Below, one piece after another: positions 1 to 64,000 of a stretch of 64,000 bases of DNA. The notes under the pieces were generated by a model. That model did not search any database and was not told the DNA's origin. It worked only from the letters and a program-made list of their open reading frames with translations. Position numbers and translations under genes: made by a program. This DNA comes from an uncultured Myxococcales bacterium (GTDB lineage: Bacteria; Myxococcota_A; Polyangia; Fen-1088): assembly GCA_964443975.1 (NCBI GenBank), contig CAYUFS010000015.1:11711-75710 (forward strand), in the 5' to 3' direction. Positions within the stretch are counted from its first letter, which is position 1, and each line of letters starts with the position of its first letter.

Positions 1-92
1 GGCGCTCGATGGTGGATTCGAGCGCAGGCCTCTACCAAGCTCGGCCGAAATCGCGAGCCGCTGTAGCGTCGAATTTTACGGGGCTCCGCCAC

Positions 93-1637
93 TTACATGG
101 AGGCTGCCGCGTTCACGAGAGGCCCGTGACTGGGCCCGAGCACGGCCTTCAAGGCCTTCTCGTAGTCGAAGGCCCCGATGTTCTGATCGGGCGTGTGGCA
201 GCCGTAGCAGACCTCGGCGCCGACTCTGCGCGAGGTTCCAATCTTCTTGTCGATGGATCGGACGTGATAGGCGCTCGGTCCGTGGCACGCCTCGCAGCCC
301 ACGTTCAAGAAATAACCCGTCAGCGTCTCCTGGCTGCGCGTCCCTCCAGGCTGCAGGTAAGCCACGGTGTGGCAACCGAGACATTCCGGATCGTGGGAAT
401 GCTTTGCATGTTCGAGCGTGGCGAACGCATGCGCGTGGTCGGTGCTGGACCACTGCTGCGTCTCCTTGAGGTGACAGGCCGCGCAGGCCCCGGCGCTCGC
501 GTAGGTCCAGCTCTCATAGACCGGATGCGGGGGCTTTCCCTTGCTCTTCTTCAGCAGGGCCGCCGCCTTGCGCTCGGACTCGGCCCGAAGGCGCTCGATC
601 GTCGCTTGCTCGGCCAGCCTGACGCCCATCTGCTCGGGGAGCTCTTTCCCGAGCGGCAAGCCTTCATCGTCGATCGCCGGATCGGCGCCGGGATGGACGC
701 CACTGACGGCGAGACGGCCGAGCTCGGTCCCGAACGAGGCGGCCGACACGACCAGGGTTCGCCCGACGCGCGTCGAGAGGTGTGGCTCGGCAGCCTCCGG
801 CCCGCGCCCGAGAATGACCACGTCGATGCTGTTCGCCTGGGCGAGGATCTCCTGCACGCGCGGTAGCCCGCCAGCGATTTGAAACAGACCGACGATCAGC
901 GTGGCGCCGCTGGCATGAAGCGCCTCCGTGGACTTCCGCGCCGCTTCAGTCGCGTCCTCCAGCTTGAAGCCGTGACGCCGTACCTCGTCGGCGCGTTCCG
1001 CGGGCAGGTCAACGATTCCGAAGACGCCCACCGAGACATCGCCCACCTTGACGATCTCCGTCGGGGAAAATGGGTGTCGCTTGGTCCGCGCATCCACCAC
1101 GTTCGCGGCAACCGCCTTCAGCTCCGCGGCATCGAGCGCGGCAGACAGGCGCGCGGGACCGAGGGCGAGCTCGCTCTCGCCGAGATTGACGACGTCGACG
1201 CCCATGCGGCGGTAGCTGGTGAGCACGACGTGCGTGCGGTCGTCGGGACCGTAGGTGGTGCCAGCCGCTTGCTCGTCGGTCGCGCGGGCCAGCAGGTCAC
1301 CCGCGTCAAGCTGAATGAACGGCCCGCCCTCCATTCGGGCGCGGTCGACGACGCTTCCCCGCCGAGCCAGACCCCCGAATCCGCTCTTCGCGTCGGGCGC
1401 CACGTGGCCCCGCACGTCGTTGCTGTAGAGGATCGTCACGATGGGACGCGCCGGTGGCGGCGGTGCGGCCGCCTCGGGAACGGGAACGGGGGCGGGCGCC
1501 GAGGCAGCGGGAGGGGTTGCTGGCTCTCGACCCCGGCAGGCCAGCACCGCGGCCGGTGCCGCCAGCAGCATGGCGAGCCAAACCCCGCGGGGACTGAATG
1601 AAGCGGCCGACCCCGAGAGGCCTTTCGCGGTTGTCAT
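93..1637 (-). CDS. Lipoprotein: N-terminal 5'-nucleotidase/metallophosphoesterase-like domain fused to C-terminal tetraheme cytochrome c
   Basis: 515-aa ORF on the minus strand. The first ATG is the second codon of the track ORF, which opens with TTG. A signal peptide ends in LAC. Metallophosphatase-like motifs are present (YSNDVRGH, GDLL) but the GNHE motif is degenerate (NLGESE). The C-terminus carries four CxxCH heme sites (CAACH, CLGCH, CEACH, CYGCH). Confidence 0.75.
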   Translation of the reverse strand: MTTAKGLSGSAASFSPRGVWLAMLLAAPAAVLACRGREPATPPAASAPAPVPVPEAAAPPPPARPIVTILYSNDVRGHVAPDAKSGFGGLARRGSVVDRARMEGGPFIQLDAGDLLARATDEQAAGTTYGPDDRTHVVLTSYRRMGVDVVNLGESELALGPARLSAALDAAELKAVAANVVDARTKRHPFSPTEIVKVGDVSVGVFGIVDLPAERADEVRRHGFKLEDATEAARKSTEALHASGATLIVGLFQIAGGLPRVQEILAQANSIDVVILGRGPEAAEPHLSTRVGRTLVVSAASFGTELGRLAVSGVHPGADPAIDDEGLPLGKELPEQMGVRLAEQATIERLRAESERKAAALLKKSKGKPPHPVYESWTYASAGACAACHLKETQQWSSTDHAHAFATLEHAKHSHDPECLGCHTVAYLQPGGTRSQETLTGYFLNVGCEACHGPSAYHVRSIDKKIGTSRRVGAEVCYGCHTPDQNIGAFDYEKALKAVLGPSHGPLVNAAASM

Positions 1638-1640
1638 CAA

Positions 1641-1954
1641 AACATCCCCATGTAGGCCCGGGTAGGGTACAACGGTCGCCCGTTGCGTGAGCGCCTATTC
1701 GCCCGCAGACTTCGTTAGCAAGATAGGCGTGTTTGGCGACTAAGATGTAGTCGCTCGAACTAAATTAGTCGACCTGAAAATCCGATCAGATCGCGAGAAG
1801 GTGTCGACTCGAAGGCACCCTAGGCAGGCTCGGAGACTCCGGATACGCGCAGAACCCGAATGGACCTTTTTCGGGGGGCAGTGGAACTATAGGTGTGCAA
1901 GGGCTCATAAGGCCCCGGCTCACGTCGATTCACCGGTCGAGGGAGGCAGCGCCC
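1641..1954. promoter_or_regulatory. Divergent AT-richer intergenic/promoter region with three TAGTCG(C/A)C motifs and short GACTA-N5-TAGTC palindromes
   Basis: A 314-bp non-coding gap lies between divergently transcribed genes. Local GC is clearly below the 70% background. Repeated TAGTCG motifs lie near 1735-1780. GGGAGG sits 8 nt before the ATG at 1955. Confidence 0.35.
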
Positions 1955-3862
1955 ATGATGCCAAGAAGAGGATTGAGTGTTTCCCTGGTAGGCCTCGTCA
2001 CGGGCGTGCTCGCGGCCGGCTGTACGGGGCAGATCGGATCCACGGGTGACCCAGGAAACGGCGCGACCGGGAGCACGGGCTCGGGCGCTGGTTCCGTGCA
2101 CCCGACTGGAGGTAGCGGTAGCGCGACGGGCAGCAGCAGCGGCGGGAAGGGTACGACCGGCAGCGGTAGCGGCGGAAACGGTCAGGTCGGCACCGGCAGC
2201 GGCGGGAACGGAACGACGGGAACTGCCAGTGGCGGGACAACGGGCTCGGGGAGCGGAGGCACGGGCGGCGTCATCGCCACCGGGCCGCGGGATCCCGGCC
2301 GCGTGACCATCCGCCGTCTGAACCGGGTCGAGTACAACAACACCGTGCGGGATCTGCTGGGGACGGCGCAGGCGCCCGCGACGATGTTCCCCGACGACGC
2401 GCCCGACCTCGTCTTCGACAACAACGGCGACCTCCAGACCGTGTCCCCGGTGCAGTTCAGCCTCTATCAGTCCGCGGCCGAGGCGCTCGCGGCCGAGGTC
2501 ATGACGGTCGGCTCGAAGCAGCGCGCGCAGATCGTCACCTGCGACCTCACGACGGGCGCGGCCTGCGCTCGCACGCTGATCACCAACCTCGGCCTCAAGG
2601 CCTTCCGGCGACCGCTCGCCACCACCGAGGTCGACACCTTCGTCGCTTTGATGGCGACGGCGGCCTCCGCCGGCGCCACCGCCGACGAGCAGTTCCGTAC
2701 GGTGCTCGAGGCCATGTTGGTCTCGCCGAATTTCCTCTTCCACGTCGAGCTGGATCCCACGCCCACCTCGCTGACGCCTCATCTCTTGAGCCCCTACGAG
2801 ATGGCCTCCCGCCTGTCGTACATGATCTACCGCAGCATGCCGGACCAGACGTTGTTCGACGCCGCGGCGGCTGGCTCCCTGGCGCAGCCCTCCGACGTCC
2901 AGGCCCAGCTTCAGCGTATGTTGGTCGACGCGAAGTCGGCATTCGCCAAGTCGTTCACCGACATGTGGCTCGGCCTCAGCGTCGTCGGCACCGAGACCTT
3001 CGACGCCACTTTGTTCCCGAGCTACAGCACCGCGCTCGGAACCTCGATGGGCCTCGAGGTCATGAACTTCTTCAACGAGTTCGTGCAAAAGAACAACCCG
3101 ATCTCGGAGTTGATGACCGCGAACTACTCGTACATCGACAATAACCTGGCCAAGCTCTACGGCGTCGCGAATGTCACCGGGACTGGCGTGGTCCGCACGA
3201 CCCTCAACAACCCCCAGCGCTCGGGCTTGCTGACGATGGCCGGGGTGCTGGCCGTGACCTCGTACCCCACGCGGACCTCTGTGGTGAAGCGCGGCGCGTA
3301 CGTGCTGAGTCAGCTGCTGTGCGCCCCGGTCCCCGCGCCCCCGGCCAATGTCCCGCCATTCCCGGAGGGGGCGATCACGGCGACCACCCAGAAGGAAATT
3401 CTGGCCCAGCACCGGACGATCCCCGCGTGCGCCACCTGCCACGACAGCATGGACAACATCGGCATCGCGATGGAGAACTACGACGCCATCGGCGCCTACC
3501 GGACCACGGAGGACGGGATGCCGGTCGACTCCTCCGGCATGTTCGCCGGCGCCATCGCGAGTCCCTCCGACCCGACCGGGGCGTCGAGCCCGAAGTTCAC
3601 CGGCGCCGTCCAGCTCGGGGCCGCGGTCGCCAACGACCCGCGGTTCCTGTCCTGCGTGGCGCAGAACGTGATGTCCTACGCGCTCGGCCGTACGCTGTCG
3701 CTCACGGGCGCGGCCACCGACCAGCCCTATCTCGCCGACATCATCGCGCCGCCGCAGACGGGCAGCGCGGGGGTCCGCGATGTCTTGATGAATGTCGTCG
3801 CCAGCGAAACGTTCCGCATGCGGCGCGGGGATCCGACTACTTCGACCGGAGGAACGCCATGA
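1955..3862 (+). CDS. DUF1592/DUF1588/DUF1585-type (Planctomycete-specific PSD/PSCyt domain) lipoprotein, pair 1
   Basis: Start MMPRRGLSVSLVGLVTGVLAAGC (lipobox) follows a GGGAGG RBS. A GSG-rich linker precedes conserved blocks RRLNRVEYNNTVRDLLG and a C-terminal CATCHDSMDNIG...YDAIGAYRT block. Stop overlaps the next start as ATGA. Confidence 0.85.
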   Translation: MMPRRGLSVSLVGLVTGVLAAGCTGQIGSTGDPGNGATGSTGSGAGSVHPTGGSGSATGSSSGGKGTTGSGSGGNGQVGTGSGGNGTTGTASGGTTGSGSGGTGGVIATGPRDPGRVTIRRLNRVEYNNTVRDLLGTAQAPATMFPDDAPDLVFDNNGDLQTVSPVQFSLYQSAAEALAAEVMTVGSKQRAQIVTCDLTTGAACARTLITNLGLKAFRRPLATTEVDTFVALMATAASAGATADEQFRTVLEAMLVSPNFLFHVELDPTPTSLTPHLLSPYEMASRLSYMIYRSMPDQTLFDAAAAGSLAQPSDVQAQLQRMLVDAKSAFAKSFTDMWLGLSVVGTETFDATLFPSYSTALGTSMGLEVMNFFNEFVQKNNPISELMTANYSYIDNNLAKLYGVANVTGTGVVRTTLNNPQRSGLLTMAGVLAVTSYPTRTSVVKRGAYVLSQLLCAPVPAPPANVPPFPEGAITATTQKEILAQHRTIPACATCHDSMDNIGIAMENYDAIGAYRTTEDGMPVDSSGMFAGAIASPSDPTGASSPKFTGAVQLGAAVANDPRFLSCVAQNVMSYALGRTLSLTGAATDQPYLADIIAPPQTGSAGVRDVLMNVVASETFRMRRGDPTTSTGGTP

Positions 3863-5340
3863 GCATCGCTCGTATTTTCGACAAGAACGTTGGCTTCGAC
3901 CCCAAGGCGCTGGCCGCCGAGCGCCGGAATCCCACTCGGCCACTCGTGACCCGCCGCGCGATTCTGCGCGGGGCCGCTGCCTGTGTGGCGCTGCCGGCGC
4001 TCGAGTCGCTGCTGACACCGTCGGAGGCACGCGCCCAGGCTGCGGCGACCCCGATGCGGTTCATGGCGTGGCACATCCCCGTCGGGGTCTGGGGTCCCAG
4101 CTGGTTCCCGACCGATACCGGGACGAACTACACGCTGACGCCGACGCTGATGTCACTCGCGCCGGTGAAGAGCAAGGTGATGGTGTTCGCCGGAATCCAG
4201 AACACGCCGGCCGTGAACTCACAGGGCTCGCATGGGTGCGGCCCTCCGGGAATGACCACGTGCATGCAGGGGCAGAAGCCCAACATCACGGTCGGTATCT
4301 CGGTGGATCAGGTGTATGCGCAGGCGCTCGGCAAGGCGACCCGCATCCCGTCGATACAGATCAGCGGGACGGACTCGACGTTCTCCGACGTCTCGTACCC
4401 GGCCGTCTACAACGGCACCACCGCCTGGGCCAGCGCCACGCAGCCGCTGCCGCCCCTCGCGAACGCCGGCCAGGTGTTCGACCTCATCTTCACGGGCGCG
4501 GCGGCGACGTCGACCGATCCCGCCGCGGTTGCGGCGCTCGCGAAGCGCAAGGCGTTGCGCAAGAGCGTGCTCGACGAGGTGATCGGCGAGGAGACGTCGT
4601 TGGTCGCCAAGCTGGGGACGATCGATCGGCGCAAGGTGGATGAGTACCTCACCGGCGTTCGGGCGGCCGAGACGACGGTGCAGGCGATGTCCACCACGCC
4701 GAGCGGGATGGCGTGCAGCGCCGGGTCGATGACGCGGCCGACGCTGACCACCGGCACGCTGACGAATGGCAACGGCAAGCCCATCGCCGATCCGCCGACC
4801 TACACGGCCCTGATCTCCAGCCTGATGGCGCTGGCGTTCCAGTGCGACGCGACCCGCGTCATCAACTACCAGCAGATGAACGGTGGGCACTCGTCGTATT
4901 CGAAGTTCCCGTGGCTGAACATCAACCAGGATCACCACGGCCTCTCCCACCACAACGGCGACGTCTCCAAGGGGTTGCTGCTGGCGCAAATCGAGGCGTG
5001 GGAGATCTCCATGTTCTCCGCCTTCCTGCAGAAGCTGGACGCCGTCACGGAAGCCAACGGAAAGACCATCCTCGACAACAGCCTCATCTTCCTGTCGAGC
5101 GAGCTCGCCGACGGCAACGCGCACAATCAGGGGACCACGGCATACGCTGGGTTCTCCGGACCCACGGGGAAGCCGATCTTGCTGGCTGGCAGCGCAGGTG
5201 GGAAAATCACCACCGGTCGGCACGTCAAGTACAACAATTCGGCCCAGGCGGATCTGTTCATCGCCCTGCTGAACACCCTGGGCGTTCCAGCCACGACCTT
5301 CGGCGCAGCGGGCACGGCTCCGCTGACCGGTCTGACCTAA
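3859..5340 (+). CDS. DUF1552 (HXXSHH) family protein with Tat signal, pair 1
   Basis: Tat motif RRAILRGAAACVALPA. Canonical motif DHHGLSHHNGD. The ATG overlaps the upstream stop (ATGA). The track ORF 3319..5340 is a 5' over-extension. Confidence 0.85.
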   Translation: MSIARIFDKNVGFDPKALAAERRNPTRPLVTRRAILRGAAACVALPALESLLTPSEARAQAAATPMRFMAWHIPVGVWGPSWFPTDTGTNYTLTPTLMSLAPVKSKVMVFAGIQNTPAVNSQGSHGCGPPGMTTCMQGQKPNITVGISVDQVYAQALGKATRIPSIQISGTDSTFSDVSYPAVYNGTTAWASATQPLPPLANAGQVFDLIFTGAAATSTDPAAVAALAKRKALRKSVLDEVIGEETSLVAKLGTIDRRKVDEYLTGVRAAETTVQAMSTTPSGMACSAGSMTRPTLTTGTLTNGNGKPIADPPTYTALISSLMALAFQCDATRVINYQQMNGGHSSYSKFPWLNINQDHHGLSHHNGDVSKGLLLAQIEAWEISMFSAFLQKLDAVTEANGKTILDNSLIFLSSELADGNAHNQGTTAYAGFSGPTGKPILLAGSAGGKITTGRHVKYNNSAQADLFIALLNTLGVPATTFGAAGTAPLTGLT

Positions 5341-5380
5341 GCAGGTACCTGAATTTTGCCTCGGGCTGCTTGCAGCCCTG

Positions 5381-6751
5381 TTGGAACTACGATTGGGAGG
5401 TGCCCCGTTGCCAGCCCTTTGGGCCCGACTGCTCTTTGTTGGGGGTTTGGTTCTTTGCGGGTGCTCGACGGCGACGAATCCCGCTCCTGGAACGAGCGGT
5501 TCCGGGGGGATGGGGACCGGGGGAGTTTACTCGGGTAGTGGCGGAGCGAAGGCCGGGGGAACGGGTGGAGCGGTGGTGCTTGGGACGGGCGGGGCTCCGA
5601 TTTCGTCGACTGGCGGGGCGAGCGCAACGGGCGGCACAGGAGGAGCCGGAGGGACCGCCTCGACTGGGGGGACCTCCGCGAGCTCGGGTGGCGACACCGG
5701 CGTGGGGGGGCCGGGGAACGGCGGAAAAGCGGCCGCGGCCGGCTCCGACGGGGCGGGCGGCAGCGTCGCCACGGCCGGTAGCACGGGCACTGATCCAGGG
5801 ACCGCGGGCGACGGCGACTCGATGGTCGGGCCAAACTACCCCAAGAGCGCCGACTTGATGTCGAAGGGACTGCCCGCCGGCAAGACCTTCACGTTCACGA
5901 TGAGCTCCGCCACCAGCAAGTACTTCACCGGCATGGATCCGACGTTGACCGCGAAAGGCACCTTCAACCGCACGGTCACCGTCTATGTTCCCGCAAAGTA
6001 CAAGGACGGGGCGCCCGCGCCCTTCATGGTGATCCAGGACGGTCCCGGGCAGCTCGGAAACGTCAAGCTGGCCCTCGATAACCTGACCCAGGGGACCGAC
6101 CCCGCCCGACGTCTGCCCGCGTTCGTGGCGATCGCGGTGCAAAACGGCGGCGGCGACGGCAAGGGCAGCGAGCGAGGGTTGGAGTACGACACCGTCTCGG
6201 AGAAGTACGCCCTCTTCGTCCAGAATGAGGTCCTCCCGTTGGTGGAGTCGAACGCCGCGCTCAAGGCCGCCTATCCGAACTTTTCACTGACCACCGATCC
6301 CGACGGTCGCGGGACGGTCGGGTGCAGCTCGGGCAGCTCGGCCGCCTTCACGATGGGCTGGTTTCATCCGGAGCTGTTTCGCCGGATCGTGACGTACTCG
6401 GGGACCTTCGTGGCGCAGCAGAACGACTCCGCGCCCGAGCAGGCGATGTACCCGCTCGGCGCGTGGGACTATCACTCGGTCCTGAATCTCGTCGGGACGA
6501 CGACCCCCGCGAAGCCGCTGCGGGTCTTCATCAACGCGAATCAAAACGACAACGGCGCGGGGACGGGCGACGCCAATCATCACGACTGGTTGCTCGCCAA
6601 TCAGAGGATGGCCGCCGCTTTCAAGGCCCAGAACTACCACTATCGGTTCGTCGAAGGGCTGGGCGCCGGCCACTGCGCTGGGCAAGTTCAGGACACCACC
6701 TTGCCGGACACGTTGCTGTGGGTCTGGCAGGGATATCCGCTGAACTACTAG
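5381..6751 (+). CDS. Secreted esterase, alpha/beta-hydrolase (enterochelin-esterase/CE1-like) with Gly/Ser-rich linker
   Basis: Signal peptide, then a GGT/GGS linker, then GCSSGSSAAFTMGW (a GxSxG nucleophile elbow). The catalytic domain is about 300 aa, with an HCAG-like C-terminal block. Confidence 0.75.
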   Translation: MELRLGGAPLPALWARLLFVGGLVLCGCSTATNPAPGTSGSGGMGTGGVYSGSGGAKAGGTGGAVVLGTGGAPISSTGGASATGGTGGAGGTASTGGTSASSGGDTGVGGPGNGGKAAAAGSDGAGGSVATAGSTGTDPGTAGDGDSMVGPNYPKSADLMSKGLPAGKTFTFTMSSATSKYFTGMDPTLTAKGTFNRTVTVYVPAKYKDGAPAPFMVIQDGPGQLGNVKLALDNLTQGTDPARRLPAFVAIAVQNGGGDGKGSERGLEYDTVSEKYALFVQNEVLPLVESNAALKAAYPNFSLTTDPDGRGTVGCSSGSSAAFTMGWFHPELFRRIVTYSGTFVAQQNDSAPEQAMYPLGAWDYHSVLNLVGTTTPAKPLRVFINANQNDNGAGTGDANHHDWLLANQRMAAAFKAQNYHYRFVEGLGAGHCAGQVQDTTLPDTLLWVWQGYPLNY

Positions 6752-7064
6752 TAGTCGATACCAGTAGAGAGGTCGCTTCTTTCACTCCTGCGGGTGGACG
6801 GGGACCCATGCCGGCGGGGGCGGTCGCGTTCGGATGGCTCTCGGGCGTCGCCTGGCAACCGGCCGCGGACGGCCGGAGCGGCTCCTTACGCCCCGCCGAC
6901 CTGGTTCCCCGCCCACCCGCCGCGATGGGCCTACGTTCGTTCCCCTCCGACCGCTCCTGACAGAAACGGTCGAAGGCGAGGACCAAATGATCGCGGGGTG
7001 AGGCCGAGTGGAACGGGACGCGGCAAAGCCGCGTCGCCCAGGCGAGTCCGGACCGCCGCAGGCG

Positions 7065-8516
7065 TCAGGGCGCCGCCTTCGCGTTTCCCAGGATGAATAT
7101 GTAGTCCTGGTAGTCCCCGTTTCCGGCCTCCTCGACCGCCAGGAGGAAGCTGTTCGGGACGGCGGTCCCGGTCGCGTCCTTGAGTGGGTAGACCTTCGTG
7201 CGGTGGGTGTTGGCCGGGGAGTTGGGGGCATCCTCGGAATAGTCGTAGTCGCCATTCGTCGCGGTTCCGCCGGTGTCGTACTTCTGGCTCGCCTGATCCG
7301 TATAGGTCCAGATCCCGAAGGTCGTGGTCCCGGGATCGAAGGATTGCATCCCGGTGTTCGGCGGCAGGACCATGCGCGCGGCTTCCGAGTTCTGCATGTT
7401 CCCCGCCAGCGTGTCCATCGTCCCCACCTGGGTGCGCATCGTTGGGCTGCCCTTCGCATACCAACCGTACGGCATGGGACCCTTGGGGGAGAATCGCGCC
7501 ACCGAGGTCAAGGTGACGTTGCCGTTTCCTGCCTTCACGAACAGGGGAGCCGCGATCTCGTCGGTGCCCGCCTCGATCCCCTTCGGCAGCTTGGAGGCGT
7601 CGCTCGGGGAGATTGGGTTGGCGTTGTTTTGCGCCGCGCCGACGTTCAACTTGTAGCCGAGCGCCACCAGGATCTGCCCCAGCGTGCATTCGTGGGTCGC
7701 CGAGGTCAGGATGATGCTGTAGAGGTTCGCTTGCGCCGAGTCGGCGCCCGCCGTCGCGGTGAGCGTCGCGATCCCGGCTGTGGCGCCGCTATTTTGAGCC
7801 GGAGCCGCCCCCAGCGTGTTCGAGGCCGTAATAGCCTGGATGGTGACGGGGAGCTTCGCGCCCGCCGCGAGCATCATCGGCAACGTTGGTGCGGCGTTGA
7901 TCTGGAAATCCGCCTTGCCCGCTCCTCCGAGCGCCAGCGCCGTGATCATCAGAGGTCCCGCGCTGGTGTTGTGAACCTGAACTATCTCGGTCAGCGCGGG
8001 CGTGTTGGTGTCTCGAACGCCCGTCTGGATCACCCCGTTTGGCCACGTGGTCTCGATCGTCAGGGCGCCCGCCGGAGTGGTTCCGCCCGTCCCGGTAGTC
8101 CCGGTGGACCCGCCGCCGCTGTGGCCACCCGCCGGTGTGCCGCCTGAGCCGACGCTGCCCGCCACGCCAGTATTCCCGGCGCCGCCCGCGCCCCCGGTCG
8201 GGACTCCTCCGGTTCCCGGGGCCGTCCCGCCCGTAGCGGTCTCGCCCCCGGTGCCCGGACTGCTGCTCCCACCGGAGCCGGTCGCGCCGCCGCTCTGGGT
8301 GGCTCCGCCACTGCTCGCTGGGGTTCCGCCCGAGCCGGTAGCGCCGCCCGAGGCTGTCTTGCCTCCCGTGCTGGTTCCACCTCCCGTTCCGGGCCCGGTG
8401 GCTCCGCCCGTGCCGCCGGTCGAGGAGGCGGATGAACACGCCACGAACGAAGCGGCGCCCGTCAGGAGGCAGGAAGCGAGGAACGCGCACTTGGTGAGGG
8501 AGAACCGAACCGGCAT
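7065..8516 (-). CDS. Secreted lipoprotein: long Gly/Thr/Ser-rich linker and ~300-aa C-terminal domain of unknown function
   Basis: The start at the internal Met (MPVRFSLTKCAFLASCLLTGAASFVACSS) gives a lipoprotein signal. The track ORF's 154-aa N-extension is R/P-rich and unlikely to be coding. No recognisable catalytic motif. Confidence 0.55.
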   Translation of the reverse strand: MPVRFSLTKCAFLASCLLTGAASFVACSSASSTGGTGGATGPGTGGGTSTGGKTASGGATGSGGTPASSGGATQSGGATGSGGSSSPGTGGETATGGTAPGTGGVPTGGAGGAGNTGVAGSVGSGGTPAGGHSGGGSTGTTGTGGTTPAGALTIETTWPNGVIQTGVRDTNTPALTEIVQVHNTSAGPLMITALALGGAGKADFQINAAPTLPMMLAAGAKLPVTIQAITASNTLGAAPAQNSGATAGIATLTATAGADSAQANLYSIILTSATHECTLGQILVALGYKLNVGAAQNNANPISPSDASKLPKGIEAGTDEIAAPLFVKAGNGNVTLTSVARFSPKGPMPYGWYAKGSPTMRTQVGTMDTLAGNMQNSEAARMVLPPNTGMQSFDPGTTTFGIWTYTDQASQKYDTGGTATNGDYDYSEDAPNSPANTHRTKVYPLKDATGTAVPNSFLLAVEEAGNGDYQDYIFILGNAKAAP

Positions 8517-8662
8517 GGGGAAACCTCCGTCGGATATAACGTTCGGAATTGGGGACCGGGAAACAGGATATACCGAAGCAGTCCTTTTACTACGCTGGGC
8601 GCGCCCGGTCCTCGAGAAGGTCCTAACGCCCTCGACGCAAGCACCGGTCACGGGGCGGGCCG

Positions 8663-9862
8663 TCATGGTGACCGAGCGCACCGTGCGCCGTAGAATGAAT
8701 TGCGGCTGGCGGGAACGTCGCCGTCGCGCGCCGCGGAGAACAGGTTCCGCGCGTCGGCGGCGAAGGAGCCGCCGCGCACCACGCGGTAGGAGACGTCCGT
8801 CAAGTAGACACAATCCGTGCACGGCTCGACGTAGTTTCCGTACCAATCCAGGTTCCATTCGCCCAGGTTTCCGGCGAGGTCCAGCTGGCCCCATCGTCCC
8901 GCGCCCAGGATGGCCGTCCCGACTGGGGCCAGGTTGACGGTTCCCGCGCAGCCTGACGATCCCGGAGGGTACTGGCACCCCGTGATCGCATAGAGGCTGG
9001 CCGTTCCTGGCGCGACGGAGCCCCAGGGATACTCCCGCTCCTCGTTACCCCCCGCTGCCGCGAGCTCCCACTCCGCCTCGCTGGGCAAGAACCCGCCGTC
9101 CCAGATACAGAACGCATAGGCGTCGTACCAGCTGATGCAGTTGATGGGCAATGATTCGTGCGATGCCGGCACGTCCGTCCAGGTGTGGAAGACTGGCTCG
9201 CAAGCGAGGATGCTCTGCCAGTCGGCAACGGTCGAGCGCAGGTTCAGGGTGTCCCCGACCTGCCAGCCCGGTTCATGAGCGGCGCCGCTCGAATCCACCA
9301 ACCCCTCGCCGCCGTTGAGGTGGGCATGTATGCCGGACCCAGGCGCGGGGACCCATCCGGCGGCGGTCGCCTCAACGAAGCGCCTGAACCGGCCCACCGT
9401 GATCAGGTACTTGTCCAGTCGGTACGGGCTGACGGTCGCGACATCCGCCTCCGCAGTCGGGCCCGTCCCGTCGTTCATGTAGGACCGGTGATAGGTGCCC
9501 CCTGGAACGGACAGGCTCGCACAGCAACTCTCTCCCCCATTCGGTCCGCAGTCGGTCGTCCCAGGGGCGACGACGGCGCAGCTCGGGGGAGGGGGTGCCG
9601 CGGCATCGTCGCACGCGACACCTGGGCAGACCTCGGAGCTATCGCCGGGCACCGGGTCCGTGGCCGCTGCGTCGTGGCCATCTGCACCGCCAACATCGGA
9701 GGCGTCCGGGCGAGAGCCTGACGAGGCCCCGCAGGCGAAGAGCCAGAGGCTCGCCACGACGATCGCCCCCGGCCACCCGAGGTCCAATGCCCGAGGCCCG
9801 AGGCCGCTTGAATCGGTTGGGCGGCGCCAGCAAGATCGCTGTGTCGGTCTATGTGTGATCAC
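8663..9862 (-). CDS. Formylglycine-generating-enzyme (FGE-sulfatase/SUMF1) domain lipoprotein
   Basis: Motifs ISWYDAYAFCIW, GNLGEWNLDWY and RVVRGGSF are typical of the FGE-sulfatase fold. The N-terminus is Cys-rich with an LFAC lipobox. The exact start is uncertain. Confidence 0.75.
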   Translation of the reverse strand: MITHRPTQRSCWRRPTDSSGLGPRALDLGWPGAIVVASLWLFACGASSGSRPDASDVGGADGHDAAATDPVPGDSSEVCPGVACDDAAAPPPPSCAVVAPGTTDCGPNGGESCCASLSVPGGTYHRSYMNDGTGPTAEADVATVSPYRLDKYLITVGRFRRFVEATAAGWVPAPGSGIHAHLNGGEGLVDSSGAAHEPGWQVGDTLNLRSTVADWQSILACEPVFHTWTDVPASHESLPINCISWYDAYAFCIWDGGFLPSEAEWELAAAGGNEEREYPWGSVAPGTASLYAITGCQYPPGSSGCAGTVNLAPVGTAILGAGRWGQLDLAGNLGEWNLDWYGNYVEPCTDCVYLTDVSYRVVRGGSFAADARNLFSAARDGDVPASRNSFYGARCARSP

Positions 9863-10063
9863 CTCCGACAGCCTCCGCAGGCATGTCGTCCCGTCCGGAT
9901 CGACTCGCGCAAACGTTGAAAGGCATCCACTCGGTCTCCTGCGCTATTCATAATGCGGACAGTTGCACAATCAAACGTCTGCGTGCCGGAAATTGTCCCC
10001 TGACGAGGCCGACCGGTGGGTCGGTGCAACCGACCGTTCTCCCCCCTGCTCCCTGAGGTCGAT

Positions 10064-11518
10064 ATGATGAAGCGAGATCTCCGATATTCGCGTCGCCGCT
10101 TTCTCAAGTCCGTCGGCGCAGGCGCGGCGTTGTTGCCGCTGTTGCAGTCGGACCGCAGCGATGCGGCCTGCCTCGTCACCGGCATCAAGCGAATGTATAT
10201 CGTGGCCTGGACGAACGGGATGTTGAGCAGCATCAACCAGTGGGCCACCGCCGGGGCAGATCCGAGCTCGTGGACCCTGGGGACGATGGGCTTCCAGGAT
10301 TCGCTGAAGCCGTACATGAGCGACCTCCTCTTGCTCAATGGCGTCGACTACAAATTCATCAAGGACATGCCCGGTTCGGGCGAGCGCACGGGTCACGCGG
10401 TGTTCCCCGGCATGCTCACGGGCGCCTATTATCAGACCCTCTCCTCGGGAACCAGCTCCGACCTCGCGGGCGGCCCTTCGGTTGATCAGTACATCGGATC
10501 CAACCTGGTGAACGGCGGCTACAAGGGCATTGCCAGCATCAACCAGGCGGCGTACGTCGTCAGCACCGGTCACCTCTCCTGGAAGGCCTCGGGCCAGGTG
10601 GTGCTTCCGAACCCCGATCCCGCCAGCGTGTTCAACCTCTACTTCAAGGGAGCGATGCCGGCTCCGAACCCAATGCCGACGGCGGACGCAGGGGCGCCGC
10701 CTCCCGTCGACAACACGAACGCGATCAAGAAGAGCATCCTGGACTCCGTCGTCAACGACCTGAATCGGTTCTCGAGCATCGTCGGTACCGCGGACAAGGC
10801 CAGCATCGATCAACACCTCACCGCCGTCAGAAACATCGAGACGCGCCTCGCGAACATGCAGATGGCAGGGGGCGGTTCGGACGCGGGTGTCTCCACGTCG
10901 ACGGGGAACGCGGCCTGCACCTTCCCGAGCGTGACCGCCGAGCCCACACCGGTCAACGCCACGGCTAACGTCCCAGCGATTGCGAAATTGCACATGGACA
11001 TCGGGGTGGCCGCCTTCGCCGCGGATTTGACCCGCGTCGCGGTCTTGCAAATCGGCGATCAGGGCTCGGCGAACCTGATCTTGACGTGGCTTGGATTCAA
11101 ATCGGGCGGGCCGCTTGCCTCGGACAACAACACCGGCGACACGAATGGGTTTCACGCCATCGCGCACGAGAACACCATGCGCAAGGTGACTTGCGATACC
11201 TGGTTCCAGAGCCAGCTGGCGTACCTGATCGGTCAGATGAAGGGCATCACGGACGCGAACAACAAATCGATGCTCGACAGCAGCGTCATCGTCGGCATGA
11301 ACAGCATGCGCACGGGCACCCACGAGACGACAGGTGTACCGGTGGTGATGGCGGGGAGCTGCGGCGGCTACTTCAAGACGGGCCGAAGTCTCGCGCTCCC
11401 GGCCGGGACGCCGAACAACGGTTTGCTGGTGGCGCTCTGCAACGCCATGGGAACCCCGACGACGACCTTCGGTCAGGCGAGCTACGGCGGCGAGTTGGCC
11501 GTCCTGAGGGGTCCCTGA
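10064..11518 (+). CDS. DUF1552 (HXXSHH-variant) family protein with Tat signal, pair 2
   Basis: MMKRDLRYSRRRFLKSVGAGAALLPLL is a Tat signal. A GAGGT RBS lies upstream. The motif is the HAIAHE variant. The whole protein aligns with the other two DUF1552 genes. Confidence 0.85.
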   Translation: MMKRDLRYSRRRFLKSVGAGAALLPLLQSDRSDAACLVTGIKRMYIVAWTNGMLSSINQWATAGADPSSWTLGTMGFQDSLKPYMSDLLLLNGVDYKFIKDMPGSGERTGHAVFPGMLTGAYYQTLSSGTSSDLAGGPSVDQYIGSNLVNGGYKGIASINQAAYVVSTGHLSWKASGQVVLPNPDPASVFNLYFKGAMPAPNPMPTADAGAPPPVDNTNAIKKSILDSVVNDLNRFSSIVGTADKASIDQHLTAVRNIETRLANMQMAGGGSDAGVSTSTGNAACTFPSVTAEPTPVNATANVPAIAKLHMDIGVAAFAADLTRVAVLQIGDQGSANLILTWLGFKSGGPLASDNNTGDTNGFHAIAHENTMRKVTCDTWFQSQLAYLIGQMKGITDANNKSMLDSSVIVGMNSMRTGTHETTGVPVVMAGSCGGYFKTGRSLALPAGTPNNGLLVALCNAMGTPTTTFGQASYGGELAVLRGP

Positions 11519-11561
11519 GATGTTCAAAGCGACGACAACGAGAGCGAACGGGAGAACACCG

Positions 11562-13511
11562 ATGAAAGCACGTGACGTGTGGCGGTCATCCTTCGTGATC
11601 GCGAGTCTGCTTTCGGCAGGCACCTTCGCGTCCTGCACGGCCTCCACCAGCTCGGTGGGCGGCTCCGGCGGCAACGGCCAGACAGCCTCCGGTGGTTCTG
11701 GCGGCGGCTCGAGCAACAATGGCAGCGGCGGGTCATCGTCGAACGGGACCGGGAACGGGTCCGGGAAGGCGAGCGGGGGCTCCGGGGCGGGGGCGGGACC
11801 GGGCTCGGGCACCGGCGGTGGAACGAGCACGACCGGCTCGGGCGGAACGGGCGGAGGAACCACCGCGGGCACGGGGGGCGCGCCGGGAACGGGCGGTGCT
11901 GTCGCTGTTGTCCCGATCGACGGCAGCAACCCGCCCGCTGAGGGCGCCGGCACGATGGTCATGCGGCGTCTGACCTACCGCGAATACGACCACATGCTGA
12001 ACGAGCTGTTCGGTGACCTCACGGCGCCCGCCGAGACGGGTGACTGGTCGCCTGATGCGCAGAACCCGCAGTACTTCGTGGTTCCCTCCAGCGTCGCCGA
12101 CCTCCAGGTCGACCTGTATGGCGCGACCGCGGACACCGTCGTCGATACGGCCCTCAGCGCGGTGACCGCCGGCAAGACCGCCGGCAAGTTCGCGATTCCG
12201 TGCAAGACCGCGCCGACCACCACGGCGGCGGAGACCACCTGCGCGACCCAGTTCATCACCACGTTTGGTCTGCCGGTGTACCGGCGGCCCGTGTCGGCCG
12301 CCGAGCAGACCGACCTGCTCGCGGTCTTCAGCAAGGTCCGGGCGCTCGGCCTCAGCTTCAACGCCTCCCTGGGCGCGATCGCGAAGGCCATGATTCAATC
12401 GCCGAACTTCCTCTACCACTGGGAGATCGGTCCGACGAAGCCAGTGGTCGGCTCCGATGGTCTGGCGCCGCTGACCCAGTGGCAGATCGCTTCCCGGCTC
12501 GCTTCGGCGCTCTGGGAGACCATGCCGGACGATACGTTGTTGCAGGCGGCCCAGGCCGGGCAGTTGAACACCCCGGCGGCTGTGTCGACACAGGTCACGA
12601 GGATGCTGGCCGACGCGCGCGCGGCCAACGGCCTGTTCACGTTTCACGAGCAGTGGCTGTTCAACTTCGGAAGCCAGGGGCGCGATCTGACGAGCCCCCT
12701 CAACAGGGCCAACACGAAGTTCACCGCGGGTGCTGCGGGCGCCCTCCCGACGGAGTTCGCGCAGTTCATCGCGTCCGTCTACGGTTCCGGCGACGGAACG
12801 CTCCAGACGCTCTTCACGGCGCCTTACGCGTTCGTCAACGCGGACCTGGCCGCCATTTATGGAGTCACACCGCCGGCCAGCGGATTCGCGAAGGTCAACC
12901 TCGACCCGGCCCAGCGCGCGGGAATTCTCACCCAGACAGCCTTCCTGGCCACGATGGGCAACGACGCCGGCCGAGACAATCCGGTGTATCGCGGCATCAC
13001 CATCTACTTGAAGGTGCTGTGCGGGCAGGTGATGGACCCGCCGCCGAACGTGCCGCCGGTCCAGTTCATCATGAATGGGACCACCCGGCAGTCGTACGAC
13101 AAACACGGTTCCTCGGATTGCGCGAAGAGCTGCCACGGCCTGTTCGATCCCCCTGGATTCGCGTTCGAGAACTACGATGGTATCGGCGCATATCGAACGA
13201 CGGAGGCTACCCTGCCGGTGGACTCGACGGGCACCTTCCAGACGCCGGGCAATACCACCATCACCTTCAAGAACGCGGTGGACCTGGTCACCCAGCTCGC
13301 GCAGAGCAAGGAGACACAGACCTGCGTCGATCGGCAGTGGACGCGCTATTTGCTCGGCCGTGGCGAGACCGCCGCGGAGTCCGGCTCGATGAGCTTGGCG
13401 TTCCAGAAGGCAGCAGCCACGAACGGGTTCTCGCTGCGCGACATGCTGGCGACGCTCCTGACGTCCAAGGCGTTCATGTACCGCCAGCCGTCGCCGGGCG
13501 AGGCGCTCTAG
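11562..13511 (+). CDS. DUF1592/DUF1588-type PSD/PSCyt lipoprotein, pair 2
   Basis: MKARDVWRSSFVIASLLSAGTFASC follows a GGGAG RBS; an alternative ATG at 11520 is 1 nt after the upstream stop. A GSG linker precedes RRLTYREYDHMLNELFGDL and a C-terminal CAKSCHGLFDPPGFAFENYDGIGAYRT block. Confidence 0.85.
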   Translation: MKARDVWRSSFVIASLLSAGTFASCTASTSSVGGSGGNGQTASGGSGGGSSNNGSGGSSSNGTGNGSGKASGGSGAGAGPGSGTGGGTSTTGSGGTGGGTTAGTGGAPGTGGAVAVVPIDGSNPPAEGAGTMVMRRLTYREYDHMLNELFGDLTAPAETGDWSPDAQNPQYFVVPSSVADLQVDLYGATADTVVDTALSAVTAGKTAGKFAIPCKTAPTTTAAETTCATQFITTFGLPVYRRPVSAAEQTDLLAVFSKVRALGLSFNASLGAIAKAMIQSPNFLYHWEIGPTKPVVGSDGLAPLTQWQIASRLASALWETMPDDTLLQAAQAGQLNTPAAVSTQVTRMLADARAANGLFTFHEQWLFNFGSQGRDLTSPLNRANTKFTAGAAGALPTEFAQFIASVYGSGDGTLQTLFTAPYAFVNADLAAIYGVTPPASGFAKVNLDPAQRAGILTQTAFLATMGNDAGRDNPVYRGITIYLKVLCGQVMDPPPNVPPVQFIMNGTTRQSYDKHGSSDCAKSCHGLFDPPGFAFENYDGIGAYRTTEATLPVDSTGTFQTPGNTTITFKNAVDLVTQLAQSKETQTCVDRQWTRYLLGRGETAAESGSMSLAFQKAAATNGFSLRDMLATLLTSKAFMYRQPSPGEAL

Positions 13512-13548
13512 GGCTGGCATGACGGCCAGCCCCAAGTCGTAAGGTCGA

Positions 13549-14628
13549 ATGGATTTGGCCTGGTTCTCCGGGTCGGCTGGTCGATCGCCCCTCGGTGGCA
13601 GCCCTGCCGGCACCCTGGGCTGGCTAGCTTTCGCGATGACGGCGCTTGGTGCGGCCGTCGGGTGTCGCGGGGGAGCCGCTCCGTCGGCGGCTCAGCCTCC
13701 TGTGCCGGCCGCGACAGCGGCGGCGCAGGGTGGCGGCGTCGGTACGGCGAGCGCCCCTGCTGCTCCGGCTCCCTCGGTCGCCGCCGCCGGGCCGGCGCGG
13801 ACCTTCCCGCCGGCGGAGCCGTGGGCGCGGTGGCCGATGCCGAACTCCGCCCTGCCAGGGCTGCCGAACCCGCACAAGTACGACACGAACGTGCAGGGCG
13901 TGGCGCTCGATCGGGTGACAGGGTTGATGTGGGAGCGAAGTCCGCCCCAGAAGTTCTTGACGTTCGAGGACGCGCAACGGAAGTGCGACGACCTGACGCT
14001 GGCGGGGCACGACGACTGGCGGCTTCCGTCGCGCATCGAGCTCGTCTCGATCCTGGACCTGACGCACATCCAGCCCTCGATCGATTCCGCCATCTTCCCG
14101 AACACCCAGAACGATTGGTATTGGACCTCTTCGGTGGCGGCGGCCAATCCGGCGGCGGCCTGGTACGTCTACTTTTATTTCGGGTATCCCAAGACGGACG
14201 ACAAGACAAACCAGTTCTCCGTCCGCTGCGTCCGCGGGACCCGTCCGGCGCCGGCGACCACGGCACACTACGAGATCAAGGCGGACGAGGTTCGTGACGT
14301 CGCGACCGGGCTCCTCTGGCAACGGAAGCCTCCCGCGAAGCCGTTGCAATTCGAAGCCGCCGGCGCCTACTGCGGGAGCCTCAAGCTGGGCGGGAAGAAG
14401 GGCTGGCGCATCCCGACGTTGCCCGAGTTGCTGACGCTCATCGATGAGCGTGCGCTGACGTCGCCGATGGTGGATCGAGCGGCGTTCCCGGAGACTCCAG
14501 GCGAGCCGTTTTGGTCCTCGTCCAAATTTGGCAACGGTCCCGACCGCGCCTGGTATGTCCGATTCGACCAGGGGACGGGCCTTTACGGACGTATCATCGA
14601 GCCGTTCCTCGTACGCTGTGTTCGATAG
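13549..14628 (+). CDS. DUF1566 (Lcl C-terminal domain) tandem-repeat secreted protein
   Basis: Two repeats carry DWRLPS/GWRIPT ... WYWTSS/FWSSS ... VRCVR signatures. An N-terminal signal is likely; a possible start at 13636 (MTALGAAVGC). Confidence 0.7.
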   Translation: MDLAWFSGSAGRSPLGGSPAGTLGWLAFAMTALGAAVGCRGGAAPSAAQPPVPAATAAAQGGGVGTASAPAAPAPSVAAAGPARTFPPAEPWARWPMPNSALPGLPNPHKYDTNVQGVALDRVTGLMWERSPPQKFLTFEDAQRKCDDLTLAGHDDWRLPSRIELVSILDLTHIQPSIDSAIFPNTQNDWYWTSSVAAANPAAAWYVYFYFGYPKTDDKTNQFSVRCVRGTRPAPATTAHYEIKADEVRDVATGLLWQRKPPAKPLQFEAAGAYCGSLKLGGKKGWRIPTLPELLTLIDERALTSPMVDRAAFPETPGEPFWSSSKFGNGPDRAWYVRFDQGTGLYGRIIEPFLVRCVR

Positions 14629-14637
14629 GGAGCTCTC

Positions 14638-16131
14638 ATGGTTCTGCGCACGCTGACAATCGCGACGGTGGCCTTGCTGGCGGCGCTGGCGCCACGGGCG
14701 GCGCTGGCGCGGAAGAACGGAATCGTGGCGTTCAGCTGCGATGGGTGCCACACGGGCGGAAAACCCGCCACGGTCGGATTGACCGCCAGCCCGGACAACC
14801 CATCGCTCGGGCAGATGGTCACCTTGACCATCACGGTGTCGCAGACCAACGGGCCGGTGGCTGGCTTCTATATCTCCACCATGCCTCAGGTCGGGACCTT
14901 CAAGACCATCACGCCTGGAACCCAGGTCACCGGCACCGGCAGCGGCGTCACGCACAGCGCGCCCATCAATGGAGGCTCGGGGGGCGTCACGACCATTCAA
15001 GTCGGTTGGTCGTCGAGCACGCCTGTCGGCGCGAATTTCATCCTGTACGCGCTTTCGGCGAACAATGACGGGACCTCGAAGGGCGACGCCGGAGGGTCGG
15101 CGGTCCTCTCGCTGACCTCGGGCTGCAGCGGGACCTCTTACTACCTCGACCAGGACGCCGACGGATACGGAACGTCCGACCCGGGCTATCAGGTCATAAA
15201 GGATTGCTCCATGCCTGTGGGTTACGCGCCCATCAATGGTGATTGCGACGACTTCACGGCGACCGTTCACCCCGGCGCGCCCGAGATCTGCGACGGCAAG
15301 GACAACAACTGCGACGGTAAGATCGACGAGAACCTCGGCAGCCAGATGTTTTGCCAGGACAAGGACGGCGACGGCCACGGTGTCCCCGGAGCAATGATGG
15401 TCATGGGGTGCACGCCGGGAAGCGGATACGGCGATTGCGGGGGGGATTGCAACGACAACGATCCCACCATTCACCCGGGGGCGATGGAGATTTGCGACGG
15501 CAAGGACAACAACTGCGATGGGCGCGTGGACGAGGGCGCGAAGGTCACGTGCGGCGTCGGCTGGTGTCGCCGCAACGCCGTGGGTTGCACGGCCCAGTGC
15601 ACGCCGGGCGCTCCGAACGTCGAGACCTGCAACCTGTTCGACGATGACTGTGACGGCGTGGTCGACAACGGCACCGACCTCGAGCTCTGCGGCGCCGCCG
15701 GCCTGAAGTGCGTCGAGGGCGTGTGCGTCGACTCGAGCACCGTGGTCAGCAGCGGAGGCGTGTCGGGCACGGGCAGCGGCGGCACCTCGGGCGCGGGCAG
15801 CGGGGGCGCCGCCGGTCCCGGCAGCGGCGGCGTGATGGGCAGGGCCACCGGTGGCACCAGCGCCACGGGGAGCGGGGGCGCCGCGCACCCTGCCACCGGA
15901 GGCGCCACGAATCCAGGTGTCGGCTCGGGCGGGACGTCGGATGGGGCGGGCGGCTCGGCCGTGAAGCCCCCTGGGGCGCAAGGTGGATGCGACGTGGCGG
16001 CGGCCTCGTCGGCGGCCTCGTCGGCACGATCGGCTGCCGATCGCCTGGGCCTGGCGCTCGGTCTTGCGGGGTTGCTCCTCGCCAGGCGCAGGACCTGTCT
16101 CCGCGCGCGCCGCGGCACGCCGACCTCGTAA
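14638..16131 (+). CDS. Cell-surface protein with MopE-like cysteine-rich repeats and MYXO-CTERM sorting tail
   Basis: Signal peptide. Repeated DCDD...PGAxExCDGKDNNCDG units. A GSG-rich stalk. The C-terminus is GGCDVAAASS...LGLALGLAGLLLARRR, i.e. GGC, then a hydrophobic helix, then an Arg cluster. Confidence 0.75.
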   Translation: MVLRTLTIATVALLAALAPRAALARKNGIVAFSCDGCHTGGKPATVGLTASPDNPSLGQMVTLTITVSQTNGPVAGFYISTMPQVGTFKTITPGTQVTGTGSGVTHSAPINGGSGGVTTIQVGWSSSTPVGANFILYALSANNDGTSKGDAGGSAVLSLTSGCSGTSYYLDQDADGYGTSDPGYQVIKDCSMPVGYAPINGDCDDFTATVHPGAPEICDGKDNNCDGKIDENLGSQMFCQDKDGDGHGVPGAMMVMGCTPGSGYGDCGGDCNDNDPTIHPGAMEICDGKDNNCDGRVDEGAKVTCGVGWCRRNAVGCTAQCTPGAPNVETCNLFDDDCDGVVDNGTDLELCGAAGLKCVEGVCVDSSTVVSSGGVSGTGSGGTSGAGSGGAAGPGSGGVMGRATGGTSATGSGGAAHPATGGATNPGVGSGGTSDGAGGSAVKPPGAQGGCDVAAASSAASSARSAADRLGLALGLAGLLLARRRTCLRARRGTPTS

Positions 16132-16161
16132 GGCCCAGGGGAAAGCGTCCGGGCCGACCCT

Positions 16162-19100
16162 TCAGGCCCCCGACGTCTCGACAAAGTCCAGGACAGCAAC
16201 GAGCGGAATGGCCACCGTGTCGGTGTCGAGCTCGAGCGCTTCGGTCAGCTCCATGAAGGCCTTCTCGATGACATGGGTCTCGAGGACGAGCGGGAGATCC
16301 TCCCGCGTGGGGAGAAAGCCGGCACCGCCGGTCGCGTCCAGATACGCGCGCAGAAATGCGCTCGAGACGAAGCGATGCCACGCCTCCGCCCAGGGTGACA
16401 CCAGCTCGCGATCGACCTCCCGGACGACGGTCCCGTCGAGGAGCGTCGTGATCGCGGCGTAGTGGAAAGATCGGACCATGCCCGCGACGTCGCGAAGGGC
16501 GGAGTGTTTGCGCCGCCTCTCCGCCAGCAGCTCGCCGGGGGGGCCCTCGAAGTCGATGATGACGAAGTCCTTCCCGGTGTTGAGGAGCTGATCGAGGTGG
16601 AAGTCGCCGTGGATCCGAATGCGCAGCCCCGTGAGACCTTGCCTGAGCAGCGGCTCCAGGGCCTTCAGCGCACGTTCGGGCTGCAACGCCAGCGCCCGCG
16701 CCCGGTCGAGCAGGCTTGGTGGAACCCGCGCGAGGCGATCGCGCAGCAAGCGAAGCGCCTTCCCCACCAAGTTGCGCATCGTTTGATACTTGGAACGACG
16801 ATCAGCCGATGTGTACGGCTCCGGGCGAAAGGATGGGTCTCGTTCGTCTGACGCCAAGACGAGGTGGAGATCCGCGGTGCGCCGGCCGAGCAACGCCGCC
16901 GTCTCGAGGTACGCGCCGATCATCTCGGCGACCGCCGGCGGCACCTCGCTCAGGGCCACGTCGGGGAGGCGGCGCGGGATCCCCACGGGCGGCGGTGTCT
17001 CGCGGGTGCGGGTGAGGACCCTCTCGAAGCTGCGCCGCAGGCTCTCGCGGGCGTGGGTCCAGGCCGTCCCCACGTTCGGTACGAGCGCCTGCAGCACCGC
17101 CAGCGTCGAGGGCTCTCCTCGGCCTTGGCGGAGCTCGAGGGCGCCAACCACTTGCGCGGTCAGCGTCGGCGCGTGGGCGTTCAGAAAGCGCGGCAGCTCG
17201 AGCTCGGGGCTCGTGCCGATCTCGACCCGGCGGAAGATCTTGAGGAGATAGCGGTCGCCGAATCTGACCGCCGCGGCAGAATGATGAGCGCCGATGTTGA
17301 CCGGCTCCGTCTCGGGCGGCTCGATCGGCGCGAACGGGGTGGCTTCGACCACTCCGTTCGCCGACCTCGAAACCTGGTGCTGGGCGAAGGCGTCGAGCAG
17401 ACGGCGGGCGGCAGGGCCGTCCTCGCTCGCATCGACGAGCTGGACCTCTCCCGGACCGATGCGGACGGTGGCGAGGGTCGCCGCGGCCGAGACGGGACGG
17501 GCATCGGTCACGACCGCGAGCGGGATCATGAGCCGTTCGGGCTCGCCGCCCGGATCCTCGGTCCGCAAGATCAGGAGGTGAATCCCCGATATTTCCAGGA
17601 CGGTCTCGATGCGGACACCGGACAGCCCGCCAGGCCTCTGCGCACACCCTGGCCGCGTGGATAGAAACGCGGGTAGGACCTCTTCGAGCGCACCGCGATC
17701 CTGTCCGCGAAACAGGCTCTCGAGGCTGGCCGCGTCGACGACGGGGGTGCGATGGCTGGGGGCGGCCTCGCCTGCTCGATCCACGGCCGCCGCCTCGAGA
17801 GAAAACCAGTAGAAGGCGTGGCCCCCCAGGGTGAGCAGATAGGGGAGCTCGCCGATGACCGGGAACTCCGTGAGCCCCATCAGCTCGAGGGGGGCGATAC
17901 CCTTCCACTTCAACAGGTCGAGCTCGACGAACTGAACGAACCGGGACAGGTTGGCGACCACCAGGACGACCTCGTCGCCGAGTTGGCGAACGAACGCGAG
18001 GACGCGGTGATTCGAAGGCGTCAAGAACTCGATCGAGCCGCGGCCGAAAGCGCGATACTGCCGGCGCAACGCCAGCAGCCGCTTCGTCCACCACAGCAAG
18101 GAATTCGGGTTGTTCTGTTGGGCCTCCACGTTGACGGACTCGTAGTGATACTCGGGGTCGATCGTGACCGGCAAGATGAGGCGTTGGGGATTCGCGCGCG
18201 AGAAGCCGGCGTTGCGATCTGCGCTCCACTGCATGGGGGTCCGGACGCCGTCGCGGTCACCGAGGAAGACGTTGTCGCCCATCCCGATCTCGTCGCCATA
18301 GTAGAGGACAGGGGTGCCGGGCAGCGAGAACAGCAGACCGTCGAGGATCTCGATCTTGCGGCGATCGTTCCCGACGAGCGGGGCGAGCCGCCGCCTGATC
18401 CCGAGGTTGATGCGCATCTCCGCGTCGTTCGCGTAGGCGCGGTACATGTAGTCTCGTTCCTCGTCGGTGACCGTCTCGAGCGTCAGCTCGTCGTGGTTGC
18501 GCAAGAACAGCGCCCACTGGCAGTTCGTCGGGATCTGCGGCGTCTGCGCCAGGATGTCGATGATCGGGAAGCGGTCCTCCATGTGCAGGGACATGAACAT
18601 CCGCGGCATGATCGGAAAATGGAAGTTCATCTGGCACTCGTCGCCCGCCCCGAAATAGGCGGCGGCATCCTCGGGCCACTGATTGGCCTCGGCGAGCAAC
18701 ATGCGATCCTGAAACTTGGCGTCGATGCGCGCGCGCAGGGCTCTGAGAAAGGCGTGGGTCGCCGGTAGGTTCTCGCAGCTCGTTCCCTCGGCTTCGTAGA
18801 GGTAGGGAACGGCGTCGAGTCGTAGCCCGTCGACCCCCTTCGCGAGCCAGAAGTCGACCGCCGAGAACAGCGCCTCGTGCACCGCCGGGTTCTCGAAGTT
18901 CAGATCGGGTTGGTGCGCGTAGAACCGGTGCCAGTAGTAGGCGCGAGCCGCGGCATCCCAGGACCAGTTCGACGGCTCGAAGTCCTTGAAGATGATGCGA
19001 GCGTCACGATAGCGATCGGGGTCATCGGTCCACACGTAGAACTCGCGTTCGGGGGAGCCGGCCGGCGCCTCGCGCGCACGCCTGAACCAGGGGTGCCGAT

Positions 19101-19464
19101 CGGAGGTGTGGTTGAGCACGAGCTCTGTGATGACGCGAATTCGCCGGCGATGCGCCTCGCTCAGGAACGCCTCGAAGTCGGCGAGCGTTCCGCAGTCGGG
19201 ATGGACATCCAGATAGTCGGCGATGTCATAGCCGTCGTCGCGCAACGGCGACGGGTAAAACGGCAGCAGCCACACCGCGGTCACGCCGAGATCCTGAAGG
19301 TAGTCGAGCTTCGCCGTGGCCCCCCGGAAGTCACCGATGCCGTCGCCGTTGCTATCCAGAAACGAGCGCACCCGAAGCTCGTAGATGACCGCGTCCCGGT
19401 ACCACGACGGGTTGTTCGCGAGGCGCTCCTCACGCCACGGCGGCCGGGTCCGCAAACGCTTCAT
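16162..19464 (-). CDS. treS: Trehalose synthase (GH13 maltose alpha-D-glucosyltransferase) fused to C-terminal maltokinase (Pep2/Mak)
   Basis: 1100 aa. The N-terminus (YRDAVIYELRVRSF, GDFRG, GVTAVWLLPFYPSP) is TreS/alpha-amylase family. The C-terminal ~450 aa is an aminoglycoside-phosphotransferase-like maltokinase region. Confidence 0.85.
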   Translation of the reverse strand: MKRLRTRPPWREERLANNPSWYRDAVIYELRVRSFLDSNGDGIGDFRGATAKLDYLQDLGVTAVWLLPFYPSPLRDDGYDIADYLDVHPDCGTLADFEAFLSEAHRRRIRVITELVLNHTSDRHPWFRRAREAPAGSPEREFYVWTDDPDRYRDARIIFKDFEPSNWSWDAAARAYYWHRFYAHQPDLNFENPAVHEALFSAVDFWLAKGVDGLRLDAVPYLYEAEGTSCENLPATHAFLRALRARIDAKFQDRMLLAEANQWPEDAAAYFGAGDECQMNFHFPIMPRMFMSLHMEDRFPIIDILAQTPQIPTNCQWALFLRNHDELTLETVTDEERDYMYRAYANDAEMRINLGIRRRLAPLVGNDRRKIEILDGLLFSLPGTPVLYYGDEIGMGDNVFLGDRDGVRTPMQWSADRNAGFSRANPQRLILPVTIDPEYHYESVNVEAQQNNPNSLLWWTKRLLALRRQYRAFGRGSIEFLTPSNHRVLAFVRQLGDEVVLVVANLSRFVQFVELDLLKWKGIAPLELMGLTEFPVIGELPYLLTLGGHAFYWFSLEAAAVDRAGEAAPSHRTPVVDAASLESLFRGQDRGALEEVLPAFLSTRPGCAQRPGGLSGVRIETVLEISGIHLLILRTEDPGGEPERLMIPLAVVTDARPVSAAATLATVRIGPGEVQLVDASEDGPAARRLLDAFAQHQVSRSANGVVEATPFAPIEPPETEPVNIGAHHSAAAVRFGDRYLLKIFRRVEIGTSPELELPRFLNAHAPTLTAQVVGALELRQGRGEPSTLAVLQALVPNVGTAWTHARESLRRSFERVLTRTRETPPPVGIPRRLPDVALSEVPPAVAEMIGAYLETAALLGRRTADLHLVLASDERDPSFRPEPYTSADRRSKYQTMRNLVGKALRLLRDRLARVPPSLLDRARALALQPERALKALEPLLRQGLTGLRIRIHGDFHLDQLLNTGKDFVIIDFEGPPGELLAERRRKHSALRDVAGMVRSFHYAAITTLLDGTVVREVDRELVSPWAEAWHRFVSSAFLRAYLDATGGAGFLPTREDLPLVLETHVIEKAFMELTEALELDTDTVAIPLVAVLDFVETSGA

Positions 19465-19560
19465 CCGTCGCCCCGGCCGCGCGTCGGCTCGCGTCCCATG
19501 TCACACACCCCGCAAACCTAACCACGATCGCTGGCGGGGGAAGGTCCCCCAGGGCGCCTT

Positions 19561-20793
19561 TCAGCGCCCGAAGAGCCGCGGGGCCCACTCCACCGCGAGA
19601 TAGAGCGGCGCGAACATCAGGAGCGCTCCCGTGGCGATGGCCACGGCGAACACCGACCCGCGGTAGAGCAGGTACGAGGTGTGATACCCCATGGCTCGCC
19701 AGGCGTTGACGTGCGTGCGGAACAGGATGTCGTCGAGCGCGGTGCCGCGCGAGGCGTGGAGGAACAGCACCACGAACCCCGCGATCGGGTACAGGTGGAC
19801 GATCTCCGGCCAGCCGAAGACCAGGATGAAGTTGCCGAAGATCAGCGCCAGGGCCAGCGACGTGAGCCGGCTGAAGACCCCGAGCAGCAACAACAGCCCG
19901 AAGGTCATCTCGCCGAGCGCCGTGGTGAATGACCATGACTCGCGGGTCAGCCACGGGAAGACGCTCTGCGGGCCCGTGACGAGGTGGGGGTAGTTGTCGC
20001 CGACGCCGATGAACAGCTCAGCGTCGTAGATCTTGTTGACCAGACCGAGCAGGAAGAACCCCACCCCCAGCCCCAGACGAATCCCGACCATCTGCCGCTC
20101 GTTGAGGGCGATCCCTCGACGAGAGAACAGGTAGAAGAAGGCGCTGGCCAACACGGGGATGGCATCCACCGCCGCGAGGCCGTAGCCCGCGCAGAGTCCC
20201 GTGAAGATCGCCACGAAGGCCACCCCCAGGGCCACCGGGAAGAGGCCGGACAGGATCCACAGCGCGACCACCACCTCCGCAATGCGCAGCGGAAGGGCCA
20301 CCGCGCCCTCGACGGGGAAGCTCGGCATGACCAACCAGCCCTTGGCCGCCCCCAGCAACAACACCAACCCGGGCAGGCGCGCGAACACGAACACCGCGAT
20401 GCGCTCTGCGCTGCCCAGCCAGGCCCCGGCGACGTATCCGTCCAGCAGGAAGCGTATCACCGAGGCAAGCGGTCGCCGGGCCGGCCTTGGCTTCTCCGTT
20501 TCGACCTTGCGCTCGACGGACGTCGGCGTCAGGCGGTCGAGCAGCACCACCCCACCCAGGTACCAGAGACCGACGATGACGGCGACCGCTGCGGCCGCCA
20601 GCAGCGACAGGCGCAGCACCTCGCCGCTCATGGATTGGAAGTAGCCGCGGTTGAAGGGCTTGAAGTCGTGCTTCACCCAGCGTTCGTGGGCGAGCGCCTG
20701 CGCGGGCGCCAGCAGCCCACCCGCCACGAGGACGACGAGGCCCCTCGTCCTCGACGAGGGCGCACTACGACGCGGGGTCTTGCGCGGGCGCAT
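19561..20793 (-). CDS. Polytopic membrane protein with cleavable-looking signal peptide (function unknown)
   Basis: The chosen start MRPRKTPRRSAPSSRTRGLVVLVAGGLLAPAQALA looks like a Sec signal. At least 8 hydrophobic helices follow. It overlaps the upstream stop by 29 nt. An alternative start lies at 20631. Confidence 0.5.
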   Translation of the reverse strand: MRPRKTPRRSAPSSRTRGLVVLVAGGLLAPAQALAHERWVKHDFKPFNRGYFQSMSGEVLRLSLLAAAAVAVIVGLWYLGGVVLLDRLTPTSVERKVETEKPRPARRPLASVIRFLLDGYVAGAWLGSAERIAVFVFARLPGLVLLLGAAKGWLVMPSFPVEGAVALPLRIAEVVVALWILSGLFPVALGVAFVAIFTGLCAGYGLAAVDAIPVLASAFFYLFSRRGIALNERQMVGIRLGLGVGFFLLGLVNKIYDAELFIGVGDNYPHLVTGPQSVFPWLTRESWSFTTALGEMTFGLLLLLGVFSRLTSLALALIFGNFILVFGWPEIVHLYPIAGFVVLFLHASRGTALDDILFRTHVNAWRAMGYHTSYLLYRGSVFAVAIATGALLMFAPLYLAVEWAPRLFGR

Positions 20794-21700
20794 CCGCGAC
20801 CTCTCCTTCGATGTGTTTGACGTCGTCGGTCGTGAGCCTGAAGACCCGGAGCGCATCGGCCAAGAAGTCCATCTCTCGCTGGTGAAGCGTGCCGTCGATC
20901 CGCGCCAGCGTGTAGAGAGCGCGATAGAACTCCCGACGCGCCTCGAGCGGCACATAGCGCTTCAGGAACATGTCATCGATGACCAGTCGGCGACGTAGCT
21001 CCTGCTCGATGCGCGCGTCAGCCTCGCCTCCGGAGGTCATGCCCGTCATCTCCTCCAGCAGATCGTGGAGGAACCGCCGCTCCGCGGAGGCGACGGCGCC
21101 GTCGCAAGCGGCCAGGTGCACGAGCCAGTTGAACAGCATGTCATTCCGGATCGACGAGAACGTGTCGATGGCGAGCAGGCTCATCCGGCGCAGGTGAGTC
21201 TTGGGGCGGCGGCCGCGGGGGACATCCAGTCCGAGCGATCGTCGCAGCAGCACCGTGCCACCCGCAGACCGGACTTCGAAGTCGACCGTCCACACCACCA
21301 GCATTCGCCGCGAGCCCTCCGCGGTCGAACGTGGGCTGTTCTCGCCCACCAGTCCTGTCTTCAGCGCGTAGTCTGGCAACGTCAACGACACCGCGTAGTC
21401 GTTCGCGCCGTTCGTCGCCGCGGGCATGGCCAGGCTGCTGGCGTAAAGCTCGTGGCTGCGGTGGTCGAACATGGTGCAGGTCAGGCGGGCGATCACTGTG
21501 ATGGACCGGGATGACCGGGGCACCACGTGCGCCCGCGCCTCGATCGACTGTCCCGGCCGCGCCGTCTTCACGCTGAGGGAAAAATTCGCCGCCTCGAGGG
21601 TCGTCAACCGTCGCGCGAGCCTGAGCGCTGCCTGAAGGCTACCCCACACGAGCGTGAGGGGGATCAGGCAAAGCGCCAGGCCGAAGAGATAGACCGCCAA
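20765..21700 (-). CDS. Membrane-anchored protein with C-terminal TerB-like domain
   Basis: An N-terminal TM helix is followed by a beta-rich region. The C-terminal block VHLAACDGAVASAERRFLHDLLEEMTG...YRALYTLARIDGTLHQREMDFLADALRVFRL has a TerB/DjlA-N-like fold signature. Confidence 0.55.
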   Translation of the reverse strand: MAVYLFGLALCLIPLTLVWGSLQAALRLARRLTTLEAANFSLSVKTARPGQSIEARAHVVPRSSRSITVIARLTCTMFDHRSHELYASSLAMPAATNGANDYAVSLTLPDYALKTGLVGENSPRSTAEGSRRMLVVWTVDFEVRSAGGTVLLRRSLGLDVPRGRRPKTHLRRMSLLAIDTFSSIRNDMLFNWLVHLAACDGAVASAERRFLHDLLEEMTGMTSGGEADARIEQELRRRLVIDDMFLKRYVPLEARREFYRALYTLARIDGTLHQREMDFLADALRVFRLTTDDVKHIEGEVADAPAQDPAS

Positions 21701-21798
21701 GGTACAAAGATGTCGCCGGACCGGCGCTCGAAGTCAAGCGAACGGGCCCGCCAGCCCTCGAGCTTGCCCGGTTCAGCGCCAGGCGTTCGACCGTCTCG

Positions 21799-22647
21799 TC
21801 AGCGCTTGGCGCCGGCGGCGATCCAGGATTTCAGCGTGGCGATCTGCGCGGCGGTCAGCGGCACAGCGGGCAGGACCTCGAACTTCGCTGGCATGTGCGC
21901 GCCCTCGCATGGGGTGGCGGCGGTGACCTTCTGGATGATGTAGCTCGCGTTCGGATCGCCCGCCACTACACGCGTGCCGCCGCACGCCTCATCCGCGGGA
22001 TGTCCCACCAGCGCGTCATAGGCATCGTTCATCGTCAGCGACAGCTGAGGGTACGAGGGAAGGCCCAACTTCGTGGCGTCGTGACAATTCACGCACCGAT
22101 CTTGAAAGATGGCGAGCACGTCGGCGAACGACGCGCCCGACCCGCTGCCGCCCCCGCCGCCGCTGTTGCCCCCAGAGCCCTTCATGCCGGCCGAGCCCGC
22201 CGCGCCACCCGAGCCTTGCGCGCCGCCTGAGCCGCGTCGCCCGCCAGCACCCCTGCCGCCGGTGGAGGTGGACGTGCCGCCCGAACCATTGCTGCCCCCT
22301 GAGCCTTGCGCGCCCCCCGTGCCGCGGTCACCGCCCGACCCGGGCGCGCCGCCGGAGCTCGTGGCTCCCCCCGAACCGAGCGCACCACCGGAGCTCGTGG
22401 TTCCTCCCGAGCCTTGGTTGCCGCCCGAGGCCGTGACGCCTCCCGACCCGCTGTTTCCCCCGCTGCCCTTGACGCCGCCTGAGCCAAGCGTGCCGCCCGT
22501 GCCCACTCGCCCACCGGTTCCGCTGCCACCGCCCGAGCCACCGGCGTCGAATCCGTTGCTGTCGGCGGACCCTGAAGAGCAGGCCAACAGGCCCAGCGAA
22601 AGCCCGACCGCGAGGAGGTTCGAGGAGCAACGAAGACCTGAATTCAT
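21799..22647 (-). CDS. Lipoprotein with Gly/Ser-rich linker and C-terminal PSCyt1-like mono-heme cytochrome c domain
   Basis: MNSGLRCSSNLLAVGLSLGLLAC lipobox. About 170 aa of GGS/GGT linker. The C-terminus FADVLAIFQDRCVNCHD carries a CxxCH. Confidence 0.6.
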   Translation of the reverse strand: MNSGLRCSSNLLAVGLSLGLLACSSGSADSNGFDAGGSGGGSGTGGRVGTGGTLGSGGVKGSGGNSGSGGVTASGGNQGSGGTTSSGGALGSGGATSSGGAPGSGGDRGTGGAQGSGGSNGSGGTSTSTGGRGAGGRRGSGGAQGSGGAAGSAGMKGSGGNSGGGGGSGSGASFADVLAIFQDRCVNCHDATKLGLPSYPQLSLTMNDAYDALVGHPADEACGGTRVVAGDPNASYIIQKVTAATPCEGAHMPAKFEVLPAVPLTAAQIATLKSWIAAGAKR

Positions 22648-22861
22648 GGGAAGCCGACGCAAGTGATCGCGATGGAGATTCATCGAGGCTGCGTGAAGGC
22701 AAATGTCGGACCAGGCACGCGCGCGCGGCCTTCATGCGGATTCGCACTCTGATTTTCGTGGGGGCCGCCGGAGGGACGGGTCGGGGCGCCTCGAATTTTC
22801 GAGGGGGCAACGGCGGGCAGCGGGCACCGGCGAGCGCCCACGGCACCGCGCGAGGAGCCCG

Positions 22862-24127
22862 TCAGGGCGCCGCCGGGACGTGGGCTCGGCCGAGCAGCCG
22901 CTCCAACGCCAGCTCCAGTGCGTCCCCGAATGCGTGCCGCGAGAAACGCGCGGCGCGCTTCCTTCCCGCCAGCCCCAAACGCGCGCAAAGCGCGGGGCAG
23001 TTGCCGAGCGAGGCGAGCGCCTCGGCGAAGGCGTCCGCGGTGGGCTCGCGCAAGAATCCCGTTTCGCCGTCGACGACGGTTTCCAGCGGGCCGGCATTGG
23101 CGACCGCGACGACCGGTCGTCCGGCGGCCATCGCCTCGACAGGGACAATCCCGAAGTGCTCGTCGGGCGTGGGGTGAACCACGCAGAGGCAACGCTCGAG
23201 CAGCGCCATGCGCTCCATCTCCGACGGGGATGGGTGCAGGGCCACCTTGTCCTCGAGCGCCAGCCGTCGCACCAGCGCTGCGATGGCTTCCGCGGTCTCG
23301 CGGTCTTCGCGCCGGCTCACGTCGAGTCCGCCCGCCAGCACCAAGGAGCTGCGCGCGAAGACCTCGGGCGCCGTGTGGCGCAGCCGCGCGAAGGCGTTGA
23401 CGGCCAGCGCTTGATTCTTTCGAGGATCGAACCGGCCCACGACCAGGAAGATTGATTCATCGCCCCGCAGCGCGGGAACGGCGGCGTATGAGTTGGTCGG
23501 AACCCCGGGGTAGATCACCTCCGTCACGTCGACACCGAACGCGGCGACGGCGCCCGCGGTGAAGCGGCTGTTCGCGAGCACGAGGTCCGCGGCCCGCATC
23601 GCAGGCCCCTCCAGGCGATCGAAGGGCAGTCGGTAGTAGCGGTACCAACCACGCCGCCGGGGCGCCAGCAGCTGGTCGGGGTAGTGGCAGTAGTAGACGA
23701 GCTTTGCGCGCGTGCCCCGGCGGGCGCGCAACCATCGCAGAAGGGGAATCGCGTACGGCGCGATGTCCGACACGATCACGTCGAAGGGATGGCCGTTCGC
23801 CACCATCGCGCAGGCCGTCCAGCACATGCGCACGATCGCGCAAGGGGCCTGCAAGCGGCCTCCCAGCGTGGCGGGGATGAAGCCGCCCTTCACCCGAACG
23901 TTCAGGCGGCCGTCGGTCGTTTCAGGAAAAGCCCGCCCCGGATCGTGCTCCGCCGTGAAGATGGTCACGTCGTGGCCGCGGGCCTGAAGCTCGAGCGCTG
24001 CATCCACCACCAGCCGCTCGGCGCCACCGATTCCGAGGACCGGGTGCAGGAAGGCGATCCGGAGGCGGCGCCGCTCCGTGAGTTGGTCGTTCGAGGCGCG
24101 GCCGCTTCGTGCCTTCGTGGGGAGCAT
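22862..24127 (-). CDS. GT4-family glycosyltransferase
   Basis: The N-terminus RIAFLHPVLGIGGAERLVVDAALELQARGHDVTIFT is GT4/GT-B type. 421 aa. It lies 10 nt downstream of the PLD gene on the same strand. Confidence 0.8.
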   Translation of the reverse strand: MLPTKARSGRASNDQLTERRRLRIAFLHPVLGIGGAERLVVDAALELQARGHDVTIFTAEHDPGRAFPETTDGRLNVRVKGGFIPATLGGRLQAPCAIVRMCWTACAMVANGHPFDVIVSDIAPYAIPLLRWLRARRGTRAKLVYYCHYPDQLLAPRRRGWYRYYRLPFDRLEGPAMRAADLVLANSRFTAGAVAAFGVDVTEVIYPGVPTNSYAAVPALRGDESIFLVVGRFDPRKNQALAVNAFARLRHTAPEVFARSSLVLAGGLDVSRREDRETAEAIAALVRRLALEDKVALHPSPSEMERMALLERCLCVVHPTPDEHFGIVPVEAMAAGRPVVAVANAGPLETVVDGETGFLREPTADAFAEALASLGNCPALCARLGLAGRKRAARFSRHAFGDALELALERLLGRAHVPAAP

Positions 24128-24137
24128 CTCGCCGCGA

Positions 24138-25679
24138 TCAGGGCTGGGGCGTGGGGGGGTCGAGCTTGACCGCTCGCTCGCCGGAGCTGGTGCGCGCGCG
24201 CTTGCGCTTGCGCTTCGACGGCGGGCGGCGCAGGCGCTCTCGGATCGCGTTCACGATGAGCGCTGCGCCCAGCCAGGCCGTCAACACCGCGAATGGCGTC
24301 GAGACGATCCGGGGCCAGAGCACCGTGATCGCGGTCAAGGCAAGCAGGGCGCCCCCGAACGCCGCCATCAAGCTGCTCTGAGCGAATCCCAGCGCGCGCC
24401 GTCGCGCGACGACATTTCCAACCGCGTGCGCGAAACGAACGGCACCGATGGCTCGTCCCGAGGCGCCACGTGGCCCTTTCTTCTCGGGCTCGCCGCGGGA
24501 GCCGGACTTTCGGTCGGGGACGACGCGACGGTTGGGGTTGATGACGATCTCGGTCGTGTTGTCGAGATCGGCGAGGTACATCGCCTCCATCTCGCGAGCG
24601 ATGCCCTCATGCTCCAGGGCCACGTCGATCTCGTAGTTCGAGACGAAGCTGGCGATGTTCAGGTTCGACGAGCCCACGCGCGCCCACCTTCCATCGGCGA
24701 CCGCGGTCTTCGCGTGCAACATCGAGCCGTTCCATTCGAAGACCCGCACGCCCGCCTCGAGAAGAGGACGGTAGCCTGCGCGCGAGAACGCCGCGACGAG
24801 GGGAAGATCGCTCGCGCTCGGAACCAGCAGCCTGACGTCGACGCTGTCGAGGGCCGCGGCGCACAAGGCCTGAACATAGGGTGCGAAGCCCACGAAGTAG
24901 GCGTCCGTCAGCCAGAGCGTTCGGCGGGCGGCGCTGGCGATGAGCTGGTCCAGGCGAAACAGCCCGGCTTTCTTGGGCGCGCCGGCCACCACGCGGACAG
25001 GTACGTCTCCGATCATCTGCAGCGACGCCGGATCGGACAGCTCCCCGTCGGGGAGCGGCGGGCCTGTCATGGCCCACACCTCGGCGAAGGCCCGCTCGAC
25101 GTACGCGACCGCCGGACCGCGGATCTCGACGCCCGTGTCGCGCCAGGGTGGGGTCCCGCGCCCGGGATCGCCGAGCCAACGCTGGCTGGCGCACAGGCCG
25201 GTGACGAACGCGACCTCGCCGTCGATCGCGATGGTCTTGCGGTGATCGCGGGTCAGCCAGCCTAGGGGACTGTCCAGGCGGGGCGGGTTGAAGCCCCGGA
25301 CGTCCACGCCAGCCTGCCGCAGACCACGCCAGTAACTCCGCGAGCCCCAGGCCCAGGACCCCAACCAGTCATGTACCAGCCGTACGGTGACGCCCGCCCG
25401 CGCTCGCTCCGACAGCGCCGCCGCCAGCTCGCGCCCAACGTCGTCGTTTTCGATGATGTAGTTCTCGAAGTAGACGCTCCGCTTGGCCGCCCGAATGGCG
25501 CCGAACCAGGCGGGGAAGTTGGCGGAGGCGTCCTTCAGCAAGCGGATCGCGTTTCCCCTCACGAGCGGCGCGCCCGAAGCGCGGTTGAAGGCTTGCTCGA
25601 CCAGCTCGGAGGTCGCCAACTCCGCGGGGGCAATGGGCGGCCTATCGCGAGCCGGGGGTTTTGTTCTTGCCTGGGGCAT
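24138..25679 (-). CDS. Phospholipase D-family cardiolipin synthase-like protein (two HKD motifs, C-terminal TM)
   Basis: HKD motifs HRKTIAIDG and HAKTAVADGRWARVGSSN. C-terminal hydrophobic helices. Start taken at MPQARTKPP. Confidence 0.8.
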   Translation of the reverse strand: MPQARTKPPARDRPPIAPAELATSELVEQAFNRASGAPLVRGNAIRLLKDASANFPAWFGAIRAAKRSVYFENYIIENDDVGRELAAALSERARAGVTVRLVHDWLGSWAWGSRSYWRGLRQAGVDVRGFNPPRLDSPLGWLTRDHRKTIAIDGEVAFVTGLCASQRWLGDPGRGTPPWRDTGVEIRGPAVAYVERAFAEVWAMTGPPLPDGELSDPASLQMIGDVPVRVVAGAPKKAGLFRLDQLIASAARRTLWLTDAYFVGFAPYVQALCAAALDSVDVRLLVPSASDLPLVAAFSRAGYRPLLEAGVRVFEWNGSMLHAKTAVADGRWARVGSSNLNIASFVSNYEIDVALEHEGIAREMEAMYLADLDNTTEIVINPNRRVVPDRKSGSRGEPEKKGPRGASGRAIGAVRFAHAVGNVVARRRALGFAQSSLMAAFGGALLALTAITVLWPRIVSTPFAVLTAWLGAALIVNAIRERLRRPPSKRKRKRARTSSGERAVKLDPPTPQP

Positions 25680-25858
25680 GGCGGTACCCGCGAATCCTAC
25701 CGTGCTGCGGGGCCAACCGCCGGCAAGTCTCGCCGGAAGGGGCCGTTGCAACGGTTCACCATCGCAAAAGCAACCCGGTAGCGGGCTGGATCCGGCTTGT
25801 GCCACCTCGCGTTAGGGACGTTTCCGGGCTTTGCTGCTGTGAATGTATTGAAAGATAG

Positions 25859-28600
25859 GTGATAATGCGCTTCGGCCCACTTCCAGATTCGAGCCGTATG
25901 AAGCGCCCCCCCGAGACACTTCGGGTGCCGAGGTCGAGTCGCCCAACCGACCGACGGGCATCCGTTTTCGCCGCCTTGGCGGTCGTGGCCAACCTCCGCG
26001 TGGCCTCGGCGCGGGCCGGGGCGGCGGATGAAGCCCCACCTCCAAAGTCATTTCACGGACCCGAGATTGCCGAGGGCGCTTCGCCCAGCGCGCCGCTGGT
26101 CACGGCCGCCGCCGTGCGAGCGTTGTCGCCGGAACATGCTCAACAGGCCCTCACGGTCAGGATTCGGGGCGTCATCACCTGCGCCGGGAGCCTGATATTT
26201 TTCCAGGACGCGACCGCGGGTATCTTCATTGACGCGCCCGTCAGCACGAAGGGGCGATACCAGGTGGGGCAATACGGCGTGCTCGAGGGTTACACCGCGC
26301 CGGGCTTGTTCGCCCCGCAGATCGTGCCCAGGCGGTTCAACCCCATCGGAACCACGGCGCTGCCAGAGGCACGCCCGAGCAAGTTCGACGAGCTGTCGAC
26401 CGGAAAGCTCGATAGCCAGCGTGTCGAGGTGGAGGGCATCATCCGCTCGGTGATGCCTGACGAGCGCGCCGATCTGCGACGGACGGTGACCTTGAAGATG
26501 GCGTCCGACGACGGTGTGTTTCCGGTCTATGTCTCGGATCTCCCTCCGGACAAGCTGCGGGCCGTGGTCGACGCCTCGGTCAAGGCGCGGGGCGTGGTCG
26601 GGGGCGTCTTCAACGAACGCCGACAAATGATCGGCATCAAGCTCTACGTCGGGCGCGCCGACGACTTGGTCATCGAGGAGAAGGGCCCGGGCGAGCCCTT
26701 CTCGGTCCGCACCACGCCCGTCGAGAGCCTGCTGCGCTTCGAGCCGGAGGGCGCGAGCCGCCATCGGGTGAAGGTGCGCGGCACCGTCACCTTCTATCAG
26801 CCCGGCGGCGCCATGTTCGTCGAGGACGGCACGGGCGGCGTGGCGATCCGGACCCGGCAGGCCGAGCCGTTGTCCGTGGGGGATCGGGTGGAGGTGCTGG
26901 GCTTTCCCGAGATGGGGCCGTGGACGCCGTTCCTGGGCGACGCTGTGTTTCGACGGAGCGGTCCGGCGGCGCAGCCCCTGATCCCGATCTCCGTGACCGC
27001 GGATCAGGAGCTGAGCGCCGGCGCGCACGATTCACGGCTGGTCAGCGTCGAGGCCGAACTGGTGGACGTGGTGCGCGACGCCGGCCGCGTCCTGCTGGTG
27101 GCGAAGGCCAAGAACGTCCTTTTCGACGCGGAGGTCCCGCAAGCGGGGGAGGTGCCCGCTTCGGCGCTGGCTGACCTTGCCAACGGCAGCCGGGCGCGGC
27201 TGACAGGGATCAGCGTGGTGCGCCTGGGACAAGATCGCGACCACCCTACAGAGTTCCGCTTGCTGTTGCGAAACCTGGACGACATCGCCGTGCTTCAGAA
27301 GCCTCCTTGGTGGACGTTGCGGAGACTGGTGTGGATATTGGCGGCGCTGGTGGCGATCACGGCCGTGGCGCTGGCCTGGGGGGTCGTGCTCCGGCGACGG
27401 GTGCGCGCGCAGACGGGGATCATCCAGGTGCGCATGGAGAGCGAGGCGATGCTCGCCGCGCGCTACCGCGATCTGTTCGAGAACGCCAACGACGTGATCT
27501 ACACGCACGACATGGCGGGCCGGCTGTTGACGATCAACCGGGCCGGTGAGGCGATGACCGGGTATGCGCGCGACGAGCTCCTCAAGATGACGATCTTCGA
27601 TCTCGCGTTGCCGGCGCGCCGCGAGTCCGTGTCGATGTGGCTGAACAAGCTGGCGGGAGGACAGGAGACCCGACCGACGTTCGAATCGGAGCTGCTGTCC
27701 AAGGCGGGACGGATCATTCCCTTCGAGGTGAGCATTCGTCCCATCATGGAGGGCGAACGGATCTCGGCGGTGGAGGGCATCGCGCGGGACATCACGGAGC
27801 GCAAGCGCGCGGAGACGGAGCTGGCCGCCGCCCACCAGCGCCTGGTGGAGACGTCGCGCCGGGCCGGCATGGCCGAGGTGGCGGCGGGCGTCCTGCACAA
27901 CGTTGGCAACGTGTTGTCGAGCGTGACGGTGTCAGTCGCGCACCTGACCGAACGGTTCAGGGGGCAGGGCGGCGGCGACCCGTCGGTCGCCCGCGACCTG
28001 GAGTCACTCGGACAAAGCGTGGAGCACATCAAGGAGATCGTGGCCATGCAGCAGGGCTACGCGCGTCTGTCGGGGATCCAGGAGGAGGTCCCGGCGGAGA
28101 CCCTGATCGAGGACGCGTTGCGCATCAACCGCGAGGCGCTGGAGCGCCACGGCATCACCGTCGTGCGGGAGTACTCGCCCTCGCCCCCGCTGGTGATCGA
28201 GAAGCACAAGGTGCTGCAGATCTTGGTGAACATTCTCGGCAACGCGAAGTACGCTTGCGACGGCAAGGTCCAGGACGGCCAGCCGGCGCGGATCGTGGTG
28301 CGCATCGATACGCCGAAGGGGGATCGGGCCGGTAACCGCGTCCGCATCGTCGTCGCCGACAACGGCAGCGGCATCTCGCACGAGAACCTGACGCGGATCT
28401 TCGACAACGGCTTCACCACGAGAAAGGACGGGCACGGCATCGGCCTTTACAGCGCCGCGCTGACGGCGCGCGAGCTCGGCGGGGCGCTGTTCGTTCACAG
28501 CGACGGGCTGGGCCGTGGCGCGCGGTTCACATTGGATCTGCCGGTGCGGCCACCGCCGCCGAAGGCCGGGGTGGAGGGCACCACCACCCTGCGAACGTGA
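25859..28600 (+). CDS. Sensor histidine kinase: ~400-aa periplasmic sensor, TM, PAS, HisKA, HATPase_c
   Basis: TM helix WILAALVAITAVALAWGVVL. PAS-like region. An H-box lies near VAAGVLHNVGN. The C-terminus has the ATPase G-boxes DNGSGI and GHGIGL. An alternative start lies at 25898. Confidence 0.8.
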   Translation: MIMRFGPLPDSSRMKRPPETLRVPRSSRPTDRRASVFAALAVVANLRVASARAGAADEAPPPKSFHGPEIAEGASPSAPLVTAAAVRALSPEHAQQALTVRIRGVITCAGSLIFFQDATAGIFIDAPVSTKGRYQVGQYGVLEGYTAPGLFAPQIVPRRFNPIGTTALPEARPSKFDELSTGKLDSQRVEVEGIIRSVMPDERADLRRTVTLKMASDDGVFPVYVSDLPPDKLRAVVDASVKARGVVGGVFNERRQMIGIKLYVGRADDLVIEEKGPGEPFSVRTTPVESLLRFEPEGASRHRVKVRGTVTFYQPGGAMFVEDGTGGVAIRTRQAEPLSVGDRVEVLGFPEMGPWTPFLGDAVFRRSGPAAQPLIPISVTADQELSAGAHDSRLVSVEAELVDVVRDAGRVLLVAKAKNVLFDAEVPQAGEVPASALADLANGSRARLTGISVVRLGQDRDHPTEFRLLLRNLDDIAVLQKPPWWTLRRLVWILAALVAITAVALAWGVVLRRRVRAQTGIIQVRMESEAMLAARYRDLFENANDVIYTHDMAGRLLTINRAGEAMTGYARDELLKMTIFDLALPARRESVSMWLNKLAGGQETRPTFESELLSKAGRIIPFEVSIRPIMEGERISAVEGIARDITERKRAETELAAAHQRLVETSRRAGMAEVAAGVLHNVGNVLSSVTVSVAHLTERFRGQGGGDPSVARDLESLGQSVEHIKEIVAMQQGYARLSGIQEEVPAETLIEDALRINREALERHGITVVREYSPSPPLVIEKHKVLQILVNILGNAKYACDGKVQDGQPARIVVRIDTPKGDRAGNRVRIVVADNGSGISHENLTRIFDNGFTTRKDGHGIGLYSAALTARELGGALFVHSDGLGRGARFTLDLPVRPPPPKAGVEGTTTLRT

Positions 28601-28640
28601 GCGCGGGCCGGTCGGACGTCGTGGGCGGCGTTGGGCGCGG

Positions 28641-30077
28641 TCAGGCGGCGATATCGAGGCCGAGGAAGTTTCCGCAAGCCGGCTCGGCGCCGAACCCGGC
28701 GGACGGGAGGCCCATGACGTTTTGAATCGTGCAGCCCAGCCGCTGGTGGATCTGGGTGCCCACGTCGACCATGTAGCCAGTCTTCTTCAGCTTGCCGGCG
28801 GCGCCCCCGAGAAACACGATCGGGTACCCGTTCGTTCCGTGGGGACCGGTGGCGAGCTCGTTGCCCCAGACGACCAGCGAATTGTCGAGCGCGTTCGTCC
28901 CGTTCGCCTGCGGGAACGTCGCCAGCCGCTTGCCGAGATCGGTGACCAACTGCGAGTAGTACTTCGCCACGCCCGTGCACAGGTCGCCCGCCGTGCTCTG
29001 TCCCCCCTTGTCCGCGTGCGCCGCCTGATCGTGAAAGTCGGCCGGCATGTTGGGGAGGTTCAGCCACTGATAGTGGAAGTGGCCGCCCCCGCGGCCGAAC
29101 TGGAAGGTCATCACGCCAACCAGGTTGCACGCGATGGCGTTGGCGATGAACTCCATGTAGAGGCGCATCAGGACGTCGGCGTTGGCTTCGTCGGCCTGAG
29201 CCTTCAGCGATACGCCCGTCATCGACGGTTTCACGCTGGCGCATGACGCTGGCGTCGCCGGCCCGCCCGAACCCATCGACGTGAACGCTCCGGAGAGGCG
29301 GTTTTCGAGATCCCGCACCGAGGTGAGGTGGGTGTCGACCTTCATGCGTTCGGTGGCCCCGAGCCGCCCCTGGAGCGCGGTCAGATCCAGGGCCACGGCG
29401 TCGAGGACGGATTTTCGCTGCGCCAGCCGAAGCGCGGCCGCCGCGTTCGCGCTGCCCGCCGTTCCCCCGGCGCCGGTGGTCGGCGTCGGCTGGATCGAGC
29501 CGAACAGCTTCGTGTAGAGCGCGTAGATGTCAGTCTCGCAAGGCACCTGGACCCCAGCGGTCGCACACGGCCAGGACGCGCGGCCGGCGTTGATGAGGCT
29601 GTGGTTCTCGGCGATGACGCCGCAGTGAATGGTCTTGAACGGGTTCGTGAACGGTATCTGCTTGGCCAGGATCTGGTCGACCGAGGGGCCGCCGCCCGCC
29701 GGCGCCCCCATCGAAATGTTGTCGACGCCGGAGTAGAGGCCATGCCAGCCCCAGTCGTGACCATTCCCCTGGGGCGAGCCTTTCTTGTTCAGGTTCACCC
29801 CCTTGATCAGCGTGACCTTCTGTCCGACGGAGGGCTCGGACAGCATGTTGAACAGAATCGGCGAGGTGTTGGCCAGGGTCGGCGAGGGCCACGTGGTCGC
29901 GGTGGGCCAGAAGCTCTCCTGATGCGTGCCGTTCGTTTGCATCAGCAAGACCAAGTTGGGCCTGGTCGCCGCGGTTTGCGCGAACGCATGCTTGAGGAAC
30001 GACGGGACCAGCAAGGTGGAGCCCGCGGCGCGCATCAGGGTCCGGCGGGAGAACTGGAAATTGGTGGAGGAGCTCAT
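28641..30077 (-). CDS. DUF1552 (HXXSHH-variant) family protein with Tat signal, pair 3
   Basis: SRRTLMRAAGSTLLVP is a Tat motif. The HDQAAHADKGG variant is present. The start overlaps the upstream stop (ATGA). Confidence 0.85.
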   Translation of the reverse strand: MSSSTNFQFSRRTLMRAAGSTLLVPSFLKHAFAQTAATRPNLVLLMQTNGTHQESFWPTATTWPSPTLANTSPILFNMLSEPSVGQKVTLIKGVNLNKKGSPQGNGHDWGWHGLYSGVDNISMGAPAGGGPSVDQILAKQIPFTNPFKTIHCGVIAENHSLINAGRASWPCATAGVQVPCETDIYALYTKLFGSIQPTPTTGAGGTAGSANAAAALRLAQRKSVLDAVALDLTALQGRLGATERMKVDTHLTSVRDLENRLSGAFTSMGSGGPATPASCASVKPSMTGVSLKAQADEANADVLMRLYMEFIANAIACNLVGVMTFQFGRGGGHFHYQWLNLPNMPADFHDQAAHADKGGQSTAGDLCTGVAKYYSQLVTDLGKRLATFPQANGTNALDNSLVVWGNELATGPHGTNGYPIVFLGGAAGKLKKTGYMVDVGTQIHQRLGCTIQNVMGLPSAGFGAEPACGNFLGLDIAA

Positions 30078-31909
30078 CGGTCATCCTTCCTGGTCACGAA
30101 GGTTGTGTGAGTCACGGACGTGAGGACGAGATCCTTCACGTGGCCTCCCCCTTGCGAAAAGGAGGCGCCCCAGTCCTTGGACACGCACTTGTCGGCGTCC
30201 TCCACGGGCCTCGCCTGGGCGAAGCTGAAGAAGTGCTCCGCCATGCAAGCCTCCAGCAGCTTGCTCTGCGAGAGCATGTCGGCCAGCTGGGCGGGCCCTT
30301 CGAACGGGCCGTCGACGTTCGAGCCATCCGCTGCCGCGGTGCTGGTCAGCTGACCGGTGGAATCGACCACCTGACCGTTCTCCATCGTCCGGAAGCGCCC
30401 GATGCCGTCCATCTGTTCGAATCCGAATCCGATCGGGTCGAACGAATTGTGGCAGGCAGCGCAAGACACGTCATCGAGGTGGATCTTCTCCAGCTTCTGC
30501 CGCGTCGTGGTCGTGGCGTCGTTGGAATCCAGCGGGTTGTTGTTGGCGATGCGACTGACCACGTCCGGTGGCGGAGCGGGGATGTACTGACAGAGCAGCT
30601 GCCGTCGCACGAGGAGACCACGTTCGACCGGCCCGGAGTGATTGGCCCCCGAATGGACGGTCAAGACCGCCGGCAACGACAGGATGCCCTTCCGGTGTTT
30701 CGGATCGAGGCCCGACTGGAGCAGGTCGGCGCCGTAAATCGACGCGAGCGCCGTGGGGACGTTCGTGCTGGTTCCCGTCATGAAGGAGGAGACGGTTCCG
30801 TCACCGCCATTGAGCTGGGTCTTTACGAACTGGTCGAACTCCTGCTGCATCGCGGTCAGGATGGTCGGCGTCAGCGTGGGGAACACGCTGGTGTCCTTCA
30901 GCGTGTCGGCGAGCGGGGTCATGTCCATCCAGCCGCCGATGAACCGCGCCAGCGTATCCTGGGCGGGGGCCGTCGCGAGCAGGCGTTGTGCCTGGGTCAA
31001 GATGTCGTTCGGGTTCGTGAAGCCCGTCGCCTGGGCGGCCGCCAGGAGGGTGTCGTCGGGGCGGCCTCCCGTCAGCAGCAGCGACAGCTGGGAGGCGATC
31101 TCGTACTGGGTCAACGCGATGGGCTTTCCCGGGTTCGCCGGAGCCGCCGGGTCGCCGAGCTCGCTGACGTACAAGGTGTTCGGAGACTGCAGCACCAGCT
31201 CGACGACCAGGCGCACCGAGGTGGCGTAGTCCTGGCCCATGTTCGCCACGGTGCTGATGCGGGTGAATTCGTCGTCGGCGAGCGGCCGGCCGTACGCCTT
31301 GCTGGCGAAGGAGCGAATGAAGGTCTGCAGGCACGTCGCCGAGCCGGCCGCCGTGGCGCAGGGAGCGAGGGTCGTAGGATTGGCCTGGCTGGCGAGGCTG
31401 GCGGCGAGATCGGAGGTGTCCTCCTGCATCGACGACAGCGACCAGGGGGCCTGGTTTCCTTGATTGTCGAAGCCGGTCACGAGGTTGTCCGCCGGGAGGG
31501 CGGTGGTGACCGCCGTGCGGGCCGTCGGTCCAAGGAGGTTGGCGACGACGTTCGTGTATTCCCGGATGGTCAAGGGCCTGAGACGGCGGCTGGTGAGACC
31601 GTCGCACGCGGCCACCGTGCCGGTGCCCGCGCCCGCGCCCGTGACGCCACCGCTGGCGCCGCCGCCGATGGTGAGACCGGCGCCGCCGCCGCCGCTATTC
31701 GCGCCGCCTGAGCCGCTCCCCCCGATCTTGGCACCTCCCGTGCCCCCCGAACCTGTCGTGGAGGTGTTACCCCCGGACGAGGTGGCGCCCGACCCAGCGC
31801 CGCTACCCGTGCCGGCCGCAGGCCCGCCCACGGTGCCCGTGCATCCCCCGAGCAGCAGCCCGAAGAGCGTGAAACCACGGAGCAAAGTACCTGTCGGGAG
31901 TGGTCTCAT
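30074..31909 (-). CDS. DUF1592/DUF1588-type PSD/PSCyt lipoprotein, pair 3
   Basis: MRPLPTGTLLRGFTLFGLLLGGC follows GAGGT. A GSG linker precedes RPLTIREYTNVVANLLGP and a C-terminal CAACHNSFDPIGFGFEQMDGIGRFRT block. The track ORF is 5' over-extended. Confidence 0.85.
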   Translation of the reverse strand: MRPLPTGTLLRGFTLFGLLLGGCTGTVGGPAAGTGSGAGSGATSSGGNTSTTGSGGTGGAKIGGSGSGGANSGGGGAGLTIGGGASGGVTGAGAGTGTVAACDGLTSRRLRPLTIREYTNVVANLLGPTARTAVTTALPADNLVTGFDNQGNQAPWSLSSMQEDTSDLAASLASQANPTTLAPCATAAGSATCLQTFIRSFASKAYGRPLADDEFTRISTVANMGQDYATSVRLVVELVLQSPNTLYVSELGDPAAPANPGKPIALTQYEIASQLSLLLTGGRPDDTLLAAAQATGFTNPNDILTQAQRLLATAPAQDTLARFIGGWMDMTPLADTLKDTSVFPTLTPTILTAMQQEFDQFVKTQLNGGDGTVSSFMTGTSTNVPTALASIYGADLLQSGLDPKHRKGILSLPAVLTVHSGANHSGPVERGLLVRRQLLCQYIPAPPPDVVSRIANNNPLDSNDATTTTRQKLEKIHLDDVSCAACHNSFDPIGFGFEQMDGIGRFRTMENGQVVDSTGQLTSTAAADGSNVDGPFEGPAQLADMLSQSKLLEACMAEHFFSFAQARPVEDADKCVSKDWGASFSQGGGHVKDLVLTSVTHTTFVTRKDDR

Positions 31910-32322
31910 TTGGTAACCTCGGCCCCAGGGGGAGCGTGGTGAGGGTTGTGACCGCCGTAACATTGGTCGCCACCAAATGGGGCCTGGGTCACGATTTCGG
32001 ATGCTAACGGTATTCGCGTGAATCTCTTTTCTCCGGAAGCTGCGCCGCGACGGGGGCGGGCCGCGTAACATCCTTGATTTGCTGGCTATTTATGCAGCGG
32101 GCGAACGGACGAGGGTGCGATGGAGGAGAAAGACCGACAGACGGCGTCGCAATCGACCTGGGAGAGCGGCGGTCGGCAGGCGGGTGCCAAGGGAGGGAGG
32201 GGCGGACAGGGGGACGCGACTTGTGGCGGGCGGGCCTCGCGGCTAAGGTCTCGGCTCGTTTCGGTCCGCTGATTCGTCTCGTCGTACCGAGATTCCTTCC
32301 CTCCTCGCTCCCAGGAGATCGC

Positions 32323-33642
32323 ATGGCCGGTGGAACCGCCCCCGTATCCAGGAACCCGTATGCCGCTCCGGCGACCGACGGCAAGAGCTATCTGGCGCCG
32401 CTGGCGGTGCTCACGAGCTTGTTCTTCATGTGGGGGTTCCTGACCTGCCTGAACGACATCATCATCCCGCACCTGAAGGCAGTCTTCGAGCTCAACTACG
32501 CGAAGGCGATGTTGATCCAGTTCGCGTTCTTCACCGCCTACTTCGTCGTGTCGCTGCCGGCCGGCGCGATCGTGAACAAGATCGGATACAAGAACGGCAT
32601 CATCATCGGCCTCGTGACTGCGGGGCTCGGTTGCCTCAGCTTTTATCCCGCCGCCGGAGCCCGGTCCTACGGCATGTTCCTGTTCGCGTTGTTCGTCCTG
32701 GCAGCGGGGATCACCGTGCTCCAGGTGGCGGCGAACCCGTTCGTGGCGGTGCTCGGAAAGCCCGAGACTGCGTCGAGTCGGTTGACGCTCACGCAGGCGA
32801 TCAACTCGCTGGGGACGACCATCGCGCCTCTCTTCGGGTCGTTCATCATCCTCTCGAACGTGGTCAAGACGCCCGCCGAGCTGAAGGGGCTCGCGCCCGC
32901 CGCGGTGGAGGCGTATCGCCAGACGGAGGCGGCTTCGGTTCAGGTTCCCTACGTCGGGCTGGCGGTAGCGTTGGTCGTGCTGGCCATCGCCATCGGGCTG
33001 TTCAAGCTGCCGAAGATAGACGCGTCGTCGGGCGGGGGTGAAGAGGCCGGCGGTGGGCACGAGGGCGCCAGCGCCTGGAGCTACCGGCCGCTGCTGCTGG
33101 GCGCGGTCGGAATCTTCGTCTACGTGGGCGCGGAGGTGGCGATCGGCAGCTTCCTGGTCAACTACTTCAAGGAGCCGAACATCGGGGGCCTCACGGAGGC
33201 CGAGGGTGCCCGCTACGTGTCGTTCTACTGGGGCGGCGCGATGGTCGGCCGATTCATCGGCAGCGTCACCTTGCGCATCTTCCGGCCGGGTAAGTTGCTC
33301 GCGGCGCACGCCCTGGTGGCGGCAGTCCTGGTGGTGACGACGATGCTCGCGTCGGGGCACGTGGCGATGTGGTCGATCATCGCGGTCGGCTTCTTCAATT
33401 CAATCATGTTCCCGACGATCTTCACGCTGGCCATCGATGGTCTCGGCAAGCACACCGGGCAAGGTTCCGGCATCCTGTGCATGGCCATCGTCGGCGGCGC
33501 GCTGATCCCCGTCGTTCAAGGGGCCCTGGCTGACACCGTTGGCATCCACCACTGCTTCATCATCCCCACGGTCTGCTACCTGTACATCGCATGGTACGCG
33601 GCGAAGTGGCGGCCACCGGTCCGGGCGACTTCGACGACGTAG
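32323..33642 (+). CDS. MFS transporter, L-fucose:H+ symporter (FucP/GluP) family
   Basis: 12-TM MFS with FucP-like N-terminal blocks (FFMWGFLTCLNDIIIPHLK). The start is the internal ATG MAGGTAPV; the track begins at a TTG far upstream. Confidence 0.8.
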   Translation: MAGGTAPVSRNPYAAPATDGKSYLAPLAVLTSLFFMWGFLTCLNDIIIPHLKAVFELNYAKAMLIQFAFFTAYFVVSLPAGAIVNKIGYKNGIIIGLVTAGLGCLSFYPAAGARSYGMFLFALFVLAAGITVLQVAANPFVAVLGKPETASSRLTLTQAINSLGTTIAPLFGSFIILSNVVKTPAELKGLAPAAVEAYRQTEAASVQVPYVGLAVALVVLAIAIGLFKLPKIDASSGGGEEAGGGHEGASAWSYRPLLLGAVGIFVYVGAEVAIGSFLVNYFKEPNIGGLTEAEGARYVSFYWGGAMVGRFIGSVTLRIFRPGKLLAAHALVAAVLVVTTMLASGHVAMWSIIAVGFFNSIMFPTIFTLAIDGLGKHTGQGSGILCMAIVGGALIPVVQGALADTVGIHHCFIIPTVCYLYIAWYAAKWRPPVRATSTT

Positions 33643-33666
33643 CGCCCCCGTCCTTCGTGGGGGTGG

Positions 33667-34200
33667 TCAGTTGTCGGGCGAGCCGCAGACGAGCCAGGCG
33701 AAGATCAGCTGGCGATCGATCTCGGGCAACGGCGCAGGTGCGTCGGCCGGGGGCATCGAGCAATCCTCGAGGTCGGAGATGATGAGCGACTTCCATGCGA
33801 AGACGTCCGCATACTCGTGCAGGGGCCAGAGCTCTCCAGGCAGCGCAGGATCGTGGCAGGTGTTGCAGGCGCGATCGAGGATGGGCAGAACATCGGCGGA
33901 GAAGCTTGGCGCAGGGCTGGGGCAGATGAGCGTCGCGGGCGGAGGGCAACCGACTGCGTTGGCGCTCGGATCGACGCTCGATCCGGCTGCCCCGCCCGCG
34001 GCCGCGCCACCTGCGCCGCCCGCGCCGCCCGGCCCACCGGCTCCGCTCACCGGCAGGGTGCTCGAGTTGACGCCGTTGTCGCAGCCGCCCGCCCCTATGG
34101 CGACCGCGAGCGACAGCAACGCGAGGAATGACCGGCCAGCCACCGCCGAACTATAGCAGCGCACGACGGGGCTCGGAGGGTGCGCCGGGTCACGCCCCAC
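33667..34200 (-). CDS. Small lipoprotein with PSCyt1-like mono-heme cytochrome c motif
   Basis: Signal and lipobox (AIGAGGC). FSADVLPILDRACNTCHD carries a CxxCH and parallels the C-domain of the 21799-22647 gene. It overlaps the murI 3' end by 11 nt, so an alternative start is possible. Confidence 0.5.
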   Translation of the reverse strand: MGRDPAHPPSPVVRCYSSAVAGRSFLALLSLAVAIGAGGCDNGVNSSTLPVSGAGGPGGAGGAGGAAAGGAAGSSVDPSANAVGCPPPATLICPSPAPSFSADVLPILDRACNTCHDPALPGELWPLHEYADVFAWKSLIISDLEDCSMPPADAPAPLPEIDRQLIFAWLVCGSPDN

Positions 34201-35095
34201 TCGTCTCCATGAACGGGTGCAGGCGAACCTTCTCGACGTCGATCTTCCCGCCAGCAGACCCAGGCGTGGGCGTCAGGATCGCCGCGCCACGGGCGGCAAA
34301 CCACACAGGATCGTCGGTGGTCGCGTAGCGCCTGAGTTGCCCACGCGAGAGGCGCCTCTCCATCGAAGGGTGCCGGTCCAACCAGTCGGCGAGACCGCGC
34401 GCGACGATCTCGCCCTGATTCAGGATCCGCACCTCCCGAGGAAGAGCGGCGCGGATCGCCGGCAGCAGCAAGGGGTAGTGCGTGCAGGCGAGCGCCAGGG
34501 ACGTCGGAGGCGAATCCGCAAGGTCCCCGGCCGTGAACAGCGGGTCGAGATACTTGTGAACGAAAAAATCCGTGCCTGCGCCCGCCAGCTCGCCGGCTTC
34601 GACGAGCGGCACCCACAACGGACAGGCGCGTTCGATCAGGCGCAGGCGCGGCGCCAGCTTCCCGAGCTCGATCCGGAACGAGCCGGACTCGATCGTTCCG
34701 GGCGTACCCAGGACCGCCACGGTGCCCTCGATCGCTGACGGGGGCGTGTGGCCGGGCAGCGCGCCTGGCGGAAGCTCGGCCAGGGCCTCGACGGTCGGCC
34801 GCACCACGCCGAGCACGCGGCGGTCGGGATGGAATCGCGGCAGGTGCCTGGTCTGCAGCGTGCGCAGCGCCCGCGCGGACGCGGTGTTGCAGGCGAGGAT
34901 GACCAGCGGGCAACCCGCCGCGAACAAGAACTCCACCGCCTCGCGGGTGAACTCGTAGACGGCGTCGGCGCTGCGCGTGCCGTACGGACAGCGCGCGCTG
35001 TCGCCCAGGTAGAGGTAGTCGTACTGCGGCAGCCGGCGGGTCAGCTCGCCCAGCACCGTGAGGCCACCGAAGCCAGAATCGAAGACGCCGATCAC
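34190..35095 (-). CDS. murI: Glutamate racemase
   Basis: [17 protein letters not shown] and CTHYP motifs. 301 aa. Confidence 0.85.
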
Positions 35096-35198
35096 CTCGT
35101 CACTCTACCAGCCCACGCCCTGCCACGGGCCGGCGGCGGTCAGGCCGAGGCCCGGCTTGCCAATGCGGGGCGCATGGGCAATGTTTCCGCCCGACATC

Positions 35199-36854
35199 AT
35201 GCGCAGCGATTCCATCAAGAAGGGCATCAATCGCGCGCCCGCGCGCGCGATGCTGAAGGCCACGGGACTGAACGACGCCGACCTCGACAAGCCGCTCGTG
35301 GCCGTCGCCAACACGTGGAGCGACGTCACGCCGTGCAACATGCACCTGCGGACACTCGGCGACAAGGTGAAGGAGGGAATCCGCGCCGCGGGCGGCACCC
35401 CGGTGGAGTTCAACACCATCGTGGTGTCCGACGGGATCTCGATGGGCACCGAGGGCATGCGCGCCTCGCTCGTGTCGCGCGAGGTGATCGCGGATTCGAT
35501 CGAGCTGGCGGTGCTCGGGGCCCTCTGCGACGGGGTCGTGGCCCTGTCCGGCTGCGACAAGACCATCCCGGGCACCGTGATGGCGCTGGCGCGCATGAAT
35601 CTGCCGTCGTTGATGCTGTACGGCGGTTCGATCATGCCGGGCCGGTTTCAGAACAAGGACGTCACCATCATGGACGTGTTCGAGGCGGTGGGCGCCTGCG
35701 CGGCCGGGCGCATGACGCAGGCGGATCTGCGCAGCCTGGAGGACGTCGCGTGTCCCGGGGCCGGGGCGTGCGGCGGCCAGTACACCGCGAACACGATGTC
35801 GATGGCCGTCGCGCTGCTCGGCCTGTCACCGATGGGGCTGAACGACATTCCGGCGCTGGATCCGCGCAAGGGCGACGCCGCCTTCCAGTGTGGCCAGCTG
35901 GTCATGAAGCTGCTGGCGGAAGATCTGCGCCCGAGCAAGCTGCTCACGCGGACGGCGTTCGAGAACGCCATCGCGGGCGTGGCGGCGAGCGCTGGCTCGA
36001 CGAACGCCGTGCTGCACCTGCTGGCGATCGCCCACGAGGCGGGCATCAAGCTCGGCATCGAAGACTTCGGCGCGATCGCCGAGAAGACCCCCATCATCGT
36101 CGACATGAAGCCGGGGGGACGTTTCGTGGCGTCGGATCTGGAGCGGGCGGGTGGGCAGCGGCTGATCGTGAAGCGGCTGTTCGAGATGGGCCACCTCGCG
36201 GACAGCCCCACGGTCAGTGGCAGGACGCTGAAGCAAGAGGGCGAGCTGGCGCGTGAGGCGCCCGGACAGGAGGTCGTGCGCCCGGCCGACAGGCCGCTCA
36301 GCCCGACGGGGGGGCTGGCCATCTTGAAGGGCTCGCTGGCGCCGGAAGGTTGCGTCGTGAAGCTGGCCGGCCACAAGCGCCGCCATCACAGCGGACCGGC
36401 GCGCGTCTACGACTCCGAGGAGCAGTGCTTCGCGGCCGTTCAGGCGCGCGAGGTGCAGCCGAACGACGTGGTGATCATTCGCTACGAGGGTCCCGTGGGG
36501 GGACCGGGCATGCGCGAGATGCTGGCCGTGACGGGCGCGCTCATCGGCCAGGGGCTGGGTGACAGCGTGGTGTTGTTGACGGACGGGCGCTTCTCCGGGG
36601 CGACGCACGGCTTCATGGGCGGGCACCTGGCGCCGGAGGCGGCGGTGGGCGGTCCCGTGGCGTTCGTGCGCGACGGCGACATCGTCACCTTGGACGTGGA
36701 CTCGGGCCGGATCGATGTCGCCGCGGACCTCGACGCGCGGCGCCCCGGCTGGAAGCCCCCGGCCCCGCGCTACCGCTACGGTGTGATGGCGAAGTATGCC
36801 GCTGGCGTGTCGTCCGCGTCGATCGGCGCAGTGACCACCCCCTCGAAGCTCTGA
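35199..36854 (+). CDS. ilvD: Dihydroxy-acid dehydratase
   Basis: The start [23 protein letters not shown] matches IlvD N-termini. CDKTIPG and GGSIMPG Fe-S/active-site motifs are present. Confidence 0.9.
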
Positions 36855-36870
36855 GGCTGGCTTTCGTCGC

Positions 36871-37551
36871 TCATCCACGAAGCGACGCCAATTCACGCAC
36901 CGTCCACATCACGCCGACGGCCGATGCCATCGTGCCTGCCAGCAGGCCGATCGCCGCGCGCACCCCCCGCTTCCGACCCAGGCGGGCGAGCGGCATCCCT
37001 GCGAGACCGGACAGGCCGGCCATGCCAGCCATCGAGCAGAGGCCGAATAGACCGACGTAGGCCAGCCGCAGTCCCGTCGAGGGCAGCCGTGCCGCGATCA
37101 TCGCCGTGAGCGCGCCGCTACCAGCGAGCCCGTGGACCAGACCGATCAGCAGCGATCGGCGGGCGAAGGTCGAGTGCGACTGGCGAAGATGGGGCTGTCC
37201 TGGTCCAGGAAACTGGATCGCGATCCTGTCGGGTCGACGTTCCAGGAAGACGCGGCCAATCGACCGGGCGCCGAGGCCCATCAACATCACGGCAACCGAG
37301 AGCTCGAACATGGTGCCGACCTTCGCGGGCAGGGTGGCTTGTGTCGCGGCCAGCATGCACGCGACCGCGAGGAGGCCAAGCGTATGCCCGAGTCCCCACG
37401 CCGCTCCCAGTCCAACGGCGGCGCCTGGATTCCGTTCCCCGGTCAGCACGGTGGACAACGCGGCGAGATGATCGGGCTCTAGCGCGTGACGCAACCCGAG
37501 CAGAGCCCCGAGCGACCACAACGAGAGGCCCCCGAATATCATCTCCGTCAT
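36871..37551 (-). CDS. NicO/HoxN-family (short form) nickel/cobalt transporter-like membrane protein
   Basis: 226 aa, about 6 TM. LGLRHALEPDHLAAL resembles the NiCoT signature RHAxDADHIAA. It is the last gene of the operon headed by the TonB-dependent receptor. Confidence 0.6.
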   Translation of the reverse strand: MTEMIFGGLSLWSLGALLGLRHALEPDHLAALSTVLTGERNPGAAVGLGAAWGLGHTLGLLAVACMLAATQATLPAKVGTMFELSVAVMLMGLGARSIGRVFLERRPDRIAIQFPGPGQPHLRQSHSTFARRSLLIGLVHGLAGSGALTAMIAARLPSTGLRLAYVGLFGLCSMAGMAGLSGLAGMPLARLGRKRGVRAAIGLLAGTMASAVGVMWTVRELASLRG

Positions 37552-38150
37552 GGCGACGCAGGAGCCTCGGTTCCAGCGTCCAGGCCTGCGTCACCGGGCG
37601 TGCCACCACCATCATCGGGACGGCGGACAAACGCACAGGTGGCGGAATCGTAGGTGGCGTTCGCGAAGTCACCGGGAAATATCCTGTCGACGATGAATTG
37701 CGCCGCGGCAGGGTCGAGCGGCTGGCCAGCCGCGCAATCGCCGCCGAAGGTGGCATCGGAGACGTCGATTGCCAGCAGGTCTCCCTTCCCTACCGACAGA
37801 GCTGCAACAGACCGCAACGCGATGAGCTGCGCCGGCGGCGTCATCGAATCAGGAAGCCATCCCGGCGCGATCAGCGCGTAGGCATAGTCGGTCGCGGGGA
37901 TCGTGCGCTCCACCTCGGAGGTCTCTCCCGGCGCGACCACGGTGCTGAACAGCGTGCTGGCCCACCAGGCCTTGTATACGACCGTGGCAGGCGTGCCCGG
38001 CTGAGCTGGAACTGGAAAGCCGTTCGACACCGTCGCGCGGGTGGGCGTGTCGTCGCAGGCCGACGCCGTCAGGGCCACCATCGCCCCCATGATGACCATC
38101 AGAGGGCCACCGCCTCGAAGCCCGACTGGGGTCCTCTTCACCTTGAGCAT
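37548..38150 (-). CDS. Lipoprotein of unknown function, co-transcribed with the nickel transporter
   Basis: Signal with lipobox (ALTASAC). It overlaps the NicO-like start by 4 nt and lies 14 nt after the receptor stop. Confidence 0.5.
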   Translation of the reverse strand: MLKVKRTPVGLRGGGPLMVIMGAMVALTASACDDTPTRATVSNGFPVPAQPGTPATVVYKAWWASTLFSTVVAPGETSEVERTIPATDYAYALIAPGWLPDSMTPPAQLIALRSVAALSVGKGDLLAIDVSDATFGGDCAAGQPLDPAAAQFIVDRIFPGDFANATYDSATCAFVRRPDDGGGTPGDAGLDAGTEAPASP

Positions 38151-38163
38151 CGTCGGCGTCCTT

Positions 38164-40770
38164 TCAGTCCAAGAACAACGTCGCCATCAACCGGATGGTG
38201 ATGGGGTACGCGGGGGTGTAGTCGACGTCCTCGCAGCCATAGAAGCGCCCGCCCCCCGCGGAGCCGTCCGGGGCCGGCGCCAGTCGCCCCTTGCTGCCGC
38301 AGCTGAAACCCGCCGGAACCGCGGAGCCGACGCCGGGCTCCGTCCGCAGCCGGCTGACCGTCGCGAACTGCGCCGAGCGAAAGTCGCTGTCCAGCAGGTT
38401 CTCGATGTCGAGCGCGATGTCGAACCAGCGGTGGCGATAGCCGAGGTGCATGTCGAACTGCGTGAAGCCGGGCGCGACCAGCACGCCGTCGTCGGACGCC
38501 GGCCGATCGCCGATGCCGTAAAAGCGGAGGCCGGCGCGTCCCACGCCGGGTCCGAGCGCGTGCCGCGCCGACAGACCGCCGGCCCAGGTCTGCTTGGGCG
38601 CGAGAGCCAGGCCTCCGCCGTTCTCCATGTCGGTGCTGAACTGGGAGTGCGTGAACGTCAGCGCCAGATCGGCCGCCAACCACGGCGTCACCTCGTAGCG
38701 CGTCTCCATCTCGATGCCGTGGCGGGTGGTGGGATCGCTCACGCCGGTGGTGCCGTCGTCTCCGTTCCAGACCGTCTCGCTGTCGAGGTCGAGCTTCCAC
38801 AGGGCGGCCGCCACGTCCCAGCGACCGAACAGCCGCGCTCGCGCGCCAACCTCTTCACCGATGGCGCGCGCCAGCGGCGTGACGGATGGCTGCGCAAACA
38901 CGCCGCGAACATCGTTCGAGTGAAACCCGCGGCCATAGTTGGCGTAGACGTCGAGGGCGGCGTTCTCTCCGTCGAGCGGCGTGACGATCAGGCTGGCCTT
39001 GGGGCTGAACTGGTGGCCTGCGTCGTTGCCGCTCTTCGGCGCCGTGGGGTCGACCGTGGTCAACCGATTGTCGACGGTGAACGACAGCAGGTCGGCCCGG
39101 CCGCCAACGTCCGCGCGAATCCATCGCGCCGGCGTGATCTCCTCGTTGAGATAGGCGCCGAGGAAGCTCTCATGGACATCGTTCGATCGAACCGCGCTCT
39201 GCTGCTGGCGGTGAGCCGTGTTCCACAGTTCCTCGTGAATGTCGTCGTTCCGCGCGTCCGCGCCCAGGGTCGTGTCGATGGTGACCGGGCCGCTGCGATG
39301 GAGAATGCGGTAGCTCACGCGCCCCCCGTAAAACGTGCGGCGATCGATCTGCTCGATCTCGTCGCCGTTGTCGGGATCGCGCAAGAACAGCGTGAAGTTG
39401 GAGAACAGGTTGAACCGGTAGGTGCCGGCGTAGGCCATCGCCTTCAGCTCGCTGGTCTCGGTGGGACGAAGGCGATACGAGGCAAATAGCTGATGGCGGG
39501 CCGTGTTTCCGCCCTCGTCGGGGTCGATGGAACCGAATCGGGAGATCAGCCCCTCCTCGACCGCCCGCGCCGGGATCTGCCCCGAACCGTGCCAGTTTCC
39601 GGCATAGCTCATCTCACCGATGCTGAGCGTCGAGGTGGGCGCGGACGACAACGTCAGCTTGTTGAAGAGCTTGTACTTGTCCCAGTTCTCCGGGTTGTCG
39701 AAGGGACCGTTCGAGCGCCCGACCTCGGCCGCGAAGGTGGCCTTGATGCCTTCGAGCTTGGGGCTGGCGATGGCCAGCGCCCGATATCCGGCCGACCCGT
39801 GGTTGGGCGAATCGACGAACCCGGCACCCACCGAGCTGTGCTCGAAGGCATCGCGCGACACCATGTTGACGGCGCCCGCCGTCGCGAAATCGCCCTGGCC
39901 GACGAAATAGGGTCCCTTCGTGATCTCCACGCGCTCCACGACCTCGGGGATGATGAAGTTCGTGTCGGCGAAGCCCTGGCCGTGCGCGTGCGACACCATG
40001 TTGATGGGAATGCCGTCGATGGACAGGGCCAGATCCGTGCCGTGGTCGGCGTCGAAGCCCCGCAAGAAGTACTGGTTCGCCTTGCCGCCCCCCGAGTGCT
40101 GCACCATCACCAGCCCGGGCGTGACGCGCAAGATGTCCTGCACGCTGCCGATCGGTCGCAGTTGAAAGTCTCGATCCTGCACCGAGAAAGAAGACGCGGC
40201 GCTGATGGGTCGCGTCCCGAGCACCAGCGTCGACTGGTTCGGGTTGGCCTGAACCACCTCGCGCGGAGGCGCCGCGGCGGGCAGTGGGGCCGGTGGCGGC
40301 GTGGACTGCGGCGCCGCCGGAGCCGGCGCCACCTCGTCCGGTGGCAGGTGGAACTCATAAGTGAACTGGACGGTCGACGGTATGGGCACGCCGCCCTTCT
40401 TCGCGGGCTCGAACGTGAACGTGCGGGCCGTCGCGGCCGCCGCTTCATCGAAGCCATGCCCGGCGCTGGAGGTCACCTTCACGTTGACGACCTGCCCGGC
40501 CGCCGAAATATCCAGCTGAAGGCCCACGTTGCCTTCCACCCGGTCCTTCAACGCCCCCTTGGGATAAGGGGCGTCGGGGTGCGTCTGCAGGGAAGGCGGC
40601 GTGATGGCGTCCTCCGTTGCGGAAGGCGGCAGGTTCGCTGACGTCGGATCTTCCGCCAGGGCTCGCCCCGGCCATATCGAACCGAGGGCGAGCGTGAGCG
40701 CGGCTACCGTCACGCGCCCGGAGAGAACAAGCGCTCCAGACGCACTCTGTTGGTTGGCACGTTTTATCAT
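38164..40770 (-). CDS. TonB-dependent outer-membrane receptor with N-terminal fused TonB C-terminal-like domain
   Basis: The N-terminal YPKGALKDRVEGNVGLQLDISAAGQVVNVKV...FEPAKKGGVPI is a TonB_C fold. A plug domain (DRDFQLRPIGSVQDILRVTPGL) and a beta-barrel ending in F follow. The start is either MIK (40770) or MSS (40800). Confidence 0.8.
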   Translation of the reverse strand: MIKRANQQSASGALVLSGRVTVAALTLALGSIWPGRALAEDPTSANLPPSATEDAITPPSLQTHPDAPYPKGALKDRVEGNVGLQLDISAAGQVVNVKVTSSAGHGFDEAAAATARTFTFEPAKKGGVPIPSTVQFTYEFHLPPDEVAPAPAAPQSTPPPAPLPAAAPPREVVQANPNQSTLVLGTRPISAASSFSVQDRDFQLRPIGSVQDILRVTPGLVMVQHSGGGKANQYFLRGFDADHGTDLALSIDGIPINMVSHAHGQGFADTNFIIPEVVERVEITKGPYFVGQGDFATAGAVNMVSRDAFEHSSVGAGFVDSPNHGSAGYRALAIASPKLEGIKATFAAEVGRSNGPFDNPENWDKYKLFNKLTLSSAPTSTLSIGEMSYAGNWHGSGQIPARAVEEGLISRFGSIDPDEGGNTARHQLFASYRLRPTETSELKAMAYAGTYRFNLFSNFTLFLRDPDNGDEIEQIDRRTFYGGRVSYRILHRSGPVTIDTTLGADARNDDIHEELWNTAHRQQQSAVRSNDVHESFLGAYLNEEITPARWIRADVGGRADLLSFTVDNRLTTVDPTAPKSGNDAGHQFSPKASLIVTPLDGENAALDVYANYGRGFHSNDVRGVFAQPSVTPLARAIGEEVGARARLFGRWDVAAALWKLDLDSETVWNGDDGTTGVSDPTTRHGIEMETRYEVTPWLAADLALTFTHSQFSTDMENGGGLALAPKQTWAGGLSARHALGPGVGRAGLRFYGIGDRPASDDGVLVAPGFTQFDMHLGYRHRWFDIALDIENLLDSDFRSAQFATVSRLRTEPGVGSAVPAGFSCGSKGRLAPAPDGSAGGGRFYGCEDVDYTPAYPITIRLMATLFLD

Positions 40771-40860
40771 AAACGTGCCGCTTGTAGCACGAGAGCTCAT
40801 TATCGTGTTACAAGTTTTTGCATCGCTCTTGTTACAAGTTCTTGGGCGGCTTGCGGGTAG
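40745..40860. promoter_or_regulatory. Candidate operator/promoter region: perfect inverted repeat GGCACGTTT-N7-AAACGTGCC plus tandem direct repeat TGTTACAAGTT x2
   Basis: The inverted repeat lies at about 40755-40779 and overlaps the MIK start codon. The direct repeats lie at about 40806-40846 in the AT-richest stretch of the window. The region sits between the divergent receptor operon and tonB, 1.3 kb from nikR. Confidence 0.4.
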
Positions 40861-40909
40861 TGAAGGGCGGCAGTAAATCCAGGGCCGAGATCAATGGCGC
40901 AGCAGAATC

Positions 40910-41746
40910 GTGGAGCTAGTTCTCTCAGATGAACGATCGGGACCGGTCGTGGCTCTAGGGCGCGGATCTGGACGGGCGCGCCGCGCCGGCCCGGCCGTCG
41001 CCATCGGGGTGTCCGTGTTCGCTCATGCGGCGTTCGCGGCGCTGGTGGGCGGAGGCTTCATGGTCTTTGGCGCCCGCGAGCCCAAGGGCGCTCCGTCGAT
41101 CGAGGTCGACGTGCTCGAGACCGTGGCGCTCGCGGCGGACATCCCCACGGCCCCGACCATCGGCAATCAGGTCACGTCGCCCGCGCAGGCTTCACCTCGG
41201 GCCCGCGCGCGGTCCACCCCCGTTCCGTCAGCCAACCGGAGGCCCGAGCCATCACCAGCGCCTCCCACGGCGCAGGCTTCCCCCGAGGTCGAGTCCCAAC
41301 CGAGCGCGGCGCCGGTGCGCTTCTCGATGAGCGCCGGCACCATCGCGGGTCGGGGTATTCCGGTGAGGAACAGTCGGGAGGGGGGCGCGTCTGTAGCCGG
41401 CCTTGTCATCGGGCCCGGCGGCCCTTCGAGGAGCGGCACGGACGGCGGGAGCGGCGAGATCTTTGGCGAGGACCGGATCAGCGTGCCCGCGCGACTGCTC
41501 TCCAGCGCCAGCGTCCCGTATCCGGCGGCCGCGCGACAGGCCGAGGTCGAAGCGGACGTGCAGGTTCAGCTCGTGGTCGGCGTCGACGGCTTTGTCGAGG
41601 ACGCCCGCGTCGTCAGACCTTGTGGCTACGGCCTCGACGAGGCCGCGCTGGCGGGCGTCCGAAACTTTCGGTTTTCTCCCGCGTTGCGCGACGGTCGACC
41701 GGTTCGTGTCCGGATGCGCTGGCCGGTTCAGTTTCGGCTTCGCTGA
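40910..41746 (+). CDS. tonB: TonB-family energy transducer
   Basis: An N-terminal TM helix, a Pro/Ala-rich spacer, and a C-terminal TonB_C domain (ADVQVQLVVGVDGFVEDARVVRPCGYGLDEAALAGVRNFRFSPA). Confidence 0.75.
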   Translation: MELVLSDERSGPVVALGRGSGRARRAGPAVAIGVSVFAHAAFAALVGGGFMVFGAREPKGAPSIEVDVLETVALAADIPTAPTIGNQVTSPAQASPRARARSTPVPSANRRPEPSPAPPTAQASPEVESQPSAAPVRFSMSAGTIAGRGIPVRNSREGGASVAGLVIGPGGPSRSGTDGGSGEIFGEDRISVPARLLSSASVPYPAAARQAEVEADVQVQLVVGVDGFVEDARVVRPCGYGLDEAALAGVRNFRFSPALRDGRPVRVRMRWPVQFRLR

Positions 41747-42173
41747 GGGCATGCAGGTGCTCGCGTCCGAGCATGTCGGCGACCAGCTCGACGCCGCCGT
41801 GCTTCACGCCACGCATCCCCAGAACACGGTTCGCGATCTCTTTCAGCCGATCCGATTTTCCCCTGATGATCACCACCTCCATGCACAGATCGTGGCTGAG
41901 GTGAACATGCAACGAAGCCCGCACCGCCTCGCCCAGGTCATGCTGTAGAGCGGTGAGTCGGTTGCTGAGATCGCGCACGTGGTGGTCGTAGACCAGCGTC
42001 AGCGCCGCCACGGAATCCACGCCAAGCGGAACCTTCGCACGCCCGATCTCGGCGCGCGCCAGATCGCGGAACAACTCGGAGCGTGTGCAGTCGCGCTCCG
42101 TGGCCAGGGCGTCGATTTCTTCCAACAGGTCGCCATTGATGGCCACACCGAAGCGGACGAGGTCGGCTTTCAT
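41613..42173 (-). CDS. nikR: Nickel-responsive regulator NikR (ribbon-helix-helix + metal-binding domain), with unusual C-terminal extension
   Basis: MKADLVRFGVAINGDLLEEIDAL is an RHH. SLHVHLSHDLCMEVVIIRG is the NikR H-x-H...C nickel site. The ORF continues about 50 aa past the usual end and overlaps the convergent tonB 3' end. Confidence 0.7.
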   Translation of the reverse strand: MKADLVRFGVAINGDLLEEIDALATERDCTRSELFRDLARAEIGRAKVPLGVDSVAALTLVYDHHVRDLSNRLTALQHDLGEAVRASLHVHLSHDLCMEVVIIRGKSDRLKEIANRVLGMRGVKHGGVELVADMLGREHLHALSEAETEPASASGHEPVDRRATREKTESFGRPPARPRRGRSHKV

Positions 42174-42262
42174 CGGCCGCACGATATCGCGCCGTTCACC
42201 CCGCCTCCACCCGGGCTCACCTCTGCGAAGGAAGGCGCCCGCTCGAAGCAGGGGCAGCCGCG

Positions 42263-42943
42263 TCAGAACTCGTGGCCGATGACCAGCCGGAACGGGAAGA
42301 TTCGGCCCAGGCCCGTGCGCGAGGTGGGGGCGTTGCTGGAATAGATCCAGTAGCGAAAGTCGATGGCGAAGGGCTGAACGTCGACGAACCAGTGGTTCCA
42401 GGTCGCCGCGAGCTCGAGGCCGAATCCGCTCTCCATGCGCAGGAATTTGCCCCCCGTCACGAACATGATCTCTCCGCGCACCAGCGTGAGGATGGGCTCG
42501 AGGTCCAGCCGGAATTTCGGCGAGTCGTCGAGGTGGATCGGATAGCCGAAGGAGATGAGGTCGATGCGAAATCCGCGCGCCGAATATCCCTCGGAGCTCT
42601 CCCATTGATACGCGAGGCCGAGGTGATCGCGGACGTACGAGCTGGAGGGCGAGACGAGGTCGAGTCCGAACGCGTTGGTCGCGCGGCTGTTGTTGACGAG
42701 GTCGCCGTCCTCCTCGATGACGTGGCTGTACGTGAGGCCGAGGCGAAAGGGGCTGTCCCCGCCAATGCGCGGCGTCGGGGCCGCGGTCGCCGGCGCAGGC
42801 TGGGGTGCGGGAGCGGGCGGAGTGCTCCCCGGGGCTACTTCTGTCCCGGGGGCCAGCTTCGGGTCACCGATATCCTGAGCGCTGACGAACCCGCCCGAAC
42901 AGATCGAGGCCAGCAGGGGAAGCACGGTCCGAAGCCGGCGCAT
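42263..42943 (-). CDS. Putative small outer-membrane beta-barrel protein (ends GHEF)
   Basis: Signal MRRLRTVLPLLASICSGGFVSAQD. Alternating aromatic strands. A C-terminal Phe. Confidence 0.5.
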   Translation of the reverse strand: MRRLRTVLPLLASICSGGFVSAQDIGDPKLAPGTEVAPGSTPPAPAPQPAPATAAPTPRIGGDSPFRLGLTYSHVIEEDGDLVNNSRATNAFGLDLVSPSSSYVRDHLGLAYQWESSEGYSARGFRIDLISFGYPIHLDDSPKFRLDLEPILTLVRGEIMFVTGGKFLRMESGFGLELAATWNHWFVDVQPFAIDFRYWIYSSNAPTSRTGLGRIFPFRLVIGHEF

Positions 42944-43037
42944 GACCCGGAATATTGCACGAGGTGACAGTTTCGCCACGCCTCCAGGAAGAAGGTGAAG
43001 AAGTGTGAAAGCGATTGACTTGCCGCGCCTCCCGCAC

Positions 43038-43064
43038 TATTTCGAAACTTCGAACTATCGAGGT
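43038..43064. promoter_or_regulatory. Candidate MarR operator: adjacent palindromes TTTCGAAA and TTCGAA
   Basis: The sequence tatTTCGAAacTTCGAActaTCGAggt lies about 80 nt upstream of the preferred MarR start. Confidence 0.3.
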
Positions 43065-43133
43065 CATGGACATTCCGTGGGAGAGCGCGCGCAAAACACT
43101 TCACCCATCTCGGTGGCCCCGCCGCACGCCGAG

Positions 43134-43568
43134 ATGGGGGTCCTCATCAGCGAGCTGATGAAGCACGTCAACCGGCGTTCGGCGGGCGACACGCTCGCGA
43201 TCCTGAACGACGCGGGTCTCACGTTACCCCAGCTCGTGACGTTGCACATCCTGGACCAGTGTGGCGTTCGGACGGTCTCGGCCATCGCCTCGTCGCTGCG
43301 CCTGTCAGCCGCGGCTACCAGCCACCTCGTCGATCGACTGGTCGTGGGTGGGTTCGTCGGACGCATCGAGGATCCGGATGACCGCCGGCAAAAGCGTGTC
43401 ACGCTCACCGCCAGTGGACGGCGGCTGGTCGATCGAGTACAGCGAGAGCGCACCCGCGAGATGACGGAGGCCGTCGCGGGGTTGTCAGCAGAGGTGTCTC
43501 GTCAATTCGGGCGGGTCTTGAGTCGGGTCATCGAGGAACTGTCGTCTTTGCCAAAGGGCGTGCCATGA
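43134..43568 (+). CDS. MarR-family transcriptional regulator
   Basis: Winged-helix block LTLPQLVTLHILDQCGVRTVSAIASSLRLSAAATSHLVDRLVVGGFVGRIEDPDDRRQKRVTLTASG. Its stop overlaps the next ATG (ATGA). Confidence 0.7.
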   Translation: MGVLISELMKHVNRRSAGDTLAILNDAGLTLPQLVTLHILDQCGVRTVSAIASSLRLSAAATSHLVDRLVVGGFVGRIEDPDDRRQKRVTLTASGRRLVDRVQRERTREMTEAVAGLSAEVSRQFGRVLSRVIEELSSLPKGVP

Positions 43569-44308
43569 AAACCATCGTGTCTGTCAAGAATGCCACCAAG
43601 GACTACGCGCTCGGAAAGGTCACGGTGCAGGCGCTCCGTGGGGTCGACCTCGAGGTGGCCGAGGGCGAGTTTCTGTCGATCGCCGGGCCCTCGGGCAGCG
43701 GGAAGACGACGCTCCTCAACCTGATCGGCTGCGTGGACACTCCCACCTCGGGAACGGTCGAGGTCGCCGGCAAGGACACGCGCAAGCTGTCCGAGCGTGA
43801 GCTGACCGAGCTGCGGCTCAACACCATCGGCTTCATCTTCCAGAGCTTCAATCTGGTGTCCGTATTGAGCGTGTTCCAGAACGTCGAGCTGCCGCTGTTG
43901 CTGCAGCGCAAGCTCAGCACGCCAGAGCGGTCGGCGCGCGTGCGCGCCCTGCTCGAGCGCGTCGGGCTGGGCGAGCACGCCCGCCATCGGCCGAGCGAGC
44001 TGTCCGGCGGACAGCGCCAGCGGGTCGCCATCGCGCGCGCGCTGGTGACGCGGCCACAGCTGGTGCTCGCCGACGAGCCGACGGCGAACCTCGACTCCGT
44101 CACGGGCCAGAACATCCTGGATCTCATGAAGGAGCTGAACCACACCGAGCGGACCACGTTCATCTTCTCGACCCACGATGCGCAGGTGATGGCGCACGCC
44201 AGCTCCGTCGTTCGCCTCGCCGACGGGAAGTTCGTGGACCGCCTGAGCGCCGCGGACGCGGTCGCGGCCGGGGTGAACCGCCGGCTGCCCACGGCGGGGG
44301 TCTCGTGA
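43565..44308 (+). CDS. ABC transporter ATP-binding protein (LolD/MacB-type)
   Basis: Walker A GPSGSGKTT, signature LSGGQRQRVAIARA, Walker B LVLADEPT. Confidence 0.9.
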   Translation: MKTIVSVKNATKDYALGKVTVQALRGVDLEVAEGEFLSIAGPSGSGKTTLLNLIGCVDTPTSGTVEVAGKDTRKLSERELTELRLNTIGFIFQSFNLVSVLSVFQNVELPLLLQRKLSTPERSARVRALLERVGLGEHARHRPSELSGGQRQRVAIARALVTRPQLVLADEPTANLDSVTGQNILDLMKELNHTERTTFIFSTHDAQVMAHASSVVRLADGKFVDRLSAADAVAAGVNRRLPTAGVS

Positions 44309-46464
44309 TGCAGGGGCAGATCGCCACGCTGGCGGTGATCGCGAAGATCGCGTTTCGCAACCTGTTCGCCAGCCGGCTGAAGACGATGATCGTGGGCGGC
44401 ATCATCCTGTTCGGGGCGATGCTGGTGGTGGTCGGCGGCTCCTTCGTCGACAGCATCGTCGCGGGGATGCGCCGGAGCATCGTGGGCAGCGTCGCCGGTC
44501 ACATCCAGGTGTACTCGTCGCAGTCGAAGGATCCGCTGGAGGTGATGGGCGGCTTCTCCCTCGAGGCCCCGGACCTGGCGGCGCTCGACGACTTCGCGAA
44601 GGTCAGGGAGGTGCTGCAGGCCATCCCGGGCGTGAAGTCAGTGGTGCCGATGGGTGTGAACGGCGCCATCGTCCCGTCCGGCAACACCATCGACGTGGCG
44701 CTGGCCCGCCTGCGCGACCTCGTGCGCCGGAAGCTGGCCGGGAAGGCGTCGCCCGCCGATCTGGCCGCGTACCAGGCCGAGAAGGGCCACGTCCACCAGA
44801 TCCTCTCGGTGCTTCAGGGCGACATCAAGAACGCCCGGCAGCTCCAGGACGAAAAGGCGTTGTCCCCGGAGGACGCCGCGGCGGTGACCAAGGCCGTATC
44901 GCCAGCGTTCTGGGCGAGCTTCGACAAGGATCCCCTCGACTCCCTCGAGTTTCTCGAGAATCGCATCGCGCCCCAGGCCATCGACGCCGACATGCTGTTC
45001 CTGCGCTACGTCGGCACGGACCCGGCGGTGTTCGCGCGCTCGTTCGATCGCATGAAGATCGTCGACGGGACGACGATCCCCGAGGGCAAGCGCGGCTTCC
45101 TGTTCGCGAAGTTCGTCTACGAGGATCAGGTCAAGCTGAAGACGGCGCGACGGCTGGACAAGATCAAGATCGCGCGCAACGAACGCGGCGAGAAGATCGC
45201 CCAGGACCCCGAGCTCAAGCGCTACGTCCGGGAGAACAGCAACCAGGTCCGCGAGATCCTGTTGCAGCTCGACGAGCCCAAGACTGCGCTCTTTCGCACG
45301 AAGCTTCAGGGCAAGCTGGGCAGCGCCGAGACCGACGTGGCGAAGCTGCTGTCGGCGTTCTTCCAGACCGATGACGCCAACTTCGACGATCGCTACCAGT
45401 TCTTCTACGCCGAGCTGGCGCCGGCGCTCGAGCTCTATCGCATTCGCATCGGGGACACCCTGACGATCAAGGCGTTCACGCGCAGCGGCTACGTGCAGTC
45501 CGTCAACGTTCACGTGTACGGGACCTTCGACTTCACGGGGCTCGAGAAGTCTCCGCAGGCCGGGGCGCTGAACCTGATGGACATGGTGTCGTTCCGGGAT
45601 CTCTACGGCTTCCTGACCGCCGAGCGGGAGAAGGAGATCGGCGAGCTCAAGAAGGCCATGAACGCCCGCGAGATCTCGCGGGACAACGCAGAGGCCGAGC
45701 TGTTCGGGACCAAGGAGGCGGCCGCGCCGGAGGCCACACCGGAGCCAGCGGGGCGCACCATCGTGGCCGAGGCGACGCCCGGCGTGCGGCCCCCCGAGGG
45801 GGAGGGCATCGCCAGCAAGCTCGCCCGCGAGGACCTGGTCAACCGCGTCTACAACCCGGACCAGCTCGAAGCGGGCGCCGTGCTGAACGCGGCCGTGATT
45901 CTCGCCGACGAGCGCAAGATTCCGGAGACCATCGTGGCCATCGAGGCCGCGGGCAAGCGCGCCGGACTACCGCTGAAGGCGATCACCTGGCAGGAGGCCT
46001 CTGGCTTCATCGGTCAACTGGTCATGGCGTTCCAGGCGGTGTTGATCGTTCTGGTGCTCATCATCTTCCTGGTGGCGCTGGTGATCATCAGCAACGCGCT
46101 CGTCATGGCGACCCTGCAGAGGGTGCAGGAGATCGGCACGCTGCGGGCGGTGGGCGCTCAGCGTCGTTTCATCCTGGCGATGCTGCTGCTCGAATCGCTC
46201 GTGGTCGCGGCGGTGTTCGGGGGGGCAGGCGTCATCCTCGGCGCGCTCGTCGTGTCTGTGATCGGAAAGGTCGGGATCCCCGCGCCCAACGACGTCTCGT
46301 ACTTCTTCTTTTCGGGGCCACGCCTGCACTTGACGCTGGGGACCTCGAACTTGATCAGCGCCCTGGTCATCGTCTTCGTGGTGAGCGGCCTGTCGAGCCT
46401 CTACCCGGCGTGGCTCGCCATGCGCGTGAATCCCCGTCAGGCCATGCAAGCGGAAGAGGGATGA
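44305..46464 (+). CDS. FtsX-family ABC permease with very large (~520-aa) periplasmic domain
   Basis: GTG start overlapping the upstream TGA. TM1 near aa 25-48. The next TM helices appear only after about aa 575. The C-terminal FtsX 4-TM core has the signature LRAVGA. Confidence 0.8.
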   Translation: MMQGQIATLAVIAKIAFRNLFASRLKTMIVGGIILFGAMLVVVGGSFVDSIVAGMRRSIVGSVAGHIQVYSSQSKDPLEVMGGFSLEAPDLAALDDFAKVREVLQAIPGVKSVVPMGVNGAIVPSGNTIDVALARLRDLVRRKLAGKASPADLAAYQAEKGHVHQILSVLQGDIKNARQLQDEKALSPEDAAAVTKAVSPAFWASFDKDPLDSLEFLENRIAPQAIDADMLFLRYVGTDPAVFARSFDRMKIVDGTTIPEGKRGFLFAKFVYEDQVKLKTARRLDKIKIARNERGEKIAQDPELKRYVRENSNQVREILLQLDEPKTALFRTKLQGKLGSAETDVAKLLSAFFQTDDANFDDRYQFFYAELAPALELYRIRIGDTLTIKAFTRSGYVQSVNVHVYGTFDFTGLEKSPQAGALNLMDMVSFRDLYGFLTAEREKEIGELKKAMNAREISRDNAEAELFGTKEAAAPEATPEPAGRTIVAEATPGVRPPEGEGIASKLAREDLVNRVYNPDQLEAGAVLNAAVILADERKIPETIVAIEAAGKRAGLPLKAITWQEASGFIGQLVMAFQAVLIVLVLIIFLVALVIISNALVMATLQRVQEIGTLRAVGAQRRFILAMLLLESLVVAAVFGGAGVILGALVVSVIGKVGIPAPNDVSYFFFSGPRLHLTLGTSNLISALVIVFVVSGLSSLYPAWLAMRVNPRQAMQAEEG

Positions 46465-46492
46465 GGGAAGAGGGATGAGGGATGAGGGATGA
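46456..46492. repeat. GA-rich heptamer repeat GGGATGA (3-4 units) placing TGA in all three frames
   Basis: Units GAGGGATGA / GGGAAGAGGGATGA / GGGATGA / GGGATGA begin in the permease stop codon. TGAs at 46462, 46476, 46483 and 46490 cover frames 1, 0, 1 and 2. Confidence 0.4.
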
Positions 46493-46539
46493 CGAGGGAC
46501 AGCGCGCGGACCAGGGACGCAAGGACGAGGAGCTGAGAC

Positions 46540-47856
46540 ATGCCAACGCTTGGAACGAACTTTCGCATCGCCTTTCGTAGCCTCATCCAGCACCGACGTC
46601 GGGCGCTGTTCCTGGGCGGCGCGATCGGCTCGGTGACCGCCCTGCTCGTGCTCTTGAACGGGCTCTCCACGGGCGTCCACGAAACGATGGAGCACACCGC
46701 CACCACGCTGTCGAGCGGCCACGTCAACGTCGGGGGCTTCTTCAAGGTCAGCGCCGGGCAGTCGGCGCCCGTGGTCACCGACTACGCCAAGGTGCTGGAG
46801 CTCGTGAAGCGTTCCGTCCCGGAGCTCGCCTTCACGGTTCAGCGTGGGCGCGGGTGGGCGAAGCTCGTGTCGGATTCGGGCTCGATGCAAGCGGGGATCG
46901 GTGGCATCGACATCAAGGACGAGCCGGCGTTCAAGAAGGTGCTCCACATCGTGAGCGGCAACATCGACGATCTGGCGCAGCCGGGGACCATCCTGCTGTT
47001 CGAGGACCAGCTGAAGAAGCTGGACGTGAAGATCGGCGACGCCATCACCGTGTCGGCCCAGACCACGCGCGGGGTCGCGAACACCATCGATTGCCGCGTC
47101 GTCGCCATCGCGCGCGACGTGGGCCTGATGAGCAAGTGGAACGTCTACGTCCCCATGGTGACGTTGCGGGCGCTCTATCAGCTGAGCCCCGGCACGACCG
47201 GGGCGATTCACCTGCACCTGCGCCCGAGCGAGCAGGCGAAGGCGCCCCAGATCGCCGGCAGATTGCGGGCCACCCTGGAGCAGGCCGGGTACCGCATGAT
47301 GGACCCCGATCCGCGTGCGTTCTGGATGAAGTTCGAGACGGTCAACCGCGAACAGTGGACCGGGCAAAAGCTGGACGTGACGACGTGGGAGGACGAGCTG
47401 TCGTTCCTGACCTGGACCCTGCAGCTCTTGCAGGTGCTGAAGACCTTGCTCCTCTTGATCCTGGTGGCCATCGTCATCACCGGAATCATGAACACGATGT
47501 GGATCGCCATCCGCGAGCGCACCCGGGAGATCGGAACGTTGCGGGCCATCGGCATGCAACGGAAGGGCGTGCTGTGGATGTTTCTGCTCGAGTCCTTGCT
47601 GCTCGGCGCGGGCAGCGCCGTCGGCGGCGCCATCGCCGGGGCCTCGATCGCGGCGGGGTTGAACCGCCTGCAGATCGCCGTGCCCCTGTCCATGCAGTTC
47701 TTCCTGATGTCCGACCACCTCAACTTGTCGGTTCACCTGGGTGAGGTCGTGATGGCGGTCGTCTTGTTGACGATCCTCACCGGGCTGGCGGCGCTCTACC
47801 CCTCGTTGCGGGCAGCGCGGCTCCGGCCCGTCGAGGCCATGTCCCACTTCGGTTGA
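46540..47856 (+). CDS. FtsX-family ABC permease (LolC/E-like)
   Basis: 438 aa. TM1, a ~250-aa periplasmic domain, then the C-terminal FtsX core (LRAIGMQRKG). Confidence 0.8.
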   Translation: MPTLGTNFRIAFRSLIQHRRRALFLGGAIGSVTALLVLLNGLSTGVHETMEHTATTLSSGHVNVGGFFKVSAGQSAPVVTDYAKVLELVKRSVPELAFTVQRGRGWAKLVSDSGSMQAGIGGIDIKDEPAFKKVLHIVSGNIDDLAQPGTILLFEDQLKKLDVKIGDAITVSAQTTRGVANTIDCRVVAIARDVGLMSKWNVYVPMVTLRALYQLSPGTTGAIHLHLRPSEQAKAPQIAGRLRATLEQAGYRMMDPDPRAFWMKFETVNREQWTGQKLDVTTWEDELSFLTWTLQLLQVLKTLLLLILVAIVITGIMNTMWIAIRERTREIGTLRAIGMQRKGVLWMFLLESLLLGAGSAVGGAIAGASIAAGLNRLQIAVPLSMQFFLMSDHLNLSVHLGEVVMAVVLLTILTGLAALYPSLRAARLRPVEAMSHFG

Positions 47857-47885
47857 TCGCGGAAACGCCCAGACGAGAGAAGCCA

Positions 47886-48713
47886 ATGACACACTTCCGT
47901 TCCCGCTCGAAGCCCCTCCCCCTGCCCGTGCTGCTCGCGATCACCGTCGCGATGCTCGCTCCCCTCGCGGGGTTTCTGGCCCCGCCCGCCCACGCCGCCG
48001 GCAAGACGAAGGCGGAGCTGGTGGAGCTCCTGAAGGCAGTGGACGTGAGGCAAAACAGCCAGGGCGACTGGCACTCGCACATCTACATGGAGCAGAAGGA
48101 GAAGGACAAGGTCGACGTCGTCTACGAGGGCGAGGTCTACCGGCGAAGCCAGGACCAGAAGTTCGTCATCGTGTTCACGAAACCGAAGGCGTCGCAGGGG
48201 CAAGGGTACCTGCGCATCGATCAGAACCTCTGGTTCTACGATCCGGCCGTCGGCAAGTGGGAGCGACGCACCGAGCGGGAGCGCATCGGCGGCACGAACT
48301 CGCGTCGCTCGGACTTCGACGAGTCGCGCCTGGCCGAGGAGTACGATCCGGACGACGACGGCGAGCAGAAGCTCGGCGCGTACACGGCGCAGGCCCTGAC
48401 CTTGAAGGGGAAGCCGGGCATCGATCTCGCCTTCCCGGTGGTGAAGCTGTGGGTGGATCGGGACACCAAGAACGTCCTCAAGCGGCAGGAGTTCGCCCTG
48501 TCGGGTCGGTTGTTGCGGACGTCGTACTACCCGCGGTGGAAGAAGGCCTACAGCGAGTCGAAGAAGGGTGACACCTGGTTCCCGGAGGAGATTCGCTTCT
48601 TCGACGAGGTCGAGAAGGCGAACTCGACGCTGATCCTCATCAAGGAGGTCGACTTCAAGCCGCTTCCGCAGAATCTGTTCACGAAGGCCTGGCTCGAGAG
48701 CAAGAGCCGGTGA
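47886..48713 (+). CDS. LolA-like outer-membrane lipoprotein-sorting family protein (putative)
   Basis: Signal peptide MTHFRSRSKPLPLPVLLAITVAMLAPLAGFLAPPAHA. An ~240-aa beta-rich domain. It is wedged between an FtsX permease and an OM barrel gene. The track start at 47853 is a TTG. Confidence 0.5.
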   Translation: MTHFRSRSKPLPLPVLLAITVAMLAPLAGFLAPPAHAAGKTKAELVELLKAVDVRQNSQGDWHSHIYMEQKEKDKVDVVYEGEVYRRSQDQKFVIVFTKPKASQGQGYLRIDQNLWFYDPAVGKWERRTERERIGGTNSRRSDFDESRLAEEYDPDDDGEQKLGAYTAQALTLKGKPGIDLAFPVVKLWVDRDTKNVLKRQEFALSGRLLRTSYYPRWKKAYSESKKGDTWFPEEIRFFDEVEKANSTLILIKEVDFKPLPQNLFTKAWLESKSR

Positions 48714-50374
48714 GCGCGCGCTCGAGGATCGTGCTCCTGGCGGTGGCCAGCGCAGGCGCCTCCGCTGTCGCGATTGGTTCCGCCCGAGGCGCCGAGCCGG
48801 CGCGGCCGAACGAGGACGAGATGTTCGGAGGCGCACCGTCGGCCCCGGCGGACGCCGGGACCGCGGCCCCCGGCGCCGCCGACGCGCGTGTGGGGTCCGC
48901 ACCCGCCGCCAGCTCACCACCGACCGCCGGCGCGACCTCGGGCGCCAGCCCTGGCTTCCCGACGCCCACCGCGCCACCATCCGCGTCCGACGAGCACGGG
49001 ACGTCGCGCGACGTCGACCTCCTCGGCGATCCCAACGCCGGACCACGCCTCAGTCAGGAGGTGGCGCCCGACGATCCGCTGAAGATCGGCGGCCAGATCT
49101 ACTTGCGCGCCTCCTACAACAATCCGGGGTCGCCCACCTTCGACTTCTCGAATCCGACGGATGTGAAGAGCCAGCACACGACGTTCTCGGCGCCGTCGCT
49201 GGTGGACGCGTTCTTCGACGCCCGACCGAACGATCGCGTGCGCGGCTTCGTCCTCGGTCGGCTGTTCTTCGATCCGACGCTCCCGACGACGACGACGGCG
49301 AGCACGGGGACCACCTCCGGCACGATGACCGGCACGTCGATGGCCGTGACCCCGACGGCGCCCGGCCTCTCCGGCGTCTCCAGCACGCGGGGCCCGGCGG
49401 CCGTGCTCGATCAGCTGTGGCTGCGGTTCGACATCGCGCACACGGTCTTCGTCACGGCCGGGCGGCAGCACGTGAAGTGGGGAACGGCGCGGTTCTGGAC
49501 GCCCACGGACTTCCTGCATCCCGAGCACCGGAATCCCGTGGCGGTGTTCGACGCCCGACCCGGCTACACGATGCTGAAGCTACACCTGCCGTGGGAGGAG
49601 CGCGGCTGGAACTTCTACGCCTTCGGCCTGGTCGAAGGCGTTCGACGCTGGGACCCCAGCACGAACACTTATCCTCTCGGAAACGACCGCGTCGCCACGC
49701 TGGGGCAGCTCGGTGGCGCAGCCCGGGCCGAGCTGGTGCTCGGGCCCGCCGAGCTCGGCCTCGACGCCGTCGTCTACAAGGATCAGAAGCCCCGCTACGG
49801 CGCGGATCTGTCCTTCGGCGTCGGCGACTTCGATCTCTACGTCGACGCGGGATTTCGCTATGGCAGCGAGATTCCCCGTGCCCAGGAAGACTTCAGCATC
49901 ACCTACGCGGTGGGTATCAAGCCACAGATCACCACCGGCGGCACCTATTCGCTGAAGTACAACGACAACGACGTGTTCACGCTGGCGGCGGAGTATTTCT
50001 ACAACGCGCTGGGATACCCCAGTCCCCGCGTCTACCCGGCGTTGTTCTACACGGGGACGTTCGAGTTCTTCTACACCGGACGTCACTACGCGGCCGTGTC
50101 CGCCATCGCGAACGCGCCCTGGTCCTGGAACTACTCGAACTTCAGCTTCACGACGATCGGAAACCTGTCGGATCAGTCGTTCATCAGCCGGATCGACTAT
50201 TCGTACACGTTGCTGACCCACATGACGTTCGAGGCGTTCGGCGCCGTGAACTACGGGCGGCGCGAGGGCGAGTTCAGGCTCGGCGTCGACAGCCTGACCT
50301 TGCCAAACGGCCAGAGCTTTTCGCTGTCGCCGCAGGCGTTCAGCCTCGGGATCGGACTGCGCGTCAAGATCTGA
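48710..50374 (+). CDS. Putative outer-membrane beta-barrel protein
   Basis: GTG start overlapping the upstream TGA. Signal MSARSRIVLLAVASAGASAVAIG. Alternating-aromatic strands. The C-terminus is GIGLRVKI. Confidence 0.55.
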   Translation: MSARSRIVLLAVASAGASAVAIGSARGAEPARPNEDEMFGGAPSAPADAGTAAPGAADARVGSAPAASSPPTAGATSGASPGFPTPTAPPSASDEHGTSRDVDLLGDPNAGPRLSQEVAPDDPLKIGGQIYLRASYNNPGSPTFDFSNPTDVKSQHTTFSAPSLVDAFFDARPNDRVRGFVLGRLFFDPTLPTTTTASTGTTSGTMTGTSMAVTPTAPGLSGVSSTRGPAAVLDQLWLRFDIAHTVFVTAGRQHVKWGTARFWTPTDFLHPEHRNPVAVFDARPGYTMLKLHLPWEERGWNFYAFGLVEGVRRWDPSTNTYPLGNDRVATLGQLGGAARAELVLGPAELGLDAVVYKDQKPRYGADLSFGVGDFDLYVDAGFRYGSEIPRAQEDFSITYAVGIKPQITTGGTYSLKYNDNDVFTLAAEYFYNALGYPSPRVYPALFYTGTFEFFYTGRHYAAVSAIANAPWSWNYSNFSFTTIGNLSDQSFISRIDYSYTLLTHMTFEAFGAVNYGRREGEFRLGVDSLTLPNGQSFSLSPQAFSLGIGLRVKI

Positions 50375-50433
50375 CGGGGCGCGCGATCCCGTGGTTCTTG
50401 GTGTCTCCGCGGTCGGTTATCCTGGCTGCCCCC

Positions 50434-51639
50434 ATGCGATTGGCCATTCGCCCCCGGACCCTCGTCGCCGTCTCCCTGTTCGTGCTGTCGCGCGCGTCCG
50501 CCGCGTCCGCCGCGTCCGAAACGGAGGCCGATGCGCTGCCGGCGGCGCGGAAGGCGCCCGCCCCGTTCGCGCTCGACGGGCCACTTCGCCGCGCGCTCGC
50601 GGGCGGATGCCACGACGGAATCGCCGAGCTCGAGGCGCTCGCGGCTTCGGGACAGCCCGGCAGCGACGTGGCGGCGGAGGTCGTTCGGTTGTGCGCCGAC
50701 ATTCGCGGGCAGCGCGCGGCGGGCTCCGGGGCAAGCGACGGCTCGGCCGCGGCCCACGCTGACCGCAGCGGCCGTCCCCAGCTCGTGCTGGCCTCGACCC
50801 TGTACGGCGTCTGGTTGGGAATCTCCGTCGACGTGCTGGCCGACGTGAAGAACGATCGGCTCCTGGTCATGTATCCCCTGCTGGGGATGGCTGCCGGGCT
50901 CGGGGGCTCGCTCTATGCCACGCACGTGCACGAGGTGACGTCCGGCCAGGCGTGGTCGATCATCACGGGGCTCGACTATGGGACATACAACGGTCTGCTG
51001 TGGAGCGCGGCGCTGTCCAACACGCCCTCCGCCAAGGGGGTGTTCGGCGCGGCCTTGCCGGCGGGCCTGTTGGGTGGCGCCATCGGGACCCTCGTCGCCA
51101 GACGGCACCCGCAGCAGGGTGACGTCGAGCTGGTGCGCTCGGGGGGCCTGTACGGCACGGCGGCGGCGGCGATGGCCGCGCTGCTGTTCGCCCCCACCGG
51201 CTCGTCGTCGCGCGCGATCTTCACCACCCTGGCGCTCGGCATGGACGTGGGGCTGGGGACCGGCGGGATCCTGGCGTCCGAGCTCGACGTGTCACGCAAC
51301 CGGGTCCTGCTCGTCGACGCCGGGACGGTGGCTGGTCTTGGCTTCGGCCTCGGCGGAACCTGGCTGATCACGGGCAGCAAGAGGAGCTCGCGCCGCGCGC
51401 TCGGCGCGGGCGGGCTCGTGGGGCTCGGCGCCGGGATGGTCGCCGCGATCCTTCTCACCCGCGCGATGGACGACGATCGCGCCGCGCAGGTCCTGGGGTC
51501 CGTCCCTGCGCTGGCGTCGCGACACGCGGACGGGACGTGGACCTTTGGCGCCTTGTCGTTGACGCCCGTGGGCGACATGACCGGCCGCCGCCAGGGCTTC
51601 GTCGGCGCCGCCGTCCCCCTCGCCGCCGGGCTCTGGTAG
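50434..51639 (+). CDS. Secreted/membrane Gly-rich (glycine-zipper) protein of unknown function
   Basis: Signal MRLAIRPRTLVAVSLFVLSRASAASAAS. Several GxxxG-rich hydrophobic segments. The track ORF 49417..51639 is over-extended. Confidence 0.5.
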   Translation: MRLAIRPRTLVAVSLFVLSRASAASAASETEADALPAARKAPAPFALDGPLRRALAGGCHDGIAELEALAASGQPGSDVAAEVVRLCADIRGQRAAGSGASDGSAAAHADRSGRPQLVLASTLYGVWLGISVDVLADVKNDRLLVMYPLLGMAAGLGGSLYATHVHEVTSGQAWSIITGLDYGTYNGLLWSAALSNTPSAKGVFGAALPAGLLGGAIGTLVARRHPQQGDVELVRSGGLYGTAAAAMAALLFAPTGSSSRAIFTTLALGMDVGLGTGGILASELDVSRNRVLLVDAGTVAGLGFGLGGTWLITGSKRSSRRALGAGGLVGLGAGMVAAILLTRAMDDDRAAQVLGSVPALASRHADGTWTFGALSLTPVGDMTGRRQGFVGAAVPLAAGLW

Positions 51640-51787
51640 CCGCCGCCTCGGGGCGGGTGGGCTCGCCTTCGGCACGAGGACCGGCGGGCCGACGTTTTCT
51701 GCCTCACGGCGGTAAGGTTCTCCGAACACGGGAAACAAGGCTTGGCCACGGGGCCTCCCCAAGCTCGGAGGAACGCGGCGGAACGAC

Positions 51788-52351
51788 ATGAAGACATCCG
51801 TCAGAAACGCTGCGCGATCCCCCGGGACGGCGACCAAGGACCTCGATGAGGCGTTGGAGCACCTGTACGAGCGCTACTTCCCCCTCGTCGATCGTTGGGT
51901 TCGTCGCCTGGGTGGGCCTGCCGCCGACGTCGAGGATCTGACCCACGACGTGTTCGTGATCGCTCTGCGGCGCCGCGCCGAATTCCGGGGCGAGGCACGC
52001 CTGACCACCTGGCTCTTTCGGATCACGGACCGCGTGGTCGCCGGCCGTCGCCGCCGCTCGTTGATTCGCAGATGGCTCTTCGCGCGTCACGGTCACGAGC
52101 TCGCGGATCGCTCCGACCCCCACACGGCGCTCGACGAGCTCGAGCGGCGCGAGCAGAACGCTCGCCTGTACGCCGCGCTCGATCGGCTCCCCCACGCGGA
52201 TCGAACGGTCCTTATCCTGTACGAGCTCGAGGGGATGTCAGGACAGGACGTCGCCGATCTCGTGGGCATCGCCGTCAACGCCGTCTGGGTCCGGCTGTTC
52301 CGGGCGCGCGCGAAGCTGCTGGCGGCGCTGGGCGGGCCGGTGGGAACATGA
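51788..52351 (+). CDS. ECF (sigma-70 family, group 4) RNA polymerase sigma factor
   Basis: Region-2 block HDVFVIALRRRAEFRGEARLTTWLFRI. Region-4 HTH block ILYELEGMSGQDVADLVGIAVNAVWVRLFRARAKL. Confidence 0.8.
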   Translation: MKTSVRNAARSPGTATKDLDEALEHLYERYFPLVDRWVRRLGGPAADVEDLTHDVFVIALRRRAEFRGEARLTTWLFRITDRVVAGRRRRSLIRRWLFARHGHELADRSDPHTALDELERREQNARLYAALDRLPHADRTVLILYELEGMSGQDVADLVGIAVNAVWVRLFRARAKLLAALGGPVGT

Positions 52352-53391
52352 GCGCGTCGAACGACAAACCGAGCATCGCGGATCGCCTGGCCGACCTGCG
52401 CGCCGACGCCGATCCGACCGGCGTCGGACGGCTCGTGCGCTGCGCGGCCACCATCGATCAGGCCAGCGCGGGCACTCGGCAGCTCGTGAAGTGGCGAATT
52501 CGCAAGACGCTGAAGCGGCGCGGCTGGGGACCTGCGGTGTTGCGTCCCACCCTCGTGGTGGCCCTGGTGTTCGTCAGCGGAGGTTTTCTGGGGGCGACGA
52601 TCCACAGAATGGCCCTGCGCGTGGTCGTCGGGGAGCCGCACGGCGCGCATCGTCCCGTCCGCGAGCCAGCCGCCCGCCGCGCTGCGCGGGCGCCTGTAGC
52701 CACACCCGCGCCCTCTCTCCCCGCGACGCCCCCGCCGTCCGTGTGGCCCGCAGGCAATACCCCAGCGGAGAGGACAGCGCCGAGGGGCCTTCGAGCCTGG
52801 GCCGCCGCGCCGGGCGCCCTGGCCGCCGCGGCGGGCGCTCCTGCCGCCCCCCAAGCCACGTCGCCTGCGACCCCATCGTCGGGCGAGGCCACCCAGCAAG
52901 ACTTGTTGGTGCGCGCAATTCGGCAATTGCGAATCGAGGGAAGCCCCGGCGTCGCCCTGGCTTCGCTGGACGACTATCAGGCCCGCTTCTCCGCGAGCGC
53001 CCTCGAGCCCGAGGCGGAAGCCCTGCGCGTCGAGGCGCTGCTGGCGTTGGGGAGAAAGGAGCAAGCCCTCGCCGCGGTGGACGATCTGCTCGCGCGGCCG
53101 CGACCCGGGAACGACGGCCGCCGGGTGCTGCGCGGCGAGATTCAGATGTCGCTTGGCGCGTGGCGCGATGCCTTGACCGATTTCGAGGTGGCCTTGGCGG
53201 GGCCTGGTGGCCCGGAGTCCGGGAGATCAACCGCCGGTTTCGTCGAACGCGCGCTCTGGGGTCGCGCCGTGTCGCGCGGCCGACTCGGAGACGAATCGGG
53301 AGCGCGCGCCGCGCTCGAGGACTACTTGCGACGCTTTCCCCAGGGCAGGTTCGCGGCCGGGGCCGCTCGGGCGCTGGGACTGAGACCGTGA
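52348..53391 (+). CDS. Putative anti-sigma factor (cytoplasmic N-domain, one TM, TPR-like periplasmic domain)
   Basis: The ATG overlaps the sigma stop (ATGA). TM helix PTLVVALVFVSGGFLGATI. The C-terminus is Ala/Leu-rich and TPR-like. Confidence 0.55.
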   Translation: MSASNDKPSIADRLADLRADADPTGVGRLVRCAATIDQASAGTRQLVKWRIRKTLKRRGWGPAVLRPTLVVALVFVSGGFLGATIHRMALRVVVGEPHGAHRPVREPAARRAARAPVATPAPSLPATPPPSVWPAGNTPAERTAPRGLRAWAAAPGALAAAAGAPAAPQATSPATPSSGEATQQDLLVRAIRQLRIEGSPGVALASLDDYQARFSASALEPEAEALRVEALLALGRKEQALAAVDDLLARPRPGNDGRRVLRGEIQMSLGAWRDALTDFEVALAGPGGPESGRSTAGFVERALWGRAVSRGRLGDESGARAALEDYLRRFPQGRFAAGAARALGLRP

Positions 53392-54377
53392 GCAAACGAC
53401 GGCCCGCGCGCTCCGCGCGGCTCTTCGTCGGAGTGGCCGTGGCCGCTGCGCTGCGCCCAACCTACAGCCGGGCCCAGCCGCCCGTCACCCCGCCGACCAT
53501 GCTCTCGGTTCTGAGCGACTCGTCGTGCCCGTCGGCCGAATCGGTGCGGCAGGCGCTGGTTTCACTGCTGCCCGCGCTCCCCGTCGATCCGGTGACGGTC
53601 GAGCTGCGAAGCGGCCGCGGGGTGCTGAGCATCGATTTCAGGTGGGGCGACGGCGTGCCTCCCGAGACACGCGTCCTACCCTTGCCCCCGGATTGTCAGA
53701 CGCGGGCCGGGCAGGCCGCGTTGGTCGTCGCGACGTGGTTGGGCAGCCCGCGCGTCGAGCCGTTCGCACCGCCGGCCCTGGCGCCGGTATCGGCTCCCAC
53801 ATCGGCCCCCACCTTGGCGAGGGCGGCGACGCCGTCGTCCGAGCCACCCGCGGACGCAGCGGCCCGACGGCAAACGACGATCGGCGTGGGGGTCGTGAAT
53901 TCCGCCGGGCGAGGCTGGGCGTCGGGCGGCCGGGCGGACGTAACGCGCGCGCCGGCAGCGGCTGGCCTGGGGTGGGGCGCCAGTATCGTCGCCACGAGGC
54001 CCGGCGACGTGTCGCTCGCGGGCGGGAGCTCGCGCTGGATGGTCGTCTCGCTGGCGCCCGTCGTCAAGGGTCGATGGACGACACGATGGCTCGCCGCGGA
54101 GGTCGACGCCGGGCCGCTCGCCACCCTCGCGATCGGATGGGGCTCCGGTTACGACACGAACCACGCCGACGGCCGGCCGTCCTTTGGGCTGACCGGAGGA
54201 CTGCGGTTGCTGGCGCACGGCCGGCCCTTTCAGCCGTGGATCGACGCGCGGGGGGCGTTTTGGCCAGTGTCCCCCCGGCTTCGGGTCGACGCCCCAGGGG
54301 GGACGCCGTCCGCCGTCGCTCGCCTGCCGACCGCCGATCTTCAGCTCGCGATCGGCATGAGCGTGATCCTTCCGTGA
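53388..54377 (+). CDS. Secreted hypothetical protein, third gene of ECF operon
   Basis: GTG start overlapping the anti-sigma stop (GTGA). Signal VSKRRPARSARLFVGVAVAAALRP. Confidence 0.45.
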   Translation: MSKRRPARSARLFVGVAVAAALRPTYSRAQPPVTPPTMLSVLSDSSCPSAESVRQALVSLLPALPVDPVTVELRSGRGVLSIDFRWGDGVPPETRVLPLPPDCQTRAGQAALVVATWLGSPRVEPFAPPALAPVSAPTSAPTLARAATPSSEPPADAAARRQTTIGVGVVNSAGRGWASGGRADVTRAPAAAGLGWGASIVATRPGDVSLAGGSSRWMVVSLAPVVKGRWTTRWLAAEVDAGPLATLAIGWGSGYDTNHADGRPSFGLTGGLRLLAHGRPFQPWIDARGAFWPVSPRLRVDAPGGTPSAVARLPTADLQLAIGMSVILP

Positions 54378-54441
54378 GTAGTCCTTCTTTGGCAGTCGCG
54401 AGTTTCCGGTAAGGATCCTCGGCCTCGGGAGACAAGCAGGC

Positions 54442-55128
54442 ATGACAATGCTCGCAGCTCTTTTCCTCGGTGCAGGCCTCTGCCTCGCCGGTTGCGGTCT
54501 CGACCTTCGCACCGGGGTGAAGGTGGACAGTGTCGTCGACGCCGGTGCCCGAGACGGGGACGATGCGTCGGGGTCGATGGACGATGGCCCCACGGCCGGC
54601 TCCGACGCACCATCGGGGGACGCGACCGCGGTCGATGTTGCTCCCGCCGCGCCGAGCACGTTCTTGCCGACGATGATCGTGACGATCGACGGCGTCCGCA
54701 AGGGTTTCAGGCTATCGGCGCTACGGACCGAATCCATCGATCCACCGGTCATCCGGATGGAATTTTCGACGGGGGGAGGACGCAACCTTGGTGTCGAGGC
54801 GACGCCGGGCGAATACTACAGCGAGGTGTGGTTCTTGATCTCGACGGGCGGTGTGCCGGTGACCGGGAGTTACGGCTGCTTGGCCCCCGGTGTCGGCGCG
54901 TCTGCTTCGCCAGCGGTCGCGTTCACCTGGTCGTTCAACCACCCGATGGGGAACAACTACTCTACCTCGGAAGGTCCTTGCGCCGTGAGCTTCACGGGGT
55001 TCGGGATGAATGTCGGCGATCGGATTCGCGGCACGTTCTCGGCGGTCCTCGACGGCGGGCACATCCTCTCCGACGGCGTGTTCGATCTGGTCGTGCCCAC
55101 CGTGGTCCCCATCGACGGGCTGACCTGA
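54442..55128 (+). CDS. Lipoprotein of unknown function
   Basis: MTMLAALFLGAGLCLAGCG lipobox. 228 aa. Confidence 0.5.
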   Translation: MTMLAALFLGAGLCLAGCGLDLRTGVKVDSVVDAGARDGDDASGSMDDGPTAGSDAPSGDATAVDVAPAAPSTFLPTMIVTIDGVRKGFRLSALRTESIDPPVIRMEFSTGGGRNLGVEATPGEYYSEVWFLISTGGVPVTGSYGCLAPGVGASASPAVAFTWSFNHPMGNNYSTSEGPCAVSFTGFGMNVGDRIRGTFSAVLDGGHILSDGVFDLVVPTVVPIDGLT

Positions 55129-55132
55129 CGAA

Positions 55133-56533
55133 TCAACCCTTGTTCGGGCGCGGGATCTGGTAGCGCTCCAGCTTGGCCACGAACGTTCGTCGCGGCATCC
55201 CCATCAGCTTGGCCGCGCGGCTTTGATTTCCGGCGCACGCGGCGAGGGCGTCGAGCATGCGCTGACGCTCGTCGCCGGGGATGGGCGTCGACTCGCGGAC
55301 GCCGCTGCTGTCGTTGCCCCGGGCGCGCAGCGTATGCTCCGCCGACACGCCCGCGGGGGCAGCCGGGGCCCGTCGCTCCTCGGGCAGGTGCTCGAGGCCG
55401 ATCGCGCTACCGGCGCACAGCAGCACAGCGCGCTCGATGACGTTCTTCAGCTCGCGGACGTTGCCGGGCCAGTCCCGGGACTCCAGCGCCTTCAACACCT
55501 CGGCCGACAGCACCGGGGCTGACCGGCCTAGCTCGCGGCAGATGTCGCGCAGGAACGTCTCCGCGAGCGGGCGGATCTCGGACCGCCGCTCGCGAAGCGG
55601 CGGGATTCGAATCGAGATGCCATTCAGGCGGAAGTAGAGGTCGGCTCGAAAGGCATGCCGTTGCACCTCCTTCTCCAGATCGCGATTGGTCGCCGCGATG
55701 AAGCGGACGTCGACCCGCCTGGGGCGCACGCTGCCGAGCCGTGTGACCTCGCGCGTCTCGATGACTCGTAGCAGCTTGACCTGGGTCGACGGCGACATCT
55801 CGCCGACCTCGTCCAGGAACAGCGTGCCCCCTTCGGCGGCTTCCAGCAGCCCCACCTTTGCAGCGCCGGCGCCCGTGAAGGCCCCCTTCTCGTGACCAAA
55901 GAGCTCGCTCTCGAGCAGCGACTCCGACAGGGCGGCGCAGTTGAGGCAGATGGACGGACCCGACCGCCGGGGCGATAGCTGGTGGATGGTCTTGGCCATC
56001 ACCTCCTTGCCCACGCCCGTCTCGCCCAGGATGAGGACGTTGATCGTCCCGGCGGCGGCACGTTCCGCCACGGCGTAAATCGCCTTCATCGAATTGTCGT
56101 GCTCCAGCGTCACCGCCGCCAGGTTGGCCTCCGTGTACGTGGGGCCATCCATCGCACCTTGAGCGGCTCGCTCGGTGGACTGCTGGGACCGGACATGAAC
56201 GATGAGGACCGACGACCCGATGGCGATGGTTTCCCCGGATTGAACGGGCACGCGCTCGCCCCGCGCAATGGGCCGGTCTCGAACGCGCGTCCCGTTGATG
56301 CTGCCGAGATCCTCGACGAACAAGGTATCGCCGATGGTCAACCGGGCGTGTGACCGCGAGGCCTGCAGGTCGTCAATCCGCACGTCGGCCGATTCGGCGC
56401 GCCCGATGGTCACGGTGCCCACCGTCGGTAGGTTGTAGGTCTCGTACGACCCGTTTCCAATCACCAGCAGACGGACCCCGGGCCGGTCACCCCATACGAC
56501 TGGATCGCCTGGAATCGTGGTCCGTTGTTTCAC
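55133..56533 (-). CDS. FHA-domain sigma-54-dependent transcriptional activator (FHA + AAA+ + Fis-type HTH)
   Basis: FHA: VRLLVIGNGSYETYNLPTVGTVTIGRAESADVRIDDLQASRSHARL. AAA+: GETGVGKEVMAKTIH and ESELFGHEKGAFTGA (GAFTGA intact). C-terminal HTH. The start is uncertain (a GTG at 56533 is proposed; no in-frame ATG lies near). Confidence 0.8.
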   Translation of the reverse strand: MKQRTTIPGDPVVWGDRPGVRLLVIGNGSYETYNLPTVGTVTIGRAESADVRIDDLQASRSHARLTIGDTLFVEDLGSINGTRVRDRPIARGERVPVQSGETIAIGSSVLIVHVRSQQSTERAAQGAMDGPTYTEANLAAVTLEHDNSMKAIYAVAERAAAGTINVLILGETGVGKEVMAKTIHQLSPRRSGPSICLNCAALSESLLESELFGHEKGAFTGAGAAKVGLLEAAEGGTLFLDEVGEMSPSTQVKLLRVIETREVTRLGSVRPRRVDVRFIAATNRDLEKEVQRHAFRADLYFRLNGISIRIPPLRERRSEIRPLAETFLRDICRELGRSAPVLSAEVLKALESRDWPGNVRELKNVIERAVLLCAGSAIGLEHLPEERRAPAAPAGVSAEHTLRARGNDSSGVRESTPIPGDERQRMLDALAACAGNQSRAAKLMGMPRRTFVAKLERYQIPRPNKG

Positions 56534-56800
56534 GCATGCCTTCGCAAGAGGAGATCGCGTAACCGCGATGATGCTAGGCCGCCAGGCGTCGTTCCCGCAA
56601 GCACCATTGCGCAACGTGCGCGCGGCTGCACAACCTGTGCAGCGCAACGCGGGCGGCAGCCAGGCCGCCGAGGTTCGCGGTCGCAGGCCATACGAGGCAG
56701 GCCCGATGGCTGCGGGCCTTTTCAGCCACGCGGCCGGCCCGTCCCTTGGAACGTGTCTTGCTGCTAGGCGGCCGGTCTGCACAAAAGAGGAGAATCGCGC

Positions 56801-57934
56801 ATGACGGCATCCCACGCTCAATCGCATCTGGAACCGGAGAACGACTTCGACGAGGCCAGCGAATACCTGGACGAGCTTCGCAACGACCACCTGGGGCTGG
56901 TCGGGGGGTCTCCTGCCATGGTCGCGCTTCGCGACCTAATCCGGCGGGTCGCCCGGTCGGAGCGACCGATCCTCATCTCGGGGCCAGAGGGCGCCGGGAA
57001 GTCGCTGGTCGCGCTCGCGATCCAGCGCCTGGGCGCCGTGGGCGGAGCCTCCGGCCGACTGGTGTTCGCGAACTGCGCCGAGCTCGCCGAGAAGGAGCTG
57101 GAGGCGATGCTCTTTGGGGCCCCGGGGCGGCCCGCGGCGCTCTCGCCAGGGGACACCGTGGCGCTCGACGATGTGGACCGTCTTCCGCCGTCGATTCAGG
57201 CGAAGTTGGTGCGGGCGTTTCAGGTCGGGGCGTCGGCGGGTGGACAGGCCGCGGCCCGTGGGGGCGCGCCGCAGCCGCGAGCCTTGCCTCGTATTCTGGC
57301 GTTGACGAACCATTCTCTGTCCCGGGCCGTCCGCGAGAACACCTTCCGCGCGGACCTGCTGTACGAGCTGGCGGTCCTCACGGTGCCGGTGCCTGGTCTG
57401 GACGAGCACAGGAGCGACATTCCCGCCCTGGTCAATCACGTCCTCAGGCTCGGGCAGAGCTCGATCCGCTTCTCGTCCGATGCACTCGACTTCCTGGGTG
57501 CGCGCGGCTGGCCGGGCGGCGTGCGCGAGCTGCGCAGCGTGGTCGAGCGCGCGGTTTCGCTCTGCCGGGAGCCTAGTGTCAGCGCGGAGCTCCTTCGTCG
57601 GCTGGTGGCGCCGGAGCCCCTCGAGACCAATATCAATCACTCCCTTCAGGCGCTGGCGGAGCGGCTGCTCAGGCTGCCGGTCCGCAACAAGCTGGCGGCG
57701 GTGGAGGAAGCGCTGCTGGCGATGGCGATGGAGACGTGCTTTGGAAACAAGAGCGCGGCAGCTCGGATGCTGGGCTTACATCGCAAGGCCGTCGAGCGGA
57801 AGCTGGAAAAGTACGACGTCCGGTTCGCGCGGGCGCCCATGCGGGCGGGCGAAACCGCCATTGGAGAGATAGGGGCAACCGCCGCGCCCAGCGGCACGTT
57901 TCGGTCCTCGGCGACAGGTCACTTTCCAGGCTGA
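56801..57934 (+). CDS. Sigma-54 activator-like AAA+ regulator lacking receiver domain and with degenerate GAFTGA loop, C-terminal Fis-type HTH
   Basis: Walker A GPEGAGKS, Walker B/arginine-finger-like blocks, and the HTH GNKSAAARMLGLHRKAVERKL. The GAFTGA position reads LFGAPGRPAALS. Confidence 0.7.
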   Translation: MTASHAQSHLEPENDFDEASEYLDELRNDHLGLVGGSPAMVALRDLIRRVARSERPILISGPEGAGKSLVALAIQRLGAVGGASGRLVFANCAELAEKELEAMLFGAPGRPAALSPGDTVALDDVDRLPPSIQAKLVRAFQVGASAGGQAAARGGAPQPRALPRILALTNHSLSRAVRENTFRADLLYELAVLTVPVPGLDEHRSDIPALVNHVLRLGQSSIRFSSDALDFLGARGWPGGVRELRSVVERAVSLCREPSVSAELLRRLVAPEPLETNINHSLQALAERLLRLPVRNKLAAVEEALLAMAMETCFGNKSAAARMLGLHRKAVERKLEKYDVRFARAPMRAGETAIGEIGATAAPSGTFRSSATGHFPG

Positions 57935-58016
57935 CCGAAGCCCATGCGGTCCGCCGTTCCGGCGGTGGGCCCTGCGATGTGCTAGCGTTTGCGGGTTTCC
58001 GGAAGGAGGCCTCGCG

Positions 58017-58169
58017 ATGAGATGGGAACAGCCTGAGCTCGTGGAAATCGGAATGAACGCGGAAATCGGCGGCTATCAGTCGGACTTCGACGGCACCGAC
58101 GCCCCGGGACCGCGACGCCCCACCGGGGAATCCTCGGACGACAAAACCGGAACGCGCTCCGGTTCGTGA
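58017..58169 (+). CDS. pqqA: Candidate PQQ precursor peptide PqqA (50 aa, extended C-terminus)
   Basis: Not in the ORF track (below its length cut-off). A GGAGG RBS lies 7 nt upstream. MRWEQPELVEIGMNAEIGGYQSDFDG... has W3, P6 and the E-x-x-x-Y pair (E16/Y20) with PqqA-like spacing. It ends 79 nt before pqqB. Confidence 0.6.
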   Translation: MRWEQPELVEIGMNAEIGGYQSDFDGTDAPGPRRPTGESSDDKTGTRSGS

Positions 58170-58248
58170 TATCGAAAGCCACCCATCGGAACCCAGGGTC
58201 GCACGGGCGCCCCGTCGGTCACTGACGGGACGAAAAGCCGAGGTTGCG

Positions 58249-59175
58249 TTGAGGGTTCGCGTGCTCGGCTCCGCCGCTGGAGGGGGGGCTCCGCAGTGGA
58301 ACTGTGGGTGCGCCAATTGCCAGGGACTTCGTAGCGGCGCGATCCGGGCGACCGCGCGCCGCCAGGAGTCCGTCGCGGTGAGCCCGTCGGGCGAGTCGTG
58401 GTTGGTGCTGAACGCGTCGCCCGAGATTCGGGCGCAGGTCGAGAGTTTCTCGGGGCTGTGGCCCAAGCGCCCGCGCCACTCCCCGATTGCCGGGATCGTG
58501 CTGACGAACGGCGACCTGGATCATGTGCTCGGATTGCTCTCGCTTCGCGAGTCCCATCCCCTCACGGTGTTTGCGACTGAGAGTGTGCGTCGGGGATTCA
58601 CCGAGGGGAACGTGCTTTATCGAACGCTGCAACGCTTCGAGGGGCAGGTGACCTGGCGGGCCCTCCACCTGGGACAGGAGATCGAGGCGTTCGAGGAGCA
58701 GGGCGCACGCGTGACCCTGGTCCCGTTCGCGGTCCCCGGCAAGCGGCCCATCCATCTCGAGGGGCCTGGGGCGCCTGCGCCGAGCGACGAGGACAATATT
58801 GCCCTGGTCGTGACGGCCCGCAGGGGGCAGGACCGGCGGGCGCTGGGGTACGTGCCCGCGGCGGCCGCATGGACGTCCGAAATGGAGGAGCGGCTCTCCC
58901 CGCTCGACGCCGTGTTCTTCGACGGGACGTTCTGGTCCAGCGACGAGCTGGTCGCCGCCGGTCTGGGGACGAAGCGAGCGGAGGACATGGCGCACCTGCC
59001 GGTTGGGGGAGCGGGGGGCGGACTGTCGCACCTCGAGAAATTGCGGGCGCGCCGGCGCATCTTGATCCACATCAACAACACCAACCCGATCCTTCGCGAG
59101 GACTCGTCCGAGCGTGCGCAGGTCGCAGCGGCAGGGGTGGAGATCGCGCACGACGACATGGAGATCCTGCTTTGA
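58249..59175 (+). CDS. pqqB: Coenzyme PQQ synthesis protein B (metallo-beta-lactamase fold)
   Basis: MRVRVLGSAAGGGAPQWNCGCANC matches the PqqB N-terminus. The start codon is TTG with a GAGGT RBS. Confidence 0.9.
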   Translation: MRVRVLGSAAGGGAPQWNCGCANCQGLRSGAIRATARRQESVAVSPSGESWLVLNASPEIRAQVESFSGLWPKRPRHSPIAGIVLTNGDLDHVLGLLSLRESHPLTVFATESVRRGFTEGNVLYRTLQRFEGQVTWRALHLGQEIEAFEEQGARVTLVPFAVPGKRPIHLEGPGAPAPSDEDNIALVVTARRGQDRRALGYVPAAAAWTSEMEERLSPLDAVFFDGTFWSSDELVAAGLGTKRAEDMAHLPVGGAGGGLSHLEKLRARRRILIHINNTNPILREDSSERAQVAAAGVEIAHDDMEILL

Positions 59176-59930
59176 GTGAGCGACCAGCGACCGGCACGAG
59201 CGCGTACTCCTACGGAGCCGACATCGCCGCGCCCTCGCTGTTGGCGCCCGATGCCTTCGTCGAGCGCCTGCGCAGCGAGGGGGCGTCCCGCTACCACGAT
59301 CAGCATCCGTTCCACCTGGCGATGCACGAGGGCCGGCTGTCGCGCGCCGATCTACAGCGCTGGGTGCTGAATCGTTACTACTATCAAACGCGGATCCCCA
59401 TCAAGGACGCGCTGATCCTCTCGAAGAGCGAGGACCCCGCGTTTCGGCGCGCCTGGATTCGAAGGATTCACGATCACGACGGCGTGGCGGAAGGCGAGGG
59501 CGGCCTCGCCGAGTGGCTTCGGTTGGCCGTGGCGGTCGGGCTGGACCCCGATGACGTGGAGAGCTGTCGCCTGGTGCATCCGGGCGTTCGCTTCGCTTGC
59601 GACACGTACGTCACGCTGGTCCGCGACAGCCGCCTGGTGGTCGCGGTCGCGTCGTCCCTGACGGAGTTCTTCGCGCCCGACCTGATGGCGCGCCGGATCG
59701 AGGCATGGGAGCGGCACTATCCGTTCGTCGACGCGGCGGGGCTGGCGTACTTCCGGGCCCGCGTGCCGCGGGCGCGCCGCGACTCGGAGGAGGCGGTGGC
59801 GTTCGTGGTGGCCGGGGCGCACACGCGCGAGGTGCAGGACGCGTGCGTGGCCGCGCTGGTGCGCAAGACCCAGATCCTGTGGCACCTGCTCGATTGTGTC
59901 GCCGCCGGGGCCGGCGGCGGCGGGCCGTGA
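59172..59930 (+). CDS. pqqC: Pyrroloquinoline-quinone synthase PqqC
   Basis: HPFHLAMHEGRLSRADLQRWVLNRYYYQTRIPIKDALILSKSEDP is the PqqC signature. A probable TTG start overlaps the pqqB stop. The track ORF 58869..59930 is over-extended. Confidence 0.85.
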   Translation: MSERPATGTSAYSYGADIAAPSLLAPDAFVERLRSEGASRYHDQHPFHLAMHEGRLSRADLQRWVLNRYYYQTRIPIKDALILSKSEDPAFRRAWIRRIHDHDGVAEGEGGLAEWLRLAVAVGLDPDDVESCRLVHPGVRFACDTYVTLVRDSRLVVAVASSLTEFFAPDLMARRIEAWERHYPFVDAAGLAYFRARVPRARRDSEEAVAFVVAGAHTREVQDACVAALVRKTQILWHLLDCVAAGAGGGGP

Positions 59931-61387
59931 CCGGGATCCCGGGCGCGGGGCGTCCGCGCCTCGCCGCCGGGGTTCGGCTGCGCCTCGATCACCTGTCGGG
60001 AAAGCACCTCTTGCTCCGCCCCGAGCGGGGGTTCGAGCTGAAGGGGGCAGCCCTCGAGATCGTGCGATCGTTCGGGGGGACGCCCACCGTCGACGGCATC
60101 ATCGACCACCTGGCTGCGTCGCATGCCGACGTCGCCCGCGCCCAGATCGCCGCCGACGTCCTCCGGTTGCTGGAGGAATTGCGGACGCGAGGGTTGATCG
60201 AGCTCGACGAGCCTGGCTGGAACCGCGGCGGCGACACGGGGTGGAGCGAGCCCACGCCCATCGACCGGCGGCCCCATTCCGCGACGAATGAGCCGCGACC
60301 CTACACCCTGGTCGCGGAGCTGACCTATCGCTGCCCGCTGCGCTGCGCGTATTGCTCCAACCCCATTCGCCTCGACACGCTGGGCCCCGAGCTGGACACG
60401 GCGACCTGGGCGCGCGTGTTCGAGGAGGCCGAGGCCCTCGGCGTCATGCAGGTCACGCTGACCGGCGGCGAGCCGCTCGTGCGCGCCGACCTCGAGGCGA
60501 TCGTCGCGGCGGCACGCGCACGCGATCTCTACACGACGCTCATCACCAGCGGCGTCCCGCTCGATCGCGAGCGGCTCGCCGGTCTGCGCGCGCGCGGGCT
60601 CGATGGCCTCCAGCTGTCGATTCAGGACACGGACGGCGAGGCCGCCGCGCGCATCGCGGGAATAGACGCCATGGCCCAGAAGGCGGCCGTGGCGGGCTGG
60701 GCGCGCGCGCTCGGATTGCCGCTGACGTTGAACGTGGTCTTGCACCGCGCGAACCTGCCCCGCCTCGCGTCCTTCATCACCCTCGCCGAAGCTTGGGGAG
60801 CCGAGCGCCTGGAGCTGGCGCACGTGCAGTACCTCGGCTGGGCGCTGGCGAACCGGGCGGCGCTGCTGCCGACGGCCACCATGATCGCCGAGGCACGCGC
60901 CGAGGTGACGCGCGCGCGTGAACGCCTGGGGCGGCGGATGGAGATCCTCGCGGTGCTGCCGGACTACTTCGCCGACCAGCCGCGCGGCTGCATGGAGGGT
61001 TGGGGGCGCCGCTACGTGGTCGTGGCGCCCGACGGCCGCGCGCTGCCGTGCCACGCCGCGCACACGCTACCGGGGCTCAGCTTCGACTCCGTCACCACGC
61101 GCGCGCTCGCCGACATCTGGACCAACTCGGATGCCTTCAGGCGGTTTCGTGGCGAGGCCTGGATGCCAGAGCCGTGCCGAAGCTGCGAACGGCGCACGCT
61201 CGATTTCGGCGGTTGCCGCTGCCAGGCGTACCACCTGACGGGCGACGCAACCGCGACGGATCCCGCGTGCGCCCTCGCCCCGCGCCACGATCTCGTGGTG
61301 GCCGCGCGCGACGACGCCGAGGCCCGCGCCGCGTCTGACACGGGCGCGCGCACGCTTCAACTTCGCCGTCCTCCTGCCTCCGGCTGA
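59927..61387 (+). CDS. pqqE: PqqD-PqqE fusion: peptide chaperone domain fused to radical-SAM/SPASM enzyme
   Basis: GTG start overlapping the pqqC stop (GTGA). The PqqD-like block is PRLAAGVRLRLDHLSGKHLLLRPERGFELKGAALEIVRSFGGTPTVDGII. The radical-SAM region has CPLRCAYC (Cx3Cx2C) and C-terminal SPASM cysteines. There is no stop between the two domains. Confidence 0.85.
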   Translation: MTGIPGAGRPRLAAGVRLRLDHLSGKHLLLRPERGFELKGAALEIVRSFGGTPTVDGIIDHLAASHADVARAQIAADVLRLLEELRTRGLIELDEPGWNRGGDTGWSEPTPIDRRPHSATNEPRPYTLVAELTYRCPLRCAYCSNPIRLDTLGPELDTATWARVFEEAEALGVMQVTLTGGEPLVRADLEAIVAAARARDLYTTLITSGVPLDRERLAGLRARGLDGLQLSIQDTDGEAAARIAGIDAMAQKAAVAGWARALGLPLTLNVVLHRANLPRLASFITLAEAWGAERLELAHVQYLGWALANRAALLPTATMIAEARAEVTRARERLGRRMEILAVLPDYFADQPRGCMEGWGRRYVVVAPDGRALPCHAAHTLPGLSFDSVTTRALADIWTNSDAFRRFRGEAWMPEPCRSCERRTLDFGGCRCQAYHLTGDATATDPACALAPRHDLVVAARDDAEARAASDTGARTLQLRRPPASG

Positions 61388-61418
61388 GCCGCGCGTTCGT
61401 GGTCGTGGTGCCTCGGGC

Positions 61419-62252
61419 TCAGCGCAGGGCGTGGGTCATCAGCGGCAGCTTTCCGGCCGCCGGACCGCACTTCGAGATGGCCGCCAGATCATGCGCGACG
61501 AACATCATATTCAGATACTCCTTCTCGGGGAATGGTCTGGCGATGTTGAACCCACGCAGGCGGTCAATCTTGATCGATTGATTGGCCCGGTTGAAGTCGT
61601 CGATCGCGAGAAGCTCGCCGGCGAACCGGTGCGAGATGGGCAGATCGACATCGTCGAAGTAGATGAACGTCCGTCGCAACAGCTTGCGGCCGGGGAGGGT
61701 GAGCACCTGGAGCGCCTGCATCGTCGACGAGTAGAGATCCACGTCGACGGAGATGAAGCCAACAGGCGGTGCGGAGCCGGCGCGCACGAAGGCCGGCACC
61801 GTGTCGGCGACATTCCCCAGGATCAGCTCGGTACGCGCCGTCAGCCGTTCGCGCAGGCTGACCTCGTCCATCGGATAGTCCCCTGGCTGCCAGGCGTCGG
61901 GGTGATCGCGGTGGTCGCCGATGAAGGCTGGCAATCCGGCGGGTCCGTTGTCAAACCCAAACACCCGGATGGTCACCCCCGTCTCGCGCTCGACCGCCGC
62001 GCTCTCCTCTTGGAGCGATATGAGACCGTTGCCTCCGGCCACCCCGAACTCGATGACCGAGATCTCCTGGATTCCCTCCGCACGCGCCTGCTCCGCCGCG
62101 AGCAAGACCCCAGCCAGGTAGTTCGGTCGCGGGGAAAGATCCCATAACGAGCGGGTCGCCACCGACACCGGCAACGCGCCATACAACGCCTTCACCAGCA
62201 ATCGAAACGGCGGCTCCTTGAGGATCTTCTTGAAATACCGGCCAGCCTGCAT
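61419..62252 (-). CDS. Class I SAM-dependent methyltransferase, TylF/MycF-like (putative)
   Basis: VIEFGVAGGNG and FGFDNGPAGLP resemble the VECGVxRGGS and FDSFxGLP blocks of TylF-family O-methyltransferases. 277 aa. Confidence 0.45.
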   Translation of the reverse strand: MQAGRYFKKILKEPPFRLLVKALYGALPVSVATRSLWDLSPRPNYLAGVLLAAEQARAEGIQEISVIEFGVAGGNGLISLQEESAAVERETGVTIRVFGFDNGPAGLPAFIGDHRDHPDAWQPGDYPMDEVSLRERLTARTELILGNVADTVPAFVRAGSAPPVGFISVDVDLYSSTMQALQVLTLPGRKLLRRTFIYFDDVDLPISHRFAGELLAIDDFNRANQSIKIDRLRGFNIARPFPEKEYLNMMFVAHDLAAISKCGPAAGKLPLMTHALR

Positions 62253-62406
62253 GTGCCACCTCGCGCTCTCGGTCTAGACCGTTCAACCAGTCGAAATCTA
62301 GACGAACGAGGCAAGTTCTCAAGGGGTGGGTCCGCCGTCTGCGACCATGGTGGCTCTTTAGGCTCGTGTGGTGCCTCCTACCTCGTGGACGCCCGCGCTG
62401 ACCGCC

Positions 62407-63849
62407 TCAGGCCGGCTCGCCTTCGGCGTCGAGGACCACGGGCGCCGGCAAGCCCAGCGCCCGCAGCTCCGGCTCGATGGTGGCGCGGTCGCCGACCACG
62501 ACGATGCCGAGCCGGTCGGGGTCGAGATAGCGGGCGGCCGCTTGCTTCATGTCGTCGGCGGTGGTGGCGGCGACCGCGGCGATGAACCGCGCCGGCTCGT
62601 CTGCGGGCAGCCCATAGAGCCCCATGTCCGCGAACGTGCCCGCCACGCCCGACGCCGTCGACAGCGCCTCGGCCGTGCGATCGAGCAGGGTGGCGCGGGC
62701 CTTCGTCATCTCGGCGTCGCCCACGTCATCGGTGCGCATGCGCCCGATCTCCTCGAGCGCGTCCGTTATGGCGGCGCCGGTCACCTGAGTGAACACGGAG
62801 GTGCGCACGGTGAACGACGACGGACGCCGGAACGCGCTGAACCCCGAGCTCGCGCCGTAGGTGTAGCCCTTCTTCTCGCGCAGCGTGAAGTTCAGGCGAC
62901 TGGTGAACGTGCCGCCGAGGACGACGTTCAGCATCTGCACGGCAGGGCGATCGGGGGCGAGGCGCGACGAGCCCGGGCCCACCATCCGAAGGACGCTCTG
63001 GGGCGCCCCCGGTCGGTCGACCATCACGAGGCGTGGCAGCGACGGGAGGCGGGGCGTCGGCGCGGTGACGGGCAGCGGCGCGGGGCGCCATCTGGAGAAC
63101 GCGCGTTCGAGCTCCTCCGCCAGCGTCGCCGGCTCGAAGTCCCCCGCCAGCGTGACGACGGCGTTGTTCGGGCGCCAGAACCTGTCGTGGAACGCGCGCA
63201 CGTCATCCAGGGCCAGCGCGCCGATGGTGGCTTCCAGGCCGTCCACCGGACGCCCATAAGGATGGGTCGGCCCGTAGAGCGCCAGGGCGGTGATCAAGTC
63301 CGCGACCGACTCGGGCTGATCGCGCCGCTGCTGCAACGCCGTCAGGCGGTCGTGGTGCACCCGCTCCCAGTCCGCGACCTCGAAGCGCGGTCGCAGCACG
63401 ATGTCGGTCGCGATCTCCAGCGCCTGCGAAAACTCCTCGCTCGGGACCTGGAGGTTCAACTGCGCGCCGTCGCGTCCCGCGCCGACCCAGAGGTCGGCGC
63501 CGAGCCGCTCCAGCGACTCGGCGATCTCCAGCGCCGTGCGAGGGCCCGCGCCCTCGTCCATCATCTCGGCGGTCAGCGACGCGAGGCCCGTCTGCCCGGG
63601 AGGATCTTGATCCGCGCCGGTGCGGATGACCAGGTTCAACGCCACGATCGGCGCTGCCCGTCGCCGAACCGCCACCACCTCCATGCCGTTCGATAGCACG
63701 AACGAGATGGGTTGGGGCATGACGAGCGCGGGGAACGGCCCCACGACCGGGCGGTGCGCCATGTACGGCGGCGAGGTCACGGGGACAGGCTGGGCCGCCC
63801 GCGCTTCACCGCCGCCGTCCGCCGCGCCGTCGCGCACCGGCCCGCTCAC
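62407..63849 (-). CDS. M16-family (pitrilysin-like) peptidase homologue, probably the non-catalytic subunit
   Basis: M16 fold blocks are present. The zinc-site position reads GLASLTAEMMDEG rather than HxxEH. The GTG start overlaps the stop of the upstream gene (GTGA). Confidence 0.7.
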   Translation of the reverse strand: MSGPVRDGAADGGGEARAAQPVPVTSPPYMAHRPVVGPFPALVMPQPISFVLSNGMEVVAVRRRAAPIVALNLVIRTGADQDPPGQTGLASLTAEMMDEGAGPRTALEIAESLERLGADLWVGAGRDGAQLNLQVPSEEFSQALEIATDIVLRPRFEVADWERVHHDRLTALQQRRDQPESVADLITALALYGPTHPYGRPVDGLEATIGALALDDVRAFHDRFWRPNNAVVTLAGDFEPATLAEELERAFSRWRPAPLPVTAPTPRLPSLPRLVMVDRPGAPQSVLRMVGPGSSRLAPDRPAVQMLNVVLGGTFTSRLNFTLREKKGYTYGASSGFSAFRRPSSFTVRTSVFTQVTGAAITDALEEIGRMRTDDVGDAEMTKARATLLDRTAEALSTASGVAGTFADMGLYGLPADEPARFIAAVAATTADDMKQAAARYLDPDRLGIVVVGDRATIEPELRALGLPAPVVLDAEGEPA

Positions 63850-64000
63850 GGTGACTCTCCGCGCCGCGCGCGCGGTGGCCGCGCGCGCGCATCGGCCGCG
63901 TCGGCGCCTGCGCCCTCGTCGCCGTCCTCGCCATCCTCGCTGTCGGCCGCGGGCGCCGAGGGATCGGGCACGATGCTCAGGATCAGCCGCTTCGCCGAGG
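63846..64000 (-). CDS. 3' end of upstream gene (partial; likely M16 partner subunit) with acidic low-complexity tail
   Basis: The reading frame is open to the window edge. It ends ...LILSIVPDPSAPAADSEDGEDGDEGAGADAADARARA...* and overlaps the next start. Confidence 0.3.
   Translation of the reverse strand, partial: SAKRLILSIVPDPSAPAADSEDGEDGDEGAGADAADARARPPRARRGESP

Follow-up and report, generated by a model that had tools for sequence, protein, structure and literature searches.

A conserved divergent pair of an FHA-domain sigma-54 activator and a GAFTGA-less homologue: a probable two-step regulatory module in uncultured Polyangia

We analyzed a 64-kb stretch of DNA from an uncultured Myxococcales bacterium (the window), in which two regulatory genes lie head to head upstream of a pqq operon. 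The gene on the minus strand (55133 to 56533) encodes a 466-aa FHA-AAA+-HTH protein, here called FHA-EBP, and that on the plus strand (56801 to 57934) a 377-aa AAA+-HTH homologue of enhancer-binding proteins (EBPs), here called Q; Pfam searches returned for both open reading frames the domains that a first-pass annotation of this DNA had assigned to them. That annotation carried the 5′ end of the FHA-EBP frame to its longest-ORF start at 56890, which overlaps the plus-strand Q gene; the start kept in orthologues is instead a GTG at 56531 to 56533, preceded by a GAAGG Shine-Dalgarno sequence, and counted from 56533 the divergent intergenic region is 267 bp long. The stop codon of Q ends at 57934 and the ATG of pqqA follows on the same strand at 58017, which leaves the 82-nt gap described previously. 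The plus-strand pqq operon is complete, consisting of pqqA (58017 to 58169; 50 aa, with the E-x3-Y motif in AEIGGYQSDF, conserved in the related loci L001, L086, and L089), pqqB (58249 to 59175; TIGR02108 equivalog, 362 bits), pqqC (59172 to 59930; Pfam PQQC/TENA), and a fused pqqD-pqqE (59927 to 61387; Pfam PqqD, Radical_SAM, and SPASM) that supplies PqqD and the radical-SAM PqqE; the start codons of the last three genes were checked. Beyond the operon, an M16 peptidase gene (62407 to 63849, minus strand; Pfam Peptidase_M16 and M16_C) is the first of a convergent pair.

FHA-EBP comprises an FHA domain (PF00498, 52.7 bits), a Sigma54_activat domain (PF00158, 224 bits), AAA_lid_14, and HTH_8. 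Its GAFTGA motif is intact, as had been reported, and so are Walker A (GETGVGKE), Walker B (LFLDEV), the arginine finger (FRADLYFRL), and sensor II (PGNVREL). The phosphothreonine-binding residues of the FHA domain (GR, SxxH, and NG) are likewise present, in the sequence TIGRAESADVRIDDLQASRSHARL...GSINGTRV. Judged by these motifs, FHA-EBP is a bona fide sigma-54 enhancer-binding protein. No Ser/Thr kinase was found near the pair, either in the scanned part of the window's open reading frames or in the Pfam lists for the neighborhoods of five relatives (±6 to 10 kb), and no rpoN was seen in the 64-kb window.

Q has the domain order of EBPs (AAA+, lid, and Fis-type HTH), with a Sigma54_activat match of only 78 bits (PF00158), a lid domain (PF25601), HTH_8 (PF02954), and no N-terminal sensor domain. 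Its AF2 model (pLDDT 79) has the EBP AAA+ fold, matches NtrX, ZraR, and NtrC1 at a Foldseek probability of 1.0, and is closest to the structure of the GAFTGA-less NtrX (5m7p). Fold and domain order are thereby those of an EBP; the GAFTGA/L1 loop, the Walker B glutamate, and the arginine finger are missing. Alignment to PspF, ZraR, and NtrX places a deletion of ~11 to 13 residues in the L1 loop, which carries GAFTGA in other EBPs and here reads LFGAPGRPAALSPGDTVALDDV. Walker B is DD (LDDV) instead of DE, with the catalytic Glu (PspF E108) gone, and a Glu within LLYEL takes the place of the arginine finger (PspF R168); Q retains the Lys of Walker A and the Arg of sensor II. Neither the DD Walker B nor the Glu at the finger position had been recorded in the first-pass annotation.

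These features extend to a family of ~55 protein clusters, every one of which comes from uncultured Polyangia/Myxococcota. The GAFTGA/L1 loop is missing in 56 of 56 sequences (Q and 55 relatives), so the earlier statement that Q lacks GAFTGA can be made of every family member. The arginine-finger position holds Glu in 52 sequences, Ala in 3, and Arg in 1. Walker B varies among DE, DD, ND, and ED, the catalytic Glu being lost in most members; the family conserves the Walker A Lys/GK and sensor II Arg and has an almost invariant HTH. Because the L1 loop is deleted family-wide and the arginine finger is lost in 55 of 56 sequences, Q is predicted to be unable to contact sigma-54 in the usual way, as had been proposed, and most likely acts without sigma-54 or as an inhibitor. 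With GAFTGA lost and the nucleotide-binding residues and DNA-binding domain kept, it appears to fit the pattern of sigma-54-independent EBP homologues.

Degeneration of several catalytic motifs, with a Walker B that differs from member to member, could also be expected of a decaying, nonfunctional remnant of an EBP gene. However, the ~55 clusters keep intact reading frames at 49 to 93% identity and share long invariant blocks (N-terminal EYLDELRNDHLGLVG, FRADLLYEL, and GNKSAAARLLGLHRKAVERKLEKY in the HTH), the Ka/Ks of Q is 0.15 to 0.3, and the sigma-54 promoter of the gene, described below, is conserved. By these measures, the family is under purifying selection; decay is strongly disfavored already, and we regard it as exceedingly improbable. 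Identity of Q to its L001 orthologue is ~80%, as it is for the neighboring PqqB, FHA-EBP, and M16 proteins. The nearest outgroup to the family (37 to 44% identity) is canonical, with GAFTGA, DE, and Arg, and the motif losses are therefore derived. A recent duplication of FHA-EBP as the source of Q was considered and rejected (31 to 34% identity, versus 37 to 44% to another canonical EBP clade).

The intergenic region contains a predicted sigma-54 promoter of Q on the plus strand (TGGAACGTGTCTTGCT, 56747 to 56762), of the form TGGAAC-N5-CTTGCT with GG at 56748 to 56749 and GC at 56760 to 56761, from which transcription is predicted to start near 56773. This site is the only match to the -24/-12 consensus with at most one mismatch in the 64-kb window and the only PWM match there of at least 12 bits, and within ±10 kb it has no counterpart; since 1.45 such consensus matches per 64 kb are expected by chance, the promoter call rests on position and conservation. 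TGG-N9-TGC is kept 29 to 74 nt upstream of the Q start codon in 15 of 15 related loci, which share ancestry but whose flanking sequence has nonetheless diverged. Upstream of the promoter lies a putative enhancer (UAS, 56608 to 56650, assigned to neither strand) made up of the palindromes TGCGCAACGTGCGCG (56608 to 56622) and TGCACAACCTGTGCA (56627 to 56641) and a CGCAAC half-site. The palindromes have the form TGCACA-N3-TGTGCA and stand ~113 to 132 bp upstream of the -24/-12 element; within the window, the perfect palindrome is unique to this intergenic region. Most related loci have 2 to 3 copies, 17 to 20 bp apart and ~80 to 160 bp upstream of the -24 element, and L087 has a single copy 234 bp upstream of it. 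Searches outside the divergent intergenic region, which took in the surroundings of pqqA and of the M16 operon as well as all remaining sequence of the window and the 20-kb loci, gave no such palindrome apart from one chance-level match in L001. FHA-EBP has in these elements a candidate cognate promoter and tandem palindromes within enhancer reach, and activation of Q by FHA-EBP is predicted. That the GAFTGA-less gene is itself preceded by a predicted sigma-54 promoter and enhancer went unmentioned in the first-pass annotation.

On the minus strand, sigma-70-type promoter-like elements of the FHA-EBP gene (56571 to 56601) are suggested by conservation in 12 loci, with a -35 element TTGCGG/CTTGCG at 56595 to 56601 and a -10 element TAGCAT at 56571 to 56576; blocks reading CGCAAG and GATGCTAGG/CGTAGG/GGTAGG occupy the same relative place in the 12 loci, between diverged flanks. 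A simple consensus scan of 56400 to 58300 for generic sigma-70 promoters and terminators did not call these elements or any other promoter, and its single terminator-like site falls within the coding sequence of FHA-EBP; such a scan is uninformative for a genome of 68% GC.

The divergent pair is kept in 14 of 15 distinct related loci, and Q is the one gene of its neighborhood that is a predicted target of sigma-54. Such constancy of pairing could mean that Q acts on its own activator. As a purpose-built dominant-negative paralogue, induced through sigma-54, Q might enter the FHA-EBP ring as a subunit capable of neither hydrolysis nor sigma-54 contact and poison it, or compete for the palindromes of a shared enhancer; either way it would shut its own promoter and turn a phosphothreonine signal into negative feedback or a self-limiting sigma-54 pulse. 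Loss of L1 and of the trans-acting arginine finger is how a ring poison would be expected to look, and 2 to 3 similar palindromes would leave room for two HTH proteins to bind. Hetero-oligomers of myxobacterial EBPs, reportedly described by Volz in 2012, also count toward such an anti-activator, as do the mixed EBP oligomers reported for HrpR/HrpS (PMC3105312). However, Q shares only ~31 to 34% identity with FHA-EBP but 43% with another EBP clade, and co-assembly with FHA-EBP is therefore not implied. The recognition helices of the two proteins also differ (PRRTFVAKL versus HRKAVERKL), and L165, the most divergent member, retains Q and its promoter with no FHA-EBP adjacent. We consider it rather improbable that Q serves as an anti-activator.

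The first-pass annotation had centered instead on PQQ. FHA-EBP and Q might be dedicated controllers of its synthesis, with Q acting at the pqqA promoter or a sigma-54-dependent transcript running from Q through pqqABCDE, and with phosphothreonine setting the level of PQQ. Besides the 82-nt spacing on the same strand, adjacency of Q and pqq in four distinct loci (68 to 80% identity) favors such a role. So does the GC-rich hairpin that follows the Q stop codon in the window (57939 to 57983, plus strand), a possible terminator or attenuator that has no U-tract, so that read-through from Q to pqqA is possible. Its folding energy of -24.8 kcal/mol (z = -1.5 versus shuffles) is not significant, and the terminator reading therefore draws on positional conservation only: in relatives, the corresponding position after Q holds GC stems of 13 to 16 bp with U-runs behind them. 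Where pqqA follows in relatives, a spacer of 230 to 300 nt with a long GC hairpin and a U-run parts it from Q, which counts against dedicated control. The search for a -24/-12 promoter that had been proposed for 57935 to 58016 was negative, as this interval contains no GG-N10-GC and departs from the consensus at 5 positions even in its best match. In relatives, no element resembling a sigma-54 promoter is conserved 5′ of pqqA, and no enhancer-like palindrome precedes the gene. Rather, pqqA has its own extended -10-like element, TGTGCTAGCGT (57978 to 57988, plus strand), a putative sigma-70-family promoter that reads TGTGCTAC(T/C)GT ~30 to 35 nt 5′ of the ATG in L001 and L089 and is represented farther upstream in L086 by TGTGGTAGGGT. 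An Rfam scan of the window gave no matches and hence no known riboswitch or leader before pqqA.

Gene order weighs further against a dedicated role in PQQ control. The pqq operon lies downstream of Q in only 4 of 14 related loci, and the same pair, promoter, and enhancer occur elsewhere without it. An M16 pair directly follows Q in L004, L006, L007, L008, L087, L165, and L167 and follows pqq in L001, L086, and L089; it is the ancestral downstream neighbor of Q. Given that the regulator pair is present in 14 of 15 loci but pqq in 4 of 14, pqq is a lineage-specific insertion between Q and the M16 pair, and it came to lie beside Q recently and by accident, within a single lineage. As for a candidate Q site, we found no motif shared by the regions 5′ of pqqA and of the M16 operon; the sole conserved element before the M16 operon is a sigma-70-like GTTTCG...GACAATGCTAAA, which bears no relation to the enhancer. 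Proximity of a regulator to an operon, in this instance pqq, does not in itself argue that the operon is under its control. Dedicated control of PQQ by the pair is weakly supported by these data, and we think it unlikely. What stands of the earlier interpretation is that FHA-EBP is canonical and that Q would not contact sigma-54 in the usual way; its focus on pqq is not supported.

The reading we favor, and hold to be probable, is that FHA-EBP and Q form a conserved two-step regulatory module in which Q is first produced through sigma-54 and then acts independently of it. FHA-EBP would be made from its own sigma-70-type promoter and would presumably receive as input a phosphothreonine ligand from a Ser/Thr kinase encoded elsewhere. 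It would bind the tandem TGCACA-N3-TGTGCA palindromes of the divergent intergenic region and, through ATP hydrolysis and its GAFTGA loop, open the promoter at 56747 to 56762, from which Q is transcribed. Since Q has no sensor domain, the amount produced may be the main determinant of its activity. Because its nucleotide-binding residues and HTH are kept and its L1 loop and arginine finger are lost, Q may bind DNA and regulate sigma-70-type promoters independently of sigma-54, by analogy with TyrR, NtrX, VpsR, and Rhodobacter NtrC. Its targets would not generally be pqq; inserted 3′ of Q in this lineage, the pqq operon probably uses its own promoter, to which sigma-54 read-through could add. 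If this two-step reading is correct, sigma-54 and Ser/Thr-kinase signaling would be relayed to sigma-70 promoters, or fed back, by way of a degenerate paralogue. The analysis also calls for caution in annotation, as databases label Q-like proteins "sigma 54-interacting transcriptional regulator," an action predicted to be impossible for them.

Among known systems, NtrX of Brucella abortus (PDB 5m7n/5m7p) is the best match of Q by sequence (123 bits), fold, and NCBIfam model, and both proteins combine a Fis-type HTH with an AAA+ domain of the EBP type whose shortened L1 loop has no GAFTGA. Unlike Q, NtrX has a receiver domain and keeps the DE of Walker B and the arginine finger (FREDLFHRL). Q was not accepted as an NtrX orthologue, scoring 147 bits with NF051870 against a cut-off of 600 and containing no Response_reg domain. 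Since the closest canonical relatives of Q are myxobacterial EBPs, its sequence suggests that GAFTGA was lost independently of NtrX. Closer to home, FHA domains of Myxococcus EBPs are said to serve as input modules (Jelsbak and colleagues, in 2005), and Myxococcus xanthus reportedly has EBP cascades in which one EBP acts on the sigma-54 promoter of another EBP-family gene (Giglio and colleagues, in 2011). The downstream proteins of those cascades are competent sigma-54 activators, whereas Q is predicted to be unable to activate sigma-54. PspF and HrpR-HrpS resemble Q in having an AAA+ domain and an HTH but lacking any N-terminal regulatory domain; they differ in keeping GAFTGA, DE, and the arginine finger and in activating sigma-54. 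Control of PspF and HrpRS is exerted by the partner proteins PspA and HrpV. To our knowledge, every characterized GAFTGA-less relative of the EBPs retains a sensor or receiver domain. TyrR, DhaR, HupR, and VpsR are GAFTGA-less and sigma-70 dependent (PMC3162934), as are NtrC and NtrX of Rhodobacter and Caulobacter (bioRxiv 10.1101/2023.06.06.543975), and a report on VpsR at a sigma-70 promoter describes open complex formation for which ATP hydrolysis is not needed (PMC6158489). TyrR, DhaR, HupR, NtrC of Rhodobacter and Caulobacter, and VpsR share with Q a lost or damaged GAFTGA loop, and they act at sigma-70 promoters without requiring ATP hydrolysis to form the open complex. In contrast to Q, their activity is gated by an N-terminal sensor or receiver; the Q gene is apparently under sigma-54 control, and its action at sigma-70 promoters is a prediction. 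Relatives of sigma-54 activators that lack GAFTGA have emerged on several occasions, as in TyrR, NtrX, HupR, VpsR, and some NtrC proteins, and on present alignments the Q family is another independent lineage of this kind with an unusual position in its circuit, set apart by its occurrence in uncultured Polyangia, its lack of a sensor, the additional loss of the arginine finger, and its place behind a conserved predicted sigma-54 promoter beside FHA-EBP.

The plus-strand gene at 56801 to 57934, here called Q, has a GAGGAG Shine-Dalgarno sequence and encodes a 377-aa protein in which Pfam recognized Sigma54_activat at just 78 bits, a lid domain, and HTH_8, with no N-terminal sensor domain. We aligned Q by HMMER to NtrX, ZraR, and NifA and by MAFFT with PspF and the product of the neighboring gene, an FHA-AAA+-HTH sigma-54 enhancer-binding protein (FHA-EBP). 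In these alignments, 11 to 13 residues are deleted from Q across the GAFTGA-bearing L1 loop ("LFGAPGRPAALSPGDTVALDDV"), DD takes the place of DE in Walker B, and Glu occupies the position of the trans-acting arginine finger (R168 of PspF; "FRADLLYEL"); the Walker A lysine, sensor I Thr/Asn, and sensor II Arg are kept. The first-pass annotation of a receiver-less AAA+ HTH protein without GAFTGA agrees with both Pfam and the alignments. An AlphaFold2 model of Q (pLDDT 79) has the EBP AAA+ fold with a disordered L2 region, and its best PDB matches were structures of NtrX, which lacks GAFTGA; ZraR and NtrC1 came next. Since it is without the L1 loop and arginine finger, Q is quite likely unable to remodel the sigma-54 holoenzyme and so to activate sigma-54.

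A search of 5.8 billion proteins placed Q in a discrete family of ~55 clusters (49 to 93% identity; members of 350 to 425 aa, without a sensor domain), with a sharp fall in score at its edge from 242 to 213 bits at ≤44% identity. All members come from soil metagenomes or from MAGs labeled Polyangia or Myxococcales, and among GTDB species representatives the family occurs in just five. The L1 loop is absent from every member, the arginine finger position is E in 52 of 56 sequences, A in 3, and R in 1, and Walker B varies (DE in ~14, DD in ~25, also ND and ED). Since the next-closest proteins (37 to 44% identity) are EBPs of the canonical type, in which GAFTGA, DE, and Arg are all present, the losses are derived. 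One early-branching member, P0054 (402 aa, 49% identity), has no GAFTGA and keeps the finger (FRADLYYRL), which points to loss of the L1 loop as the earlier event. Long blocks are invariant across the family (EYLDELRNDHLGLVG, RENTFRADLLYEL, DIPALVNH, and, in the HTH, GNKSAAARLLGLHRKAVERKLEKY), Ka/Ks is 0.15 to 0.3, and Q and its neighbors diverge at an equal rate, each being ~80% identical to its ortholog in the related locus L001. Judged from these sequences, the family is under constraint, and such conservation speaks strongly against the reading of Q as a decaying relic.

The FHA-EBP gene is divergent from Q across a 267-bp intergenic region (56534 to 56800). Pfam matches to the minus-strand ORF were FHA (residues 160 to 225 of the longest ORF), Sigma54_activat (224 bits), AAA_lid_14, and HTH_8, and its activator motifs are complete (Walker A GETGVGKE, GAFTGA, Walker B LFLDEV, arginine finger motif FRADLYFRL, and sensor II PGNVREL), so the earlier description of an FHA-AAA+-HTH activator with intact GAFTGA holds. 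Its 5′ end had been placed at 56890, the start of the longest ORF, which overlaps the plus-strand gene; GC content of the window is ~68%. The N terminus of nine FHA-EBP orthologs is [V/L]K(Q/T)RTT, and because this start matches a GTG at 56531 to 56533 with GAAGG upstream, we assign the gene to 55133 to 56533 (minus strand, 466 aa). Blocks conserved upstream of its start (CTTGCG and TAGCAT-like, minus strand) look like a putative sigma-70-type promoter.

In a comparison of 15 distinct Q-family loci, including the window, the FHA-EBP is divergent from Q in 14, the exception being L165, the most divergent member. Scanning the 64-kb window for the sigma-54 consensus TGGCAC-N5-TTGCW with at most one mismatch returned a sole match, TGGAACGTGTCTTGCT at 56747 to 56762 on the plus strand, 54 nt upstream of the Q ATG. 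With 1.45 such matches expected by chance, this single match alone is not significant, and the promoter call carries weight because of conservation across loci rather than match count: TGG-N9-TGC (consensus TGGAAC-N5-CTTGCT) lies 29 to 74 nt upstream of the Q start codon in 15/15 loci, within flanking sequence that is unalignable between them. With a PWM derived from 12 sites, the window yielded no further match of ≥12 bits, and no locus contained another that scored comparably. Some 80 to 160 bp upstream of the −24 element, most loci carry two or three tandem palindromes (consensus TGCACA-N3-TGTGCA, spacing 17 to 20 bp); those of the window lie at 56608 to 56622 and 56627 to 56641 (perfect), and L087 has one clear copy only, at 234 bp. 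The palindrome occurs nowhere else in the window, and in every locus it is essentially restricted to the FHA-EBP/Q intergenic region. By sequence, the −24/−12 element and the palindromes are arranged in the way classic for enhancer-dependent promoters, and the assignment of promoter and enhancer to Q is likely correct.

Between enhancer and promoter, a GGCCCG-N7-CGGGCC hairpin followed by TTTT (56699 to 56727), conserved in the closest relatives only (L001 and L089), may mark a bend or an IHF-like region, or else an orphan terminator. In L165 (50% identity; region 2757 to 3280), TGGAAT-N5-CTTGCG is found 29 nt ahead of the called start codon, and TGCTCACGTTGAGCA, a perfect palindrome, ~144 bp upstream; since promoter and palindrome are kept there without an adjacent FHA-EBP, a gene elsewhere presumably supplies the activator.

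The best-supported reading is a cascade from FHA-EBP through the sigma-54 promoter to Q. FHA-EBP would bind the palindromes and activate the promoter, a role that is less certain than the promoter assignment, though still probable, and its input would presumably be a phospho-threonine ligand made by a kinase whose gene lies elsewhere; Pkinase did not appear among the scanned ORFs, covering part of the window, or in Pfam lists for the neighborhoods (±6 to 10 kb) of five relatives. Because Q has no sensor domain, it would be controlled mainly through its synthesis, and because it is predicted to be unable to remodel the holoenzyme, it would most likely act as a sigma-54-independent DNA-binding regulator. 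EBP-to-EBP cascades, FHA-EBPs, and EBP hetero-oligomers are reported from myxobacteria. An attractive alternative, that Q is a feedback anti-activator of FHA-EBP acting as a ring poison or enhancer competitor, would fit the fact that the two are almost always paired and that Q has lost specifically the trans-acting finger; however, Q is not a close paralog of FHA-EBP, and the two have different recognition helices (PRRTFVAKL versus HRKAVERKL).

As first annotated, Q ends 82 nt before pqqA (58017 to 58169, plus strand), which is followed by pqqB (TIGR02108, 362 bits), pqqC, and a fused pqqD-pqqE. The proposed search for a −24/−12 promoter in 57935 to 58016 found no GG-N10-GC, the best consensus match having five mismatches. 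The motif TGTGCTA(G/C)(C/T)GT is conserved in three loci (the window, L001, and L089), ~30 to 35 nt ahead of the ATG of pqqA; it is similar to an extended −10 element and is a putative one for pqqA. Between it and Q lies a GC hairpin (57939 to 57983), whose equivalent in relatives, a 13- to 16-bp stem followed by a U-run, sits inside a 230- to 300-nt spacer. The −10-like element, the hairpins, and the lack of a −24/−12 element upstream of pqqA point to Q and pqq being transcribed as separate units, and some read-through may occur in this organism. That spacer (L001 11090 to 11380; equivalents in L086 and L089), down to 82 nt in the window, holds G-rich tandem repeats in relatives, (GGGAAGT)n in L001, and a long GCGCGCGC…GCGCGCGC hairpin. 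PqqA has 50 aa, the usual peptides having ~22 to 39, and carries a conserved ~25-residue C-terminal extension (…GPRxPT…) also found in L001, L086, and L089; no NCBIfam model matched the window PqqA. pqqD and pqqE form one 486-aa ORF in the window (59927 to 61387) and L089 (13182 to 14636); L001 has them as separate, overlapping genes, and so probably does L086, with a match that is split into two overlapping segments.

Downstream of Q, pqqA-E occurs in 4/14 loci (the window, L001, L086, and L089, a subclade with ≥68% identity), and a convergent M16 peptidase pair lies within the fetched flank in 11/14. The pair directly follows Q in L004, L006, L007, L008, L087, and L165, follows it after one small gene in L167, and lies just past pqq in pqq-bearing loci. 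Because the same pair adjoins Q elsewhere, pqq is a lineage-specific insertion between Q and the pair. A dedicated pqq regulator pair, working by read-through or Q binding, is possible for this subclade but disfavored by these gene-context statistics and the lack of shared sites. Of the first-pass interpretation, in which both regulators control PQQ synthesis through phospho-signaling, the inability of Q to activate sigma-54 in the usual way is supported, and dedicated PQQ control is unlikely.

Several other features adjoin these genes. A strongly conserved promoter-like block, GTTTCG-N~15-GACAATGCTAAA, precedes the first gene of the M16 operon (L001 ~17950 to 18100; equivalents in L004, L006, L007, L008, and L086), and a Methyltransf_24-like gene (61419 to 62252, minus strand) separates pqqE from the M16 pair, where L001 has an OsmC gene. 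Upstream of FHA-EBP, several loci share a cluster of an FtsX permease, a MacB_PCD/FtsX permease, a LolA-like lipoprotein carrier, and a 560- to 600-aa protein without a Pfam match (window 43801 to 50374; L001 1 to 5446; L003 1386 to 8153; L166 6 to 3974), which may be under the control of the regulators. The gene at 51716 to 52351 encodes an ECF-type sigma factor (Sigma70_r2/r4) and is followed by a 73% GC stretch (51895 to 54400), where long ORFs in several frames overlap and a weak TPR hit is the sole match, possibly encoding an anti-sigma factor; this block was not called between the ABC cluster and FHA-EBP in L001, L003, or L166. Elsewhere in the window are a 908-aa ORF (38164 to 40890, minus strand) with an unusual fusion of a TonB C-terminal domain (residues 108 to 182) and a TonB-dependent-receptor Plug domain (residues 233 to 340), and three paralogs with the DUF1585/1587/1588/1592/1595 (PSD/PSCyt) set (1778 to 3862, 11508 to 13511, and 30074 to 32089).

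GAFTGA-less, sigma-54-independent EBP homologs are already known as a class, including TyrR, DhaR, HupR, and VpsR (PMC3162934) as well as Rhodobacter NtrC and Caulobacter NtrC and NtrX (bioRxiv 10.1101/2023.06.06.543975). The uncharacterized Q family is, as read from its sequences, an independent loss of GAFTGA, and it differs from these examples in having neither a sensor domain nor an arginine finger and in that Q lies under a conserved putative sigma-54 promoter, adjoining a canonical FHA-EBP.

Follow-up and report, generated by a model that had tools for sequence, protein, structure and literature searches.

The PqqA precursor peptides which have been characterised are short, with lengths of 23, 24 and 29 aa and in P. 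fluorescens perhaps 39 aa on an alternative reading (PMC2294125); a length of about 23 aa has also been given (PMC3531188). Judged by the former set of lengths (PMC2294125), the characterised peptides work with just 4-9 residues after the Tyr. In M. extorquens the reactive residues of the 29-aa PqqA are Glu16 and Tyr20, the leader binds PqqD and the C-terminal region touches the barrel of PqqE (PMC10906245). The PqqAs of Klebsiella pneumoniae, Pseudomonas and Acinetobacter (23-24 aa) resemble the peptide described here in the pattern W..P...E-x-x-x-Y and in their position 5' of pqqB, but have only 4 residues after the Tyr. A C-terminal stretch past the modified core which is translated and then removed, as is proposed below for the present peptide, occurs in RiPP precursors such as that of bottromycin; in bottromycin, however, recognition depends on the follower in place of the leader, whereas the peptide described here keeps a normal leader.

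The window, by which we mean the whole stretch of 64,000 nucleotides which was analysed, carries directly 5' of pqqB an ORF encoding a peptide of 50 aa, MRWEQPELVEIGMNAEIGGYQSDFDGTDAPGPRRPTGESSDDKTGTRSGS, which is very probably a real PqqA (Table 1). It shares with the PqqA of M. extorquens AM1 (29 aa) its small size, its place as first in the pqq operon and an M-x-W-x-x-P leader, and Glu16 and Tyr20 stand at identical positions in the two peptides (PMC10906245), the E-x-x-x-Y motif reading E16-I-G-G-Y20 in the window. The two systems differ in that 9 residues follow the Tyr in M. extorquens and 30 in the window (21 more), and in that PqqD is fused to PqqC in M. extorquens (PMC10906245) whilst in the window it is fused to PqqE. 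The GC content by codon position is coding-typical in the core and the tail of the window gene alike. The cores differ too, reading VGMEVTSYE in M. extorquens and MNAEIGGYQ in the window. An acidic stretch comes after the Tyr in both peptides, ESAEIDTFN in M. extorquens and QSDFDGTDA in the window.

Table 1. Features of the putative pqqA gene and its surroundings, in positions of the window
Feature	Position	Strand	Remarks
Candidate extended -10 element (TGnTAnnnT) for pqqA, TGCTAGCGT	57980..57988	+	Tentative, inferred
Shine-Dalgarno of pqqA, AGGAGG	58005..58010	+	7 nt 5' of ATG
pqqA ORF	58017..58169	+	ATG start, TGA stop, 50 codons + stop
Residues 1-24, leader and core	58017..58088	+	Strongly conserved; M-R-W-E-Q-P..., Trp3, Pro6
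Glu16 codon	58062-58064	+	Within pqqA core
Tyr20 codon	58074-58076	+	Within pqqA core
Residues 25-35 (DGTDAPGPRRP), proximal follower	58089..58121	+	Acidic/proline motif [DE]-P-x-G-P-x-x-P, moderately conserved
Residues 36-50 (TGESSDDKTGTRSGS), distal follower	58122..58166	+	Fast-evolving, hydrophilic, without hydrophobic residues
pqqA-pqqB spacer, 79 nt	58170..58248	+	Small hairpin and GAGG Shine-Dalgarno
Small 8-bp hairpin in the spacer	58211-58229	+	No T-tract
GAGG Shine-Dalgarno of pqqB	58240-58243	+	Anti-SD duplex -6.6 kcal/mol
pqqB, 308 aa, TTG start	58249..59175	+	TIGR02108, 1.9e-108, residues 2-307
pqqC, 252 aa	59172..59930	+	TIGR02111, 4.6e-85; boundaries from public gene call
Fused pqqD-pqqE, 486 aa	59927..61387	+	TIGR03859 and TIGR02109 in one uninterrupted frame
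M16 peptidase gene	62407..63849	-	Pfam M16 domains

An earlier note on this DNA, made from the sequence alone, had placed an ORF with a GGAGG ribosome-binding site directly 5' of pqqB, had read it as a pqqA with a hydrophilic tail of about 30 residues, and had put its Trp, Pro and Glu/Tyr in register with known PqqAs. These claims were borne out by the AGGAGG, the 50 codons and the 79-nt gap to pqqB, by a tail of exactly 30 residues after Tyr20 in which the composition shows zero hydrophobic residues, and by the coincidence of Glu16 and Tyr20 with those of M. extorquens (PMC10906245). The register was also recovered by hhalign, in which the subfamily to which the peptide belongs aligned to canonical PqqA with 96.3% probability and with W, P, E and Y aligned, a result which counts as supporting evidence only. 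Of the two findings which the earlier note named as refuting its reading, a lack of PqqA similarity by HMM formally applies to the single peptide, which at full length had zero matches in Pfam and NCBIfam, though the signal reappears for the family; the other, related loci without a conserved ORF at this place, is clearly not the case. The peptide falls below the cut-offs of both PF08042 and TIGR02107, models of PqqAs of 23-24 aa, though the profile alignment is in register: against PF08042 its first 26 aa scored 12.3 bits (cut-off 21.1, E=0.2). One Polyangia relative reached 18.9 bits against the curated PqqA cut-off of 20. Such cut-offs serve annotation, were set with peptides of about 23 aa and are not a biological criterion. 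As the window peptide is itself sub-threshold, its assignment to PqqA was made at the family level. When 60 diverse members of the subfamily were compared with the models, 38 matched PF08042 and 32 matched TIGR02107 (E<=1; best E about 3e-5), and no family other than the PqqA models recurred among the matches.

The genes which follow are those of a PQQ operon, and PqqB, PqqC, PqqD and PqqE all exceed their NCBIfam equivalog cut-offs: PqqB scored 362.4 bits against TIGR02108 (cut-off 245), PqqC 284.9 bits against TIGR02111 (cut-off 240), the PqqD domain 52.7 bits against TIGR03859 (cut-off 46) and the PqqE part 469.9 bits against TIGR02109 (4.7e-141; cut-off 381). In the predicted product of the fused gene an RRE/peptide-chaperone domain precedes that of a radical SAM/SPASM cross-linking enzyme; the public call agrees in length (486 aa) and carries PqqD, Radical_SAM and SPASM domains. 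The JGI call of pqqB (265 aa) begins too late. No second pqqA candidate lies 5' of pqqB in the window. A scan of its 23 larger ORFs brought to light no PQQ-dependent dehydrogenase, which counts against the PqqA reading. The M16 peptidase gene on the opposite strand was considered as a PqqF/PqqG, the M16 peptidases which trim PqqA, and rejected: it has no PqqF match, its sole NCBIfam match being a weak one to YfmF, SLTAEM stands at the site where HxxEH is expected, and linkage to the pqq genes is confined to the closest relative (L001/L003) and absent from the other loci.

The anti-SD duplex predicted for pqqA in the window (-11.7 kcal/mol) was the strongest among the 29 loci compared. A simple sigma-70 scan of the region upstream of pqqA did not find a full -35/-10 promoter. 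A TG(G/C)TAnnnT motif recurs 30-70 nt 5' of pqqA in the window, L003-L010 and L016, and the window copy, TGCTAGCGT, is a possible extended -10 promoter element. A sigma-54 promoter was rejected for the window and its relatives alike, the GG-N10-GC (-24/-12) element being absent in any consensus-like context. Two sigma-54 activator genes lie upstream of the pqq genes in the window. Between pqqA and pqqB, a terminator or attenuator was likewise rejected, as the predicted fold of the spacer is no more stable than that of shuffled sequence (z = 0.74) and a T-tract is lacking.

A word-indexed search with the window peptide returned seven peptides of 50-55 aa, and its homologues span 44-55 aa. A profile search of 1.84 billion representatives gave 336 clusters at 50% identity (E<=0.001), and a broader profile 874 clusters at 90% identity. 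The subfamily so delimited has the core M-x-W-E-x-P-x-F-V-E-I-x-M-[N/D/S]-A-E-I-G-x-Y-Q-x-D-F; all 60 diverse members have Pro6, Met13, Glu16 and Tyr20 and at least 90% of them have Trp3, and the Glu and Tyr of E-x-x-x-Y are invariant in our alignments A1, A2 and A4. The order of pqqA followed by pqqB-C-D-E is seen in the more distant members too, and the subfamily probably ranges beyond Polyangia into other soil phyla. Amongst 117 representatives the tail after the Tyr runs from 7 to 77 aa, with a median of 30 aa which is also the value in the window, and the lengths are bimodal, with 17 tails of 5-15 aa and 70 of 25-40 aa; short forms are under-counted here, since gene callers seldom report peptides of less than 30 aa. 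The short-tailed MNAEIGxYQxDF members (27-32 aa; L030, L037, L038 and L040) have a near-identical leader and core and also lie 5' of pqqBCDE, but end 7-12 residues after the Tyr. The 30-residue tail is therefore long in comparison with characterised PqqAs and ordinary within its own subfamily, to which the long follower belongs as a whole, not as a peculiarity of the window locus. P0052, a 730-aa repeat protein, and P0162, with a tandem MNSEIGGLRSD repeat, were rejected as PqqAs, both being low-complexity or repeat matches. P0042 looks like a natural fusion of PqqA with PqqB, and L031 has the look of one of PqqB with PqqC; both come from long-read MAGs in which neighbouring genes, valS for instance, are fragmented, and are probably indel artefacts.

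Related loci were also collected by a scan for DNA patterns, with one genome per species and independently of gene calling. This gave 22 loci, all from Polyangia/Myxococcales MAGs, and in every one an ORF of 44-53 aa, its residue 20 a Tyr, lies directly 5' of pqqB, with pqqB-C-D-E following pqqA in all 22 as far as the contigs reach. In the closest relative (L001/L003) the peptide is 74% identical to that of the window, and the locus likewise has the two sigma-54 activators on its upstream side and the M16 peptidase downstream. Selection was gauged from Nei-Gojobori counts over 13 pairs of loci, for which pN/pS was 0.045 in codons 1-24, 0.53 in the whole tail and 0.785 after residue 35; in the closest pairs the value for the distal tail was 0.24 (L009/L010) and 0.40 (L012/L015). 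Within the tail, conservation is limited to the first 12-15 residues: Gly31, Pro32 and Pro35 are invariant in alignment A1, and Pro32 across all 23 Polyangia sequences. Further along, the frame of the distal tail stays open through in-frame indels, and the C-terminal ends are conserved within subclades (L022/23/24; L012/15/19). The Polyangia tails extend 20-29 codons beyond Tyr+4, whilst from the same point the other two frames run for 0-361 codons, and the composition of the distal tail in the ORF frame is 20% acidic and 11% basic as against 0.3-6% acidic and 24-32% basic in the other two. Taken together, these patterns indicate that the tail is translated, that its proximal part is constrained and that in the distal part any constraint is no more than compositional. 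As the distal tail is near-neutral in its evolution, a sequence-specific role for it is unlikely.

The junction between pqqA and pqqB differs among these loci. With pqqB start codons set from a conserved motif, pqqB begins with TTG or GTG 5-21 nt after the pqqA stop in 17 of the 23 Polyangia loci, as well as in L031 and L034. The anti-SD duplex of pqqB averages -2.2 kcal/mol in the 19 loci with a gap of 21 nt or less, essentially no Shine-Dalgarno, against -5.05 kcal/mol in the 10 loci with a longer gap and a mean of -7.0 kcal/mol for pqqA in the 29 loci; the short- and longer-gap values differ with a Mann-Whitney p of 0.003, in which independence is overstated because the loci are related. 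In four of the five loci with short tails some 66-91 nt separate the Tyr from pqqB, the fifth being L032 with 191 nt, and in most of those with long tails some 89-119 nt. As this distance is roughly similar in both forms, the long ORF covers what in the short form is an untranslated spacer, which measures 27-158 nt in the short-tailed loci, where pqqB mostly has an ATG start or some Shine-Dalgarno. The tight junctions suggest that in these relatives pqqB is coupled by termination-reinitiation to a highly translated pqqA. However, the window has a 79-nt gap and a GAGG of its own before the TTG, and coupling cannot therefore explain the tail of the window peptide.

The same observations bear on whether the tail might matter as an open reading frame, carrying ribosomes to the pqqB start so that termination-reinitiation would hold PqqB at a fixed low ratio to PqqA. 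PqqA would then be a substrate needed in excess, and the tail peptide a by-product kept harmless, hydrophilic and disordered. The pqqB starts a few nucleotides past the pqqA stop in most of the Polyangia loci and in L031 and L034, the near absence of a Shine-Dalgarno from the 19 short-gap starts, the roughly equal Tyr-to-pqqB distance in short- and long-tailed loci and the near-neutral sequence of the distal tail would all fit such a role. Nevertheless we think it rather unlikely, for the pattern is wanting in the window, with its untranslated gap and its own Shine-Dalgarno, and five other long-tailed loci have gaps of 39-85 nt; independence is overstated in the p-value owing to the kinship of the loci, the pqqB starts were assigned from a conserved motif, and the conserved [DE]-P-x-G-P motif is left unexplained. 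It is likewise rather unlikely that the tail is without function altogether, an ancestral stop soon after the Tyr having been lost and the ORF having run on through a genome of 68% GC in which stops are rare, the extension being tolerated because all flanks of the Glu-Tyr pair are degraded anyway. A distal pN/pS as high as 0.785, tails of anything from 7 to 77 aa in the subfamily, 27-aa short-tailed members in the same pqqBCDE context and characterised PqqAs which function with 4-9 residues after the Tyr are what such run-on would lead one to expect. Against this, residues 25-35 are conserved with Pro32 invariant in the 23 Polyangia sequences, and the Polyangia tails are tightly held to 20-29 codons beyond Tyr+4 where the other frames range over 0-361; lengths in the subfamily are not geometric but bimodal, with peaks at 5-15 and 25-40 aa, the acidic composition is confined to the ORF frame, and purifying selection reaches even the distal part in the closest pairs (0.24 and 0.40).

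That the ORF is not a PqqA at all, being instead an ORF which arose by chance in the GC-rich DNA between genes or the precursor of some other RiPP, is extremely improbable and already contradicted by the data. The full-length peptide does lack a Pfam or NCBIfam match, and its relatives are publicly named only as hypothetical protein. However, the core is under strong constraint (pN/pS 0.045), all 22 loci keep synteny with pqqBCDE, the family-level matches are to PqqA models alone, the W, P, E and Y align with those of canonical PqqA, the enzymes match PQQ equivalogs and not paralogous radical SAM systems, and there is no other pqqA candidate 5' of pqqB. The reading of the window peptide as the PqqA of a divergent, long-tailed subfamily missed by curated models thus appears to be essentially right. 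Its identity as PqqA and the tail roles proposed below, taken jointly, seem likely, a judgement which is weighted mostly to the identity.

What the sequence establishes is a conserved gene and its place in a complete pqqA-B-C-(D-E) operon of an uncultured Polyangia (Myxococcota) bacterium; the chemistry of the window pathway we infer from the characterised one (PMC10906245, PMC2294125). The leader, with Trp3, Pro6 and the hydrophobic E-L-V-E-I stretch, would dock on the PqqD domain, here fused to PqqE; PqqE would cross-link Glu16 and Tyr20, peptidases would excise the cross-linked Glu-Tyr pair, and PqqB and PqqC would complete PQQ. The 30 residues after Tyr20 would be a translated C-terminal follower which is discarded in maturation. 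Within it, residues 21-35 (QSDF..D.[DE]P.GP..P), which are conserved, might extend the contact with PqqE or serve a trimming step, a proposal based on conservation and on analogy with M. extorquens, and residues 36-50 might form a disordered, acidic and hydrophilic spacer whose composition, frame and approximate length are kept and whose sequence is not; the roles proposed for both segments are offered tentatively. That the long follower is functionally required, and so marks a distinct running of the PQQ pathway in a large unannotated clade, is unlikely. Were it true, PqqE, PqqB or a trimming peptidase dedicated to the task might recognise [DE]-P-x-G-P as a second element. Another route would be for the PqqA:PqqB ratio to be set by the extended ORF, through termination-reinitiation at pqqB starts of TTG or GTG which have no Shine-Dalgarno; the ORF would in that case replace the mRNA-level control assumed for proteobacterial operons.

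The recognition of a long-tailed PqqA subfamily does not overturn the known PQQ pathway. It does matter for annotation, in that PQQ biosynthesis is usually inferred from the annotation of pqqA-E. Peptides of about 23 aa were the training set of the curated PqqA models, and for that reason the precursor genes of this subfamily are labelled hypothetical protein. The mislabelled subfamily is carried by every Polyangia genome examined, and its recognition would complete PQQ calls in myxobacterial and soil metagenomes. The natural variants of the tail, with 7 to more than 40 residues after the Tyr, offer a means of finding out which portions of PqqA are recognised by PqqD, by PqqE and by the poorly defined trimming proteases, and the tight junctions between the pqqA stop and the pqqB start in the relatives suggest a way in which the ratio of substrate to enzyme could be fixed at the level of translation. 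In a limited search, no literature was found which links pqqA with Myxococcota or describes long PqqAs.

As to the remainder of the earlier note, its statement that the gene is missed by length cut-offs did not hold, for the exact peptide has already been called (NCBI, JGI, ENA and Logan; 14 contigs). Its description of the extension as atypical is apt in relation to the characterised PqqAs of 23-39 aa (PMC2294125) and does not apply within the subfamily, and the same extension was indeed met in related myxobacterial pqq loci, all 22 of those from Polyangia. In the window the gene has been called and its function missed by annotation, because the curated PqqA HMMs score the peptide below threshold. 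All named relatives, the entries from NCBI Polyangia MAGs included, are given as hypothetical protein, and none has a precomputed Pfam domain. The contig with the exact peptide occurs in peat and rhizosphere samples.

In 19 of the 29 loci compared (in the range L003-L024, L031 and L034, which takes in related Polyangia genomes and more distant members of the same PqqA subfamily) a TTG or GTG start of pqqB lies 5-21 nt past the pqqA stop and is almost devoid of a Shine-Dalgarno sequence (mean -2.2 kcal/mol), a combination that suggests pqqB is translationally coupled to pqqA in these loci. The window differs from them in having a pqqA-pqqB gap of 79 nt and a pqqB with its own Shine-Dalgarno sequence. 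In the JGI public gene calls pqqB starts at 58378 and encodes 265 aa, thereby dropping the conserved N-terminal motif VLGSAAGGGxPQWNCGC (58249-58377, +); when read from the TTG at 58249 the protein is 308 aa long and the TIGR02108 match begins at residue 2.

The arrangement of the following genes varies (see table). The window encodes PqqD and PqqE as a single protein, whereas L001/L003, its closest relative, has a gene for each (102 and 368 aa), the two overlapping, and in the more distant locus L038 the fusion partner of PqqD is PqqC. Two further fusions are apparent, an in-frame PqqA-PqqB (protein P0042) in L035 and a 660-aa PqqB-PqqC in L031. Both loci come from long-read MAG assemblies in which nearby genes, e.g., valS, are broken into pieces, and thus indel errors are the likelier cause of these two fusions.

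Coordinates of features in the window and in other loci of the PqqA subfamily
Feature	Locus	Position	Strand	Remark
DUF1592/DUF1588/DUF1595/DUF1585-domain paralogue	window	1895-3862	+	one of three
DUF1552 (HXXSHH) protein	window	10016-11518	+	
DUF1592/DUF1588/DUF1595/DUF1585-domain paralogue	window	11520-13511	+	one of three
DUF1592/DUF1588/DUF1595/DUF1585-domain paralogue	window	30074-32071	-	one of three
Sigma-54 enhancer-binding protein	window	55133-56890	-	divergent pair just 5' of pqqA
Sigma-54 enhancer-binding protein	window	56801-57934	+	divergent pair just 5' of pqqA
PqqD-PqqE fusion	window	59927-61387	+	486 aa
M16-family peptidase	window	62407-63849	-	
PQQ-dependent GSDH-type dehydrogenase and cytochrome c	L038	1086-2869	-	
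Apparent PqqA-PqqB fusion	L035	5001-5465		
Apparent PqqB-PqqC fusion	L031	6166-8148		

The closest relative retains both sigma-54 enhancer-binding proteins, one of which carries an FHA domain and the other of which lacks a receiver domain. In the window the longest ORFs of the two share about 90 nt, so one of the two starts has probably been over-called. A -24/-12 promoter was looked for ahead of the window pqqA and was not found.

Among the proteins recovered by the searches, P0009, a 38-aa public gene call in the cluster of the window peptide, is a gene-calling variant of the window pqqA and no separate gene; its length fits a start at Met13, which would cost it the leader. P0162 (103 aa) comprises five tandem copies of MNSEIG/FGxLRSD followed by a hydrophobic C-terminus; its match to the profile lies in the MNAEIGGYQSD core, although the Tyr is absent.

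At L038, a short-tailed locus, a dehydrogenase and cytochrome c directly adjoin pqqA, which fits the PqqA subfamily making PQQ for the cell's own use. Downstream in the window, the M16 protein has SLTAEM at the expected site of the HxxEH zinc motif and, judged on this substitution, is probably a non-catalytic subunit. The M16 genes of L001 are paired and adjacent to each other; in the window the partner gene would fall beyond 63849, where the window end truncates the locus.
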